Shown: positions 1 to 64,000 of the stretch, piece after piece | Layout of the letters: each line of letters begins with the position of its first letter | Numbering within the stretch: the stretch's first letter is position 1 | NCBI GenBank assembly: GCA_963789265.1 | Contig: CAWBKB010000003.1 | Span: forward strand, 96,001 to 160,000 | Direction of reading: 5' to 3' | Length of the DNA: 64,000 nt | From: an uncultured delta proteobacterium | GTDB taxonomy: Bacteria > Desulfobacterota > Desulfomonilia > Desulfomonilales > Desulfomonilaceae | The notes under the pieces: generated by a model | What the model saw: only the letters and a program-made list of their open reading frames with translations | What the model was told of the DNA's origin: nothing | Database searches by the model: none | Program-made: the position numbers and the translations under genes

Positions 1-8
1 CCCCCTTT

Positions 9-1163
9 ATGAAGGGGGGGGACCCTTTTAGACGCGGGGTCAGGTTGGCGCCTGTGGTCCCAGGTGGAGAAGACAGACTGAGGGGCGATCCGCGGTCAAG
101 GCATAGGGCATGCTTCAACTCTAATTGCTACCGCTCCCGCGGGTTCACCTTCATTGAATTGCTCGTCGTGGTAACTATTATAACGATCTTTGCAGCAATC
201 GCGTTGCCGACGGGGTTGCACTGGCTCACCGATTATCGGTTAACGCAGGCAGTCAGATCCTTATCCAACGCGGTTCTTATGGCCAGGATGCGCGGCATCG
301 AGAATAGGTCGGTCATCACGATAACCACAAGTGTGACGTCAACCGACAGCCCTTTCACCGCGACTTGTCCGGGTATCATATTTACTACAAATGTAGACCA
401 CGGGCTCACCGGGCCCAATCCGGTCGTGACCAACTACCTCGTAGATCCCACTACCCTCAGTCCTGCTCCCCCGCCGCTCTCGCCACGCTATTGGCCTGTC
501 TCTAATTGTAAATGTGTCAAGGACCTTGGCAGCCCCCCATCCACCACGCCGACGCCGGGTGATACGGTCATGTTTTCCGGGTTAGATCACACTAAATCAA
601 TGAATGGCGCCGAGTTCGAGGTCTTGACCATTCCCTCTTCAACTCAGTTCGCTGTGCAGCACACTTATAACGTGATCCTGGGAGACCTTCCAAGTGGCGA
701 TACCAAGGGTACGGTGCGGAACCTGATTGCGCCCGGCAGGCTGAGGATAGTGCCCGCGACTGCTGTATTGACCACCCCCACGAACGACAACCAGGAGAAC
801 TTTTCGTCTTCCGGGTTTACGATCAAAGAAGAGGCATCCACGATAGTTTTCAGGTACAACACAGACCAATTCCAGATTACCTTTTACGCCGGTAACCCTC
901 CTATTCCTTCCGACACCCCTACGCTGGATCCCTCGTCAACGGCATACAATTTTGCTGAAATCAGGTTTGACAACCGTGGATTTCCTAAATCAACTCTTGC
1001 ATATAACAGTTCTTCCGGCACTATGACTACCAATCCTATTTCCACCAATACCACTATCCTGATTGCTGAAAAGTTGACCGGATCAAAGCACCGGACCCCT
1101 CGGACAGTCCAGTATCTGGTCTCGCCGACCGGTAAGGTAAATACAACGGCCTGGGAGGAGTGA
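9..1163 (+). CDS. FimT/FimU-like type IV minor pilin (prepilin N-terminal cleavage/methylation domain)
   Basis: Class III signal RG|FTFIELLVVVTIITIFAAIALP (G|F at nt 141-146), then LTQAVRSLSNAVLMARMRGI as in FimT/GspH; C-terminal IRFDNRGFP...VSPTGKV. True start is probably downstream of nt 9, because nt 1-24 is a hairpin repeat. Confidence 0.8.
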   Translation: MKGGDPFRRGVRLAPVVPGGEDRLRGDPRSRHRACFNSNCYRSRGFTFIELLVVVTIITIFAAIALPTGLHWLTDYRLTQAVRSLSNAVLMARMRGIENRSVITITTSVTSTDSPFTATCPGIIFTTNVDHGLTGPNPVVTNYLVDPTTLSPAPPPLSPRYWPVSNCKCVKDLGSPPSTTPTPGDTVMFSGLDHTKSMNGAEFEVLTIPSSTQFAVQHTYNVILGDLPSGDTKGTVRNLIAPGRLRIVPATAVLTTPTNDNQENFSSSGFTIKEEASTIVFRYNTDQFQITFYAGNPPIPSDTPTLDPSSTAYNFAEIRFDNRGFPKSTLAYNSSSGTMTTNPISTNTTILIAEKLTGSKHRTPRTVQYLVSPTGKVNTTAWEE

Positions 1164-1199
1164 CTCGCTCCAGGGTGAAACACGATATCATCTGAGGGA

Positions 1200-1616
1200 T
1201 TGAACATGAAGGTCTTCAGATCTGAGAAGGGTTTTACGATAATTGAGACGATAGTTGCGATGTTCATACTCGCAGTGGGCACGCTGGGCGTCGCATCTAT
1301 GCTCATGATCCACATGACCTCCGATGGACATGCGGCTCGGACGAGGCGTGCGGAATCGTTATGCATTCAAAAGCTCGAAGAGCTCAAGACTCAGGCAGGG
1401 ACGTTGACCAGCGGCTCCTCCGCGGATGACACGTATGCTTACAAATGGGACGTGTCGAACTACCAGTGGTTGGACAACAGCCAGAACTCGGGTCTGAATC
1501 AGATTGATATCACAGTGGGTTGGCCCGTGGGCGGGCCATGCACGTCTTCAACGCCGTCGAACTGCAAGAACATATTAGCGGTGACAACCTATTTCAAACC
1601 TCTACCCGGCCCCTGA
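1200..1616 (+). CDS. pilV: PilV-like minor pilin
   Basis: KG|FTIIETIVAMFILAVGTLG prepilin motif, QKLEELK and ITVGW motifs, position in the cluster. Confidence 0.75.
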   Translation: MNMKVFRSEKGFTIIETIVAMFILAVGTLGVASMLMIHMTSDGHAARTRRAESLCIQKLEELKTQAGTLTSGSSADDTYAYKWDVSNYQWLDNSQNSGLNQIDITVGWPVGGPCTSSTPSNCKNILAVTTYFKPLPGP

Positions 1617-1634
1617 CCGAAGGCGGAGCGGCGG

Positions 1635-2642
1635 ATGAAGAATTCAAAAGGCTTCACACTGGTTGAAATGATGGTGGCGGCAGGGCTGCTGGCACTGGCC
1701 CTTGCGGGTGCAATGTCTTTTTTCATTTATCAGAGCCGGACTGGGGCGGATTCCAGCAAGTTTAAAACTGCGCGGCAAGACCTGACCCTGGCGCTCACGT
1801 TGATGAAGCGCGACATAACGCTGGCGGGATGCGGGGTTGCAGGCGATAAGACCCTTTCCCTGGTGCTAATTTCGAACTACGGAGTCGATAATGTGACAGG
1901 TGACACGCTTAACTCCACCGATAGCACGCAATGGAATGTCACTGACCTCCCGCGCCTGGTGTCGGATCCGGCGAGCGATCCGTACTTGCCGACAGGCACT
2001 ACATTCAAACCGGACAAAATCTTTGTCGAGTACGGCAATTTCTTGGACATGAATTTCGATATTAACGGAATCACTGATACTGATACGGTCTTCAAGTATT
2101 CTGCTTCGAAGGTCATAGGTGCATCTGACGTAAATTCTTTTATCTACGACATCTTCCCCATCGGCATGGATGTCTCGACCAATACCAAACCTCTGGGCGG
2201 GTTTATATGTAAAGATTGCGGAACCGGATCTGCGCCGAAAGGCGCGGAAGTCGACTGGGTGGCGACGGGGAGCAGGCCCAATGATAGCGTCACGAAGAGT
2301 TGGACCTTTAAGCTGAATACCGGCAAGAACCTCCACGGCACGGTTGCGCCGTCAATAGTGTACCGAATCGCCAAAGATACTAAACGCGAAACGTATGAGT
2401 TGCAAAGAAACGGCATTCGTATAGCGGGTGGGGATCCTGAGATGGAAGTCTATGGTCTCACGGTGAAAGATCAAAGTTCCGGAAATTCGCTGCGATTCAC
2501 CGTCAGGATCGATTATCAGGTCAAGCTCACGGGTTCACAGGCAGAATTGAACGCGCACGGACCGGGCAAGAAGACGTGGCATAAGGCTTGGATCACTTTT
2601 GAGGCAGATCCTCGAACCCTTGTGCTGAACGCAGGTTCCTAA
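1635..2642 (+). CDS. pilW: PilW-like minor pilin
   Basis: KG|FTLVEMMVA motif; ARQDLTLALTLMKRDITLAG matches the PilW 'L..DIR.AG' pattern; GGAG RBS upstream. Confidence 0.75.
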   Translation: MKNSKGFTLVEMMVAAGLLALALAGAMSFFIYQSRTGADSSKFKTARQDLTLALTLMKRDITLAGCGVAGDKTLSLVLISNYGVDNVTGDTLNSTDSTQWNVTDLPRLVSDPASDPYLPTGTTFKPDKIFVEYGNFLDMNFDINGITDTDTVFKYSASKVIGASDVNSFIYDIFPIGMDVSTNTKPLGGFICKDCGTGSAPKGAEVDWVATGSRPNDSVTKSWTFKLNTGKNLHGTVAPSIVYRIAKDTKRETYELQRNGIRIAGGDPEMEVYGLTVKDQSSGNSLRFTVRIDYQVKLTGSQAELNAHGPGKKTWHKAWITFEADPRTLVLNAGS

Positions 2643-2687
2643 GTGCTTTTTTCGTTCCGAGGCCTTGTCCTGGGATTTGCGCAGACG

Positions 2688-2800
2688 CGTAGAATGTGCT
2701 GAGCGGAACGAAGCGCATCGGTCGCGTAAACTTGCCGAGCGGCTCCGCAATGACCGAACGATGCGCTTCCCCTGCGTTCGCAGGTTCAGCACATCCTACG
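2688..2800. repeat. Inverted pair of GTAG-type REP-like sequences (REPIN-like) between pilW and pilX
   Basis: CGTAGAATGTGCTGA..GAAGCGCATCG (2688-2720) is the imperfect inverted complement of CGATGCGCTTC..TCAGCACATCCTACG (2759-2800). Confidence 0.75.
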
Positions 2801-2900
2801 GATGTCGCTGAACCGGTTATTTTCCCACGGGGCTCTTGTGCCGTTGAATAACCGGGTGGAGTCCGGAAACTACAGCGCGTGACTGGAGAGGTGAAAGGAC

Positions 2901-3473
2901 ATGAAAAAGTTGTTACAAACGCGATTGAGACCGACGAACAGTGACCGGGGGAACGCAGTGGCCATAGTGCTGCTGGTCCTGGCAGTCGTGAGCCTTGTCG
3001 GAGTGGGGATGCTGACTCAGTCCAGGATAGACCTCAAGTTCGCAACCTCTTACAAGAGCCACGCCACAGCATTCAATCTAGCCGACGGTGCCGCGTCGCT
3101 GGCTTATACCACAGTGTCCTTCTCCTTCGCCCCGCCGTACGACGGCCACTCTGCGCCGCAATTGCTAAACACGCATTATTCAGATCCTCAATTTCCCACG
3201 ACGGCCGGCAATCCCACGGGAAGCCAGCTCAAGGACAGAGGCACCTATTGGCCCGTCATGATTTTCCAGGGGCCGATAACCGACCCGACGAAGATGCCCG
3301 GCTGGGGGTTTGTCGAAGATGGCCGTACGCTGGAATGTTGGATTGCTCAAGGGTGCGGGCGACGGCAGGACACTGCAGGTATAGCAGCAAACAACACCGA
3401 GGTGCGCGAGGGAAAACACCTCCCTTCCGAAACTTCCGTCCAGATAGCGACGCAGAAGTTAGCCCCGAAGTAG
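2901..3473 (+). CDS. pilX: PilX-like minor pilin
   Basis: RGNAVAIVLLVLAVVSLVGV lacks Glu5, as PilX does, followed by AFNLADGA; cluster order. Confidence 0.7.
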   Translation: MKKLLQTRLRPTNSDRGNAVAIVLLVLAVVSLVGVGMLTQSRIDLKFATSYKSHATAFNLADGAASLAYTTVSFSFAPPYDGHSAPQLLNTHYSDPQFPTTAGNPTGSQLKDRGTYWPVMIFQGPITDPTKMPGWGFVEDGRTLECWIAQGCGRRQDTAGIAANNTEVREGKHLPSETSVQIATQKLAPK

Positions 3474-3504
3474 AAGGGAATTGTTGTCGGGCCGGCATAT
3501 TCCA

Positions 3505-3550
3505 GTAGGACCGGCATCTTGCCGGTTGGTGGGACCGGCATCTTGCCGGT
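3505..3550 (+). repeat. Two REP copies upstream of RAYT
   Basis: GTAGGACCGGCATCTTGCCGGT (3505-3526) and GTGGGACCGGCATCTTGCCGGT (3529-3550): GTAG/GTGG foot plus ACCGGCA/TGCCGGT hairpin. Confidence 0.9.
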
Positions 3551-3580
3551 CAGCGCGTCTCGCGAAGCCGCAACGAAACC

Positions 3581-4036
3581 ATGAAGACATCCGCCCTCAC
3601 AATCTATCGGAGAAAACTACCCCATTGGCGACTTGCCGGGGCAATGTATTTCGTTACTTGGCGTCTTGGCGTGAACCAGCTCCCTCTCGGCCCCCAAGAA
3701 AGAACCATTGTGGAGACATCAATTAAACATTTCGAAGGCCGGCGTTATAGATTAAGGGCTTACGTGATAATGGACGATCATGTGCACGTTCTGGTTCTCC
3801 CTCTCGAAGGTTTTGCGCTTCAACGAATTGTTCACTCTTGGAAATCGTTTTCCGCCAAAGAGTTAGCAAAGGCCTCGGGAAGGATAAGCCCTATTTGGCA
3901 GCGAGAGTACTTGGATCGTATTGTAAGGGATCAGGAAGAACTGATGCAAAAGGCACAATACATTCATGATAATCCCATGAGAAGATGGCCATATTTGGCG
4001 AAATATCCGTGGATGGGATTTGGCTCTGATGTATGA
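3581..4036 (+). mobile_element. rayT: REP-associated tyrosine transposase (RAYT/TnpA-REP, Y1 HUH family)
   Basis: YRRKLPHW, YFVTWRL, AYVIMDDHVH (HUH), WKSFSA, IWQREYLDRIVRD, YIHDNP (catalytic Tyr); flanked by inverted REPs. Confidence 0.9.
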
Positions 4037-4039
4037 TCA

Positions 4040-4115
4040 ACCGGCAAGATGCCGGTCCTACTGACAACCGGCAAGATGCCGGTCCTACTGACAACCGGCA
4101 AGATGCCGGTCCTAC
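4040..4115 (-). repeat. Three tandem REP copies (27-bp period) downstream of RAYT
   Basis: ACCGGCAAGATGCCGGTCCTAC at 4040, 4067 and 4094, separated by identical TGACA linkers. Confidence 0.95.
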
Positions 4116-4145
4116 TAATTACATTTGTCACCAGGCCGTCGTTTT

Positions 4146-4799
4146 TTATTCTATCCACCGCACAAATTCGTTCAGATCGGCCCTCGAAGACCTGAATTCA
4201 TTGATCGGCACTGCCGGCTTCGGCTTTCCCAATGCCACGGAAATTACTAAGATCTTGGATTCCGGAATGTTCAAATGGTCTTTGACCTCGTCTTCATACG
4301 ATTTGACCAACCCTATCGGACAAGAGGCCAAACCATGAGCTGCCGACGCCAGAAGCAGATAGGCCATGAACGCGCCTATATCGGCCATCCTTTCGGAAGG
4401 ACAAGCTTCATCAAGGAATATAAGGGCCACTGCCGGCGCGCCGTAGAAATTTAGACTCCCCTCGTTGACAAAAGTCGCCAGATCCGTGCCCATCTTCTCC
4501 AGCAAATGGGCCATGCCATCAGCGCATTCTCTTGCCCTCTGAATGAAACGATCGGGGAGGGGGCGGCTCGAACCGGGGCTGCAAGTGAGGCCGCGTTCCC
4601 GAAACGAACGCATAAGCCTTCGTGAGAGTATTCTTACCTCCGCACCGAGGACAATATGCACCTCCCACGGCTGCATGTTTATTGCCGAAGGAGCCCGAGA
4701 GGCGTCGCGTACTACTTTTTCGAGCAAGTGCCTGGGTACGGGTTCATCACTGAAGGCCCTGGCGCTTCTCCGATTCCGAATGGTGTCGATAACGTCCAT
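4146..4799 (-). CDS. Nitroreductase family protein
   Basis: IRNRRSARAF, APSAINMQPW, FYGAP, AHGLASCPIG motifs. Confidence 0.9.
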   Translation of the reverse strand: MDVIDTIRNRRSARAFSDEPVPRHLLEKVVRDASRAPSAINMQPWEVHIVLGAEVRILSRRLMRSFRERGLTCSPGSSRPLPDRFIQRARECADGMAHLLEKMGTDLATFVNEGSLNFYGAPAVALIFLDEACPSERMADIGAFMAYLLLASAAHGLASCPIGLVKSYEDEVKDHLNIPESKILVISVALGKPKPAVPINEFRSSRADLNEFVRWIE

Positions 4800-4954
4800 G
4801 AAGAGCTTACCTCCCTCATAGTTGCAACAGTGGTCAGGTTAGTGGCAATCGGTCCACTTTTTTTGCCGCCTCGTACCTCCTTTTCGCAAATACGGTCTCG
4901 TATTCTGGTACTATAGCGCCATTCCCACGTACGCGGTCCCACGTTCGGGGGACA

Positions 4955-4981
4955 GTAGGACCGGCATCTTGCCGGTTGTCA
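4955..4981 (+). repeat. REP copy identical to the RAYT 27-bp unit
   Basis: GTAGGACCGGCATCTTGCCGGTTGTCA is the exact reverse complement of 4062-4088. Confidence 0.9.
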
Positions 4982-5268
4982 GTCAGACCGGCCTCCCAGC
5001 GGGACGCGGGGTTGTTCGCGAAACGCCGGCGCTACCGTACACTCGGCACCGCATTTATGAAACGCTGTACTTAGTCCGGTGCCTACGGGGTACCTCCCCC
5101 AATCACTTGTCATGAAGTCGGAAAATAGTTATAGATCAGTTTGAGCGTTACTGGAAGGGCCTACACGATGTTACGCGGCCGGAATGATGGCTGAAGCATC
5201 GCTCAGCGGCGTCTGAAGGGTGTCGGCTTTTCTTCGGTAAGAAGCTATGCACGTCCACAGGAGAGAGT

Positions 5269-6501
5269 ATGCTCATGCGTAAAGCGGTTTTCCTTAGCGT
5301 ATGCGCCCTCGTTGTTCTGTTGTGGGGACATCACGAGGTTCGTGCCGCACAATTTGTCGATTTGTATAGAGCAGGATTGGACGCGGAAGACGCAGGGAAC
5401 TTTGATGAAGCTATAAATCAGTTTTCTGAAGCTATTAAGATGTACGGCAGTTCTGCCCAGTGCTGGGCCAAGCGGGGAGAAATTTACTTGAAGAAAGGCG
5501 ATCCCCAATCTGCCATAAAAGACCTAACTCAGGCTATCAAGCTGGACCCGGCCTACGCTCCGGCGTTTATCCGGCTCGGCTTCGCTTACAACGCCATTAA
5601 CGACTACGACCGGGCTCTTGATGCGCTCAACGTCGCGGTCAAACTTGACCCTAACTCTTCCGAGGCCCTTAACACGAGAGGCTTTGCTTACAACGGCAAA
5701 AACGACTACGGGCGCGCTATCAAGGATTTCGACCGGGCAATCCGTTTGAATCCAAGGGATGCACGATACTATAACAATCGCGGGTTCGCCCTGAATGGCA
5801 AATACCAATACAAACGCGCCATTGATGACTTTGACAAAGCTATCAAACTCGATCCGTCCAAGGCCATGTACTACAACAACCGGGGCGTGGCTCATCTAAG
5901 GTTGAAGGAGTACGACCCGGCCCTGAAGGATTTCGACAAGACCCTCGAAATAGACTCAAAATTTGCCTCGGCATATCACAACCGCGGCATGGCACTGAGT
6001 GGGAAAGGGCGTGATGATAAAGCAGTGGAAGAATTCGGCAAAGTCATTGAAATGAACCCGACTTCCGCGGTCTTATATAAGGATCGCGGTACTGCGTACA
6101 GGAAGCTGGGGGAATACGAACTGGCAGAGAAAGACTTCCGGAAAGCCATCGAGTTAAATAAGAAGTTTGCAGCCGCGTACGCGGCGCTCGGTCTCCTTCA
6201 TGCCCTGGCCCCTGAACCACCGTACCGAAATCCTGCAGAAGCGGAGCGTCTGGCTGAGAAGGCCGTTGCACTCACGAACGGTAAAAGCCCGGACATGGTA
6301 GAGATGCTGGCCCAAGTGCAGTACGCCAATAACCGGCATGCCGCTGCCCTTGATACTCTTCGTAAGGCCCTGGTTATGGACCCCGGCAACAAGGAATACC
6401 AGGATTTGTTGGCCAAGTGGGGGGAGGCAATGCCTGGCTCGCCACCGACTCCTAGTAAAGAAGCCGAAGCCAAGATAATGCCATTTCCTACCCTGTGGTG
6501 A
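5269..6501 (+). CDS. Exported tetratricopeptide repeat protein
   Basis: Signal peptide (VRA|AQ); about 9-10 TPR repeats (YYNNRG..Y..AI.DFDKAIKLDP). Confidence 0.9.
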   Translation: MLMRKAVFLSVCALVVLLWGHHEVRAAQFVDLYRAGLDAEDAGNFDEAINQFSEAIKMYGSSAQCWAKRGEIYLKKGDPQSAIKDLTQAIKLDPAYAPAFIRLGFAYNAINDYDRALDALNVAVKLDPNSSEALNTRGFAYNGKNDYGRAIKDFDRAIRLNPRDARYYNNRGFALNGKYQYKRAIDDFDKAIKLDPSKAMYYNNRGVAHLRLKEYDPALKDFDKTLEIDSKFASAYHNRGMALSGKGRDDKAVEEFGKVIEMNPTSAVLYKDRGTAYRKLGEYELAEKDFRKAIELNKKFAAAYAALGLLHALAPEPPYRNPAEAERLAEKAVALTNGKSPDMVEMLAQVQYANNRHAAALDTLRKALVMDPGNKEYQDLLAKWGEAMPGSPPTPSKEAEAKIMPFPTLW

Positions 6502-6529
6502 GGATTCAAAAACTGAGGGGCGATTCTGA

Positions 6530-7090
6530 ATGGGTCAAGAAAGTGACGCTGTGGCCCGGTACGTCAAAGGCCATGTGCAATCGGGCCGCTCGAGCGGAAA
6601 CAGGAAAGTAGTTGCGGCCACTGCCGGGCGCTTTGAAAAGGCATTCTTGCTTCTTCCAGAAGAAGTATTAGGTCTGTTCCTGTCCGGGGCAAGAAACTTG
6701 ACCATTGTGATAATGCCGGACGTTCCCCTGCCTTTGGGCATGAGCACAAAGACCCAAGGCCCACCGGGCGCCAGAGAATACAGGATCATGATGTACGATG
6801 AACAGCAGGAGTGGCCGGAAGACCTGTTCCTGGGTGCGTTCCTGCGGGAATTGGGACATGTGGTGGCTCAGAGACCTCCAGAAGACGAGTGGCCCAGGTC
6901 ACACGGCGACCGGGCACGGTACAAAGAGAGGCTCGAGTACATCGCTGATGCCATGGTCTGGAAATGGGGGCTGAGGCATTACAGTATGCGCCATCTCACC
7001 GCAACTTACCCGCGGCACTGGGTGGAAAGAATAGTAGTGGAGATCGGGAAGATCCTGTTGGAGGAAAGTGAGGACCGGGGCTTGATCTAG
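6530..7090 (+). CDS. Hypothetical protein with a degenerate zincin-like motif
   Basis: LRELGHVV followed by EYIAD; GAGGGG RBS; directly downstream of the TPR gene. Confidence 0.6.
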   Translation: MGQESDAVARYVKGHVQSGRSSGNRKVVAATAGRFEKAFLLLPEEVLGLFLSGARNLTIVIMPDVPLPLGMSTKTQGPPGAREYRIMMYDEQQEWPEDLFLGAFLRELGHVVAQRPPEDEWPRSHGDRARYKERLEYIADAMVWKWGLRHYSMRHLTATYPRHWVERIVVEIGKILLEESEDRGLI

Positions 7091-7352
7091 GAGTCGCTAG
7101 TGGACAAGAGACTCACGACAGCGGAATTAATCAATGGCAGGTCTTCCTTGATAGTTTTCCACAGGACTTTCATTTCGACAGCGAAATATTGATGGAATGG
7201 TTTGTCACGCATGCCGGCCATTTCTGTAAACGGAATGTCCGGATGCTCTGTTTTAAGATTCTGATACTAGTGCGCCATCAAACAAGTGACAATCCCCGCG
7301 ACGATATGGCGGGGCATCCCGCGTTCCGCGGGATCACCCCGGACTTCGATCC

Positions 7353-7530
7353 CATAGGCGTTAAGTTAACGATTTATTCCCCCCTTTCGTAAAGGGGGGC
7401 CAGGGGGGATTTTGGGATAACTCATTGAAAATCCCCCTAAATCCCCCTTCAGAAAAGGGGGACTTCGATCGCCCTCGGCCTGCATTCACCTCTTGAAAAG
7501 GAACGAAATTGCCTTAAGTTAACGCCTATG
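7353..7530. mobile_element. 178-bp MITE with 17-bp terminal inverted repeats and a 12-bp target duplication (IS4-family-like ends)
   Basis: Left end CATAGGCGTTAAGTTAA, right end TTAAGTTAACGCCTATG (1 mismatch); direct repeat GGACTTCGATCC at 7341-7352 and 7531-7542; no transposase ORF. Confidence 0.85.
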
Positions 7531-7570
7531 GGACTTCGATCCGGGGGCAGCGCCAGCGTCTTGCGAACAA

Positions 7571-7592
7571 ACGGCATGGAGGCCGGCCCTAC
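7571..7592 (-). repeat. Degenerate GTAG-type REP
   Basis: ACGGCATGGAGGCCGGCCCTAC resembles ACCGGCACGGAGGCCGGTCCTAC at 15178 and 24105. Confidence 0.6.
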
Positions 7593-7834
7593 TGAATGCC
7601 GGCGTACGTGGGCATAACGACAGTCACGCCCGGGCGTGACTGTCCCACCAAAAACACGATGCCACTTGTTTGAAAGCGAATAGGTATGAAGAATTTTCTT
7701 GGTGTGAATCGTTTCCAGAACTTGAAACTATTTGGCTCCAGAAGCCGAATAGAGTGGTACTGAAGCTGATTGAAAGACCGGAGATCATCCGTACGGCAAA
7801 GACCATGCGATGCAGGGTTCCGCTCCAGGCCGAG

Positions 7835-9598
7835 TTAGGAGCTAGGTTTCGCACTGTACTTTTTCAGTGTATGAAAGTACGTGTGAATTACGAGCGCGGA
7901 CATCAGCAGATAAGCACAGGCCAGGTGCAAGCCGTCGATGACACGCAAACCGCCAAGTTTCTCAATGATGGGCATGGTCCTGTATAGGTCGTATAGAAGA
8001 ATGCCTGTCAATATCTGGGCCGGAACCAATACGAACAACATCCAGAAAAAGAGTAATTTTTCCAGTGATTCCAGTACCGGAGGCAGATTCAAAATTCCTC
8101 GTGCAGTTTCTCGCGAACAAAGATCAGATAGCCATAATAATGTAACATCTCTATAGAATTCCGAAAGACCCCCTTGGGAAAAACAAAAAACCTGCACTTC
8201 AACCTTCCGCTCCAAACCTCATATGAGATCCAGAACACATAGTCTACCAACACTACGGCCCCACAAATATTATGAAGGTTAACAGCATTCAGGAAAGTGG
8301 TGAAGATCGGCAGAAGGTCCGGAAGCCTAAGTTGTAGGCCAGTGAGCAGCAACAAAGTGACGCAAAGCCCGTGTACCGTATGCCCTACGGTCTCCGCTAA
8401 AGGGTGTTCGAGTGCCTCGATAGTTCCCCCCCCTCTGAGTTTGCGAGTGAAAAACATCAGAAGAGCATGAAAAGACACTGCCATCAGGCTTGATAGAACA
8501 AGTGCGATCCCTAATAAATCAATCCACTTGAATCCGACCTGCCGTACCATCTTGAGTATATTTATTAGATCTTGTCTACGAATTTTGGACTCACCGAGCA
8601 GGTAAAAATCTTCAGACAGCTCTCCAGGGCCGCGCAGGAGCAAGATTTGAGGATCAACAGGTATGGTTCTGAAATCTCCTCCTTTTTCGGGAACTTCCAG
8701 AACAAGTTTGGAATAAAACCTTGCATTTTCAGAATGACAAAGCGAACAATCCTTGGTCTTCTCTCCTTTGTCAGTAAAGTTATGGGTCGGTCTCAGAACC
8801 AGGATGCTGTACGTCTAGCGAGGCCTCGGGGATTCCGTTTCTCCGAAGTTTTCCAAGGAACCAGCCGATCTCCGCGGTCGACAGCCTGCCATTGCCGTCC
8901 TGGTCCAACGTTCCGACAAGTCCTCCCTGTCCCGATTTCACGAACGGAGCAAGCCTCCCATAATTCAGGATGTTCTCTCCAGAGGGCTTGCCCTTTTCCA
9001 CAATATGAAAGACCGCTCCGATCTCCGCGTTGAGGTCGTGGCACGTGGCGCATTCCAGATAGTTAAAGTGAAGTTGCTTCTGGGGCAGCCATCTGTGCGC
9101 GTGGTACGCGTCGTGACATTTCAGACATCTCATTTTTCTATCTTCGGTGCTGAGCTGGTGGAACGGAACGCTGTAATGGGGATTGTGGCAGGAATAGCAT
9201 ATTTTCTTGGAGATCTGAGCGTGAAGGCTTCTTGAATATTGCTGGTTCACCTTTTCATGACATTTGCCACACTTGGGTTCGATCCCGATGCTATGCGGGA
9301 CCGCCTTATTTTTATCTATGGATGATATAGTGTCGTGACAGGACGTGCAGGCGATGCCTTTTCCCGCGTGAGCAGACCGCCTGAATTTGACAGGATCGAT
9401 AAATAGACTACTTCCTTTCCTGGATCGCATATCCTGGTGCGCATGACATTGAAGGCATTCATCATTTGATGGGACGTGCGCCTGTGAAGCACCATGTAAA
9501 CCCATTATAACGGCAAACGAAAGGATCGTGATCCTCAAGAGGAAAGTTGTTGGGGCGTTCATAGAGCAGTCTTCTAGCATCCTGGTCGCCGTTACCAA
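7835..9598 (-). CDS. Multiheme cytochrome c / cytochrome b fusion, read through two frameshifts (about 8808 and 8092)
   Basis: ORF 8780-9598 has a signal peptide and six CxxCH motifs. A one-base shift continues into ILVLRPTHNF..DCSLCH (7th heme) and ORF 8089-8643. ORFs 8089-8643 and 7835-8215 give a cytochrome b-type membrane domain with His in HTVH, NLH, GLH, VIH. Confidence 0.8.
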
Positions 9599-9604
9599 AG
9601 AAAC

Positions 9605-9634
9605 AAAAAAGGAGAGGTCGTTACTCTCCCTTTT
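9605..9634. terminator. Intrinsic terminator-like hairpin, possibly bidirectional
   Basis: AAAAAA-GGAGAG-gtcgtta-CTCTCC-CTTTT downstream of the 9683 gene. Confidence 0.55.
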
Positions 9635-9682
9635 ATGGCGACTTCATATGCTGACTCGCGGTCTCACCGTCGGTGGACAGGT

Positions 9683-10042
9683 TCAATTCGTACCAACTGT
9701 TTCGGCCGCAGTCTCTGCGGCCGGTACCACCGACGGTGCGTTCCTTTCCCTTAAAAGGGCGAAAAAGGCAACCGGGATCCACGCTGCCGTTAGTATGACA
9801 GGGGTGGCAAGCAGCAATCCACCGACGATGCCCAAAGCCAGATTCTGAACGACCATAGCGTAGGCCACGACCAGCAGTGACAAGAGGCCCACAGGCCCGA
9901 GGAACAGAAGCCATGCGACAAACATAGTCGCTCCGATTCGCGAACTCAATCCTTCCTCTGCTGTGTCTTTGTGTCTCATGCTCTTGTCCTCCTTTTCGTT
10001 GATTAGGGGGGCCTTGATCGTCCCCCGTGAGCCTCCCGTCAC
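9683..10042 (-). CDS. Small hypothetical membrane protein (likely start at MRHKD, about 9979)
   Basis: Two to three hydrophobic helices; AAGGAGG RBS before ATG AGA CAC. Confidence 0.65.
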   Translation of the reverse strand: MTGGSRGTIKAPLINEKEDKSMRHKDTAEEGLSSRIGATMFVAWLLFLGPVGLLSLLVVAYAMVVQNLALGIVGGLLLATPVILTAAWIPVAFFALLRERNAPSVVPAAETAAETVGTN

Positions 10043-10410
10043 TGAGGAAGCGCAATACCCGTTCTATGAGCCTCGTTGCGTGCAAATGGCCTTCTCTTAG
10101 TCTTTTACTAAAGAATATCCGATCATTTCTGAGGGATCAACTAAAAAATGCGGAAACCGTTTTCTTAAGATCGAATCAGGGATTCAGTAAAGAATAACTG
10201 ACTCATGCTGATGCGTTTTCAAATAAGCAACCACTCTTCGGGACCGCTCCCTCGATTGTGGAACCGCGACCGTTGGTCGATTCATAAAAGCCCTTCAAGC
10301 GGTGCAATCCTCTACAACCGTTATGGCCGTTATGGTTGACGGGGCACCAGGGCCCAGAGGTCCGGGAAGGCGGCGTCTAAACTACATGTTTTCCTTCCGC
10401 ACTTTTCCTT

Positions 10411-10427
10411 TGCAACATCTGCACCAA
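10411..10427 (-). promoter_or_regulatory. Putative sigma-54 (-24/-12) promoter
   Basis: Minus strand TTGGTGCAGATGTTGCA: GG and GC exactly 12 nt apart; AT-rich tract upstream. Confidence 0.45.
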
Positions 10428-10809
10428 TTCTCGCCGGCTAAAGCATCAGTGATAACTAACTGTTTTTAGTACAAATCTCAAGGAACTAACGGCATCCAAA
10501 ATGGGAAGATTCACGCCGCGCTTAAGCGGTGTGGAGTGTCTTCCTCGTATGTGAGGATTCCATTCCTGCTCTTGTTGATCTGTTCCAACATTCTTTGTAG
10601 TAAGAACACTCGGAACTGCCTCGGAGCCCCACCATGCTCAGTGACCACTTTCCTCTAGATGTGGAGCACTCGTCAGAGAGCGCATTTGCATCCAGGGTAT
10701 CATTCAGGTCGTCCTTGTAATCCCTTTTCACAGATAAACTTCCTAACTTAAGGTATGCCTTCCTGTGGCTCGTTTGAGTGAGGTGCCTGCAAGGGCGTGA
10801 CTGCCTTCG

Positions 10810-12834
10810 TCACTTGTTGACCAAAGCTTCAGCGTGAGCCACAACATTTTCCACGCTAAAACCATAACGCCTGAGCACTTCCGAACCCGGTGCCGATGCG
10901 CCGAAGCAATCCACACCTATGATCGCTCCGCTATCACCCACCCACTGAGCCCAGCCCATGGTAGATCCCGCCTCAATTGCAAGCCGCGCCTTGCAATCAG
11001 GAGGAAGCACGTTGTCCCGATAGTCCTGCGGCTGCTCCAGAAATAGTTCCCAGGACGGCATGGAGATGATCCTGGCCTGGATCCCCTTTTCCGCGGAGAG
11101 CCTCTCCTGTGCCTGAAGTGCTAAATGCACCTCGGAGCCGGTGGCTATCATCAGAATGTCCGGCGTACCTTTCGCATCCGATACAATGTAGGCCCCTTTT
11201 TCAAGTCCCGATGCACCGGCGTAGCGGCCCTGATCGATGATCGGCAGGTTTTGTCGGCTCAAAATCAGCGCAACCGGTCCTGAGCGCTGCAAAGCTACCC
11301 TCCACGCCGCCGCGGTCTCGTTGGCATCGGCAGGCCGAATGACGACAAAGTTCGGCATTGCACGCAGGGAAGCAAGGTGCTCCACCGGCTGATGTGTGGG
11401 GCCGTCTTCTCCCACGGCAATACTGTCATGCGTAAAAACGAAGATGGAATGGACGTTCATCAAAGCCGCCACCCTCAAAGACGGCCGTAGATAATCGGAG
11501 AATATCAGGAACGTAGATCCATAGGGTATCACTCCTGCGTGCAAGGCCATGCCGTTAACCATAGCGGCCATTGCGTGTTCTCTTATGCCAAAATGGACAT
11601 TCCGTCCCCCGGGACTATCAACGGCATGGTCAGATGCCCCGGCAATGAGAGTTTTAGTAGATGGGGCAAGGTCTGCGGAACCTCCCAAAACATTCGGGAC
11701 CCGCTTGGCAATGGCGTTGAGGATTTTTCCCGAAGCAACTCGCGTCGCGATGGCTCCATCCTCCGCTTTGTACAGCGGAATGTCCGCATGCCAATCAGGG
11801 GGAAGTTCCCCGCGGAATTGCCGTTCAAAGCATTCCGCCTCAAAGGGGAATTCCGTCCGATACGAGCTGAACATGGCTTGCCAGTCTGTTTCAAGCTTAC
11901 GCCCGCGATCCAGGGCCAACGAGAACTGAGAAACAGCCTCATCCGGTATATGAAATGGCGGCTCGATCGGCCAACTGAACGCTTCCTTCGTGGCCCTAAG
12001 AGCTTCTTCGCCCAGCGGCTCGCCGTGAGCGCCAGCACTGTCCTGCTTGGGGCTGCCGAATCCGATATGCGTGCGAATCATGATGAGAGACGGCCGTTCG
12101 GTTTCCAGCCGGGCCTTTCGGATAGCACCTTCGATGTCGTCAATGTCATTGCCGTCCGGCACTTTTTGGACTTGCCAGCCGTACGCCTCAAAACGCCCCT
12201 GCACATTCTCCGTAAAAGTCAGAGCCGTATCACCTTCAATCGTAATATGATTATCGTCATACAGATAAATAAGTTTGCCGAGCTTCAGGTGGCCGGCAAT
12301 TGAAGCCGCCTCGCACGCAACGCCCTCCATGAGATCCCCATCGGAAACTATCGCATACGTGAAATGGTCAACCAACGGAAAGCCAGCACGATTAAATTGC
12401 GCTGCCAGGAACCGTTCAGCCAGGGCCATTCCTACGCCCATGCCGAAGCCTTGCCCGAGTGGACCCGTCGTGGCTTCGATCCCGCATTCGAGACAATATT
12501 CAGGATGGCCCGGCGTCTTACTCTCCCATTGGCGAAACCGCTTCATGTCCTCGAGGGAGATATCGTAGCCGGTAAGATGAAGCAGAGCGTAGAGCAGCGC
12601 GGAACCATGTCCGGCCGAGTGAACAAAACGATCGCGGTTGGGCCAGCACGGATTAGCCGGATTGTACCGCAGAAACTTTGTCCAGAGCACATAAGCCATC
12701 GGCGCGGCGCCCAGCGGAAGCCCCGGATGACCCGACTCAGCCGCTTGGATGGCGTCAGCGGCCAGGATTCGTAGTGTGTTGATACAAACTTGGTGAAGAT
12801 CTTTTCGATCATTGCTCATGTAGGCATCCTCCAA
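10810..12834 (-). CDS. tkt: Transketolase
   Basis: [31 protein letters not shown]-type ThDP motif (SDGDLMEG), GEDGPTHQP. Confidence 0.97.
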
Positions 12835-12940
12835 AAGTCAGAGACGACCGTGCGTCCCCAAAACACAAATCATTAGCAGCCGACTCGGAAGTATAGTGAC
12901 ACGCGAGCACCGCTCATATTACCCAATTTCTCGGGATTTT

Positions 12941-15088
12941 TCACTGCTTCATCGCGCCCAGCAATTCAAGCATCTTATCTGAATTCGTAGTCGGCAATTC
13001 GCACTGATAATCGGCACAAACGTATGCGGTAGCTTTGCCCTCAAGGCTCACTTGTTCTGCTGTATATCCCGCGAGCCTTGTAATTGCCGGAGAATCGCCG
13101 TCAATAGGCCGCAGCAAAACAACCTTGGCGGGGATAAAGACGCTTCGTAGTTCCCTTAGCATGGCCTGTGTGTCATCGGCTTCGGCCCGACCCGCTATAA
13201 CTACCTCGTAAGACGGCCCAAGAGCGAACTCCAGAGCGACCAGCATCTGCGTGTAGGCTGATGGAAACTGTCTTATGTTCCCCGAGAATGTGCGGGCAAT
13301 AATTTCCGCCTTCTGGTCCAGATCAGGGCTCGCCGTCATACGGGCCAGACGCAACAGATTCAAGGCAGCCACTGAATTACCGGACGGGGTAGCGCCGTCA
13401 TAGATCTCCTTGTTGCGGATAAGCAACTCCTCGGAGTCGTCTGCCGTGAAATAGAAACCTCCCCCTTCGCTGTCCCAGAAGTGAGAGATAAAGTCATCAT
13501 TGAGTTTGACCGCGCTTTCAAGGTAACGCACGTCGAAGCCCGCCTCATACAATTCAAGCAGTCCCCAGATCAGGAACGAATAGTCGTCGGCATGGGCAGG
13601 CAGCGCCGCTTCAGCGTCTCGAAATCGATGCAATAGTCGGCCGTCAGGATCGCGCATGGTTTGGAGAATGAAGTCGGCTGCTTTACCGGCCGCGTCCGCA
13701 TACTCCAGCCTATCAAAGGCTTGAGCCCCTTTTGATAGAGCCGCGATCATAAGGCCGTTCCAGTCGGTCAGGATCTTGTCATCTTTACTCGGATGAATGC
13801 GCTTCTCTCTCGCAGCGAACAGTTTTGCGCGCGCCTTTTGCAGCACCTGTTCAAGTTGCTCTTGGCTGAGGTTAAGCTCGGATGCTACTTCCGAAAGAGA
13901 TTCTTTCAAGTGCAAAATGTTGGAGCCGGTCAGCCTGCCGGTGGCTTCTTCCTCGAAGTTGCCCGAGAGCCTTATATTGAAAGCGCGCTTGATCAAATCG
14001 GCTTCGTCTGCTTCCAGGACGTGATTGATTTCCTCGGCGTTCCAGACGTAAAACTTTCCCTCGACACCTTCACTGTCCGCGTCTTCCGCTGAATAGAAGC
14101 CTCCATTCGGAGCGGTCATGTCACGCAGTACATAAGTGAAGATTTCCTGGGCTGTTTGCGCGAACTGAGATTTTCCGGTTGCCTGATAAGCTTCGGTATA
14201 TGCCATAGCCAACATGGCTTGATCGTAGAGCATCTTTTCGAAATGGGGAACGAGCCACCGGGAATCGGTGGAATATCGGTGGTAACCGAAGCCCAAGTGG
14301 TCGTAGATTCCACCTGAACGCATGGCCTGAAGAGTCTTCTCGACCATCTCCAGGGCCTGCGTTTGTCCGGTCCGCTTCCAGTATCTGAGAAGAAACATGA
14401 GGTTGTGGGGGGTAGGGAATTTAGGGGCTTCGCCGAACCCGCCACGGACCGGGTCAAATCGTTGAGCCAATTGCCGGTAAGCCGAGTCAAGCACTTCTTT
14501 TCCCGGCAGATGGCCGGGGGATGTGTCCGGCAACTGGCGCAGCCCAAGCATAACTTTGCTTGCCGATTGCAGAAGTTCTTCCCGCTGCGTTCGCCATAGT
14601 TCCTTAATGCGCGGGGCCAGATCCGTCATGCCGAGCCTGCCGAAACGGCTCTCTTTGGGAAAGTATGTGCCCGCATAGAACGGCTTTTTATCCGGAGTCA
14701 AAATCACGTTCAGGGGCCACCCGCCACCGCCGGTCATCATCTGACATACGGCCATGTACACATGGTCGAGGTCCGGGCGCTCTTCCCTATCCACTTTGAT
14801 AGAAACGAAAGCCTCATTCATCAAGCGAGCTACATCGGGATCTTCGAACGACTCGTGCTCCATGACATGGCACCAGTGACAGGTTGAATACCCTATTGAA
14901 AGAAATATGGGCTTATCTTCTTTGCGGGCCTTTTCGAACGCTTCATCCCCCCAAGCGAACCAATCCACCGGATTGTGTGCGTGTTGGAGCAGATAGGGGC
15001 TTTTCTCGCGTATCAGCCGATTCGGCCTGCATTCACTTCTTGGAGAAGCATTAGTGTCCTGAGGGTCGGTGCCTTTTTCCATTCTCAT
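12941..15088 (-). CDS. yyaL: YyaL/DUF255 thioredoxin-domain protein
   Basis: [46 protein letters not shown]. Confidence 0.95.
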
Positions 15089-15122
15089 CGCTCCTGATTT
15101 GTGACAGGCAGTTTGCGATTCC

Positions 15123-15228
15123 CGTCACCCTGGACTCCGATCCGAGGAGTCGCCGGCGTCCCTGCCGGCGACGAATGACCGGCACGGAGGCCGGTCCTAC
15201 CAAGATTCCCGCATACGCGGGAATGACG
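15123..15228. repeat. Composite repeat: GTCA-type palindrome pair enclosing a GTAG-type REP
   Basis: CGTCACCCTGGACTCCGATCCGAGG ... GTCGCCGGCGTCCCTGCCGGCGAC ... ACCGGCACGGAGGCCGGTCCTAC (15178-15200) ... GATTCCCGCATACGCGGGAATGACG. Confidence 0.75.
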
Positions 15229-15429
15229 GAGAAATGCCCATCGCGACGCCTGTTCAGCATTATTAGGATTGGGCTGCCAAGAAGGCATTACTCTGGAAAA
15301 CGTTACAAATTTCTCACTCTTTCAATGGCTTCTTAGACACCGTTAAGTACACGTTGCGCCGGGATTTTCAAAAGGCAAGGACGGAAGGGGTTGAAATACC
15401 TTTTGAAGGCTCAAACAAACGGCCTGCAC

Positions 15430-16104
15430 TCACAGGGACTGAGAGATGCCGCCATCTCTGCGGATCCTCCAGAAATGCCAAAGCATTGTGATAACTAAGA
15501 AGCCGGGCAGAAGAATCACGTGCCATGCATACACGCGGACAAGCACGAGGTTACCGACCTCCTGAGGTCCGAACATGAGATTTGCCATGACTGATCCTGC
15601 TAGCGGCACTGTTTGAGTAAGGTTCCTCGCGATGGTCCATGCGCACAAGCCTCTATCGTCCCAAACGAGAAGGTATCCGGTGAAGTCGACCAAAAGTGTG
15701 GCGACCAGCAGCATTAGCCCGATGAGCCAATTCAAATGCCTTGGCGGAGCAAATGATCCGGTAAGAAAAACCCGCACCAGGTGCAAAACCACCGCGACAA
15801 TCATCATTTGGCCGCACCAATAGTGCAGGTTTCGTACGAAGAAGCCATAAGTCACTACGTACGTGATGGACTGCACGGAAGTGTAAGCCAGGCCGGAAGT
15901 GGGAATATAGTATAGTAGAAGCAGCGCTCCGGTGAATACCTCCAGCAGGAACAACCAGAATGCAAGCCCTCCCATACACCAGGTGAACCGAACTTTAGAC
16001 GAGCTTTCAGGTATGAATCGAGGATGAAGATGGACGAGAAATGCTGAAAAGGATCCTTTTGACATCAAGCCACCATCGCGGTGTCTTCGTTTTTCCAGTC
16101 GCAA
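15430..16104 (-). CDS. Cytochrome b6-like N-terminal subunit of a Rieske/cytochrome b complex
   Basis: WCMGG, RNLHYW..VLH, FTGYLLVWD, WHV..LWHF; four heme-b His ligands; ends RRDGGISQSL. Confidence 0.9.
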   Translation of the reverse strand: MRLEKRRHRDGGLMSKGSFSAFLVHLHPRFIPESSSKVRFTWCMGGLAFWLFLLEVFTGALLLLYYIPTSGLAYTSVQSITYVVTYGFFVRNLHYWCGQMMIVAVVLHLVRVFLTGSFAPPRHLNWLIGLMLLVATLLVDFTGYLLVWDDRGLCAWTIARNLTQTVPLAGSVMANLMFGPQEVGNLVLVRVYAWHVILLPGFLVITMLWHFWRIRRDGGISQSL

Positions 16105-16122
16105 GCATCCCTGCCAAGCATT

Positions 16123-16668
16123 TCAAGAGCCCCTCGATTTTGCCGGAGGCTTTTTCAGGAGGCGCAGTTTGTCATTATCACTCCCGGCCAAGAAGAGTTG
16201 TGGCATCGGCCGGGTTGCAGGGCCGCGCTTCACGTTCCCTTCCACATCAAACTCGCTCCCGTGGCATGGGCATTCGAAAAGTCCCAGAGCCGGATTCCAC
16301 CGCTGCCGGCACCCGAGATGCGTGCAACGGTCGTCGAACGCCATAACCTGCTTGTCTCCCGCGCGTTTGACGAGCCAGCAGCCGGCTTCGGGCACATGCA
16401 TCGGCACATTAGGCCGAAGCCTGTCGAGAACTTCTTTGGGAATTTCCCGCCGCCCGTTTTTCCCTATTTTGAAAAAGGCAAATCTCCCAATACCCCATGC
16501 CCCCAGTAGAGCTACCGATGCAGGGAGGAAAACCAAGAGGGATTGCAGGAAAAATCGCCTGGTCGTAGAAATCGGCTCATCCAAGGCGGTGCCTTTCGGC
16601 AGGATCGGAGAGTTGGCGGACCGGCTCCGCGCAAACCTGTATAGTTCCCGCACGGAACCGGCCGGCAA
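16123..16668 (-). CDS. Rieske 2Fe-2S protein with Tat-like anchor
   Basis: [30 protein letters not shown]. Confidence 0.92.
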
Positions 16669-16670
16669 GG

Positions 16671-16922
16671 TTAACAGCCTTCAGCAGGGGGCAGAGCAGG
16701 CTTCTTCGCGGACGCAGCCTTCATCGCGTTTTCAGCCTCCGCTTTGGTCTTGAACGGGCCCTTAACGATGGCCTTCACATCAGCCGGCTTTTTGTCCGTG
16801 ACAGAGACCTTCCCGGCAGCACCCTTGACCACGTAAAAATCTGCGGCAACAGCCACGGTGGACATGCCGAAAGCTATCAAAGCAAACAGAACCACACTCA
16901 ATCTCACGATCTTGCTCATCAT
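16671..16922 (-). CDS. Small exported protein with a C-terminal Cys
   Basis: AGGAGG RBS, signal peptide (AVA|AD), ends [13 protein letters not shown]. Confidence 0.8.
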
Positions 16923-16980
16923 GCGGCCTCCTAAAAAGTAATTAACAGCTAGTTCTTAGCATGAAAAAGGTTTCTTGCCC

Positions 16981-17589
16981 CTATTTTTTGTCGTACGGAG
17001 CCCATTTTTCAGCCAGACCGGCAAGCCAAAAGGAAGCCAGCGCCATCACTACGACGGCAGCGGCAATCAGCTCCTTGCTCATGCCGAATACTTGCCAGAG
17101 AGTGACCCTTCCGAGGGGGGAACTCTTGTAGAATGAGCCCCACACGGGAAATCCCGCGGCAAATACCCAGATGCCGACGATCATTCCGAGCATAAAGATG
17201 AGTGCATCAAGTTTACCCGACATGATCCCGACCGCTGAGGTGCCGGGGCAATATCCGCCAATCACGAAGCCGAGGCCGAACAAAACTCCGCCTACGAGCT
17301 GAGGCCACAAATACGTTTGCAGCAAAGAATAGTTCACGAGCATCGAGTAGTCGAACAGGCCTATCCAACTTAACACAATCAGCCCGACCAGTGCCGTGCC
17401 TATTGCCGAAAACATCACTTTAAGGACCCGCATATCTCTGAAATAGAAGATATTGGTTAGATTGCGGGCATCGCCGAAACCTGCCCTCTCAAGAACAAAG
17501 CCAAAGAGAATCCCCACGCCCAGTGCTACCCATAGACTGGTCCCGGGTCCGAAAGCTCCTGTAAGATAAAGTGGACCGCTCATGACCAT
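16981..17589 (-). CDS. YeeE/YedE-family sulfur (thiosulfate) transporter subunit
   Basis: FGFVLERAGF, DMRVLKVMF, GYCPGT. Confidence 0.9.
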   Translation of the reverse strand: MVMSGPLYLTGAFGPGTSLWVALGVGILFGFVLERAGFGDARNLTNIFYFRDMRVLKVMFSAIGTALVGLIVLSWIGLFDYSMLVNYSLLQTYLWPQLVGGVLFGLGFVIGGYCPGTSAVGIMSGKLDALIFMLGMIVGIWVFAAGFPVWGSFYKSSPLGRVTLWQVFGMSKELIAAAVVVMALASFWLAGLAEKWAPYDKK

Positions 17590-18134
17590 TCCCTCCTGAC
17601 AAAGTACGCGGCAACGAACGCCGTGGCGAAGACGGTCATCATGAACACCCAGCTACCCACCGCCATCGTTGCTCCTCCACTTAATGCTTGGCCGCTGGTA
17701 CACCCCAGAGCAAAACGAGTGCCGATCCCGCCGATCGCGCCTCCACCGAAAGCCATGCCCAATCTTAGGCCGACGCTTGCGGTGGGGCCTCTTCCTACTC
17801 CGGGCCTAAACCTCCGAGCGGTCACTACTGCGATCAAGCCTCCTATAAAGACGCCCGCCACCTCTAAGACCATCCAATTCACCAGAGGATTTTTGCCTCC
17901 AGGTTTGTAAAACGACTTGTAATAGGGATGATGTTCCACGGCTGTCGGGGCGGCTGCATGCGCTATCACCGCTGCGGTCCTGGTAACCGCGCCGGAGGCC
18001 CCAAGCCCTGTGCCCATCAGATAAAACGTAAACAGCAGAACCAATCCCAAGGCTATTCCGGCCACATAGGGGTTCCAGAATCCCTTGGCGTATTCCAAAT
18101 CCATCATTGTCGCTTCTCCCTTTCTGGTAATCAT
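17580..18134 (-). CDS. YeeE/YedE-family sulfur (thiosulfate) transporter subunit
   Basis: WNPYVAGIALG, GLGASG, ALGCTSGQALSG. Confidence 0.9.
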   Translation of the reverse strand: MITRKGEATMMDLEYAKGFWNPYVAGIALGLVLLFTFYLMGTGLGASGAVTRTAAVIAHAAAPTAVEHHPYYKSFYKPGGKNPLVNWMVLEVAGVFIGGLIAVVTARRFRPGVGRGPTASVGLRLGMAFGGGAIGGIGTRFALGCTSGQALSGGATMAVGSWVFMMTVFATAFVAAYFVRREWS

Positions 18135-18593
18135 TTCCTTTCCGTCGTTTGGGCGTCCGCCCCGGATGCCTCTGAAACGGGAGCGGACTCTTTGAATCGC
18201 ACCTTTGGTGCCAGCGTAACCGGAACCCCAAGGGTTTTCGCGGGAACTTTTTCAGCAACCATCTCCTGCCAGAACTTCGGCGATGGATCATTCACCGGTA
18301 AATCCCTCGGACATGACCTTAGCCATCTCAAGCCGAACTGGAAAACGCCGGCCACGAGAACAGCAATGACAGAGAGGATCACGGCTGTTATCAAGCCTGC
18401 TGCTATCATCCGGCCGCGCTTTTGACTAGGCGACCGAACAGCCTGGATCTGTTCTTTCTCTTCGCCGCTCTCAGCAACGATTTGCTGCTCTTCAGGCCCG
18501 TCTTGTCCAGGTGCTTGAACTTCCTCAGCCTCTAAGCGACTGTTTCTTGTCCTCTTCTGCCATTGCTTTATCCTTTTCGGCCAACATGGGCAT
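18131..18593 (-). CDS. Hypothetical single-pass membrane protein, probably with one frameshift near 18534
   Basis: MPMLAEKDKAMAEEDKKQS joins LEAEEVQAPG...RGRMIAAG (ORF 18131-18409) if one base is removed; acidic N-terminus then one TM helix. Confidence 0.55.
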
Positions 18594-18610
18594 TTGTCGC
18601 AGGTTTTGAA

Positions 18611-19504
18611 CTATGAGATTATCTGCGGAGGCGTAGCCGAAAAAATTATCAATGCTCTCAGGCTCATGCCACCGATCAAAACGCACAGGTCCGCGCCGAC
18701 AACCAGATATTTAGACATCTCGCCATATTCATAGTATTCAACAATGCTAAGCACAAAGGGGACAAGAAGTCCCACCGTCACAACCAGCGCCCAGAAGTAC
18801 GGACTTAAGAATCCAGAAAGCAAAATGTTGGCAGAAGCGGCTGCCTCAACAGAGCGTGTCAATGACATGAAGATAAACAGCATGAGCACACCCGCTTCAA
18901 CGGACAGGAATATGACATGGCCAAGGGCGAAATTCGACAAAGTCCGAATAGTGCTTATATCGATGATGGCCGCGCCGATCATAGCGACAGCCAGGCCCGT
19001 AGACATGGCCGAAGCCATGAAGAGCACCGGCATAACCGGAGTGTTCCAAAAGGGAATTCCGTTAACCACAGCAATGAGCACGCCGGTATATCCCGCGGTT
19101 CCGACCGCGAGGATACTCCCCACGACTTCAAGGTGACGTACGTATTTCTTCGCGAATCGGCCCACAAATGATATTTCGTTGAGCGCTGCGGCGTACAGAA
19201 AGGCCACCGGAATGAAGACCGACAGGATTATAACACCCCAGGAAATCATGCTGGTGAGATTGCTGACCAGGTATAATTGCCGCCAGGGCTGCCAAAATCC
19301 CGCTTCGAGGTCAAATACCAGACAAGCGGTCCCCAGCGCTACCAGAGGCCCGGAAGCTAATGAGCCCGCACGCGCCAATGACTTGGACCAGTCTGGAGCG
19401 AGAAGGTCGCAAGCCACGGCCGCTAGAAATGCGCCGGCGCCGGCGCCGGCCAGAAAAAGATACGAGACGATCAGCCATCCCCATGCGTTTTCAGGCATGG
19501 TCAA
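18611..19504 (-). CDS. psrC: NrfD/PsrC-family membrane anchor
   Basis: WGWLIVSYLFLAGAGAG, SMISWG, YTGVLI, IPFWNT; about 8 TM helices. Confidence 0.9.
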   Translation of the reverse strand: MTMPENAWGWLIVSYLFLAGAGAGAFLAAVACDLLAPDWSKSLARAGSLASGPLVALGTACLVFDLEAGFWQPWRQLYLVSNLTSMISWGVIILSVFIPVAFLYAAALNEISFVGRFAKKYVRHLEVVGSILAVGTAGYTGVLIAVVNGIPFWNTPVMPVLFMASAMSTGLAVAMIGAAIIDISTIRTLSNFALGHVIFLSVEAGVLMLFIFMSLTRSVEAAASANILLSGFLSPYFWALVVTVGLLVPFVLSIVEYYEYGEMSKYLVVGADLCVLIGGMSLRALIIFSATPPQIIS

Positions 19505-20043
19505 CTCCTTTTGTAGAAGACTTTGGGACGCGTGTTAAGGTCGGGCCGTAACGGCTCGGCCCTGTGCTTTGCTATGAATCGAGATATCTTGCTCCCGGGA
19601 TCGTTCAGGTCCCCGAAGATCCTCACCTGGTTAGGGCAAGTAGTTACACATGCCGGCTCGCCCCCCTGCCGAACGAGGTCGATGCAGAACCAGCATTTGA
19701 CGACAATGCCTTCACGTTCGTCCAGGGATCGCACCTTGTAAGGGCAGGCCTCTATGCAGTACTTGCAACCAACGCATCGGTTTCGATGAACCAGCACCAC
19801 GCCTTCCGGGGAAGTATAGATCGCACCTGTAGGGCAAACTCTCTGGCAAGGGGGATCTTCGCACTGATTGCACTGCAGAGGAATGAACTCTTTGCCGAAG
19901 GACGGGTTCGCTCCTCGCTCTTTTTCTTTGATCCAGTTGAATGATTGCCCATATTCCAGAGTCTGCTGGTTCTGGCAAGCGACCCGGCACGAATGACAGC
20001 CGATACATTTCGTTGTGTCTACAGCAATTCCGTATCGAGGCAT
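19501..20043 (-). CDS. psrB: PsrB/PhsB-type 4x[4Fe-4S] subunit
   Basis: CIGCHSCRVAC, CNQCEDPPCQRVCP, CVGCKYCIEACP, KCWFC..PACVTTCP. Confidence 0.92.
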   Translation of the reverse strand: MPRYGIAVDTTKCIGCHSCRVACQNQQTLEYGQSFNWIKEKERGANPSFGKEFIPLQCNQCEDPPCQRVCPTGAIYTSPEGVVLVHRNRCVGCKYCIEACPYKVRSLDEREGIVVKCWFCIDLVRQGGEPACVTTCPNQVRIFGDLNDPGSKISRFIAKHRAEPLRPDLNTRPKVFYKRS

Positions 20044-20095
20044 GTTTATCTCCCGTAAGATTCTGTGATGCAGCCACCTCAGGAGCCCTACCGTC

Positions 20096-22312
20096 TTATG
20101 TCTTTTTCACTCTGACAATGATTTCGTTCGACATGCTGTGCCCGAGAACCGGCTCAAAGTACGTCGGCAGGAAGTCATTGTAAGAAATGCCGTATCCGAA
20201 CCCGGTGTGCAGATTTCTGGAGAAAACTCCGTAGCCGCTGGGAAGAAAGACGCACTCCGGATGAATACCTTCCGTCACTCTTGCCCTGGCCCTGCCCTTG
20301 CCTACTGACGAAGTTATCGTCATGCAGTCACCGTCTTTTATGCCCAGCGCTTTGGCTCTTTCCTTGTGAATCCACATTCTTCCCCAATCATTGAGCAGTG
20401 TGATCTCTTTTAGGTACGATTGGTTGATGGACTGTGCATGCGTTAGATGCGCCTGCTTGCCGTGAATGAGCCGGAAGGAGTGCGGATCGTTTATGTCCGG
20501 CGTCACAAGCGGCTCTTCCCACGTCGGGACTGCCGGAAGATTCAGGTCACGCAGTGTGGATGAAACGAATTCCAGTTTTCCGCTGGGTGTTTTGAATTTA
20601 GGATCGCCCGGCTTCCATTTCCCGCCCAGATCTATTACGCCCTCTTTCTTCAACTGCTTCAACGTTACGCCTGAAGGAGCCAGCGCCGCATTGTTCCAAT
20701 CCTCCAGAGTGAATTTGAAGTACTGTCCTATACCCAGATCTGGAGCCATTCCCCTAAGAATGTCCATGAGAGGCTTGGTATCGTACAAGGGTTTAATAAC
20801 AGCCTGCCTTATAGCCACCTGCTTAGTGTCGTAGCAATGATTCTTGTAGACTACGTCATCGCGTTCCAAATAAAGGGATTCAGGGAGTATGTAGTGAGAA
20901 ACGGAAGCCGTCTCGGACAGCACGTAATCGAAACTGACCAGGAGGTCCAACTTCCTGTACCCCTCGATAACTCTTGCAGGATTCGGATTCGTGCGCAAGG
21001 GATTGGTATGATAGACAAAACCAACTCTCAGCTTACCCTCAATAGCCAGCTCCGGTATGGCATGACACACGCCATGACCCGGAGGAGTTAGCGGATAACG
21101 CTCCGGATCCGCGCTTCCGTCTACCATTGAGCTTTCAATCTTCGGCGGCATGAGGAACTTCACAGGATCCAGCTTCCCTAACTTGACCTTTGGAGATTCA
21201 AACAGGCCACCGGATTGATTGTAATTACCCATGAGTCCGTTAAGGCAAGCCACAGCCCTGACGAGTTGCAAACTGTTCTTGTACTGAGTGCCCGTAGCGC
21301 CGTGATAACCGACATGGATGATGGACCTGGGCGCGGCCGCGCTCATCTCGCGTGCAAGCTCCACGATATCTCCCTGCGGCACCGAGGTTTTTTCTTCGGC
21401 CCACAAGGGAGTATACGGTTCCATCTGCGCGGCAAATTCATCGAACCCCTCGGTAAACTTTTCTACGAATGCTTGCTGATAGAGGTTCTCTTTGATCATC
21501 ACACGACCCAAGGCGAGCATCAATGCGAGGTCCGTACCCGGTCGAATTCGTATCCACCGATCCGCCATTGCTGCTGATTCACTGTAACGGGGGTCCACAG
21601 CCACAATGCGGGCTCCGTGATCGCGGCCTGAGGTTATCTCCCTGAGCTGTCTCAAATCCAAGCCCGCAGCAGGATTGCGCCCCAACAACATGATGACCCG
21701 TGCGTTCGCGAAGTCATGCTCAGGTTTGGCCGATCCAACGGTAAGCCACCATCCTATGTTTCTCGGCAGAAAACAGGTGGTAGCGTGCGAAAAGACGTTA
21801 GGCGAACCCAGCGCTCTCATAAAAAGATGCCCCAGAGCGGCATTCCCTTGCGGATGTTGAAGCCAAAAGAGGGACTCGGGACCATGTTGTCCGGAGATTT
21901 GCTTTACCCTTGTCCCGATTTCCTTGTAAGCTTGTTCCCAGGAGATCTTTTCAAACTTGTTGGGTCCTACCCGCTTGAGTGGCGACTTGATGCGATCCTT
22001 GTTGTAGACCTCGTGCAACATGCCGTGCCCTTTGGCGCACATGCGACCCTTGTTGCCACCCGCGATGGGGTTGCCTTCCGCCTTCCATATTCGGCCGCCA
22101 CGCGTGTAAACCTTGATCGCACACCAGTTGCCGCATCCGTCACAAAGAGTGGGAGTGATCTTAATTTCAGAGGCAATCTCCCGCTTCGATGCCCGTGCGC
22201 CGAAGCTCAGGTAGGAACCTGCAGCGAGAGAAGCTCCGCCGACAGCGGATCCAATAAGGAATTTTCTCCGGGTCATGCCTCGTTTTTCCATGTTCCCTCC
22301 GTTGGGACGCAA
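20096..22312 (-). CDS. psrA: Molybdopterin oxidoreductase catalytic subunit, polysulfide/thiosulfate reductase (PsrA/PhsA) type
   Basis: Tat signal TRRKFL; CDGCGNWC..C FS0 cluster; SHATTC Mo-ligand Cys region like PhsA/PsrA HxSTC; C-terminal molydop-binding domain. Confidence 0.85.
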   Translation of the reverse strand: MRPNGGNMEKRGMTRRKFLIGSAVGGASLAAGSYLSFGARASKREIASEIKITPTLCDGCGNWCAIKVYTRGGRIWKAEGNPIAGGNKGRMCAKGHGMLHEVYNKDRIKSPLKRVGPNKFEKISWEQAYKEIGTRVKQISGQHGPESLFWLQHPQGNAALGHLFMRALGSPNVFSHATTCFLPRNIGWWLTVGSAKPEHDFANARVIMLLGRNPAAGLDLRQLREITSGRDHGARIVAVDPRYSESAAMADRWIRIRPGTDLALMLALGRVMIKENLYQQAFVEKFTEGFDEFAAQMEPYTPLWAEEKTSVPQGDIVELAREMSAAAPRSIIHVGYHGATGTQYKNSLQLVRAVACLNGLMGNYNQSGGLFESPKVKLGKLDPVKFLMPPKIESSMVDGSADPERYPLTPPGHGVCHAIPELAIEGKLRVGFVYHTNPLRTNPNPARVIEGYRKLDLLVSFDYVLSETASVSHYILPESLYLERDDVVYKNHCYDTKQVAIRQAVIKPLYDTKPLMDILRGMAPDLGIGQYFKFTLEDWNNAALAPSGVTLKQLKKEGVIDLGGKWKPGDPKFKTPSGKLEFVSSTLRDLNLPAVPTWEEPLVTPDINDPHSFRLIHGKQAHLTHAQSINQSYLKEITLLNDWGRMWIHKERAKALGIKDGDCMTITSSVGKGRARARVTEGIHPECVFLPSGYGVFSRNLHTGFGYGISYNDFLPTYFEPVLGHSMSNEIIVRVKKT

Positions 22313-22324
22313 TCTTTAAATATG

Positions 22325-22353
22325 AGGATATTTGAATATCAATATTATGTCAA
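22325..22353 (-). promoter_or_regulatory. Sigma-70 promoter of the psr operon with an overlapping palindrome
   Basis: Minus strand TTGACA-17 nt-TATCCT; GATATT-TG-AATATC palindrome at 22327-22340. Confidence 0.65.
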
Positions 22354-22695
22354 GGAATTTCTCTGCCGGGAAACAAAAAAACTTCGGCCAAGAACCGAAC
22401 AACAGCGCCGCTCATCTCACAAAAAGCAGATCAGAGCCGATTGATGTATGATCGGGACCATCAAGCTAGAGGAGGCTGACCATCGTGGTTAAATTGCTTT
22501 AATGTGCTGTACTATACAGCCAGAGCCAACGTAGCGACGATGTTACACTTTTTGTGTGCCCTTTAGACCAATTCGCCTCAAGCAAGTGACGCCGGGCCCC
22601 GAGTAGAGAGGGGTTCATAGTCTTCGGCAAAAATAATGTCTCTCTGGCTGTACGATGCGGAAAATTCTAACGGTGCACCGTGATGGGCGTTTCAC

Positions 22696-22781
22696 CGTCA
22701 TTTCCGCGCACACGGTCCCGCGCGACGCGGGACAGACTGGTCCCTGGATCGGAGTCCGGGGTGACCCCGCGGAACGCGGGG
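22696..22781. repeat. GTCA-type palindromic repeat; uninterrupted relative of the MITE target at 7317-7546
   Basis: Reverse complement reads CCCGCGTTCCGCGGGGTCACCCCGGACTCCGATCCAGGG, versus CCCGCGTTCCGCGGGATCACCCCGGACTTCGATCC at 7318-7352. Confidence 0.75.
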
Positions 22782-22973
22782 CAAATTGGGCAAGACTTTG
22801 GCAACTGCTGTAAAATCCGCCCCTGCGCCAACTCTTCGAAATTATGTGCCACGGATGACCAAAAGGACGTGATTTTGGGTAATTAAAATAAAAGCACAAT
22901 GGGGAGATCCCGAATTTCCGAGAGAACTCTGCCTTCGAGCGCGTCAATTCCTTCGTCTCAAATCCGCATAGCA

Positions 22974-23981
22974 TTATTGCTGTCTGAAATGATCCCAACC
23001 GCGTGCGCTCAAATCTTCCCGGCTGCCATCAATTCGTACCAATTCGATTCCGCGGCCGGGAACAAATTCTCCTATGGGGAACAACCTCCTCCCCTGCCCT
23101 TCAAAATCCTTCTCAAGTTTCCCTAACAATTCCGGCTTGATCGCAGCGAGGAGAACGTAATCTTCCCCGCCGTTCACCACCCAACCCAGGGGGTCTGCTC
23201 CCATGATCGCCGCGGCACGAGCCATTGCTTCCCCGATAGGAAGCTGAGCCTCATGCACAACCGCGCCCACTCCCGAATCGCGGCAGATATGGCCCAGATC
23301 GGAGGAGATTCCATCAGAGACGTCGATAGCTGCCGTGCAAGCGCGGGATCTTGCCAGCAACCGGCCTTCCCTGATATGTGCGCGAGGCTTGAGATGGGAC
23401 GCCAGCAGAGGCCGCGCTATTTCCGGATCAACGTCCGGCGAACGCAAAAGAATCTCCAGGCCTGCTGCCGATCCCCCTGTGGGTCCGGTGAGCACTATGA
23501 TGTCACCCGCACGGGCAGTGTGGCGGAATAGAACTTCGTCGCGAGGGACTACGCCGGTCACTGCGACATTTATCACGAAGTCGCCTTTGGAGCCGGTGGT
23601 GTCTCCACCGAGAAGATTGACGTCAACGGTTCGGGCAAGCTCCGCCATTCCCCGGTACAGACCATCGAGCCATTCCAGGTCAATTCTTTCGGGAACGGCG
23701 AGGCTGACAAAAGCGTCTCGCGGTATGCCTCCGCATGCAGCGATATCCGAGAGATTTGCCGTGAGGGCTTTTGCACCGATCACCTCCGGAGGCGCCCAAT
23801 GCATTAAAAAGTGTACTCTTTCTATCAGGAGATCGGTAGTTATCAGCAGGTGCTCAGGTCCCCCGATTGAGATGACCGCGCAGTCATCCCCGATCCCCTT
23901 TACCACCCCCTCGGTCCGGAAAATACCCAGGGGAGCAATTCGGTCGATGAAGCCGAATTCTCCTATCTCTTTTAATTTCAG
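22974..23981 (-). CDS. thiL: Thiamine-monophosphate kinase (probable CTG start at 23981)
   Basis: KLKEIGEFGFIDRI, GIGDDCAV, NLSDIAACGG, GGDTT, IDVSDG, GGEDY. Confidence 0.95.
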   Translation of the reverse strand: MKLKEIGEFGFIDRIAPLGIFRTEGVVKGIGDDCAVISIGGPEHLLITTDLLIERVHFLMHWAPPEVIGAKALTANLSDIAACGGIPRDAFVSLAVPERIDLEWLDGLYRGMAELARTVDVNLLGGDTTGSKGDFVINVAVTGVVPRDEVLFRHTARAGDIIVLTGPTGGSAAGLEILLRSPDVDPEIARPLLASHLKPRAHIREGRLLARSRACTAAIDVSDGISSDLGHICRDSGVGAVVHEAQLPIGEAMARAAAIMGADPLGWVVNGGEDYVLLAAIKPELLGKLEKDFEGQGRRLFPIGEFVPGRGIELVRIDGSREDLSARGWDHFRQQ

Positions 23982-24067
23982 GAGAGGACTCCTTTTATGC
24001 GCACTCTTTCCTAACTCCGGTCATGTATTTTGATGTGGACGATGTTCAAAGCCCTAACCTGCTTCCG

Positions 24068-24127
24068 GTAGGACCGGCCTCCGTGCCGGCCGTGGGTGTC
24101 AGTGACCGGCACGGAGGCCGGTCCTAC
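24068..24127. repeat. Inverted REP pair (REPIN)
   Basis: GTAGGACCGGCCTCCGTGCCGG ... CCGGCACGGAGGCCGGTCCTAC: perfect 22-bp inverted repeat. Confidence 0.9.
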
Positions 24128-24226
24128 TTTGCAAGTGGCATCGCATTTATGAAACGCTTTAATAATCAGACAAAACTTGCAATAACGACATCCGAGTTAG
24201 CAGATCTCTTTTCAACCGTGATCGGG

Positions 24227-25231
24227 TCAAGGCTTTTCCGGGCTTGAAAATCCCCGAGCCTCAGCGACCGCTCCCGTTGCAGGCCGTCGCGAACGTCTCC
24301 GCGAGGGCTTACGCCGCCACTTTCTATGAAGCCAGAAGCCCTGTTCGGGACTGATGCGTATCCACTGCTCGAACAGGTCGTGAAACTGCTGGCTGACGGT
24401 CGTGAGATCGAGTCGCTGATCCCCGCTGAGTTGGATGCGGACCTCTTCACCGAATATACTCTGATATCGGCCATCGTTCCGGCGGTATGTGCACAGAGGC
24501 AGGATGCGAGCCTCCCCATCAATGGCAAGCCTGGCGAACACCTCATTGGCAGGCGCCTGAGTCCCGAAGAAATCGACAAATATCCCTCTCTCCGGATCGC
24601 CCCTTTGGTCGGCCAAGAAAGCTACCATTTCTCCATCACGGAGAAACTGGATCATATTTTTCACAATGCCCTTGTGAGGAAACGTTTTGATGGCAGTTTC
24701 TTCTCCGCCTCGACTGAAAAGGTAGCGGGAGAGAAATGGATTCTTGAGTGGAGTCATGATGAGGTTCAATCGGATTCCAAGGAATTTTATAGTGGCCGCG
24801 CTGACCTCGAAGCAGCCGAAGTGCGAGTTTAAAAGACAGATGCCGTCCTTTCCGGGCATCATGGCCAAATTATGCGGAAGCCTTCCCTCGATAACTATGC
24901 GTTCTGCCATCTCCTTTTGGGTCCATCGCCTTATCCGGAGGAACTCCACTGCCAGCAGACCCACGTGCTCGAAACTCTTGCGAGCCGTCTCCACAATCCA
25001 TTTGCGAGAGTGCTCGCGGCCGAACGCAATGGAAAGGTTTTCAATGGCGGCTTCGCGGCGGTCGGAGAAAAGGACGTATACCAATCTCCCGACGAATCGA
25101 CCGAATGCCAAAGCGGCGGATTCTGGAAGATGGTTGAGAACTTCTTCCAGGAGACGTACCAGAAGAAAGGTGGCGTAATCAATAAAGAAACTAAATTTCA
25201 GTTGTTGTTTCGCATTGCGTTGGATGTTCAT
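24227..25231 (-). CDS. Lipid A late acyltransferase (LpxL/HtrB family)
   Basis: SHFGCFE (HxGxWE-like), FLADQ, VDFFG, PEQGFWLHRKWR. Confidence 0.88.
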   Translation of the reverse strand: MNIQRNAKQQLKFSFFIDYATFLLVRLLEEVLNHLPESAALAFGRFVGRLVYVLFSDRREAAIENLSIAFGREHSRKWIVETARKSFEHVGLLAVEFLRIRRWTQKEMAERIVIEGRLPHNLAMMPGKDGICLLNSHFGCFEVSAATIKFLGIRLNLIMTPLKNPFLSRYLFSRGGEETAIKTFPHKGIVKNMIQFLRDGEMVAFLADQRGDPERGIFVDFFGTQAPANEVFARLAIDGEARILPLCTYRRNDGRYQSIFGEEVRIQLSGDQRLDLTTVSQQFHDLFEQWIRISPEQGFWLHRKWRRKPSRRRSRRPATGAVAEARGFSSPEKP

Positions 25232-26889
25232 TCGGAAACCGTTTCATTTGGTGACGATACGCGCACGGTCGTGACTTCGACAAGCTTCACCTTGCCTTTT
25301 AAGCCTTTCAATGCCCGGGATCCCACTTTTTGCAGCGAAAACAGGTCCAGGTCCCGAATCTGATCGTAAGTCTCCGGACCTATGAGGACCTGGTCCGGGT
25401 CAGCCGCCTGGCAAATCTTTGAGGCAAGATTCACGGCGTGTCCCAGGACTGTGTAATCCATGCGCTCGTCAGACCCGAAGTTCCCGACGATGGCATTGCC
25501 AGTGTTAATACCATAACGGACCTGAAAACGCAGCTCCGGGTCCAATTTCTTTACTTTCTGAACCAGCCTCTCGCGTATACGCAACGCCGAACGGACAGCC
25601 CTGGCAGGCGCATCTTCTTGTGGAAAGGGTGCGCCGAATATTGCCATTGCAGCATCTCCGATAAACTTATCCAGGGTCCCTTGCTCGTGGAACACCACCT
25701 CGTTGACCACCATACAGAAAAGATTGAGGATCTGCTGGAGCTGTCGTGGACTACAGGTTTCACAAAGGGTGGTAAATCCGACTATGTCGCAAAAGAAGAT
25801 AGTAGCGACTGTTTCTCTCACTTGGAGGTCGGCTTCGCCTTCGAGGATGAGGTCGACCACCTGGGATGAATGGAAGCGACTCAGATTCTGGCGTATAACC
25901 GCACGTTTTATCGCTTCCTCGTTGAGTTGTTCGGTGAGCTTCCAGCGCTGTATCGCCAGTGCCGCCTGATGCCCGATGGCGGTCAGCAAATCCAGGTCTT
26001 CAGGCTGATAACCAGCGGTAATATCAAGGCAGTCGACATAGAGGACCCCTAGAATCGTCCGGTCTTCCCAGATTGGAGCTGCAATTACCGACCGAATCCC
26101 GTCAATTACTACACTGTCTCCCATCTCGAATCGTGGATCTTCCAGCGCATTGTCGGTGAGAATGGCCACTCGATCATCCAAAATGCGGTTTATAATCGTG
26201 TTGCTTACCGGTCTAATATTCCCTTCTTCCGCCGCGGATCGTTCCTTCCTGGGCACCGGCACCCCTTCCTCTTCTCTTAGCAGTATCGTGGCCTGAGAAG
26301 GTGAGAAGATATCGAAGATCTGATCCATTACATAATCTAGGATTTCATCAAGGTCTTTGGTAGCCACGAGTTCTTCGGTGATTCGGTAAAGAGTAAGGAG
26401 GTTGCGGTTCAGATGTTCCCTCCTGACCCTGGTGGGAACCCGTCTGATGCTCTCCGTAGCCTCGGAGAGATAGCTTCTGATCATGCCGAGCGGCTTGAGT
26501 ATTCTTTCTGTCTCCTGTTTGTGGACGAAAGGTTCATTGCCGAGGCGGGTCATGTCCAAGATCTGAGTTTGGGCTAGCCCCGGAGAAATCTCGGGCGTCC
26601 CGATTGGACGAAATAGGAGCCTGAACGGACCTATTTGAATAACATCTCCTCCTTTTATATGCCGCCTGTTCTTGATTTTGCGGCCGTTAACCCAGGTCCC
26701 GTTCCTGCTCTCAAGATCCTTTACAATGAACCTTTTCCCCTCGCTGAGGATCATGCAATGGTTTCTGGAAACCATGCTGTCAACCAGGCGCAGATCACAT
26801 CTCTCGTGACGGCCCACGAGTGTCTGATGACCCGTAAAGCCCTCTTCGACCTCTTTGCCGTCGGGACGGATGATCACAAGATTGAACAT
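25228..26889 (-). CDS. FHA-GAF-class III adenylate cyclase
   Basis: FHA: GRHERCD, VSRNH, SRNGTWVNG. GAF: SVIAAPI, DLDLLTAIG. Cyclase: FCDIVGFT, DKFIGDA, MDYTVLG, VNLASK. Confidence 0.9.
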   Translation of the reverse strand: MFNLVIIRPDGKEVEEGFTGHQTLVGRHERCDLRLVDSMVSRNHCMILSEGKRFIVKDLESRNGTWVNGRKIKNRRHIKGGDVIQIGPFRLLFRPIGTPEISPGLAQTQILDMTRLGNEPFVHKQETERILKPLGMIRSYLSEATESIRRVPTRVRREHLNRNLLTLYRITEELVATKDLDEILDYVMDQIFDIFSPSQATILLREEEGVPVPRKERSAAEEGNIRPVSNTIINRILDDRVAILTDNALEDPRFEMGDSVVIDGIRSVIAAPIWEDRTILGVLYVDCLDITAGYQPEDLDLLTAIGHQAALAIQRWKLTEQLNEEAIKRAVIRQNLSRFHSSQVVDLILEGEADLQVRETVATIFFCDIVGFTTLCETCSPRQLQQILNLFCMVVNEVVFHEQGTLDKFIGDAAMAIFGAPFPQEDAPARAVRSALRIRERLVQKVKKLDPELRFQVRYGINTGNAIVGNFGSDERMDYTVLGHAVNLASKICQAADPDQVLIGPETYDQIRDLDLFSLQKVGSRALKGLKGKVKLVEVTTVRVSSPNETVSE

Positions 26890-26914
26890 TATAATCTGCC
26901 GAAATGAAGCAAAA

Positions 26915-27280
26915 TCAACCAAAGGCAACGGCTTCTATAAGCTTGAGCAAGTTCTGCTTAGATTCATCACTTATTCTCGCGATTTCAAAACCCGAAACAT
27001 AATAGCCTTGCGGATTTTCTCTTCTGGTCCACCGACAGACGGCTTCGAAGATCAGAGGCGCTCCTTTAACATAATCCGATGCCTGGATGATAAGAGTCTT
27101 GGTTGCGTCTACATCTACCTTGACGCCGAATAGCTGAATCCCTGTTTCGTTGATATCTTGTACAAGCCCTATGAACCTCTTCGTCTCTGCGTCGTAAGCG
27201 GGGATCTTGAAGAGCACGTACTTTCTCTTGGACTTTCGACGATCTTCTACCACCGACCCCGTCGGATTCTCGTCGCTCAT
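26915..27280 (-). CDS. Stand-alone PilZ domain protein
   Basis: DRRKSKR (RxxxR) and DINETG (DxSxxG-like); GGAGAG RBS before ATG at 27280. Confidence 0.85.
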   Translation of the reverse strand: MSDENPTGSVVEDRRKSKRKYVLFKIPAYDAETKRFIGLVQDINETGIQLFGVKVDVDATKTLIIQASDYVKGAPLIFEAVCRWTRRENPQGYYVSGFEIARISDESKQNLLKLIEAVAFG

Positions 27281-27424
27281 ATTTCTCTCCCCAGGGCTAT
27301 GCACTCCAACCGAGAGCCGGCCATGATTGCTTCCAGGTACTGCTTTTCCGACTTAGACCGTGACGTAGCACAACACTTGGCTTCACTAGCTTTACCGCAC
27401 ATTGACGGCCTGCGCTCTTGAACG

Positions 27425-28690
27425 CTAGCCGCGTTTTGCTGTTCCCTGTTTCCCTGCAAGTTTGCGAGCATTTTCTTTCAGGGTATTCTGAAGTATCCGG
27501 TTAACTGAACGGCTGACAAGAAACCTGAACGATCGGATCAGGTTTTCAGGATCTCCCGATTTGCCCAGCCGTTTCGCAAGAGACCGGCCGGCCTTAGCTA
27601 TTGTAGTAGCATGGCGTTCAACAAGCCGTGAGAAAGCATCCGCGTCTTTTACTTCAAGCTCGCTTAGGATAGGAGGTCTACGATCAGCCAGCCCTTCGGC
27701 CTTCCTGACCGCGGACTTATATTTCTCATACCGGGTGACGATCTGGTGAAAAGCAACCAAAGGATCATCCTCAGAAGAGGACAACTTCCTATCCAGATAG
27801 TCGGTAACCTCCATCAAAAAGCGGACAGACTGGGGGTGTGCCCGAGACATACGCTTCACGATGTATTCCAGGACTACTTTCATCGCTAGTGCTGCGAAAT
27901 CGACCGTCACATTGTCCTGGTAATGAGCGCGCACCCTTTGAAGCTCATGAGCCAACGCGCTCACCGATCGCTTTGAGATTTCCCATTCCAAAGTAAGAAT
28001 GGTCTCCTGTAGTTTCCGCAGGGGAAATTTGTCGGCAACCTGAAGCGAAGGTCTTCGGGCACTTGTAATCCTCTCAGAAGCATTCACCGGTGCTTGTTCG
28101 ACCGTTTGATCGGCTTGGACCGTTTCCCTGAAGAGCGTGTGCATGTGGCGTGAGATCTCTTTGGCCACAACATCATCATAAGCAATCCCGAACCGAGGGG
28201 AAGCCGCCGTGGAGGTATCCGGAACAGTCGGGCTTCTCCGGGTCGCCGAATCTGTGCGAGCATCAGCAATGTCCCTGACTTCTCGATAATCTGTGAACTG
28301 TTCTTCTTCAGTTCTCGATTCAGCCACTCTTACATCCAACTGAGCGGTTTCAGGGGGAGGAGTTTCAGGTTGCTCCACAAAAAGCGTATCCACCGCCAAG
28401 TCTATCGCCCAGTCAGTTTCTTGGTCCCCCGAGGTGGCAGGAGGGGCCGCCCCTTTGTATGCCGTCATGAAAAGCGTATCGACAGCTTCTTCAAAGGAGG
28501 GGAGATCGGTCGTCGGCTTCGAGGGATTTTGCACCGAGGACGAATGAGCCCGACCGCGACTTTCGGGGCTGGTTGCGAGATTCTCCTCTGCCGGGGTGGG
28601 CGCCTCTACAAAAAACGTATCAACGGCCCTTTCTATGAGCTGGTCCAGATCATTCGATTCGTCTTGCTTGGACATGAACTTGTAAGCCAC
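27425..28690 (-). CDS. Hypothetical protein: disordered acidic N-half with repeated AVDTLF motifs, helical C-half
   Basis: AGGAG RBS plus GTG 5 nt after the mglA stop; 421-aa ORF. Confidence 0.75.
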   Translation of the reverse strand: MAYKFMSKQDESNDLDQLIERAVDTFFVEAPTPAEENLATSPESRGRAHSSSVQNPSKPTTDLPSFEEAVDTLFMTAYKGAAPPATSGDQETDWAIDLAVDTLFVEQPETPPPETAQLDVRVAESRTEEEQFTDYREVRDIADARTDSATRRSPTVPDTSTAASPRFGIAYDDVVAKEISRHMHTLFRETVQADQTVEQAPVNASERITSARRPSLQVADKFPLRKLQETILTLEWEISKRSVSALAHELQRVRAHYQDNVTVDFAALAMKVVLEYIVKRMSRAHPQSVRFLMEVTDYLDRKLSSSEDDPLVAFHQIVTRYEKYKSAVRKAEGLADRRPPILSELEVKDADAFSRLVERHATTIAKAGRSLAKRLGKSGDPENLIRSFRFLVSRSVNRILQNTLKENARKLAGKQGTAKRG

Positions 28691-28695
28691 GGCTC

Positions 28696-29310
28696 CTAAG
28701 CTCTGAGTTTATAATGGACTGATTTAATCGTGATTTTGCTAACTTCTCGCAACGTCTCAAAAACACCTGTGCCTTGCAGAGCGCTGGCCATAATAACGGG
28801 CGCGGAGTGCTTGAGCATCGAGGTCAAGTCCTGCTCCATGGTTTCTTTGGACAAAACCGGAATGACGCTCCCTTCAAGATCCCTTTTGTTAAACTGAAGA
28901 ACAAGAGGCAGCTCATCCAGGTCCAAATTGTCCCCGGCCAGGTTCTCACGCAGATTCTGAAGGCTCTCTCTGTTGGATGCCTGTTGCACCTCCATTGAAT
29001 CCGCAACAAAAACGACTCCGTCTACGCCCTTCAGAACCATTCTCCTGCTTTCGTTATAGAGGACTTGCCCGGGGACCGTATAAAGCTGCACTCTTATGCT
29101 GAAATCTCTAATTTTCCCCAAGGTTAGTGGAAGGAAGTCGAAGAAAAGCGTTTTGTCACCCCTGGTGTCTATCGAAATCATCTTGCCCATGAACTGGGCG
29201 CTCATCTTTTGATTCACGTAAAGCAAGTTTGTGGTCTTCCCGCACCTCCCCGGCCCGTAGTAGACGATTTTGACCTGGATTTCCTTCGCGCTCTTATTGA
29301 TAAACGCCAT
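28696..29310 (-). CDS. mglA: MglA Ras-like small GTPase
   Basis: KIVYYGPGRCGKTTNL, TLFFDFLP, LYTVPGQV, LKGVDGVVFVADS, NKRDL. Confidence 0.95.
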   Translation of the reverse strand: MAFINKSAKEIQVKIVYYGPGRCGKTTNLLYVNQKMSAQFMGKMISIDTRGDKTLFFDFLPLTLGKIRDFSIRVQLYTVPGQVLYNESRRMVLKGVDGVVFVADSMEVQQASNRESLQNLRENLAGDNLDLDELPLVLQFNKRDLEGSVIPVLSKETMEQDLTSMLKHSAPVIMASALQGTGVFETLREVSKITIKSVHYKLRA

Positions 29311-29311
29311 G

Positions 29312-30148
29312 TCATGCCTCCCTTTTCGGGAGTTTTTTCTCGAGCACCAGCGACACCTCGGCGATTTTCAGGCGCAATAGCCCGAGAGACAATGTGTTAC
29401 TGAAGATGGTGACAATTATGTACTCTGATCCTACTCGGCTGAAGTGGAATGATTCGTTATGCCCTTTATAAAATAGGAGGACAAAATCCCTCTCCCCTAT
29501 GAGGCGCGCGATCTGTTCGGTAGCTGCAAAGTTAGCCGCGGCCACGGCGGCCAGAGAGACAGCGTCTAACTCAACCTTGTCGCCTATTTGTAAGATCAAC
29601 GAGCCGGCCGTGTCGATGATCATAAGCGACGAAATCCCTTCGGTCATGATCTCGCGCGATAGGAATTCCCTTACGTCGTTCAATATCTCCACATTGACAA
29701 TAATATCCGCGCTGCGTCCCGTCTTGATTCTTTCGACTTTGTCCAACTCCTGTTCCAGGACGGCTTTGTCCAGAAAACTGTCTCGAGCGGCCACAGCTCT
29801 TGGTCCTGCAAGCTGTTCCAGCCGCATTAGGCTGGATGCAAAAGAATCGACCAGCATAGAGTCCTGTGGCCCTGCTTTGGTGAGCGCTTGAAGCATTTCG
29901 GAGTGAGGGCTCAGTCGATCTTTCAGGTCCTTGTTTCCTAGGTGGTCTGCGGCCGAGATTAGAAGACCGAGCACCCTCTCCACTTTTAGGACAGATTTGG
30001 AATAATCACCCGGTTGTGCCTGGAAGTCCTGCATCAGACTTCGGGCATTATCTATATATGCCCACAGAAAGGCGGGCAGCTTCCCAAGGATCTCGACTTC
30101 CGCAGAGCCTTTAAAGATGTCGTCAGAACCTAGATCGTGTGACGTCAT
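29312..30148 (-). CDS. mglB: MglB-like roadblock/LC7 protein with N-terminal helical extension
   Basis: IIDTAGSLI, SLAAVAAANFAAT..IARLIGERDF, SLGLLRLKI; directly upstream of mglA. Confidence 0.88.
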   Translation of the reverse strand: MTSHDLGSDDIFKGSAEVEILGKLPAFLWAYIDNARSLMQDFQAQPGDYSKSVLKVERVLGLLISAADHLGNKDLKDRLSPHSEMLQALTKAGPQDSMLVDSFASSLMRLEQLAGPRAVAARDSFLDKAVLEQELDKVERIKTGRSADIIVNVEILNDVREFLSREIMTEGISSLMIIDTAGSLILQIGDKVELDAVSLAAVAAANFAATEQIARLIGERDFVLLFYKGHNESFHFSRVGSEYIIVTIFSNTLSLGLLRLKIAEVSLVLEKKLPKREA

Positions 30149-30448
30149 TGCCTTTCAGTCCTCTATTTGGAAAGATGCATCGGACATGGGTAAGCATAGT
30201 ATGCAGTCTATCAGTGACTGGAAATATCAGATTGATCCCTTGCACAAAATGCTGCTTCGAGCGGCGGCTCTTCATGGCAAAAGAAAACTCTTCTACACAA
30301 GAGGCCCCTCAGTACGACCCGGATCAAACATTAGCACATTATAAGCTTTTTTTGGAGGGTTAATCGGGAAATGTCCATGATTTTCTCTTCATTAGATACG
30401 TAGCTACCCTGCGAGATTCGAACTTCCGGCAGAAGAGAATGTCATAAT

Positions 30449-33216
30449 CTATCGAACACCCTTGGCTTCGGCTATGCGCCGGGCATGCGTAGCCACAACT
30501 TGAGAAATGTTCTTGCTCTTGGCCAGTTTTCTCAGATCCAACTCTCTAAAATGGGGCAAAAATTGTATGACTATGGGGATTGGAGTCTTGGAATTGAATG
30601 CCAGGTTGAGCTTGACATGGTACAGCTTCGACCATTCCTTTGTTGAGGCTATCTGACGGAGCACCTCTTCGCAGACGTGCCTGGATTTGCTGATGGCATC
30701 GACCTCGGACTCCTGAATTTTGGGAGACTTGACGACAGCAAGCGCGACCATTTTGTTGCTATCGCGAACGAGAATCTCTCGAGCCTCCTTGTTCCCCATA
30801 AAGGCGAGCTTCACCTTCTCCGCTACCCCCATTCGCAAAATCTGATGGTAAAGGCTCTCGGTACTGAGCTTCCGACAACTCCCATTCGGGAAGTTCACCA
30901 GGCACAGTAACTCGTGTGATCTCCTGGGGAATCAATTTCATCGCCTCGGTGAAAAACTCAGATAGCGGCTTATCGGCTGTTATCGGAAATTGTTCATGCG
31001 CGGGACGGACAAGAAACCTGGAGCTATTCCATGCTATCATGGCAGCCATGGCCTCAAGCGGTCCTTCCTTTCCATCTACATGAGCATGGAGAATTCGAGC
31101 ACGGTCTCTAACGATCTGCCCCGATCCTTCTTCGCACAGTACCGACACCTCCATAGGAATCGGCGAACCTTCCAGAGCTGAAAGCACTTCCAGAAACGTC
31201 CATCGCTTCCGGACTTCCGGACATCAACTGTAGCCACGTCCGATCCTGATCCGGAGTACTCGGTCCTGCCTCCGGTCTGTTGACAAGCTCTTCGGCGGCT
31301 TGCTGGTCGATGTTTTCCGTATGGAAATGCGTGCGTAGCGTGTAGCGAAACTTAAGATCGGTGGTCTGCAACATAGCCTCGACAGCCTGAGGCCCTTCCA
31401 GGCCCCCCCACCTGGCTCCAATCATTCTGCCCCGTCTGAAAAAGACTCGACCGGAATGCTTCACAGCTTCCAACACAATCGTCCCGGAGCGGGCTCCCTG
31501 AGAGGATGCTCGGATAAGACCGCCCAATCCGCACATGTTCAGCGGCCCTTCTACCTTAATTTCTCCCTGCCCCTGAAGAAGCGACTCTTCAAAACCGTCG
31601 ATTCGTTTCCTCAGTTCCGGTTCATCCGCCACCAACTCGGCTAGCTTCGCTACCACCGCGGAGCTCTTCTCCAGGAGCTTCCGGTTTTCCAAGAGTGTCT
31701 CGATAACCCTGGGGCTCTGCCAGTTATCCAAAATATATAGAGCAGTTTCTTCCAGTATAGTTGGGCACGAGGCAGCTACTGCAATCAGGGACTCTTCACG
31801 AATTGTTTCCCGTATGAGGAAATCCATGACCGAGGGGTGGAGATCCGATCCGAAACCCTTGCGGTATGTGCGCATATCAAGCGACTCGAGAGTCTTTCTG
31901 GCTTCTTCTCTGATCTCCTGAGATTCATCGTGGGAAAGGTAACTGAGCAGAACTAGCTTTTCAGTTGTGGATACTGGTGCCTTGCCCCGCGCCGCTTTGA
32001 GCCTGATATCGTGATCAGTAGCCGGATTGAGGTATTTGTGGACCGTTTTGGAGATTTTGACTCTTATCGCTTTGCGGACCAGCGGGTTGACGTCGGATTC
32101 GAGGGTCTCACGGGCGTGCTCATTGTCGCCGAAAACCAGACGGACTTTCTCGAGTATAGGCAGGGTAACGACGTCCTGCCCCTCGAAGAGTTCGTTTATC
32201 AAGGCCAGTTCGGTAGTGATTCGATCCGTCGCGGTTACGCCTTCGTCGAGCAAGCGCATAGCTTCGATAATCAAGTTCTGCATTCCTGCATGAATGACTT
32301 CCCGAACTTCTTCGCCGCCCCGGCTGATGCAAAAATCGGCGTTGGGCCAAGCCAAAATCTGATAGGCTGCATCGACTCCCGTGAGACTTGCAAGAGAAGC
32401 ATTCACGATTCTGCCTCCCTTGAAATACAAGTCTCCTTCTTCGCCATCCCGTTTCAGCCGGCACACGGCCTGTTTTGAGTTCATCTCGAATATCTCTGAT
32501 ATTTCAAAGACGTTCATGACCCTGAAGTGCCCTTCCACCTTCCAGTGTCTGCTGGCTTCGTTTTCGAAGGGATCCACGTCCGGCGTATGTTCAAGGGCGG
32601 CCATAACCAAATTGAGAGTGTTGATGCTTACCCTATTACGTATGTTTTGCGGCGGAGCGTGGACATACTCGAAGGCAGCGTCGATCCATCCGAAAGCCTT
32701 GTAAATGGCTTCAAGTCCTTCGCTTTCTCCCGCCACAGCGCCAACCACCCTGCCGCTTTCCGTGTACACTGTTGCAATTTCTTCGCCCCTGCTCAGGGTA
32801 ATGCAAACCGAGCGGTTATTGTGATCAATGGCCTGGAGCAGCTCCCCGAGCCCAAGCAGTCCGATGTTTCCTCTCACCGATTCACTGTCTGTACGAGCTT
32901 CTGCCTCCGCCTTTGCCCCTGAACCCACCTTCTCTATTACCTTCAGGACAATTTCGCGGATAGGATCGGGAAGTTCCGGCTTGTCCGGCCTGTTGAACCA
33001 ATTTCTGGCCGCCGGGATCAGATTTTTTCTGGCTTGTGACGATATTTCGGGATCAGAGTCCCGGGACAAGTAGCAGAGGATTATCAGAGTGTCGTGCAAA
33101 GTGAACTCGGCCTGCATGGCCGCGGCTTGCATCTTCTTTTCGCGGGTTGCCTTGACACCTATGAATTTTGCCAAGCGCGATCCTACGGCTACTATTTTTT
33201 TTTCACCGTCGGGCAT
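30449..33216 (-). CDS. About 920-aa protein with four DUF4388 (PatA_N-like) domains and duplicated HEAT/ARM-like blocks, read through two frameshifts (about 31195 and 30860)
   Basis: ORFs 31108-33234, 30759-31187 and 30449-30898 join by removing one base each (GAC GTT [T]CTG GAA; TAC [C]GAG AGC). Four 'G.l....l.ell......g.l......g.vyf..Griv.A....G.eA....l.W....F' units. Confidence 0.75.
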
Positions 33217-33266
33217 CAGGTTTCTTGACCTCAACTATATGCCGGATAGGGCATGTATTGTCGCGG

Positions 33267-33295
33267 ATAGTAGGAGCGAGGAGCTAATTTGTCAA
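33267..33295 (-). promoter_or_regulatory. Sigma-70 promoter for the DUF4388 gene
   Basis: Minus strand TTGACA-17 nt-TACTAT. Confidence 0.65.
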
Positions 33296-33316
33296 CATTG
33301 CACAGCATCCCGGTGC

Positions 33317-33345
33317 TTGCCACGAAGAGACTCATTGAGTATTGT
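33317..33345 (+). promoter_or_regulatory. Divergent sigma-70 promoter
   Basis: TTGCCA-17 nt-TATTGT; predicted transcription start about 33352. Confidence 0.55.
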
Positions 33346-33351
33346 TACCCC

Positions 33352-33586
33352 GTGAGCTGCACGAAGCTCCCGGAAGCGATGGTCGGGATCAAGCCCCACA
33401 GCTTTAATAAGCGAATAAGCCAGGCCAGCGGCTGCCCGCACTCCCTGTCCTTCTTGGAAGAGAACTGATCAACCCCTGAAGGTCACGCTCTATGATTACC
33501 CGGTCATGGTTCCGAGCCTACAGCGGATCATGCGCTCCTCAACGTGGATCGGTAAGTCTAATAGTCCGGGGCCGCATGTTCGACTC
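33352..33586 (+). ncRNA. Candidate structured non-coding RNA or long 5' leader (family not identified)
   Basis: Begins at the predicted start site; GCTCCCGGA pairs with TCCGGGGC; GATTACC pairs with GGTAAGTC; CATGGTTCCG/CGGATCATG hairpin; several small hairpins. Confidence 0.45.
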
Positions 33587-34505
33587 CTCTCTCAATCCTG
33601 TTGATCCGCTGGAAGATGCCGTACTGTGCACCGTCGCCATAGGCAAAAGGCTCGACAAAAGAAGGGACTGGAACGGGTCAAGGACTTCTCCTGCTCGATC
33701 GCCCATCCTGTGCTTGCTTATCGGAGTCTGTGCTGCGCTCACGATGGTGGGTTGCGCGAAGAAGGTTGTTCGTCACGGGATACCGTTTGAACTGGACAGC
33801 GTGTTCACGGGAACCCCGTCCACCAAGGAGGAGTCGTGGAAGGAAAAAGGCATCCGCCTGGCGAAAGAAAAGGATTATTCGCAAGCCATCGAAGCATTTA
33901 TGCAACAAGTCCTTGAGGAGCCGGAAAGCTTTTTCGGCTTCAATGCAATCGCTGTCTGCTACAAGAACCTGGGTGACCATGCCAATGCAATGAAAAACTT
34001 TGAGCGAGCTCTCGAATTTACCAACTCGCGCGAGGAGAAAGCAAAGGTACTGGCCAACATCGGGAACCTCTATTTCTCGGCAAACAAGCCGCAGGTGGCA
34101 CTGGGCTACTACAAAGAAGCGGCCTCGGAGTTTCCCAAGGATCCCCTCTATCTGGTTCTCATTGCCAGGACTTTTGTAATCCTGAATGATTACGACCGGG
34201 CCAGGAAAGTGCTCGCTGCAGCAGAACACATCCACAAGAACTTGGAAAATTACGAACGTGGCGAAGACAAAGGGCTGGGATCATATCTGGCGGCGTATTG
34301 CTATTTGGCTCTGAATGACGAGAAGAAAGGGTTCAAATATCTGGAGAGTGCGCTCAAGGCCAATCCCGAAAAGTACGTCCCGCGGATCGAAAAAGATGCC
34401 TCGGATGAGAGGAACCTGTTATATACTTTAAGGGACGATCCGGTGCTCGAGAAGACCATAGCAAAGTACGCTGCAAAAACTGAACATCCTCCTCAGAGTG
34501 ATTGA
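33576..34505 (+). CDS. TPR-repeat lipoprotein (start uncertain)
   Basis: Lipobox-like LTMVG|C followed by 4-5 TPR repeats. Confidence 0.8.
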   Translation: MFDSSLNPVDPLEDAVLCTVAIGKRLDKRRDWNGSRTSPARSPILCLLIGVCAALTMVGCAKKVVRHGIPFELDSVFTGTPSTKEESWKEKGIRLAKEKDYSQAIEAFMQQVLEEPESFFGFNAIAVCYKNLGDHANAMKNFERALEFTNSREEKAKVLANIGNLYFSANKPQVALGYYKEAASEFPKDPLYLVLIARTFVILNDYDRARKVLAAAEHIHKNLENYERGEDKGLGSYLAAYCYLALNDEKKGFKYLESALKANPEKYVPRIEKDASDERNLLYTLRDDPVLEKTIAKYAAKTEHPPQSD

Positions 34506-34629
34506 CAGTATGGCTTCCGAGGATTCTTCTGGACAATAGCCCCAATCATGATAATAATTCAGTGAGACGTTAGTGAATTGACGATCTCAAAGGGGCCACT
34601 GGCGGAGTGCGGATTTCCTGGAGGAGCCC

Positions 34630-36201
34630 GTGAAAAGAAGATTTGGCGAACTGCTCGATAGCGCCGGTCTGATGTTTCGGGAAATCGACAAATGCTTCAC
34701 GGTTACCTTCGCTAATGACCTTCTAAAAAAGAGGCTCGGAGACCCGCATGGCCATATCTGCCATAAGTTTACGGCCGGCCGCGATGACGCATGCGTGGAC
34801 TGTGCAGTACAGAAAGTTTTCAATGGCGCGGATCGCGCAGTGTCAAACCACGAGCGACGTGATAAGGACGGCCGGGTCACCTGGCTTGAACACACTGCGA
34901 CGCCTATCAAGAACGATGCCGGAGAAGTAATCGGGGCAAATGAGTTGACCATCGATATTACACATCGCAAGCAAACCGAAGAATGGCTGGAAGACTCGGA
35001 CCGGCTTTATCGCAATCTGGTAGAACAGGTTCCTGATGTCATATTTTCACTCGATCCCAGGGGAATCTTTACTTTTGTGAATACCCAGGTGGAAAATTTC
35101 CTCGGATACCCGGTTGACCGGATTCTTGAAACTCCTCTCAAGCAGTATGTGGTTCCTGAAGACAGGGAGCTAGTGGAGACCATCCTGACCTTGGAGCCTG
35201 AAGCGATATGGGATGAGGAGATTGCGATCCTGGATTCCCGGGGGGCTAAAAAGGTTGCCAGGATTCGATGCAAAGCGTCGTTCAAAGGTGGCCGGCGTCC
35301 TGTGGGATTCGAGGGCGTGATGCGAGACAGGACAGTCCGGCGCAAACTGGAAGAAGAGCTCAAGGCGTCCAAAGAGGCTTTGGTAGAGAAGATAAGGATT
35401 ATAGATGAGCTTTACGAGCACATAGTTCAGTCCGGCAAGTGCAAGGCCATTGAGGAACATACCGCTGAAGTGGCGCACGAACTACGACAACCGTTGGCCA
35501 TCGTGGGCGGATTTGCCAGAAGAATGGCGCGTCAGTTTGATTCCTCGGAACCACCTGACGTGGAACGGCAAAAACAATATACGAGGATAATTGTACATGA
35601 GATCCAACGGCTGGAGAAGATACTGGACCGGCTTATCGATTTCACCAAACGCGAAAGCGTGAAGCTCCAGCGAATAAACCCGAACGAACTGATTGAGTAC
35701 ATTCTAGGAGTAACCGAAGCTCGGATGGGTGAGAAAGAAATTAGGCTGAACTTGAGTCTGGGCCCTGAAATAGGAGAAATTCCTCTTGACCCGGGCCGCT
35801 TTCAACAGTTGGTGCTAAATCTAGTGTCAAATGCCATCGAGGCTTCTCCTCTGGGAGGTGCAATCGATTTGGAGACGGGCGTTTCCATCCCGAGCGAGAA
35901 AGCGGTCAGAACGGGGGAATTGGCATCGGCTGGATATTTTGAACTGAAGATCCGAAATAACGGGCAGGGCATCCCGCCCGAGGCTTTGCAGAAAGTATTC
36001 AATCCCTTTTTCACCACCAAGGCGCAGGGCACTGGTTTGGGATTAACGGTGACGAAGAAGATTGTAGAAGATCACAATGGCTCTATCTCGGTAAAATCAG
36101 ACACAGGCGGAACCCTCTTCACCATTTGGCTACCGCTCAACCAACCCGAAGGCCGTAACTCCTTCGGCTTCGTGCAACCGGCTCTCGGAGCCTTGGACTG
36201 A
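34630..36201 (+). CDS. Cytoplasmic PAS-PAS sensor histidine kinase
   Basis: Two PAS/PAC domains; VAHELRQPL, NLVSNAIEA, NNGQGI, FNPFFTTK, GTGLGL; no cognate regulator adjacent. Confidence 0.92.
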   Translation: MKRRFGELLDSAGLMFREIDKCFTVTFANDLLKKRLGDPHGHICHKFTAGRDDACVDCAVQKVFNGADRAVSNHERRDKDGRVTWLEHTATPIKNDAGEVIGANELTIDITHRKQTEEWLEDSDRLYRNLVEQVPDVIFSLDPRGIFTFVNTQVENFLGYPVDRILETPLKQYVVPEDRELVETILTLEPEAIWDEEIAILDSRGAKKVARIRCKASFKGGRRPVGFEGVMRDRTVRRKLEEELKASKEALVEKIRIIDELYEHIVQSGKCKAIEEHTAEVAHELRQPLAIVGGFARRMARQFDSSEPPDVERQKQYTRIIVHEIQRLEKILDRLIDFTKRESVKLQRINPNELIEYILGVTEARMGEKEIRLNLSLGPEIGEIPLDPGRFQQLVLNLVSNAIEASPLGGAIDLETGVSIPSEKAVRTGELASAGYFELKIRNNGQGIPPEALQKVFNPFFTTKAQGTGLGLTVTKKIVEDHNGSISVKSDTGGTLFTIWLPLNQPEGRNSFGFVQPALGALD

Positions 36202-36222
36202 ATCTCTTTCCCGCCCAACGGT

Positions 36223-37132
36223 TCAGGCGATCAACAAATCCCGTAGCGCATCTTCAATATTGGAGAATTTGAACTTAAAACCCCGGGTCTGAAGAGCGCG
36301 CGGGACTACTCTTTGCCCCTTTAGAACCACTGACCCGAATTCACCCATAAGCGACCTGATCATGAATGACGGAGCGGGCATTATGGAAGGCCGCCGGAGG
36401 ACTTTGCCGACAGCCTCGGCAAGATCTTTGTTTCTTGCGGGCACCAGCGCCGTAAAATTTGTCGGCCCGTTTATCTCATTCTCGGCTATAACGAAGCCCG
36501 CAGCGCGGCACAGATCCTGTATATGAATCCAGGAGAACCACTGCCTTCCCCTTCCCAGGGGCCCCCCGATGAACAGGCGGAAGGGAAGAATCATCTGCGG
36601 TAGAGCGCCCCCATCTTTTCCAAGCACAATGCCGAAACGGGCCAAGACCACGCGGGCCCCTTTTTCTTGTGCCCTCGATGCCTCAGCTTCCCAGTCCCGG
36701 GCCAGGACCGCGAGAAAATCATTACCAGGTGGGGCAGTTTCATCCAGTTCCTCATCTCCGGTAAAGCCGTAATAGCCCACAGCCGAAGTACTCACCAAGG
36801 TGACCGAACTCCCGGTTTCCGCCGGAATCGCATCAACCAGATTTCCGGTCGTCATAATTCGCGTGTCCCGCAAAAGCTCTTTGTAAGCCGCGGTCCATCT
36901 CTTGAAAATCGGGACTCCGGCTAGATTAATCAACACATCGTGGCCTGCAATCGCATTCTGCCATGCGCCTGCTCTGGTTCCCTCGCCCACTACGTACGAT
37001 TCCCCTGTCGGCAAAAGCTTCCCCTTTGCCTCGCTCCGAACCAGAACCGGTAACCTCATGGCCTTCGTCGAGAAAAAACCGGCCGAGATAGCTTCCGACA
37101 AAACCGTTAGCGCCGGTAATAAAGATCTTCAT
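36223..37132 (-). CDS. TIGR01777/YfcH-family NAD-dependent epimerase, one frameshift near 37049
   Basis: MKIFITGANGFVG lies in ORF 36926-37315; INLAG, SAVGYYG, WIHIQD lie in ORF 36223-37101. Confidence 0.88.
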
Positions 37133-37187
37133 GGTTTGTGTTCCCCCCTTTCCTCCGGCACCATTGGCAAGGCCGAAGTGTTTTGTA

Positions 37188-37765
37188 TCAATTTTCGTAC
37201 TTGTTTCCCACGTCTGGAACTGCACAGTCGGCTTCAGAGCAACAGCACGTCCCGCCGGAGGCCTTTTCTTCCCATTCGGCGCAGACATCATTGGGACCGG
37301 CCGGCCGAGCCTCAATTATTTCGAGATCGTATTGCAGAGCCAAACCCGCAAGCGCATGATTCAGGTCAATGATAAGGAATCTCCCCGCACTTCTCGAATC
37401 ATTACAGTGTCCGGTGCGTCGGTAGGGTTTGCGATCAGCGGCAGTTCCATCCCCGGATAAGGCTGGTAGCCCGGCGGGAAATGAAAATCCGCCTTACTCT
37501 TCTCGATGACCAATTCCTCGTGCCGCTGCCCAAAGGCCTCTTCAGGTGGAACGGTGAAAGAGAGTTTCTCGCCTGTACTGCGCCCGACAAGGCGTCGTTC
37601 AAGGCCCGGGATCACGTGTCCGTAACCGGTCACGAAGTCCATAACCTCGCGCTCTCCGTCTCCCTTGAGTACCGGGCCGTTCTCTACTCGAACCGTGTAT
37701 CTTATTTTGACATAGCAGCTTCGTTCGGAAATTTTGCACGCCCGGCGTACCCCGCTTTCGGTCAT
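37188..37765 (-). CDS. slyD: SlyD-like FKBP-type peptidyl-prolyl isomerase, one frameshift near 37376
   Basis: GHVIPGLE, VPPEEAFG; the shifted frame gives IIDLNHALAG..YDLEII and a Cys-rich tail to the stop at 37188. Confidence 0.85.
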
Positions 37766-37814
37766 GAAACGTTCCTCCTGGAGAAAAACTCAACTACTTC
37801 CAAACCCAAGATAG

Positions 37815-38819
37815 TCATCGCATCCAGCATCTCACAAGGTGGCCTGAAGATTTCTTCTCGAGGGCCGGCGCTTCTTTGCATATTTCCTGAACTTCCGGGC
37901 ATCGATCCTGAAAGGTGCAGCCCCGCGGAAGATTCCGCATGTCCGGCACCATTCCTTTGATTACGTGCAATCGGGATTTGCCTTTTGCCTCTTCACCTAA
38001 ATGGGGAATCGACTCCAGCAGTCCTATCGTGTACGGGTGCTGCGGCGAAGAAAAAAGGCTATCCACAGGAGCTTCTTCAACAATCTTCCCAGTGTACATG
38101 ACCGCAACTCGGTCGGCCATCTCCGCGACCACTCCCAGGTCATGAGTGATTAGAATAATTCCCGTGCCTTTTTCGGTCTTGATCCCGTTCATTAATTCCA
38201 AGATCTGGGCCTGTATGGTGACATCCAGGGCGGTCGTCGGTTCATCTGCCAATATCAGCTTCGGATCACATGCCAAAGCCATGGCTATCATGACCCGTTG
38301 CCGCATGCCGCCGCTCAACTGGTGGGGATAATCCTTCGCCCTCTTTTCAGGGGATGGGATTCCCACTTTTCTGAGCATGACCACGGCTGCGTCAGCCGCC
38401 TCGCTCTTGGACATGTTGCGGTGAACGCGAAAGACCTCAGCAATTTGGTTCTGGACCTTGAAGACGGGGTTCAGGGAGGTCATGGGCTCCTGGAAAATCA
38501 TAGATATATCGTTTCCCCGGATCTTGCGCATTTGCGGTTCGCTCAATTTCAGCAAGTCGGCCCTTTCGAAGAGGATGCCGCCGGAAACTATTTTTCCAGG
38601 CGGGGATGGAATAAGACGCATGATCGAGAGGGCAGTAACGCTCTTGCCGCAGCCTGATTCCCCGACGAGTCCAACTGTTTCGCCGTATCCCACGCTCAGG
38701 TCCACGCCGTCGACCGCGGCGGCTGTACCATCCTCGGTTGTAAAGACGGTTCGCAGACCGCTTATCTTGAGAAGCTGGTTCGTCATGTTTGATGCCGGTT
38801 CGCTGTTAAGTACGGGCAC
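37815..38819 (-). CDS. Oligopeptide/dipeptide ABC transporter ATP-binding protein (OppD/DppD type)
   Basis: [35 protein letters not shown]-terminal Cys motif. Confidence 0.93.
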
Positions 38820-38963
38820 GCATGCCGAACCCGTACTAGTGAACTGCCAATTTGTCGATAACGTGGCATTCCTTGCCTAATGCACATTGCGTATAAATCA
38901 CTACGCCCTCGAAGAGAAAATCTCAAGGGTATGGCCCGAGTTTGCCAAAGGTTTGAAGTGGCT

Positions 38964-39320
38964 TCAGATGTCGAGGTGGGGCAGAATGAAGAAAGCGCCG
39001 AAAAAACCACTTCCGAAACACAGCAGAGACACGAGAAGCGCCATCACCAGGAAGGAACTGCGATAGAGGAAAGCGTCGAGCGCCGAACAGGCCCATATTC
39101 CTACTGCAATGAGCAAGGATGGGGTCTGAACATCGTACTCCACATTATGCGTTACGAACAGAGGTACAAGGTAGAGCGCAACGTTGGCGAAAAACAGAAG
39201 TCCGGCGAAGATCCTGCCGCGAACCATTTGGCCCAAACCGGGAAATATCAGGGACAGAACCGCGGAATAAACCCTGGATCTTCCTTTCCTTTCTGTGCCG
39301 CGATCCTTGTTTTCCCGCAT
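38964..39320 (-). CDS. Hypothetical membrane protein
   Basis: LSLIFPGLGQ motif; about 4 TM segments; GGAG RBS. Confidence 0.65.
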   Translation of the reverse strand: MRENKDRGTERKGRSRVYSAVLSLIFPGLGQMVRGRIFAGLLFFANVALYLVPLFVTHNVEYDVQTPSLLIAVGIWACSALDAFLYRSSFLVMALLVSLLCFGSGFFGAFFILPHLDI

Positions 39321-39400
39321 ATCTTCAACTCCGTGTCAGCATTCTTATGCACCTATAGTAGAAGAGCCTTGGCAAGTCAATGCCCGGCCGGACCGGTTCA

Positions 39401-39967
39401 TCAATAATCTATGCCTTTTTGCGGCTCAATCCCCTCGCGATACGCGTGCTTGATTTCATTGACTTCCGAGACTGTGTGGGCTCTCTTTATCACTTCCGGA
39501 TGCGCGTCTCGCCCCGTCAGAACCAGATGCATCAGCGGCGGCTTGCTGTTGATCAGGTCCAGGACTTGTGAAAGATCCACCAGCCGAAGTTTCAGTGCGT
39601 TATTAATTTCATCGCAGACCAGAATGTCGAATTTTCCCGACAGCATCTTTTCCTTGGCAAGTTCGATCGCGTCCTGGGCATTTGCCCGATGTTCCTCGTA
39701 CGGGTACGGGTTCCCCTGGATTCCGCAGAATCCTTTACCCGTAAGGTGATGTTCCACTTGAGGGGCAAGTGCCTTCAACGCGTCGATTTCCCCGGTGTAC
39801 ATGTCCCCTTTCATAAACTGGACCAGACAAACACGCAATCCGTGCCCCACCGCGCGCAGGACCATTCCCAGCGCGGATGTGGTCTTCCCTTTGCCGTATC
39901 CGGTGATCACTACAATCAGCCCGACTTTCTCTTTCGGCTCCAACATTTGCAATGCCGGTTCGTCCAT
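39401..39967 (-). CDS. cobO: Cob(I)alamin adenosyltransferase (CobO/BtuR/CobA type)
   Basis: TGYGKGKTTSALG, VQFMKG, DEIN, LVLTGR, KGIDY; GGAGG RBS before ATG at 39967. Confidence 0.93.
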   Translation of the reverse strand: MDEPALQMLEPKEKVGLIVVITGYGKGKTTSALGMVLRAVGHGLRVCLVQFMKGDMYTGEIDALKALAPQVEHHLTGKGFCGIQGNPYPYEEHRANAQDAIELAKEKMLSGKFDILVCDEINNALKLRLVDLSQVLDLINSKPPLMHLVLTGRDAHPEVIKRAHTVSEVNEIKHAYREGIEPQKGIDY

Positions 39968-40172
39968 GAAGGTAGCCTCCGTTTGTCGCTTTGTTCTTAC
40001 GAATAATATAAGACGCGCAGATCCCAAAATCCCCACTATTCCCTTCGCGTGTACCTGCGCATGGGTGGAAAGTGGTTGACGTGCGGGAGGAACGTGATAG
40101 CAAAGAGTGTATAACCAGCCATTGAGCCGCTGATTGGACTATTCATCCCGGAGACGGTGGGGAGTGCAAGAG

Positions 40173-40553
40173 ATGATACGCTACCTGATTGCTTGGGTTG
40201 CGATGGTTTTCATCGCGGTTGGCAACGGTGCCGTTCGCCAACTGACCTTCGGGAAGCACATGTCTGAACTCCATGCTCATCAACTATCAACTGCGGTGGG
40301 CATAGTTCTGCTCGGAGTTTTCATCTGGGCAGTGATCCGTGCATGGCCCCCGCCGTCAGGAATTCATGCACTTGCAATCGGCTTCATCTGGTTAGTGCTA
40401 ACCGCCGCATTCGAGTGTGTGTTCGGTCACTTTGTTGCAGGTCATTCGTGGTCGCAACTGCTCCATGATTACAACTTACTAGAGGGGCGCGGTTGGGTCC
40501 TGGTGCTTGTCTGGATCGTTCTGTCACCCTATTTCTTCTATCGTCTCGGCTAG
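40173..40553 (+). CDS. Hypothetical membrane protein
   Basis: Four TM helices; FECVFGH..SWSQLLHDYN motif; GGAG RBS. Confidence 0.7.
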   Translation: MIRYLIAWVAMVFIAVGNGAVRQLTFGKHMSELHAHQLSTAVGIVLLGVFIWAVIRAWPPPSGIHALAIGFIWLVLTAAFECVFGHFVAGHSWSQLLHDYNLLEGRGWVLVLVWIVLSPYFFYRLG

Positions 40554-40742
40554 ATTTCAGATGTAGCGATGCTCGAAAATAATTTCGGACTGCGCATTAG
40601 ATTTATCCGACGTTCGGGGCAAAATTCTGGGTGAGCGCAACGAGACGCTTTCGAACAGGATAGAAACCCTTATCCTAATTTTGGACGACAAAAAGATGGA
40701 GGATTTCGTAACCATCCACTTAGGCGGGGGATCTTCTGCACC

Positions 40743-40889
40743 TTGTCATTGCGAGGAGTGCATGGTGGGACAGGCTTCCAGCCTGTCTATTAGGGATGAC
40801 GGGCAAGATGCCCGTCCCACCGGCAATCTAAGCGGCGTTTAAAGAAAAAGATTGCTTCGTCCCGCGGGAGGCGGGACTTGTAATGACAA
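40743..40889. repeat. Nested repeat: GTCATTGCGAG-type pair interrupted by a GTGG-type REP pair
   Basis: Outer TTGTCATTGCGAGG..GCAATCT / AGATTGCTTCG..GTAATGACAA; inner GTGGGACAGGCTTCCAGCCTGTC (40765-40787) / GACGGGCAAGATGCCCGTCCCAC (40798-40820). Confidence 0.8.
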
Positions 40890-41096
40890 TCTCTTCCCGC
40901 GCGTAAGTGAATGCTTACAGGATTTTCTATATTTACGTTGCTTTCTTGGAGGCACAGAAGATTTCCTTGCACGAGAAGAAATACTTTTTGAGTAGGACTA
41001 CTAAGGCTCCGCCGCTAAAGGTTGCCAAAGACCCTCATCGCCACTATTTGTTCGTCCCATCTTGACATGGCGGGCCTCCACTTCGCCTCGCCCTTT

Positions 41097-42167
41097 TCAC
41101 CACCCCATAAGAGCGACGGTCGCCTCGAAGATTCTGGGACCGCTAATTCCCTCAAGGCATTTGCGATCCGCACAAGATCGCTTGCGGCAAGCCAGGCAAT
41201 CAAGCTCAGTGCGGCGGATTACTATGTGTCCTTCCCCGTACGGCCCCACTTTCGCGGGATCTGTCGGCCCGAAGAGCGCTACCACCCGAGTCCCGGCGAA
41301 TGCGGCAATATGCATAGGGCCGGAATCTGCTCCTACGTATACATCAGCCGCTTCGATCAAGGCTACGGCTTCGGCCAAATCTAGCCTGCCGGCAGCGATT
41401 ATGGGCCGTTGTTTCATCTGCTCCGAAATCGTTCGTATGTACGATGCGTCCGCGGGGCTCCCCGCAAAGACCACGGCAGCACCTGCACGCTGGATTAGAA
41501 GATCGGCCAGTTCGGCCCATCCTTCCACAGTCCAGAATTTGGTGGCCCAGCGCGCCGCGGGATTTGCGTATACAAGTCGGGCGCCTTCGGCCACGCCGGA
41601 TTCGTGGAGAAACTCTTTGATCCTCTCGCGAGCCTTTGGAGCGACGACAATTCGGTAATCTTCCGGTAGGGTGGAACATCCGAGGTAATCCGCAAAGGAT
41701 GAATTCTTGTCCACCGCGTGTCTTTTATCAGGGTTGCTCCCGACAAGGCGATGCTGAAAGAGCGTGTTCAATTCTTTAGCATCCCGGAACCCTATCCTCA
41801 GCCCGCCAGGATTTGCGAGAGCCAAAAGTCCGCTCCTGAACGAGGCATGAAGGTCGAGGACAAGATCGTACGGGCGATCTTTGAATCTTTTTCTGAGGTT
41901 GCGAAGAGTCGCCATTGTTGCCGAAGCTGCGCTTATGAATGCTCCCCGAGGAGCTTGAGGATCGCTGGTGGATGGTATGGAGATCGGAATTATTTCGTCG
42001 ATTGCGGGATCGCTCTCGATAATCGCTTGGAAGCCCTTCTGAACGATCCATCCGATTGAACACGAGGGATAATTGCGCTTGAGTGCGTGTACCAGAGGCA
42101 GCGTGTGGACAACATCTCCCAGGGAGCTCGGTTTCACTATGAGTATGCGCTTGCTGAAAAGGTCCAT
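41097..42167 (-). CDS. LPS heptosyltransferase (GT9, WaaC-like)
   Basis: ILIVKPSSLGDVVH, ADSGPMHIAA, ALFGPT; the ORF extension upstream of 42167 is repeat DNA. Confidence 0.9.
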   Translation of the reverse strand: MDLFSKRILIVKPSSLGDVVHTLPLVHALKRNYPSCSIGWIVQKGFQAIIESDPAIDEIIPISIPSTSDPQAPRGAFISAASATMATLRNLRKRFKDRPYDLVLDLHASFRSGLLALANPGGLRIGFRDAKELNTLFQHRLVGSNPDKRHAVDKNSSFADYLGCSTLPEDYRIVVAPKARERIKEFLHESGVAEGARLVYANPAARWATKFWTVEGWAELADLLIQRAGAAVVFAGSPADASYIRTISEQMKQRPIIAAGRLDLAEAVALIEAADVYVGADSGPMHIAAFAGTRVVALFGPTDPAKVGPYGEGHIVIRRTELDCLACRKRSCADRKCLEGISGPRIFEATVALMGW

Positions 42168-42601
42168 TTTTCGGGTTCTTCTCGTTCCCGGGCTCTGCCT
42201 GAGAATGCTGTCCTCCCCGGCTCTGCCCGGAATCCCTAGGCCGCCCCTACCAAAGAAGATGTCGTAGGATGCGGTGATCCCCGCTGGGCGCGGGGGAACC
42301 GCATCATTCGAGGCATTCCCTGTGATTACTTGAGTGACGAAAAACCGCGACCGGTGCGGTTCCCACGCCGCAGGCGTGCTCACCAGCACCCTACGCGTGC
42401 TTGAGCATCTTACGTAGGGCGGCCCATGGCCGCCGCCGGGCACGGCCCGCCCTACCTGGCTATTACAAGAACTCTTGCGACATGCCGGGTGCCACTGACC
42501 TAGGTGCCATCCTGGGCACCAGGTCAGTGCAGTTATTTCTGCCATGCATTCCCATGCAGAGCCTGGAACGAGAATCTTTTATTGTCGTGAGTGAATTTAC
42601 T

Positions 42602-43624
42602 CTACGTCAGTGCCGGGATCAAAGCCCCAAGAGCATTCCAAAACCCGGGCTCATCTTCAAGAACCATCTCGATCCTCAGCGCTGCAACATGATCCATTTC
42701 CTTGATCCATTGAGGAAGCTTCACCCAGTCCTTTTCGGTGAAAACGACGGGCAACCCGGCAGCTCGGTCTAGAATGGATCTCAATTCCCTGTCCCGGAAG
42801 GCGTGGTGATCCGGAAAAGCGTGATGGTCCTTTACTCTCCATCTCAGGCGTTCGGCCGTACTGCGAAAACGGGCCGGATTAGCTATCCCTGACACCAGGA
42901 CTACGTCGCGACCCGAGTAACCTTCAGCCGGCGACGACCGGGAGGCAAGATCTGTTTGCAGGCCGGCGGCCACCGGCCGACATCGGAAAATCGGCGCTCG
43001 TATGTGTTTCTTGGCGAAGGCAGGGATTGCATCTGCCGCCACCAAGACCACTATATCGGCTCGTTTCAAAGCCGACAATGGTTCCCGCAGCCGTCCCCGC
43101 GGGAACATGTGGTCTTCAGAGCCGTTCAACAACACGATATCGGCATCGCGTCGCAATGGAAGATGCTGAAACCCGTCATCGAGCACAACTATGTTACAAC
43201 CGAACAACTGCTTAGCCGCTCGGACCGGATAAATCCTTTTGCGCCCTACGATGACGGGAATATCCGGAAGACGCTCTGCGATCAGATAAGGTTCGTCACC
43301 GCAAGCATCAGGGCCGACAAGAGGCTCGCTCGCCGAGCCGTCTCCGACCACCAAATAGGGCGCTCGGCTTGCCCCACGGTATCCGCGGCTCACCACCGCC
43401 GGCTTTAGGCCGCACTTTGCAAGCATTCCTGCCAGGTAGATCGCAAATGGAGTTTTGCCGCTCCCACCGAGGACCAGATTGCCCACAGATATCACCGTGA
43501 CCGGCGCTCTATGCGGCGACAGAATCCCCCAGTCGTAAGCCTTTTCTCTGATCTTTTGGACTGCATAATATCCGACCGCGGGGAGAGACAATAGAGGATC
43601 GGTCAGTGAACAGCCTGTAATCAT
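42602..43624 (-). CDS. lpxK: Tetraacyldisaccharide 4'-kinase
   Basis: SVGNLVLGGSGKTP, SRGY, GDEP, LDDGFQH, TEKDWVK. Confidence 0.95.
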   Translation of the reverse strand: MITGCSLTDPLLSLPAVGYYAVQKIREKAYDWGILSPHRAPVTVISVGNLVLGGSGKTPFAIYLAGMLAKCGLKPAVVSRGYRGASRAPYLVVGDGSASEPLVGPDACGDEPYLIAERLPDIPVIVGRKRIYPVRAAKQLFGCNIVVLDDGFQHLPLRRDADIVLLNGSEDHMFPRGRLREPLSALKRADIVVLVAADAIPAFAKKHIRAPIFRCRPVAAGLQTDLASRSSPAEGYSGRDVVLVSGIANPARFRSTAERLRWRVKDHHAFPDHHAFRDRELRSILDRAAGLPVVFTEKDWVKLPQWIKEMDHVAALRIEMVLEDEPGFWNALGALIPALT

Positions 43625-45408
43625 TGTCCGACGGTAATGGCCGACGGCTCGTCCGAGGTGGTAACCTGGGAAGCAAATTGCATGTTGTACATGCGTGCAA
43701 ATTCCCCGGGCCGAGCAAGAAGCTCATCGTGACTTCCCTCTTCCGCTATTCGCCCGCCTATCATCACGTAGATACGATCCACATTTCGTATGGTGGACAG
43801 CCTGTGAGCTACTACGAGGGTGGTTCTGCCCTTCATGAGCTCTTCCAATGCACTCTGAACCGCCTTTTCCGAGTCCGAGTCAAGATTGGAGGTGGCTTCA
43901 TCGAGAATAAGAACTGGAGGATTCTTCAATAATGCTCTGGCTATCGCCATTCTCTGGCGTTCGCCGCCTGACAGTTTAATCCCATCCTCACCGATCATCG
44001 TGTCGTATGACAATGGCAAGGCGGTGATAAAATCGTGAGCGTGCGCTGCCTTCGCGGCTTCAACGACTTTCTCCAGGGGAAGATCGGGTCTGCCGTACGC
44101 GATGTTGTTCCGGACGGTATCGTCAAACAGTATGGTTTGCTGAGTGACAATACCAATCTGTTCGCGGAAAGATCTTTGGGTGAGGTCCCGCACGTCTGTC
44201 CCGTCAATCAGGATGCGGCCCGCAGTCACGTCGTAAAACCGCGGCAGAAGGTCGAGAAGCGTGCTCTTTCCCACGCCGCTCTCACCCACTATTGCAACGG
44301 CCTCGCCCGCTTGAACTCGGATGGTTATATCTTTCAGCAGGGGCTCGTCGTCATAAGAAAAGCTGACGTGTTCGTATTCAATATCCTGCTGGACCGTCTT
44401 CAGGGTTCCTGCGTCAAGCTTGTCATTTATCTCAGTAGGTTCATCAATGAATGCAAAAATTCTTTCGCCCGCGCTTATTCCCTCCTGAATGGTGAGATTG
44501 ACCTCATTAATTCTGCTTATGGGCTGATAGAGCAAAAAAAGCGCAGTCATAAATGAAAAGAAAGTGCCTGGAGTGGAGTGGCCGCTTATGACCTGACTTC
44601 CGCCGTAATACACAATGGCGCATACTCCGAAACCGCCCAGTGTCTCCATCATCGGGTTTGACAGAGCCCTCACCTTGAACCGCCGCATAAATGCCCTGAA
44701 GAGCTTGTTGTTAACCTCAGCGAATCTGTCACGTTCGTAAGGCTCCATGGCGAAGGCCTTGACAATCCTGATCCCAGTTATAGTTTCGTTCAGGCGCTCG
44801 GTAATATCCTCCAGAGAGACCAGCATTCGCCGTGAATAGCGTTTGAGCTTCTTGCCGAAGGAGAGGAGCGGGTAAGTCGCCAAGGGAAATACTACCATAG
44901 CAATCAACGCCAACTTGAAATCCCGGTAGAACACCACGAATAAGAGGCCCACCACAGTCAGCGCGTCTCGCATCATTCCCGTAATTGCGCTCGTCATGGC
45001 CCCTTGGACCATGGTCACGTCATTGCTCATTCTCGAAAGGAGTTCACCAGTGGAATGGCGCACAAAGAACCCTACGGACATCTCTTCCAACCTGGCGAAC
45101 ATTTGTTCCCGCAGATCACGAATGATGCTCTGTCCGACATACGACATCAGATAGTATTGGCCGAAATCACAGGCGCCTTTCAGCAAATAGACCAGGGCGA
45201 CCAACACAGGAATCCATGCGAGCATAGCCGAATTCTTTTCGACGAATATGTCGTCAAGCGCGGGCTTCACCAGAAAGGCCAGGGACGAAGTGAGACCCGC
45301 GACACCGATCATGCAAATCCCGGCCAGGACAAGCTTACCCAAATAGGGCTTGAGGTATTTCAGCATTCGCTTATAAGCGTTCACAGCTTGCCTCTCTGCT
45401 AAAATCAA
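43621..45408 (-). CDS. msbA: Lipid A flippase ABC transporter
   Basis: TM domain plus NBD (GESGVGKS, LSGGERQR, DEATS); lipid A operon context. Confidence 0.9.
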   Translation of the reverse strand: MILAERQAVNAYKRMLKYLKPYLGKLVLAGICMIGVAGLTSSLAFLVKPALDDIFVEKNSAMLAWIPVLVALVYLLKGACDFGQYYLMSYVGQSIIRDLREQMFARLEEMSVGFFVRHSTGELLSRMSNDVTMVQGAMTSAITGMMRDALTVVGLLFVVFYRDFKLALIAMVVFPLATYPLLSFGKKLKRYSRRMLVSLEDITERLNETITGIRIVKAFAMEPYERDRFAEVNNKLFRAFMRRFKVRALSNPMMETLGGFGVCAIVYYGGSQVISGHSTPGTFFSFMTALFLLYQPISRINEVNLTIQEGISAGERIFAFIDEPTEINDKLDAGTLKTVQQDIEYEHVSFSYDDEPLLKDITIRVQAGEAVAIVGESGVGKSTLLDLLPRFYDVTAGRILIDGTDVRDLTQRSFREQIGIVTQQTILFDDTVRNNIAYGRPDLPLEKVVEAAKAAHAHDFITALPLSYDTMIGEDGIKLSGGERQRMAIARALLKNPPVLILDEATSNLDSDSEKAVQSALEELMKGRTTLVVAHRLSTIRNVDRIYVMIGGRIAEEGSHDELLARPGEFARMYNMQFASQVTTSDEPSAITVGQ

Positions 45409-46272
45409 TTACTGACGGATGGCATGATGGGGACAGTCTTTTACAGCCGGGCCTTCGGGCGGGACGCCTACAACCGAAATCTTGGCCCTGTCTGCTTTGC
45501 CAATCATCTCTTCGCAATTTGTAATCATCGTTTTCCCGGCCTCAACGGCAAGCACGCGGGCCTTTGCCGCTACCATACTGTCGATTGTGGAGGGCCCCAC
45601 ACCCGGTACGTCGAAACGCATGTCCTGCTCGGGCTTGGCCATTTTGACCACTACTCCGTTGGGAAAGCCCAGTTCACCCGCGCGTCGAATTGCCTTGTCC
45701 GTCCCTTCAATGGCCTCGACTGCTATTACCGCGGCATTCTTGACCACCACGGTTTGGCCGATATCCAGCCCGCCCACACCACGAGCCATTTTTCTACCGA
45801 AAAGAATATCCTTCCACTGCTTGTCATTCGGATGTTTCTTTGTGAGCACACCGAGAGGAGCCATAAGCTTCGCGGCCCACGAGGTGATCTCTTCGATGAC
45901 GATCCCTTCCTTGAGTAACTCGGCCGCTATGGCCGCGAGAAGCGTATCGTCGCGCCAGTCCTCGAGGGAGCGGACCATCCTCAGAACGCGGCGGTCCGGT
46001 CTCAGATTCCACGGACGCAACAGATTGGATTTTTCTATCTTCCCGGCCATTACCACACGATTGACTCCGTGGGTCTTTAGGATGGAGATCGCCTTTTCGA
46101 GTTGGCCAAGTTTCAACCAGAAAGTTTCTGTTGCTCGACTTGCCATTGCCGGATCGGTGAATCCTGAAAAGGCGATGGCGACAACCTGGAACCCTCGATC
46201 GAGAGCTTCGGCTGCCACGTAAAGCGGCAGATCACCGGTTCCTGCTATTATGCCTACGCTTCCCAAGATCAA
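45409..46272 (-). CDS. lpxI: UDP-2,3-diacylglucosamine pyrophosphatase
   Basis: GIIAGTGDLP, DIGQTVVV, AVEAIEGTD, QDMRFDVP. Confidence 0.93.
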   Translation of the reverse strand: MILGSVGIIAGTGDLPLYVAAEALDRGFQVVAIAFSGFTDPAMASRATETFWLKLGQLEKAISILKTHGVNRVVMAGKIEKSNLLRPWNLRPDRRVLRMVRSLEDWRDDTLLAAIAAELLKEGIVIEEITSWAAKLMAPLGVLTKKHPNDKQWKDILFGRKMARGVGGLDIGQTVVVKNAAVIAVEAIEGTDKAIRRAGELGFPNGVVVKMAKPEQDMRFDVPGVGPSTIDSMVAAKARVLAVEAGKTMITNCEEMIGKADRAKISVVGVPPEGPAVKDCPHHAIRQ

Positions 46273-47072
46273 GCCCGCCGAAATGTGTGCCGACTTAAGG
46301 AGACTCGGGCCGTGCCCCGCTTGGAGGTGGCAAGAAAGTCGGCAAATCTTAGCGCCTCCGGCGTGTGCATCATTTCCGCGCGAATTTTTTGGACCGCCTG
46401 ATCCACTTTCAGAGAAGACCTGAACGCTATCTTAAAGGCTCTTTTGAGTTGCCGTATGGTCTCCTTGGCAAAACCGTTGCGTCTCAGGCCCACTTCGTTA
46501 AGGCCATACACATAGATTCGTGAACCCGAGGCCAGGGTATACGGAGGGACGTCTTTGGCTACTCCCGAAACTCCTCCCACCAGGGCGTATTCGCCTACTC
46601 TGACAAACTGGTGCACCGCGACAATCCCCCCCAGAATCGCGCGGGTCCCGATCTCTATATGTCCCCCGAGATGAGCGGAGTTTGCCATAATGACGCCCTG
46701 CCCCAGCACGCAGTCATGGGCCACGTGGCAGTACGACATGAGGTAACAGTCGTCGCCGACGACCGTTGCGCCTTTGCCTCTGAGCGTTCCGCGATGGATC
46801 GTCACGTATTCTCGGACGGTCACGCGTGCACCGATCTCCACGCGAGTGTCCTCTCCCCGGTAGGTAAAATCCTGGGGCGGCCCGCCGATGGCAGCGAACT
46901 GGAAAACGCGGCTCTGCGGGCCAATTGAAGTATCCCCTTCGACGGTGACGTGGGGACCGATTTCGCACTCATCTCCCACGATAACATGCTCGCCTATCAA
47001 CGAATAGGGGCCTATGGAGACGTTGTTGCCGATTATGGCTCTCGGATGAATGATTGCCGTGGGATGGATCAT
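46269..47072 (-). CDS. lpxA: UDP-N-acetylglucosamine acyltransferase
   Basis: IHPTAII, PQDF, TIHRGT, HVAHDC, GLNEVGLRR; hexapeptide repeats. Confidence 0.95.
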   Translation of the reverse strand: MIHPTAIIHPRAIIGNNVSIGPYSLIGEHVIVGDECEIGPHVTVEGDTSIGPQSRVFQFAAIGGPPQDFTYRGEDTRVEIGARVTVREYVTIHRGTLRGKGATVVGDDCYLMSYCHVAHDCVLGQGVIMANSAHLGGHIEIGTRAILGGIVAVHQFVRVGEYALVGGVSGVAKDVPPYTLASGSRIYVYGLNEVGLRRNGFAKETIRQLKRAFKIAFRSSLKVDQAVQKIRAEMMHTPEALRFADFLATSKRGTARVSLSRHTFRRA

Positions 47073-48115
47073 AAGTTTTCCTTGCGGTCGGATTGAACTA
47101 GGCGCTCCAGCTTTCTGATCCGATCCAGGATCTCCGGGAGCCTCTTGAAAAGGGTCTGAACACGAAGAAACACTTTATGGGGCATGGCCGGAATGGAGCC
47201 GGCCATCACCGAACCGTCCGGAACGTTCCTGTAAATTCCTACTCTTGTGGCTAGGACCACTCCGTTACCGACCGTAACGTGATCCTTCACTCCAGCCTGG
47301 CCTCCGATCACGCCATAGCGACCTATGGTCGAACTGCCGGCAATTCCCACCTGGGAAGCGATAACGGTGCCGTCACCGATATCGACGGTATGAGCGACCT
47401 GAACAAGATTATCAAGCTTCACTCCTCTGCCCAGGCGGGTCACTCCACTCAATGCTCTGTCAACCGCAACCAGGGCCCCTATCTCAACGTCGTCGCCGAT
47501 TTCAACGCTTCCACTGTGGTACTTTTTGATGTACACGGGCAGTCCGCTCTCATCAACGGTTCTGGCATAGCCAAAGCCGTCTGAACCGATGACTGCGCCG
47601 GAATGTATGATTACTCGTTTTCCGATTTTGACTTTAGGATAAACAGTAACGTGAGGGAAAATACGTGTATCTTCACCTATTTCCACGTCTTCCCCAACAT
47701 CGACATGACCCCCCAATATGACCCGGTCCCCAATAATCGTACCTCTCCCGATGACCGTGAAGGGGCCGACTGACACATCGCGTCCCAAATGCGCTTCAGG
47801 ATGGACCTCGGCCTTCGGGGAGATACCGGCCGGCACCGCGGGGTGCGGATAAAATAGACCCGTCAGCCGCGCGAATGCCGCTTCCGGATTGTCATGACGA
47901 ATATGCGGACGCCCTCGCGGATCAAGGTCACGAGGAAGAATCACAGATCCCGCGGAACTCTTGGCCAATTTCTCCTGAAACTGCGGCCCGGCCACGTAGG
48001 TTATGTCATCCCCGCAGGCGTACTCCAGAGGTCTTGCACCTGCGATCGTCGGCCCCGGTGTCTCCGAAGACGTGGCACCGAGAAACCGGGCCAGTTCTTC
48101 CAGGGTGTAAGTCAT
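47069..48115 (-). CDS. lpxD: UDP-3-O-acylglucosamine N-acyltransferase
   Basis: IGSDGFGY, KLDNLVQVAH, GIAGS; hexapeptide repeats. Confidence 0.95.
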   Translation of the reverse strand: MTYTLEELARFLGATSSETPGPTIAGARPLEYACGDDITYVAGPQFQEKLAKSSAGSVILPRDLDPRGRPHIRHDNPEAAFARLTGLFYPHPAVPAGISPKAEVHPEAHLGRDVSVGPFTVIGRGTIIGDRVILGGHVDVGEDVEIGEDTRIFPHVTVYPKVKIGKRVIIHSGAVIGSDGFGYARTVDESGLPVYIKKYHSGSVEIGDDVEIGALVAVDRALSGVTRLGRGVKLDNLVQVAHTVDIGDGTVIASQVGIAGSSTIGRYGVIGGQAGVKDHVTVGNGVVLATRVGIYRNVPDGSVMAGSIPAMPHKVFLRVQTLFKRLPEILDRIRKLERLVQSDRKENL

Positions 48116-48145
48116 TTTCTAAGCCAACCCGGCCCTTCCCCCGCG

Positions 48146-48757
48146 CTACCTCGGCGGTGCTTTCCTTGCAGGGCCCGCGGCCGCAGGAACCTTGGGCCTG
48201 GGTTTAAGCGGCCTGGCAGCCGCCGGTGGCCTCGCAGTTGTCGCTTCAGCGTCATAGGCCTTGGCTACTTCGTCAGTGATATCCAGGGAATCGTCTGCCG
48301 AGAGAAGAGCGGTCTGGTTAAAAACCAGCTTGAGGCCTTTTTGAGCGCGAATCCGACCTATTATCTTTGTCAAATCACGCTGGAAGTTTGCCATCATATC
48401 ACGCTGTTCGTTTTTTACCGAATTCTCAGCCTCCTTTTGCGCCAGCTTGAGCTCCATTTCCTTTATCCCGGCTTCTTTTATCTTTTGGTTCCGGACAGCC
48501 TCTTGCAGCATGGGGCCCTGCTTTTGCAATTGTTCCTGCAGATTTGTCAGCTCCTTCTTCTTGTCCTCCAAAGCTCTTTGCTTGGCCTTCACGAGATCCA
48601 TAAATTTCCTTTGCATTGCCCTTGCCTTTACCGATTTGGTGCCGAACTTCTGCAGATCAACGAATGCAACTTTGAAATCTTGCGTTTGCCCTATGCCGGT
48701 CCAAACAAATACGAGCCCCGATACGGCGCAAACGACCGCTAATAACTGCTTCCTCAT
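48146..48757 (-). CDS. skp: OmpH/Skp periplasmic chaperone
   Basis: Signal peptide, KVAFVDLQK, coiled coil, LDITDEV; between bamA and lpxD. Confidence 0.88.
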   Translation of the reverse strand: MRKQLLAVVCAVSGLVFVWTGIGQTQDFKVAFVDLQKFGTKSVKARAMQRKFMDLVKAKQRALEDKKKELTNLQEQLQKQGPMLQEAVRNQKIKEAGIKEMELKLAQKEAENSVKNEQRDMMANFQRDLTKIIGRIRAQKGLKLVFNQTALLSADDSLDITDEVAKAYDAEATTARPPAAARPLKPRPKVPAAAGPARKAPPR

Positions 48758-48928
48758 AACATTACTCCTTTATTTCTTCGTAGCTTTGGCCTGAAACCGT
48801 GCCACGGTTAGAATCGACATCTGCCTGATGAAGCGAGGCATGCCCCCGAACTTGCCGGTAAAACCAGAAAATAAGGAAATGGAATGCTCGCTCAGTCTAG
48901 ACCCGAGATTTCCCTCTTGCAAGCAGGA

Positions 48929-51592
48929 TCAAAAGAGTTGACCCATCGCAAAGGCAAAAGCGCCGGGTTCTTCGCCCGGCAATGGATTGACCTTCCATCC
49001 GTACTCAATTCGGAGAGGTCCCATTGGCGACACCCACCGAATCCCCACCCCTACCCCTGCTTTGACGTTCGTCAACAGGGGGCTGTCTGAGGAGTTCCAT
49101 GCATTCCCCGCGTCAAAGAAGACTACCCCGTTGAGCTTGAGTTGAGTAACAAGTGGGAACAGGCATTCAACATTAGAGCATAAAGACCTATCTCCGCCCA
49201 TCAGATTACCGTATCGGTCCCTCGGACCTATCTCGCTAGGATGGTACCCTCTTATACTCTGGATGCCGCCCAACAAAAGCCGGCGGTCGAACGGTATGGG
49301 ATTGTTCCCTACTTCTTGCAGCAATGTTCCGGTCCCACGGATCTTCAGGATTGCCCGCCAGAACAACTGATGGTAGTAGGTCGCTTCAGTAAAATAGCTG
49401 GCAAATGTCACGTCTCCGCCCAAACCTGAATAGCGGGATCCCAGGGAAATCCTCGACCCGGCGGTGGGTATCACCGTGTTGTTACGCGTATCCCTGTTGA
49501 AGTTTACCGATAGGGCATTCTCAGTGAGATTTGTGAACTTCTCAGCATTAGTGCCATAGTGCTTGTAATAGTCCACAACAGATCGGGCAAAGACGCGTTG
49601 CATCCCGCTGAGTTTGCTGGAATCATGACCCAACCCTGTCGTCATGCTCCACAGGCCGAAAAACGGATAAGCCAAATGCACGCTGAAACCGTCGCTGTCC
49701 CTAATGTAATTACCTTCGTTCGAACGAGATCTGTAGCCGCGTATAGTCCCGCTGAGCGGTAGGTCATAAATCCAAGGATAGGTCAGGGATCCTTCATAGG
49801 TGTTGCGGCGTCCCGACAAGTTTGCCTTGACGTTGGTGACAATAGCCATCCCGAACAGATTTCTTTCCTTGAGCTCCATATTCCCCATAGCTCCCTCTTG
49901 AGAAGAATATCCGAGCCCTGCGGAGAGCGATCCGGTCTTTTTTTCCATGACCTCAACAGTCAGGTTCATCAAGTCGGGTTTGGAGCCGGGAGAGGTTTTG
50001 AGTCGAACAGCTTCGAAGAAATCCATTCCTTCGAGCCTTTTCTTAGTGGCCTCGATCCTGTCTGCGTTGTAGAGATCACCTTCACCTATTGCCAGGGAAC
50101 GCCGAATAATCTTGTCGCGCGTTCGGTCATTCCCGACAATGTCGATCTTTTCGATAGATACGCGCTGCCCTTTATTGATCTTGTAGGTCAGATCCAGGAA
50201 TTTGTACCGGTCGTTCATGCGCTGGACAGGCGCGACGTCTGCATACGCGTAACCCAGATTGTTGTAGAGTTTGGTCAGGTCCTTAATGTCGTCGGCCACC
50301 AGGGACCTTTTGAACCACGATTTGGGTTTTACTTTCAGTGCCGCGATCAGCTTCTCAGGAGGCGCCACGAGATCCCCTTCGACTTTAACTTTTCTGACCT
50401 GATAACGATCACCTTCGCGAATGGGATAAGCGACCTTGACGGACCCATCATGAATGTCAACGCGCGGGGCACCGACCTGAACGTTGATGAACCCATGGTC
50501 GAGGTAGTACGCAATGAGCCGCATTCTATTTTCGTCGAGCTTCTCTCTGGTAAAGGACCCCGACTGATCCAAAAACCAGAACCAGCCCTTCTCCTTTACG
50601 GTTATTATCTTTTTAAGGTCTTTTTCCGGAATGCTTTTTCTGCCCTCGAAGACCAGATCCGTGAGAAAGGCTTTCTGGCCTTCGTCGATCTTGAAGATCA
50701 GATTGGCTTCACTTGGGGAAAGCTCCTTAATTTCGTAGGCGATCTTGGGCTGGTAGTATCCGTGTTTCTCGTACATCTTCTTCATCTTGGCAATGTCGTC
50801 ACGGATTTTCCCAACACTTGCCACTGAAAAAGACTTGGTGGTCAGCGCGTCGATAAGTTCGTCTCGGGAGAAGACCTTATTCCCCTGAAACTTGATCTTC
50901 TTTATAGAGGGGCGTTCCTTCAGGGTGATGTGGAGATCCACCTCGCCCTGCGCAACATCGTCGGCCCGAATCTGGACGTCGTCGAAATAGCCCATGCCGT
51001 AAATCTCCCGGATTTCATCACCTATAGCGGATTTGCGAAAGGGGCTCCCGGGCTTCAGGTCCAATTTGTTCAGAATCGCTTCTTTTTGCACCCTCTTGTT
51101 ACCCTCTACCTGAATTTCATGGATTTTGGGCCTGTTGAGGGTGACATTTCCGATTTCAAGAGCCAGATCTTTCATTCGCGCGACAAGGCCTTGTTCGTCC
51201 TTTCCGTCGGCCGAGAAACGATGGGGCTTTTGCGGCTGGTCCGTTTGTACCGTCCACACTTCGAGGGAGTAGCCGTCCTCCAGCTTGGAAACCGTCCCCC
51301 ACAAAGCCGCGTAGCAATCGAGCCTACCGGCCACTCTGGCAACACGCGTGGGATCGACTTTCTTTGCCCGCATAATCGGGGCAAAAGTTGTGCCGGGGAC
51401 GATCTCCACATCACCTTCGCTCGCCAATTCCGCGCCGAGCTGACTAGCCACTTCATTGCTGAACGTTTCCCCCACCTCTTTGCTAGCCATCTTGAATGGG
51501 AAGATCATGATCTTCTTGAATTTGGCCTCTTCCGCTGACGAAACCAAGGGAATTACCAGCAGAACGGCCATTATGGGCAAGAGCTTCTTCAT
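48929..51592 (-). CDS. bamA: Outer membrane protein assembly factor
   Basis: POTRA repeats, SIRGY, GIRWVSPMGPLR, C-terminal Phe. Confidence 0.95.
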   Translation of the reverse strand: MKKLLPIMAVLLVIPLVSSAEEAKFKKIMIFPFKMASKEVGETFSNEVASQLGAELASEGDVEIVPGTTFAPIMRAKKVDPTRVARVAGRLDCYAALWGTVSKLEDGYSLEVWTVQTDQPQKPHRFSADGKDEQGLVARMKDLALEIGNVTLNRPKIHEIQVEGNKRVQKEAILNKLDLKPGSPFRKSAIGDEIREIYGMGYFDDVQIRADDVAQGEVDLHITLKERPSIKKIKFQGNKVFSRDELIDALTTKSFSVASVGKIRDDIAKMKKMYEKHGYYQPKIAYEIKELSPSEANLIFKIDEGQKAFLTDLVFEGRKSIPEKDLKKIITVKEKGWFWFLDQSGSFTREKLDENRMRLIAYYLDHGFINVQVGAPRVDIHDGSVKVAYPIREGDRYQVRKVKVEGDLVAPPEKLIAALKVKPKSWFKRSLVADDIKDLTKLYNNLGYAYADVAPVQRMNDRYKFLDLTYKINKGQRVSIEKIDIVGNDRTRDKIIRRSLAIGEGDLYNADRIEATKKRLEGMDFFEAVRLKTSPGSKPDLMNLTVEVMEKKTGSLSAGLGYSSQEGAMGNMELKERNLFGMAIVTNVKANLSGRRNTYEGSLTYPWIYDLPLSGTIRGYRSRSNEGNYIRDSDGFSVHLAYPFFGLWSMTTGLGHDSSKLSGMQRVFARSVVDYYKHYGTNAEKFTNLTENALSVNFNRDTRNNTVIPTAGSRISLGSRYSGLGGDVTFASYFTEATYYHQLFWRAILKIRGTGTLLQEVGNNPIPFDRRLLLGGIQSIRGYHPSEIGPRDRYGNLMGGDRSLCSNVECLFPLVTQLKLNGVVFFDAGNAWNSSDSPLLTNVKAGVGVGIRWVSPMGPLRIEYGWKVNPLPGEEPGAFAFAMGQLF

Positions 51593-52276
51593 CGAAGCTC
51601 CTCCAGTTTGCCGCCCACTAATGCCACTCTCCTGTCCATGGTTTTGGACAACGATTCTTTGTGCGTGACTACGATCAGCGTAGTCTCTAGTGAACGGTTC
51701 AGATCTTTCATGAGGACCTCGACCTCTTCTCCAGTGTCAGGATCAAGGTTTCCCGTGGGTTCATCAGCCAGCAGGACCTCCGGGCGCATGACAAGCGCTC
51801 GAGCTATTGCCACTCTCTGCTGTTCGCCTCCGGATAGTTCACCCGGTCGATGGCTGGCTCTATCGGCCAACCCGACGTCCTCGAGCAGTTGAAGAGCTCT
51901 CTTTCTAAGATCTCTTCTCGGTTCACCTGCTATCAAACCCGGCATGGCGACATTTTCCAGTGCAGAAAACTCCGGAAGAAGCTGAAAAAACTGAAATACG
52001 TAGCCTATCCGTTTGTTTCTAATGAGGGCTCGATTAGTATCGCCAAGCTGGAGAATATCAACTCCGCCCAGAAGCAAAGTGCCGCTAACCGGTCTGTCCA
52101 GGAGACCCAGTATATGAAGAAATGTACTCTTTCCCGACCCCGGACGGACCTGTAACAGCCACGGTTTCTCCGGATCGGACGCAAAAGTTTATCCCGCGCA
52201 GGACCTCAACTTTCTTCGTCCCGTTGGAGTAGCTCATCCAAAGGTCCCTTACTTCATATAACCAAGGACTACTCAT
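51589..52276 (-). CDS. lolD: Lipoprotein-releasing ABC ATPase, one frameshift near 52130
   Basis: GPSGVG then KST is restored by removing one A; LSGGEQQRVAIARAL, ADEPTGNLD. Confidence 0.9.
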
Positions 52277-53504
52277 ATCGGAGCGCCTCCACCGGCTCGA
52301 GGCGGGCTGCTCGCAGGGACGGGTACAGCGTGGCAAGAAAGCAAATGGTAAGAGCCACCACACATATTATGATCACGTCCGAAGCTTCAATATGCACCGG
52401 AAGGGTGGATATGGTGTAGATATCTTTCGGAAGCGCAATGATCGGATATCGCGTCAAGAGGGCCGATCCAACAATGCCGCCGACTGCGCCGAGAAATGTA
52501 CCTACGACACCCACGACCATGCCCTGCACGATGAAGATCCGCATTATCCGGTCCGACGTCGCCCCGAGCGCCTTCAGAACAGCTATATCGCGGCTCTTCT
52601 CCATCACCAGCATGATGAGGGATATAATGATGTTGAAGGCCGCAACGAGGACTATGAAGGTCAGGATGATGAACATAGCGATCTTCTCGAGCTTCAGGGC
52701 GCTGAAAAGGTTTCGGTACATGTCTTTCCAGGACCTGGTCCAAAATGCGGCCCCCAACGACGCCTCGATTCGGTTTCCCAACTTGGGAGCGCTGTAGATA
52801 TCCTTGAGATATACCTCTATTCCGGTAACCCCCTGGCCCATCTCGAAGAACTTCTGAGCCTGGCCCAGTTCCATGTATACGAGGTTCGAATCGAATTCGT
52901 ACATGCCGGACTCGAAGATTCCGACAATCCTGAAATTGCGGACCTGGGGCACGGCTCCGATCGGCGTTCTCTTGCCCAGAGGAGAGATCATCTGGACCAC
53001 GTCCCCAACGCGCAAAGAATTGAGCAGCGCCAATTCCTTTCCTATAATTAGGCCGCCCAACCCGTTGGTCGCCGAGGCCAGACTATCGAGGGAACCTTGA
53101 ATGAGATATTTGGGCAGTGAGATGACCTTTCCAGCAGTTCGGATATCTATACCACGAACGATGACTCCTCGCACCCTGCCGTGGGTCGAGATCATAGCCT
53201 GGCCGTAGACGTAAGGGGTCGTGGCCTCCACTCCGTCGAAAAGCTTGATCCGATCCATTATGCGAGGCCATCCTGTAAGCATACGGTTCGAATGGCTCAT
53301 GACGACAAGATGTGACACGGTTCCCAGGATCTTGTCTGTCAGGTCTTTCTCGAAGCCGTTCATAACGCCGAGGACGATTATGAGGGTCATGACTCCCAGC
53401 ATAACGCCCAACACGCTGAAGGCGCTTATCACGGAAATAAAGGCCTGCTTGCGTTTGGCTCTTATGTAGCGCAGACCAATGCTGATCTCGAAAGGTAAAT
53501 TCAT
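52269..53504 (-). CDS. lolE: Lipoprotein-releasing ABC permease LolC/E
   Basis: [34 protein letters not shown]. Confidence 0.93.
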
Positions 53505-55013
53505 CCGATCCCTTTTTCCGGCCTCATGTGGGGGAACAGAATCACCTCTCTGATCGATTGGGAATCTGTCAGGAGCATTACGAGCCTGTCTATTCCGATG
53601 CCCTCTCCTGCTGCCGGAGGCATTCCATACTCCAGAGCCCTGAGAAAATCCTCATCCAAGAAATGGGCCTCTTCATCTCCCGATGCCCTGGCCTGCACCT
53701 GCTCTTCAAACCGCCTACGTTGGTCCAAAGGATCGGTGAGTTCGGTGAATGCATTGGCCATTTCCCTTCCGCAGACGTAAAGCTCGAATCGATCGGTAAC
53801 AGTGGGGTCTTCGTCATTGCGCCGTGCCAAAGGAGAGACCTCCACAGGGTATTTATGGATAAATATGGGACCCCAGAGTTTTTCTTCCACGACCAGGTCG
53901 AAAAGCTCCGTCCAAAGCTTTCCGAGCGAGTCGTTCTTATCCACATCAAGACCCATTTCTATTGCTTTGATAAAAACCGCGTTGCGATCGTCGATCTGGT
54001 CCGAGTCCAAACCGGAATACCGCAGAAGGGCTTCTCTGACCGTCATCTTTGGCCAAGGCGGGGTCATATCTACAACACGTCCACCATACTGAAGCTTGAA
54101 GCTGCCCGTAACGTCCTTGGCAAGCTCAGACAGCATCTCCTCGGTCATGGACATCAGGTCTTTGTAAGTACTGAAAGGCCTGGTAGAACTCCAGCATGGT
54201 GAATTCCGGATTGTGTTGAGTTGAAATCCCTTCGTTCCTGAAATTCCTATTTATTTCGAAAACCCTATCAAAACCGCCGACAAGGAGTCTTTTGAGATAG
54301 AGTTCAGGGGCTATTCTCAGATACAGTCCACGATTTAGGGCGTGATGAAACGTCTCGAAAGGTTTGGCAGTTGCGCCGCCGGGAATGGTCTGCATCATCG
54401 GGGTTTCGACTTCCAGGAAGTTGCGGGCGCTGAGATACTTCCTGAGATACCCTATGATGTTGCATCTTTGCCTGACCAGTTCCCTGGCCGCCGGATTGAC
54501 TATCAGGTCGAGGTACCGCTGTCTGTATCGGGTTTCAACGTCAGATAACCCGTGCCATTTTTCCGGGAGGGGCCTCAAGGACTTAGTCAGTATGCTAATG
54601 GAGTCTGCCAGGAGGCTCAACTCTCCCGTGCGAGTTCTGAACGGCCGTCCGCGTATCCCGATGATGTCTCCGATGTCCAGCTTCTTCACCAGCTTGTAAG
54701 TTTCCACTCCCAGCGCATCGCGAGCCAGGTAAGCCTGAAAATCGCCCGATTCGTCCCTCAGTTGGAGGAACGAGGCCTTACCGAGAATGCGCAATGCCAT
54801 TATTCGTCCAGCCATATTAAGCGGATCAGCCAGAAGTTCCTGATCATCCACTTGCTCAAACCTTTGTTTGAACATGGCGGAATTGATATCGGGAACAAAG
54901 CCCGTGGTGAATGGAGACACACCCAACTCTTCCAATTCCTTTATTTTGCGGAGCCTTGCCTCCGTAAGGACGGAAGCATGCGGCAATTTGGTTTTTGAAG
55001 AAGGCTCGGACAA
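53501..55013 (-). CDS. lysS: Lysine--tRNA ligase (class II), one frameshift near 54175
   Basis: [55 protein letters not shown]; halves join by removing one T. Confidence 0.95.
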
Positions 55014-55447
55014 AATTTGGGGTCTCCTTGCAATTTTCCAAAATCAGACCGGGGTTTTATCCCTTTTCCCTATGAAAGTCAAGCCTGTCGCCCTCTCGGG
55101 AACACGTCCTCCATTAAGATACCGACAAGCCGTGTGCGGCGTCTGAAATCAACTCTCTTGGCGAAGAGTGCTACAACGAAACATGAAAATACACTGATTG
55201 CGACCGGAAATCCCGCGTTCCTCGCGGGACGGCCCTGCCGGCGTTTTCATAGAAGCGCTCTTCGAAACGAACCCGGGCTTGTCGCACCGGATTTGCCGCG
55301 TCCGATGGATCTTCCCCGATGCGAACGCCACGCCCGGCGCGAGGTTGACTGTGCTCGGGGGACCCTTCGACTTAATAGCAAGTCTTGCCGGCATGCGGGA
55401 TTACTTATTTGGGAGCACATTTTTCTGAAAATCCCGCGAAAGATGTC

Positions 55448-55474
55448 AAAAAAAAAGAGGCATTCTCAGCCTCT
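55448..55474 (-). terminator. Intrinsic terminator after pilC
   Basis: Minus strand AGAGGC-TGAGAAT-GCCTCT followed by a T run of about 9. Confidence 0.7.
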
Positions 55475-55534
55475 CCACTCTCCTCCGCCGAGTCTAAACC
55501 CTAGTGACCTCTATAAAGCGATTTGACCGCCAGC

Positions 55535-56749
55535 TCAGTGTCCGGCCATTACGCCCGCCATTGAGAATACGGGCAGGTACATCGCTATTACCATTCCGCC
55601 GCACACCCCGCCGAGGAACACGATCATAATCGGTTCCATCAATTGGGTGAGGGCGTCCACCGCGGCATCCACCTCTTCATCATAGAATTCCGAAATCTTG
55701 GCCAGCATGGCGTCAAGAGCCCCCGTGGCCTCTCCTACGGCGATCATTCGGACAACCATTCCAGGAAAGACACGTGTTTCCATAAGAGGTTCCGCGATTG
55801 TTCGCCCCTCGGCAATAGCGGTTCTGGTGTTCATGATGGCTGTCTCAATGACAACATTCCCCGCTGTCCTGGCAGTAATTTCCAGTGCATCCAAGATCGG
55901 TACGCCGCTTGAGATCATGGTACCAAGTGTAGAACAGAAGCGGGCCACAGCCACCTTCTTCAGTAGTAGGCCAATGACTGGGGCCCTGAGGGACACACTG
56001 TCCACCATGAACCTACCCTTTTCGGTTTGGTAGAACTTGCGGAACGCGAAAACGGCAATGCCCGCCAGCACGATCATGTGGATAATGTACCTTTGCAGAA
56101 AGTTGCTCATTGCTAATACCAGCAACGTTGGACCCGGTAACTTTTGACCTGCCCCTTCGAACATTTCTTTGAAGACCGGAATAACGAAGACGAGAAGGAT
56201 GACAACAACGCCTACGGCAATGGTAATGACCACAGCGGGGTATATCATCGCTCCCTTTACTTTCCGCTTTAATGCTTCCGATTTTTCAAGGAATACTGCG
56301 AGCCTTCTGAGAATAGTGTCGAGAATACCTCCTGTCTCGCCTGCATGCACGAGATTGACAAAGAGGTCGTCAAAAACCTTCGGGTGATTCTTCAAGGCGT
56401 CCGCGAAAGTGCTTCCACCTTCCACACTGGCCTTAACCGATGTGAGAACCTTCTTGAAGGTTTTATTCTCCTGCTGGCTGGCCAGAATTTCAAGACATTG
56501 GACCAGCGGGAGACCGGCATCAATCATTGTCGCGAATTGACGAGTGAAGATGACGACGTCCTTGGTAGTGACCTTTGGCTGGAAAAACTCGATATTTGCA
56601 AGGAGGTCCTTTGGCTTCTTTTTGACCTTTATGTCGGTGTAATTCATCTTGCGCAATTTTGTGATTACGACCGACTCATTTACCTCCTCCATCTCGTCAT
56701 TAACTATATTTCCTGCTGGGGACCTAGCTTTCCAAACGTATTCAGGCAT
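55535..56749 (-). CDS. pilC: Type IV pilus platform protein
   Basis: FTRQFATMIDAGLPL, AGETGG, GEATGALD, MYLPVF. Confidence 0.95.
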   Translation of the reverse strand: MPEYVWKARSPAGNIVNDEMEEVNESVVITKLRKMNYTDIKVKKKPKDLLANIEFFQPKVTTKDVVIFTRQFATMIDAGLPLVQCLEILASQQENKTFKKVLTSVKASVEGGSTFADALKNHPKVFDDLFVNLVHAGETGGILDTILRRLAVFLEKSEALKRKVKGAMIYPAVVITIAVGVVVILLVFVIPVFKEMFEGAGQKLPGPTLLVLAMSNFLQRYIIHMIVLAGIAVFAFRKFYQTEKGRFMVDSVSLRAPVIGLLLKKVAVARFCSTLGTMISSGVPILDALEITARTAGNVVIETAIMNTRTAIAEGRTIAEPLMETRVFPGMVVRMIAVGEATGALDAMLAKISEFYDEEVDAAVDALTQLMEPIMIVFLGGVCGGMVIAMYLPVFSMAGVMAGH

Positions 56750-56800
56750 TAGGGATTCTCCTCTGGATCCAAAGCGTGCTCAAGCTACCCCAAAATGTGC

Positions 56801-57898
56801 TCATCCGGGCCTTATTCCTTTCTTCACAGATTTACCCATGCCGCCCATCATCTGTTTCAACTCGTCGGGATCCAGCGATCGTGACATGGCGTCATCAAAT
56901 GAGATAACTCTCCTCTGATAGAGGCTCAAGAGAGACTGGTTCATCGTTTGCATCCCGGATTTTGCCTGACCTACTTGAATCTGTGAGTAGATCTGGTGAA
57001 CTTTGTCTTCTCTGATAAGGTTCCTTATGGCTGCATTAGGCACCATGATCTCGAGCGAAAGCGCTCGCCCCCTACCGTCCATGGTCGGAATAAGGCCCTG
57101 GCACAAAACACCTTCCAAGACGAAGCTTAGCTGAGCACGAACCTGCGGTTGCTGGTGCGCGGGAAATACATCGATGACCCGGTTGATCGTCTGAACACAC
57201 GAGTTCGTGTGAAGCGTTCCAAAGGTAAGATGACCTGTCTCAGACACAGTCAGCGCCGCTTCTATCGTTTCCAAGTCTCTCATTTCGCCTATCAGAACAA
57301 CGTCCGGGTCCTGCCGCAGGATAGTACGAAGCGCCGAATGAAACCCTTTCGTATCCTGATGCACCTCTCGCTGATTCACTATGCAGGACTTGTGCTGATG
57401 CGTGAACTCGATTGGATCTTCGATAGTTATAATGTGTTCGCGGCGGTCGGTATTGATTTTGTCGATCATCGAGGCCAGCGTGGTTGATTTCCCAGACCCG
57501 GTCGGCCCGGTCACTAATATGAGGCCACGAGGCCTGGAACACAGCTCACTTACTATCGGCGGAAGCCCCAACTCCTGAAAGGACCGGATCTGGTAGGGTA
57601 TCAGCCGGAACGCTCCAGCCAGGGCCCCCCGTTGCATGAAAATATTGGCTCTGAACCTACTCAACCCACGGACCCCAAATGAGAGGTCCAGTTCCTGGTC
57701 CTCCTCAAAACGATGCTTCTGGGAATCAGTCAGGACGCTGTAACACAGTTGCCTCGTGTCCTGGGGCTTTAGAGGCGGGTACTCCAGAGGGATAAGCTCG
57801 CCCCGGATCCGAATCATTGGAGGGACTCCGGGAGTAATATGTAGGTCCGAAGCGCCGCGTTCCACCATCTCTTTGAGAAAATCGTGAAGGCTTGCCAA
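56801..57898 (-). CDS. pilT: Type IV pilus retraction ATPase (probable TTG start at 57898)
   Basis: ASDLH, GPTGSGKSTT, EDPIE, LRQDPD, AIRNLIRE. Confidence 0.95.
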   Translation of the reverse strand: MASLHDFLKEMVERGASDLHITPGVPPMIRIRGELIPLEYPPLKPQDTRQLCYSVLTDSQKHRFEEDQELDLSFGVRGLSRFRANIFMQRGALAGAFRLIPYQIRSFQELGLPPIVSELCSRPRGLILVTGPTGSGKSTTLASMIDKINTDRREHIITIEDPIEFTHQHKSCIVNQREVHQDTKGFHSALRTILRQDPDVVLIGEMRDLETIEAALTVSETGHLTFGTLHTNSCVQTINRVIDVFPAHQQPQVRAQLSFVLEGVLCQGLIPTMDGRGRALSLEIMVPNAAIRNLIREDKVHQIYSQIQVGQAKSGMQTMNQSLLSLYQRRVISFDDAMSRSLDPDELKQMMGGMGKSVKKGIRPG

Positions 57899-58009
57899 AA
57901 CTTGATTCCTTTCCGCAAAAAATCCGGCATGAACGGAAATATCCGATGATGTCGATCCGGAAATCCAGGAATATGACCTGGCTGATGTATAAGGAGGCGA
58001 CACTCAGTT

Positions 58010-59707
58010 TTAGTCGGCCATGGTCGACCGCGCCACCTCATTGATAGTGGTAATTCCTTCTTTCAACTTGTTGACGCCGGCCGTGCGCAGGGTGTCCATT
58101 CCCAAGCGAATAGCCTCTCTCTTTATTTCCATTGCAGATGCGCCTGCAAGGACAAGCTCTTTAATCTCGTCGGTAATAGGCATCACCTCGTAGAGGGCAA
58201 TACGCCCCTTGAATCCGGTATTGCTGCATGACATGCATCCTGTGCCCTGATATACAGGAAAAGTTCCTATCTCCTCCATCTTGACGCCGAGATCGCGTAG
58301 GGCCTCTGCCGACGGATCGATTTCCACTTTGCAGTTGGTACATATTCTTCGTGCCAGCCTCTGGGCAATGATTGCATTCACCGAACTTGCCACCAGAAAT
58401 GGTTCTATGCCCATGTTCAAGAGTCTGTTTATGGTCTGCGGGGCATCATTAGTGTGAAGAGTGGAGAGGACGAGGTGGCCGGTGAGGGCTGCTTTGACCG
58501 CTATCTCGGCAGTCTCGAAATCGCGTATTTCCCCAACCATTATTATGTCCGGGTCCTGCCGGAGAAACGATCTGAGAGCCGATGCGAAGGTCAGTCCAAT
58601 CTCTTCATGCATCTGGACCTGGTTAATACCGTGGAGGTTAAACTCTATGGGGTCTTCCGCAGTCGATAAATTCACCTCGGGAGAGTTTAGCTCTGAAAGA
58701 GCGCTATAAAGCGTGGTAGTTTTTCCTGAACCGGTTGGCCCGGTGACAAGCACCATCCCGAAGGGCTTATGGATGGCATCCTTGAACCCCTTCAAAGGCT
58801 TTTCTTCAAAACCGAGTTTCGTCATGTCGAGCTGCAATGTTGACTTGTCCAGCAGACGCATGACCACTTTTTCACCATACAGAGTCGGCAAGATCGAGAC
58901 ACGGAAGTCCATGTCCCGACCCTTCCCGAGTTTAAGTTTTATGCGACCATCCTGAGGGAGGCGCCGCTCCGCAATATCCAGCCTTGACATAATCTTGATA
59001 CGGCTGACTACAGGAGCTTTAAGTTTTAGAGGCGGCTTCATGATCTCATACAGCGCCCCATCAACGCGAAGCCGTATTCGCAGAATCTTTTCATAGGGTT
59101 CTATGTGGATGTCGCTGGCCTTCCTGGAAATGGCCTCGCGCAAGATATGATTTACCAGCTTAACTACGGGTGCCTCTTCAGCTAGCTTCGCGGCGTCAGT
59201 TACATCGAGATCGGAAACCTCCGAAGCAAGAGACTCCAGATCATCATCCTGGAATTCTTCGAGAATATCGTTAACGCTGGCACCCGTGTCATAATAGATG
59301 TCCAGTGCTTTTCTGATTTGCGATTCCGCGGCTATACTCACTTCCACGGAGAGGCCTGTCAGGAACTTGATATCGTCTATGGCGCTGTAGTCAGTTGGAT
59401 CAGCCATGGCCACATAGATGGAGGAGTTCACCTGGCTGTACGGTATGGCCATGTACTTCTGGGCCTTTTGTGCCGTAATCAACTTAACTGCATCGGGGTC
59501 TACGTCAATTTCATCCAAAGAAACGGTGGACAATCCAAGCTGTCTTGAGAGGTGTTCTACCAAGTCGTCTTCATTGAGGTACTTCAACTGGAGAAGGGCG
59601 CTGTAGACCTTCCCTCCCTGATTACGCTGATGATCAATCGCGCTCTCAAGCTTCTCTTCATCTATGATCCCGGCTCTCAGGAGCATTTCGCCTATTCGAT
59701 CTTTCAT
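58010..59707 (-). CDS. pilB: Type IV pilus extension ATPase
   Basis: N-terminal RIGEMLLRAGII (MshEN-like), ASDIHIEP, GPTGSGKTTT, tetracysteine Zn site. Confidence 0.95.
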   Translation of the reverse strand: MKDRIGEMLLRAGIIDEEKLESAIDHQRNQGGKVYSALLQLKYLNEDDLVEHLSRQLGLSTVSLDEIDVDPDAVKLITAQKAQKYMAIPYSQVNSSIYVAMADPTDYSAIDDIKFLTGLSVEVSIAAESQIRKALDIYYDTGASVNDILEEFQDDDLESLASEVSDLDVTDAAKLAEEAPVVKLVNHILREAISRKASDIHIEPYEKILRIRLRVDGALYEIMKPPLKLKAPVVSRIKIMSRLDIAERRLPQDGRIKLKLGKGRDMDFRVSILPTLYGEKVVMRLLDKSTLQLDMTKLGFEEKPLKGFKDAIHKPFGMVLVTGPTGSGKTTTLYSALSELNSPEVNLSTAEDPIEFNLHGINQVQMHEEIGLTFASALRSFLRQDPDIIMVGEIRDFETAEIAVKAALTGHLVLSTLHTNDAPQTINRLLNMGIEPFLVASSVNAIIAQRLARRICTNCKVEIDPSAEALRDLGVKMEEIGTFPVYQGTGCMSCSNTGFKGRIALYEVMPITDEIKELVLAGASAMEIKREAIRLGMDTLRTAGVNKLKEGITTINEVARSTMAD

Positions 59708-59883
59708 GGTCAGCTTGATGTATCCCTTGGATTATTCTTGAATTCGCGAGCAGTGAGCATTTGAGTCCACTGTTTATATTACCGCGTGCCCCGACTTTTT
59801 TCAAAAGTTTTTTCTTGTGATTTCAAGTAGGCTGCGGGATAATTTTTGAAATTCTCATCTAAAAACCTTGAGGTACATAACCC

Positions 59884-61002
59884 TTGTCCTCCACCGTTTT
59901 CATGACTGATTTGTCTGCCGGCTGGAAGAAGAGCCTCACCGATAAGGTAGCTGATCTCTTCGACCAGACCAAGCCGGCCGAGATCTTTTGCCGCAAGGAC
60001 CTCGTGGCCGTGAAGCTCCACTTTGGAGAGGCAGGCAACACCGCCCACATTCGACCTCAATATGTCCGCAAGGTGGTCGATCGACTCAAGGAGCTTCACG
60101 CAAAACCGTTTGTGACCGACACGAACACCCTATACCTGGGATCGAGAACAGAGGCATGGTCACATCTTGTGACGGCTTTTGACCACGGCTTCACAAGAGA
60201 AGTAACTGGAGCGCCTGCGATTATCGCAGACGGGTTGCGCGGTAACAACTCTGTAAGGGTACCCGTTAAAGGACGTCACGTCAAGGACGCCCACATAGCC
60301 GCAGACATTCATTATGCCGATGGAGTAGTTGTTTTGACCCACTTCAAGGGACATGAACTCTCAGGATTTGGCGGAGCCTTGAAGAATCTGGGAATGGGGT
60401 GCGCTTCACGCGAGGGGAAGTTGGAGCAGCACTCAAACATTTCTCCCAAAGTAAATAAGAAAAAGTGCATCGGCTGCGGCGAATGCGTAGTCTGGTGTAA
60501 AGGCCGTGCCATAACGGTCGAAGGTGAGGGTAAGGCGCGGAAAGCCCAAATCAATCCCGAGAACTGTGTGGGTTGTGCCGAGTGTATACTCACGTGCAAT
60601 CAACAAGCAATTCAAGTGCAGTGGAATGAGTCTATTCCCGTCTTCATGGAGAAGATGGTGGAGTATTCTTCTGCCGTGCTCAGTCAAAAGCAGAATAAGG
60701 CCGTGTTCATGACATTTGTCACCGATGTTTCACCGCTTTGCGACTGCACTCCGTTTTCCGATCGGCCGATAGTCCCGGGCCTCGGTATATTGTCTTCCTC
60801 CGACCCGGTGGCCATTGACCAGGCTGCCGCCGATCTGGTCAATGGGGCGCCCGGCAATCCCGTTTCCTCTCTCAACAAGGCCCTGGCACCGGGGGACGAC
60901 AAATTCCGTGCGCTCTTTCCCCGGATTGACTGGGAACATCAGCTTCATTACGCCGAAAAGATCGGTTTGGGAACGCGCGATTACACACTGGTCAATCTGT
61001 AA
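59884..61002 (+). CDS. DUF362-domain protein with 2x[4Fe-4S] ferredoxin insert
   Basis: AVKLHFGE, THFKGH, GGALKNLGMGC, CIGCGEC / CVGCAEC, DPVAIDQA. Confidence 0.9.
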   Translation: MSSTVFMTDLSAGWKKSLTDKVADLFDQTKPAEIFCRKDLVAVKLHFGEAGNTAHIRPQYVRKVVDRLKELHAKPFVTDTNTLYLGSRTEAWSHLVTAFDHGFTREVTGAPAIIADGLRGNNSVRVPVKGRHVKDAHIAADIHYADGVVVLTHFKGHELSGFGGALKNLGMGCASREGKLEQHSNISPKVNKKKCIGCGECVVWCKGRAITVEGEGKARKAQINPENCVGCAECILTCNQQAIQVQWNESIPVFMEKMVEYSSAVLSQKQNKAVFMTFVTDVSPLCDCTPFSDRPIVPGLGILSSSDPVAIDQAAADLVNGAPGNPVSSLNKALAPGDDKFRALFPRIDWEHQLHYAEKIGLGTRDYTLVNL

Positions 61003-61104
61003 TGTGCAACGCGAGCCCGAAGGGCTCTCTCGCAACGAAGGGAGTCCGTTTAGGGTATTGTTCAGATTCTTTGGCCAGTTGCGCGTAAAATTTGAAGCAC
61101 TGCC

Positions 61105-61133
61105 TTGACAGAGGTTGCACGGTATTATAAAAT
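61105..61133 (+). promoter_or_regulatory. Sigma-70 promoter
   Basis: TTGACA-17 nt-TAAAAT. Confidence 0.7.
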
Positions 61134-61218
61134 ATTGCAGGATCAGGTTGAAATGCCTATTCCTGTTCTTCTTCCACATACCTCAGCTCTCCGTGTCGAG
61201 CTGCAAGGAGAATGAAAC

Positions 61219-62124
61219 ATGTTACGAACAGGACTGCTGACAATAGTAATGATTGTAACCCTGAGTGGCCTCTGTTTCGGACAGGGACTTCTGGACTCTA
61301 TTATGGGACCCGGCGGGTTGGGCCTGTGGAGTGGCGACACAACGTCGCAATACCAGAACCCTCAAGCGTGGAATGGAAACGCCCAGGGACAGATGCAACA
61401 ACCCCAACAGCAAGCTGCCCCCGGGCAGCAGCAGATGAGCTATCCGCAGCAAGGATATGGGTACCCGCAAGCTCAAGGCTATGGCTATCAGCAGCAGGGA
61501 GTTTACCCCGACTGGCAAAACTATCCGGCTGCTCCCACCGGCAACGGTGCGCAACAGTATTATCCTCCCCAGCAGCCTACTGCTCCCCAGCAACCTACTG
61601 CTCCTCAGCAGTATGGCGCTCAGCAACAGTACCAGACTCAACCTCGATTCCCGCCTCAACAGCAATATTCCCGTGGACAGCGGTATAACGCTCCGCAGGC
61701 TCGGAATGTTCCTGCAAGGCCTACACAGGCAGCCACCGCTCGACCTTCTTTCAGGCCGGGAGAGTATGCACCAGGGGGTCAGCCGTCACTCACAGGCGAT
61801 GATCTTCCTGCCGGCGCCGTAAGGATGACTACTACTACTCCTGAGGGAACAAGGGTAGATTACTATCCGCCCCCCGGCGAACCCAATCCCGCTCAGGGTG
61901 CAGTCCGACGCCCGGTTCGGCACCTCAAACCCAAACCTGCCAGAGCGAGGGCCCAAAGCGCCCAGCGCTCCCAGCCCCGCGAGCGGACCTCTGGTGTAGC
62001 CATGTCTCAGCCAGGGTCCTCCATAGCTATGCCGAAACCCGTAACGATCCCGCAGGGTCAGGATCCCCGTTACGGCTGGAGTGCAGCAGTTAACCGAGGG
62101 CCGGTTGCCACGCCCACGAGGTGA
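61219..62124 (+). CDS. Exported Gln/Pro/Tyr/Gly-rich low-complexity protein
   Basis: AAGGAG RBS, signal peptide, QGYGY and QQPTAP repeats. Confidence 0.75.
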   Translation: MLRTGLLTIVMIVTLSGLCFGQGLLDSIMGPGGLGLWSGDTTSQYQNPQAWNGNAQGQMQQPQQQAAPGQQQMSYPQQGYGYPQAQGYGYQQQGVYPDWQNYPAAPTGNGAQQYYPPQQPTAPQQPTAPQQYGAQQQYQTQPRFPPQQQYSRGQRYNAPQARNVPARPTQAATARPSFRPGEYAPGGQPSLTGDDLPAGAVRMTTTTPEGTRVDYYPPPGEPNPAQGAVRRPVRHLKPKPARARAQSAQRSQPRERTSGVAMSQPGSSIAMPKPVTIPQGQDPRYGWSAAVNRGPVATPTR

Positions 62125-62407
62125 TCCGGCACAATAGAACTGGTCCGGATAAACCGCGCCTTGCCCACAAGTTTGCTTGATAAGGGATAATTGTGCCCTT
62201 AACAAGATCGGGCCGAACTGAAATTCGCTAAAGACATCCCGTTGATCGCCCGTCAAACGAGGAGCATGCCGATTGCGCGTTTCGGCAACACCTCTCGCCC
62301 GGTCCAACCCTCATTGGGCCTGAGCCCTTGACGACATGAGTACCCTGCGATACTTTCAGAGTAGTTCCCATCGGAATGAGTCTCACATTTCACAAGTAGA
62401 GGCCGTG

Positions 62408-63833
62408 ATGTTTGATTCCCCCTCCAAGAAAGAAGCTTGCGGGATCTTCGGAATATATGGAGCCGATGATCCGGCCCGCCTCATTTACCTGGGCTTGTAC
62501 GCTCTTCAGCATCGAGGACAGGAGTCCGCAGGAATTGTGGTCAGTGATGGGACCACCATCAAGTCACATAAAGGAATGGGTTCGGTTCCGGATGTATTCA
62601 AGGAAGGGATGCTCCAGGACCTTCAAGGAAAAATGGGGATCGGGCATGTCCGGTATTCCACAACAGGCAGCTCGATGCTGCGCAATGCACAGCCGTTCCT
62701 CGTCGAGCAGATCGACCGCATCTTCGCTCTGGGTCACAACGGCAACATTGTCAATGTGGCCAAACTCCGCCGAAAGCTAGAGGCTCAGGGAGCTATTTTT
62801 CAAACTTCTACGGACTCGGAACTGATCGCTCACCTCGTGCTACACAAGAAAAGGGGCGCTCGAGGAGCGCCTGGTTAAAGTTTTTGATGAGCTGAAAGGG
62901 GCCTGGTCAGTAGTGTTTCTCACTCCCGAAGGAGTGCTGGCCGCTCGAGACCCTTATGGATTTCGTCCATTGTGCATCGGACGCAAAGGCGATGCAATAA
63001 TCTTCACGTCCGAAACTTGCGCTCTGGATATTATCGACGCCGAATACGTTCGGGACGTCCAGCCCGGGGAGATTGTCATAGCGGATCAGAATGGCCTGCG
63101 GTCCGTTCAAGGCCCTAAGAAATCTCACTCGGCCATGTGTGTATTCGAATATATATATTTTGCACGCCCTGATTCGATGATTTTTGAGCATGGAGTGTAT
63201 AAAGTCCGCAAACAACTCGGTTTGCAGGCTGCTCTGGAAAGTCCGGTCGATGGAGCGGATCTGGTGGTTCCCATGCCTGCTTCAGGGAATTATGCCGCGC
63301 TCGGGTATTCTCAGGGTAGCGGGCTCCCCTACGAATACGGCGTAATACGTAATCATTACGTGGGGCGCACCTTCATACAACCATCTCCCTCCGTCAGAAA
63401 TCTTGGGGTAAGGCTCAAGCTCAATCCTGTGCGCGAGATACTGCAAGATAAAAAGGTCGTGGTGGTGGACGACTCCATCGTCAGAGGAACGACCAGCAAA
63501 TTGAGAACCAGGGCTCTTAGGGAGGCAGGAGCTCGTGAAATACACATGAGGATTAGCTGCCCGCCCATCCGCTTCCCATGCTTTTACGGAATAGATTTTT
63601 CAAGTAAGGGTGAATTGATAGCTTGTTCTAACACAGTCGAACAGATATGCGACTTCATTGGCGCAGATTCGCTGGCTTATCTGAGCCTGGAAGGAATGTT
63701 CCGGGCGATGCCCTTCCCCGAAAAACATTTCTGCAGTGCTTGTTTCACCGGAAAGTATCCCATCAGAGTTGATGACGACTCGACCAAGAACTGCCTTGAG
63801 TGCCGGCCGATCGAAACCATCCGGTGGCCGTAA
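62408..63833 (+). CDS. purF: Amidophosphoribosyltransferase, one frameshift near 62850
   Basis: EA|CGIFG, LQHRGQE, GHVRYST, FEYIYFARPDS, VDDSIVRGTT; halves join by removing one base from AAGAAAAGGGG. Confidence 0.95.
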
Positions 63834-64000
63834 ACTGCCCTGATCGCAAATTGACAGCGGGTCCGTCAGGGAGGTATGCTCAAAACACCGTGAGAATATT
63901 CCGGGGAAGCGGAATTTTAAGCATGTCAAGGTTGGCCCTGTTTCTGAGCGTGGTGGTTTCTATTTCTATCGAGTGCCGGGGCGCCCGCGCAATTCTGGTC

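Follow-up and report, generated by a model that had tools for sequence, protein, structure and literature searches.

A psr operon joined to split yeeE, Rieske and cytochrome b genes: probably a conserved set of respiratory genes in the family labelled Desulfomonilaceae

The classical systems related to the operon described here are the Psr of Wolinella, with Sud, and the PhsABC of Salmonella. Thermus thermophilus PsrABC (PDB 2vpw-2vpz) has the same design, with Tat-exported Mo-bisPGD, four-cluster and NrfD subunits. The extHIJKLMNOPQS cluster of Geobacter sulfurreducens, which includes ExtMNOPQS, is reported to act in selenite and tellurite reduction (PMC5877670). A Mo-bisPGD nitrate reductase with a Rieske/cytochrome b of its own is found in the haloarchaeal Nar with NarB/NarC (PMC2483277) and in the Nap cluster of Caldithrix abyssi (PMC5317091), where these proteins are proposed to join the enzyme to quinol. 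YeeE/TsuA of Spirochaeta thermophila, with YeeD, is a thiosulfate uptake protein (summarised in PMC13047784), and the PetAB of cable bacteria is termed a 'partial complex III' (PMC13047784). Lastly, Kao and Hunte (2014, PMC4122944) describe the APWY clade of cytochrome b complexes as uncharacterised and mention a proposal that its members work in the reverse direction.

The window analysed here is a stretch of 64,000 nucleotides from a soil relative of sulfate reducers. Open reading frame coordinates and profile searches (Pfam and NCBIfam, for the domain calls of the operon proteins) place nine genes in one orientation on its minus strand, at 22353-15423, in the order psrA-psrB-psrC, a one-helix Cys protein, a split yeeE, an 83-amino-acid exported protein, Rieske and cytochrome b (Table 1). 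The original prediction had called nine co-oriented, tightly packed genes; all nine are found, and they are separated by overlaps or gaps of 4 to 58 nt. The sole exception, 201 nt from psrC to the one-helix gene, is the 5' part of the latter, which in relatives starts about 50 codons earlier. In the window an additional base follows roughly codon 7 of this gene (a one-base insertion relative to locus L003), and the ORF in frame has 92 amino acids (18409-18131). Because an aminoacyl-tRNA synthetase gene and dsrA are also split in the same assembly, the extra base is probably an indel error. The single promoter that had been predicted fared less well: a sigma-70-like candidate is present, followed by GGAGG and then ATG at 22291, but the scan yielded four such matches where shuffled sequences give 5.3, and since there is no enrichment, a promoter at 22353-22325 is plausible as a candidate only. 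No membrane-protein ORF lies between the hairpin at 15423-15436 and the next gene at 15088, and no subunit IV gene follows cytochrome b at this locus; in some relatives an MsrP-like gene of the sulfite-oxidase fold separates cytochrome b from the next gene. The AIRS-family gene neighbouring the operon is ThiL, not SelD. No TusA/YeeD-like protein appears among the operon proteins in the Pfam and NCBIfam searches.

Table 1. Features of the operon, in window positions
Feature	Position	Strand	Basis or remark
Sigma-70-like promoter candidate	22325..22353	-	TTGACA, 17 nt, TATCCT; 10/12 positions match
psrA, Tat-exported Mo-bisPGD catalytic subunit, Psr/Phs family	20096..22291	-	PF04879, PF00384, PF01568
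psrB, four-cluster iron-sulfur subunit	19501..20043	-	Fer4_11 and related Pfam matches
psrC, NrfD-type membrane quinone subunit	18611..19504	-	PF03916, 151.8 bits
One-helix protein gene	18131..18563	-	no family; 5' part, 18563 to ~18410, out of frame
yeeE half 1	17580..18134	-	PF04143, 69.5 bits; profile positions 172-309
yeeE half 2	16981..17589	-	PF04143, 64.6 bits; profile positions 2-158
83-aa exported protein	16671..16922	-	signal peptide; C-terminal Gly-Cys
Rieske iron-sulfur protein	16123..16668	-	PF00355; CTHLGC and CPCHGS boxes; TRRFFL Tat-type anchor
Cytochrome b, b6-type, 211 aa	15430..16065	-	PF00033, 134 bits
Weak terminator-like hairpin	15423..15436	-	operon end

The psrA product has the Molybdop_Fe4S4, Molybdopterin and Molydop_binding domains (Pfam) and an RRKFL motif in its translation. 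Its ORF opens at TTG 22312, and ATG 22291 is the likely start. An alignment with Thermus PsrA (2vpw; E 4e-98) runs from one end to the other, the Cys at the Mo-ligand position being conserved, and its best NCBIfam model is PhsA, at 452.6 bits against a cut-off of 694 that is not reached. Profile, 2vpw alignment and tree all bear out the Psr/Phs identity that had been proposed: PsrA groups with Psr/Phs enzymes and not with Arr, Ser or Ttr. In the PsrA tree, the Rieske-linked sequences of the window's family form one clade (support 100) and those of other phyla form their own (support 100), both inside one 26-row clade (support 99). A third subclade is that of a second Desulfosporosinus operon, in which Rieske and cytochrome b come after as well and whose PsrA clears the PhsA cut-off (793 bits versus 694). 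The first two Rieske-linked clades are not exclusive sisters, as a Desulfomonilaceae psrAB+TauE subclade without Rieske/cytochrome b lies among them. The PsrA of the window lies furthest from PhsA (452 bits) and has GYHGA at the site of Trp-Arg in related clades, so its substrate may be other than polysulfide or thiosulfate. The translated PsrB contains 16 Cys in four groups of four. In its alignment, PsrC shares 73-97% identity with the family-level rows and 27-34% with the three rows from other phyla; a quinone subunit, NrfD or, in L069, a b561-type cytochrome, is retained in every version examined.

The two yeeE genes correspond to the C-terminal (half 1) and N-terminal (half 2) halves of the Sulf_transp profile, the channel motif GGYCPGT lying in half 2. 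Its Cys is retained in 38/39 close loci; TGA stands at this position in the remaining one and in 19/19 loci of other phyla, where we read the residue as selenocysteine-coded. Both halves also give weak matches to the YedE selenium-transporter models of NCBIfam. Each of the small Cys proteins lacks a family match in Pfam or NCBIfam. The one-helix protein has an invariant Cys directly after the helix (CPxDLPVNDPxPxLW, alignment with 28 relatives), predicted to be on the periplasmic side. In the 83-amino-acid protein, a candidate sulfur carrier, all 22 sequences compared keep G82 and C83, and the AF2 model (pLDDT 61.5) has a disordered tail. Together with the two-piece YeeE, these two proteins make up a kit for handling sulfur.

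For the Rieske protein, whose true start may lie later within the ORF, the best NCBIfam models are b6f-type PetC, under cut-off. Cytochrome b, with an ORF that opens at 16104, reaches 237.8 bits against NF040969 ExtP (cut-off 290 not reached); its four His haem ligands (H81, H95, H182, H197) do not vary across 24 rows, and each of the 21 rows covering position 30 has C30. Judged by sequence, the pair is of the Geobacter ExtO/ExtP type. The genome has just one further cytochrome b, which lies beside nosZ and carries an ExtQ-like domain of its own as a fusion. That the module is incomplete, as had been claimed, holds in cis only, and its partners appear to be supplied in trans as a conserved pair. 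A subunit-IV-like protein of 129 amino acids is encoded on a different contig from the operon (G000:C1:1629943-1630332); it is 35% identical (E 3e-16) to a cis-encoded 121-amino-acid protein, scores 25 bits against ExtQ (cut-off 150 not reached), and has a Qo-type motif, APWIF, that is invariant in 9/9 sequences. Next comes the gene for a 710-amino-acid protein with 11 CxxCH motifs, an 11-haem cytochrome c with 396 bits against ExtM (cut-off 800 not reached), and these genes adjoin in 6/6 other genomes checked. In Desulfosporosinus, Deferrimicrobium and Chloroflexota both lie in cis, right after cytochrome b. Of all 32 distant loci, 20 have a subunit-IV-like gene after cytochrome b and 25 an ExtM-like gene; neither is in that place in any of 48 close loci. 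The ExtM-like cytochrome is present in 69/70 genomes of the order and, since it is kept in three of the four operon-less genomes (in pieces or with in-frame stops), it may serve other partners.

We are interested in how firmly psr is tied to Rieske/cytochrome b. Thirty-two close loci have an upstream flank of 7.3 kb or more; in 30 of them psrABC, both yeeE halves and Rieske lie upstream of cytochrome b, and in 26 all eight upstream genes are detected. Likewise, psrA and psrB are upstream in 18 of the 22 distant loci with enough flank. In a census of 70 genomes of the order (PsrA orthologues at >=67% identity, paralogues at <=35%), which are related and so not independent observations, cytochrome b occurs in 63 (35 of the 36 high-quality ones) and a PsrA orthologue in 66; in 48 of the 63 with cytochrome b, both are on one contig, about 8 kb apart or less. 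Four genomes (G037, G039, G042, G044) are alike without cytochrome b and without PsrA, YeeE2 and Rieske orthologues. A rearranged version of the operon recurs in Desulfosporosinus, Deferrimicrobium and Chloroflexota. The linkage is in our judgement not due to chance. Co-transcription seems not to be obligatory, because in four genomes (G066, G032, G063, G034) psrABC is apart from cytochrome b or from the whole yeeE-to-cytochrome b block.

With moderate confidence, we regard the nine genes as a single set, conserved in the family to which depositors give the name Desulfomonilaceae, and it is to a similar degree probable that this set is respiratory and that its two quinone-reactive modules, PsrC and the b6-type complex, work in series by way of the menaquinone pool. 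The two would then be separate modules and not parts of a single rigid super-complex. PsrABC would swap electrons between menaquinone and periplasmic sulfane- or thiosulfate-type sulfur, offered on a Cys-tailed carrier; the b6-type complex would connect menaquinone with the multihaem cytochrome; and YeeE would link the periplasm with the cytoplasmic Dsr pathway through the transfer of a sulfur species. As to direction, we tentatively and slightly favour the reductive one, in which cytochrome c and the b6-type complex would feed menaquinol and Psr would reduce the sulfur compound; the oxidative direction comes second, as a somewhat more doubtful possibility. The original prediction did not recognise the combination of psr, yeeE, Rieske and cytochrome b as described, and no description of it was found in the literature searched.

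The alternative that survives best, unlikely as we think it, is respiration of a higher-potential chalcogen (tetrathionate, selenite, tellurite). The b6-type complex would oxidise menaquinol in a forward Q-cycle, electrons would pass via the multihaem cytochrome to PsrAB, PsrC would be mainly an anchor or a second entry point, and the YeeE Cys/Sec residue would handle the product. The closest models, ExtP (238 bits), ExtQ (25) and ExtM (396), are named for the Geobacter selenite/tellurite operon and speak for this, as do the weak YedE matches, the TGA codons of the other phyla and the unusual PsrA motif near the active site. However, every Ext match is under its curated cut-off, the AIRS-family neighbour is not SelD, and a quinone subunit kept in all versions examined would be redundant. 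Moreover, the operon is near-universal in a dsrAB-carrying family (dsrAB: this genome), which is easier to reconcile with core sulfur metabolism than with a trace element.

Improbable, in our view, is the strong form of the original prediction, one physical super-complex that joins oxidative and reductive sulfur branches, as in disproportionation, with reverse electron flow driven by the proton motive force via the Rieske/cytochrome b part. The conserved linkage would fit it, as would the MsrP-like gene after cytochrome b in some relatives and the APWI of the subunit-IV-like protein; because the APWY clade is proposed to run in reverse (PMC4122944), reverse flow stays a lead. Against a super-complex, the parts are unlinked in some genomes that retain all of them, two of the six subunits predicted for the b6-type unit have their genes at another locus, and the operon is without an oxidative sulfur enzyme. 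From the earlier interpretation as a whole we keep the linkage, the Psr/Phs class and, within the literature searched, the want of an earlier description, and give up the incompleteness beyond cis. Least probable of all is a purely historical adjacency, in which a menaquinol:cytochrome c module of general use in these organisms would happen to lie after a Psr-YeeE operon. For it, cytochrome b is apart from the operon in G066, G032 and G063, its partners are encoded elsewhere, the ExtM-like cytochrome is nearly universal, three of the four operon-less genomes included, and 4/22 distant loci have cytochrome b without psr. Against it, the association turns up again, with differing gene orders, in three subclades of PsrA and in four or more lineages at phylum level, the absence of PsrA, YeeE2, Rieske and cytochrome b is joint in 4/4 genomes, and nosZ has a separate fused cytochrome b complex in the genome.

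How does the operon compare with the known systems? The Cys-bearing periplasmic helper presumably resembles Sud. What sets the window operon apart from the classical Psr/Phs systems is its Rieske/cytochrome b pair, its split YeeE and its two small proteins with Cys; the PsrA falls under the PhsA cut-off (452.6 versus 694), with GYHGA in place of the Trp-Arg of related clades. With Geobacter ExtMNOPQS, as far as the available portion of PMC5877670 describes it, the window set shares a small Rieske, a cytochrome b of about 23 kDa, a small membrane protein and multihaem cytochromes c, and with the rhodanese-like ExtH a sulfur-transferase theme. In contrast, the ext cluster presented there is without Psr or YeeE, while in the window organism's set no porin, ExtKL, ExtN or ExtS is seen and the membrane protein and cytochrome are at a second locus. 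YeeE/TsuA shares the PF04143 fold family and a conserved Cys in a G-x-C-P-G motif; here, however, YeeE is split over two genes, matches TsuA/YedE models far under cut-off, and is accompanied not by YeeD but by the one-helix Cys protein and the exported protein with the Gly-Cys tail. Judged from the motif, the APWY clade and the PetAB of cable bacteria resemble the window organism's set in a split b6-like cytochrome b and Ala-Pro-Trp at the Qo motif; APWY-type complexes belong to menaquinone-using anaerobes of the delta-proteobacterial and Chloroflexi type, as here, although the motif of the window organism's set is APWI (APWV in one relative). Finally, haloarchaeal Nar, Caldithrix Nap and the window each have a periplasm-facing molybdoenzyme operon with Rieske and cytochrome b and no cytochrome c1. 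The Nar and Nap clusters, as the portions available describe them, are nitrate reductases without an NrfD subunit beside Rieske/cytochrome b, whereas the window keeps a complete PsrC, a sulfur-type enzyme of the Psr/Phs family and the YeeE kit.

In the table we list the operon and the other features discussed here. ORF listing and translation, together with Pfam and NCBIfam searches, place nine genes on one strand, and this bears out the original prediction of co-oriented genes for PsrABC, a protein with a single transmembrane helix, two YeeE proteins, an exported protein, a Rieske protein and cytochrome b. A scan for promoter sites gave no enrichment (4 found versus 5.3 expected). The only large intergenic gap, 201 nt between psrC and the gene for the one-helix protein, is the 5' part of that gene itself: its relatives start approximately 50 codons farther upstream, and the comparison with them reveals one extra base in the window's copy. 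Since the genes for a class II aminoacyl-tRNA synthetase and for dsrA are also split in this assembly, the frameshift is likely an assembly indel error.

Features of the operon, its surroundings and related loci (window numbering unless a contig or locus is named; G000 is the window's own genome, and C1 and C6 are its contigs)
Feature	Position	Strand	Remarks
Nine-gene operon	22312-15430	minus	
Promoter candidate	22353-22291	minus	TTGACA-17-TATCCT, then GGAGG and ATG
92-aa one-helix protein		minus	no family match in Pfam or NCBIfam
Extra base in one-helix gene	~18545		after about codon 7
yeeE, two halves		minus	PF04143
83-aa protein		minus	signal peptide; no family match
Rieske protein		minus	PF00355; boxes CTHLGC and CPCHGS; anchor TRRFFL
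Cytochrome b, b6-type, 211 aa		minus	Pfam and NCBIfam matches
Weak hairpin	15436-15423	minus	at operon end
REP-like palindromes	22700-22830; 15130-15200		GC-rich, intergenic
Cytochrome c/b561-like pair	8089-9598	minus	~6 kb downstream of operon
Signalling cluster	25228-33234		
Class II aminoacyl-tRNA synthetase	53501-55013		split
dsrA	G000:C6:339556-340795		split
129-aa APWIF protein	G000 C1:1629943-1630332		35% identity to Deferrimicrobium protein, E 3e-16
710-aa protein, 11 CxxCH	G000 C1		overlaps end of 129-aa gene; ExtM 396 bits (395.9), cut-off 800
Locus of the 129-aa/710-aa pair (L088)	G000:C1:1626001-1633000		
531-aa cytochrome b fusion (L090)	G000:C1:361001-369000		
Second Desulfosporosinus operon (L141)	G070:C65:123000-141000		
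Interval after cytochrome b (L029)	L029:10622-11837		similar in other loci of some genera

The upstream neighbor of the operon is thiL; a SelD identity for this AIRS-family gene was rejected on its ThiL match (296 bits versus a cut-off of 184). Downstream are a gene for a DUF255 thioredoxin-domain protein and then transketolase. The remaining genes of the window are housekeeping genes (lipid A synthesis, BamA, pilus genes), and the operon therefore lies in the core chromosome. An Rfam scan of positions 14500-24500 returned only sub-threshold chance matches, with no Moco or other riboswitch. REP-like palindromes occupy the intergenic DNA on both flanks of the operon. Farther away are a 272-aa multihaem cytochrome c (c7/NrfB-like) gene adjoining that of a b561-like membrane protein, and a signalling cluster that encodes an FHA-GAF adenylate/guanylate cyclase, a PilZ protein, a small Ras/Arf-like GTPase with a Roadblock/LC7 protein, and a 708-aa DUF4388 protein. 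Between cytochrome b and the DUF255 gene, some genera have additional genes for an ArsR-type regulator and for a 251-aa protein of sulfite-oxidase fold (MsrP-like, 86 bits).

Is the linkage of these genes conserved? We fetched 80 loci from species-representative genomes with an alignment of cytochrome b and scored them by tblastn with the nine window proteins. Forty-eight are close loci (cytochrome b at least 53% identical), mostly from metagenome-assembled genomes (MAGs) labelled Desulfomonile, Desulfomonilaceae or Syntrophaceae. Where at least 7.3 kb of upstream sequence is available (32 loci), psrABC, both yeeE halves and the Rieske gene occur in the window's order in 30, and all eight upstream genes are seen in 26. 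Cytochrome b is solitary in two close loci (L031 and L047). The other 32 loci are distant (40-46% identical) and come from Desulfosporosinus isolates and MAGs, one Deferrimicrobium MAG, and Anaerolineales and Chloroflexia MAGs. Among the 22 with enough flank, 18 have psrA and psrB, and their genes are arranged as yeeE1-yeeE2-psrA-psrB-psrC-Rieske-cytochrome b; psr is absent from four (L064, L070, L072, L076). The original prediction depended on linkage of Rieske and cytochrome b to psr in relatives, and this neighborhood search finds it in both sets of loci, related genomes being non-independent samples in all such counts.

We also took a census of the order (70 genomes, one family). Cytochrome b is found in 63 of the 70 genomes, including 35 of the 36 of high quality, and a PsrA orthologue in 66 (orthologues are 67-95% identical, paralogues at most 35%). 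According to two coordinate tables, PsrA and cytochrome b share a contig, no more than approximately 8 kb apart, in 48 of 63 genomes. We inspected five of the 15 genomes with the two genes on separate contigs. One is a contig break (G057); cytochrome b is genuinely elsewhere in three (G066, locus L031; G032, L022; G063, L047); and in G034 (L008) psrABC lies apart from a yeeE-Rieske-cytochrome b block. In several of the other ten, cytochrome b is approximately 1 kb or less from a contig end. The four genomes with no PsrA orthologue (G037, 99% complete; G039, 86%; G042, 82%; G044, 81%) also have no cytochrome b and no Rieske or YeeE2 orthologue. The recurrence of the cassette across phyla in differing gene orders is hard to ascribe to inheritance alone.

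PsrA has an RRKFL Tat motif, the FS0 4Fe-4S domain (PF04879) and the Mo-bisPGD domains (PF00384, PF01568). PsrB contains four groups of four cysteines and PsrC belongs to the NrfD family, so both the four-cluster and the membrane subunits are present. Among NCBIfam models, PsrA scores highest with PhsA (452.6 bits, below the equivalog cut-off of 694), far above its scores with ArrA (171), type II DMSO reductases (Ser-like; 147) and TtrA (54). In the PDB it matches Thermus PsrA from end to end (333 bits, E 4e-98), with ArrA second (180 bits). By these scores the enzyme is nearer to Psr/Phs than to Arr, Ttr or Ser-like enzymes, in keeping with its original assignment. At the position of Thermus PsrA Cys173, which we take to be the Mo ligand, the window's PsrA has a cysteine, as does each of the 25 rows in clades A to D.

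We built a tree of 43 PsrA rows (IQ-TREE quick mode, LG+G4, SH-aLRT) from homologues in the order and in five genomes of other phyla, and these homologues make up all of its rows. Window-type PsrA forms one clade (support 100), the YeeE/Rieske-linked PsrA of other phyla forms another (100), and both fall inside a 26-row clade (99). Seven paralogues form the sister group (98) of the other-phylum clade. Five of these are Desulfomonilaceae psrAB genes that adjoin TauE and have no psrC, Rieske or cytochrome b with them. The other two belong to a second Desulfosporosinus operon, which encodes a lipoprotein rhodanese ending in Gly-Gly-Cys, PsrA, a TorD-like chaperone, PsrB, PsrC, Rieske, cytochrome b, a 137-aa APWV protein and an ExtM-like cytochrome. 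This Rieske-linked PsrA is PhsA-grade (793 bits, above the cut-off). From subclade membership, Rieske/cytochrome b linkage therefore occurs in three of the four subclades. The window's clade has the motif GYHGA-x-GTQ where related clades have Trp-Arg, the Arg of which aligns with Thermus PsrA R332. Because other-phylum PsrA is 53-89% identical across Bacillota, Deferrimicrobium and Chloroflexota, the sequences suggest that the cassette has been transferred among phyla.

All 24 aligned rows keep four histidines of cytochrome b (H81/H95 and H182/H197), which are spaced by 14 and 15 residues, the rule for haem ligands in b6. The operon contains neither a cytochrome c1 or cytochrome f subunit nor a membrane ORF downstream of cytochrome b, and a PF00032 profile search of the window's genome gave no match. 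In other-phylum operons, cytochrome b is followed by the gene for a 121-aa three-helix protein with Ala-Pro-Trp-Ile-Phe at the place of PEWY, and then by a multihaem cytochrome related to Geobacter ExtM. A tblastn search detects the small subunit-IV-like gene after cytochrome b in 20 of the 32 distant loci, the ExtM-like gene in 25, and neither of them there in any of the 48 close loci.

The window's genome encodes a homologous pair on a second contig: a 129-aa subunit-IV-like protein and an 11-haem ExtM-like cytochrome (see table). The module was originally described as incomplete; this holds in cis, where the operon has no subunit IV, but the pair probably completes the module in trans. Its two genes are adjacent in all six of the further genomes of the order that we compared, APWIF is invariant in the nine aligned subunit-IV-like sequences, and the 11-haem cytochrome occurs in 69 of the 70 genomes of the order. 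The sole other cytochrome b of the genome, in a protein of 531 aa, is fused to an ExtQ-like domain of its own; a Rieske gene lies before it, and small c-type cytochromes and a Sec-dependent clade II nosZ come after it. The orphan 129-aa protein thus has no other obvious partner, and we infer from these comparisons that it may assemble with the window's cytochrome b. Complex prediction for cytochrome b with the subunit-IV-like protein and with PsrC twice gave an ipSAE of 0.00, which speaks neither for nor against binding. Directly upstream of the pair is a gene for a 297-aa protein with NCBIfam matches to EgtB/SenA-type models, as in four of the six other genomes (L093-L096). In three of the four operon-less genomes (G039, G042, G044), the ExtM-like gene is in pieces or has an in-frame TGA, which could be decay, selenocysteine or assembly error.

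The nearest type to the window's cytochrome b is Geobacter ExtP (PMC5877670). The scores lie below the cut-offs for both ExtP (237.8 bits versus 290) and, with the 129-aa protein, ExtQ (24.7 versus 150). The label "Cbc5" does not apply to the Ext module, since Cbc5 is cbcEDCBA (PMC11434368).

Three kinds of protein in the operon might handle sulfur. The family conserves the 83-aa protein, and all 22 sequences compared end in Gly-Cys. Its AF2 model is weak (pLDDT 61.5), with a small core of three strands and one helix and a disordered Lys/Pro-rich tail, and the ESM Atlas places it in unnamed clusters only. In the one-helix protein, a cysteine directly after the helix is kept in all 29 aligned sequences. 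One idea is that this protein could mimic helix E and the ef loop of subunit IV; the idea that it is what remains of the trihaem protein (304-316 aa) encoded ahead of yeeE in other phyla was dropped, the predicted topology being opposite. Both YeeE halves have the Sulf_transp fold. In half 2, the channel cysteine of the motif is present in 38 of 39 close loci. In the one other close locus (L008, Desulfomonilaceae) and in all 19 other-phylum loci (L049, L071, L069 and 16 more), an in-frame TGA lies exactly at the conserved channel position, in the motif G-x-U-P-G-T, and probably encodes selenocysteine. That Cys and Sec replace each other at a single site speaks for a residue with chemical activity and not for a passive pore. 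TsuA models score 25-35 bits on the YeeE halves, versus cut-offs of 400 and 645. TsuA is a single polypeptide with a YeeD/TusA partner gene, whereas the window has two yeeE genes, and Pfam and NCBIfam give no TusA-like match among the nine operon proteins.

How might these parts work together? Psr/Phs enzymes are self-sufficient quinol:sulfur oxidoreductases. Taken together, the parts list, the kept linkage and the trans-encoded partners lead us to infer that the cassette may act as one unit. The simplest design would have two modules in series through menaquinone, because PsrC and the b6-type complex would both be quinone-reactive and all annotated versions retain a quinone subunit, which is NrfD or, in L069, a b561-type cytochrome. 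By analogy with Sud-Psr, PsrABC would act on a periplasmic sulfur species that the Cys-tailed carrier hands over. The b6-type complex would join menaquinone to the 11-haem cytochrome, and YeeE would carry sulfur species to or from the cytoplasm; dsrAB is present in the genome.

Electrons may flow in the reductive direction: the characterized relatives of PsrA are reductases, and Kao and Hunte (PMC4122944) describe APWY-type complexes as uncharacterized and state that reverse operation has been proposed for them. Or they may flow in the oxidative direction: in models of cable bacteria, Psr/Phs and a partial complex III take part in the oxidation of sulfide (PMC13047784). We also consider, as an unlikely possibility, that the cassette is a self-contained electron chain for reduced sulfur. 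Sulfane sulfur on the Gly-Cys-tailed carrier would pass via the Cys/Sec-catalytic YeeE channel and be oxidized by the Psr-type enzyme working as a quinone reductase; the dedicated APWI-type b6 complex would re-oxidize menaquinol, and electrons would reach the 11-haem cytochrome and then periplasmic or extracellular acceptors. If true, soil and peat "sulfate reducers" (Desulfomonilaceae, Desulfosporosinus) would have a built-in anaerobic route by which sulfide or sulfur is re-oxidized and would hence take part in the cryptic sulfur cycle, and YeeE would be a covalent sulfur-relay enzyme, not a passive channel.

The lineage-wide and cross-phylum coupling of Psr to a Rieske/cytochrome b complex of its own, with a multihaem cytochrome and a Cys/Sec sulfur relay, suggests an undescribed wiring of sulfur compounds into the menaquinone pool, in carriers that include sulfate reducers of soil, peat and sediment. 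The cassette also supplies a genetic context for uncharacterized cytochrome b complexes whose Qo motif contains Ala-Pro-Trp. That a seemingly truncated bc-type module may be completed from a second locus bears on how "partial complex III" is annotated in other Desulfobacterota. Experiments are within reach because named Desulfosporosinus isolates have the cis version.

Operons in which a molybdoenzyme has a Rieske/cytochrome b of its own have been published for haloarchaeal Nar (NarB/NarC; PMC2483277) and the Caldithrix Nap cluster (PMC5317091). The original prediction did not recognize the present combination as described; likewise, our search of the openly available full-text literature found no description of a Psr/Phs-type enzyme with YeeE and a Rieske/cytochrome b complex. 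What is new is that this version is family-wide and lies in the core genome, that its bc-type module is divided between two loci, and that its Gly-Cys carrier is minimal.
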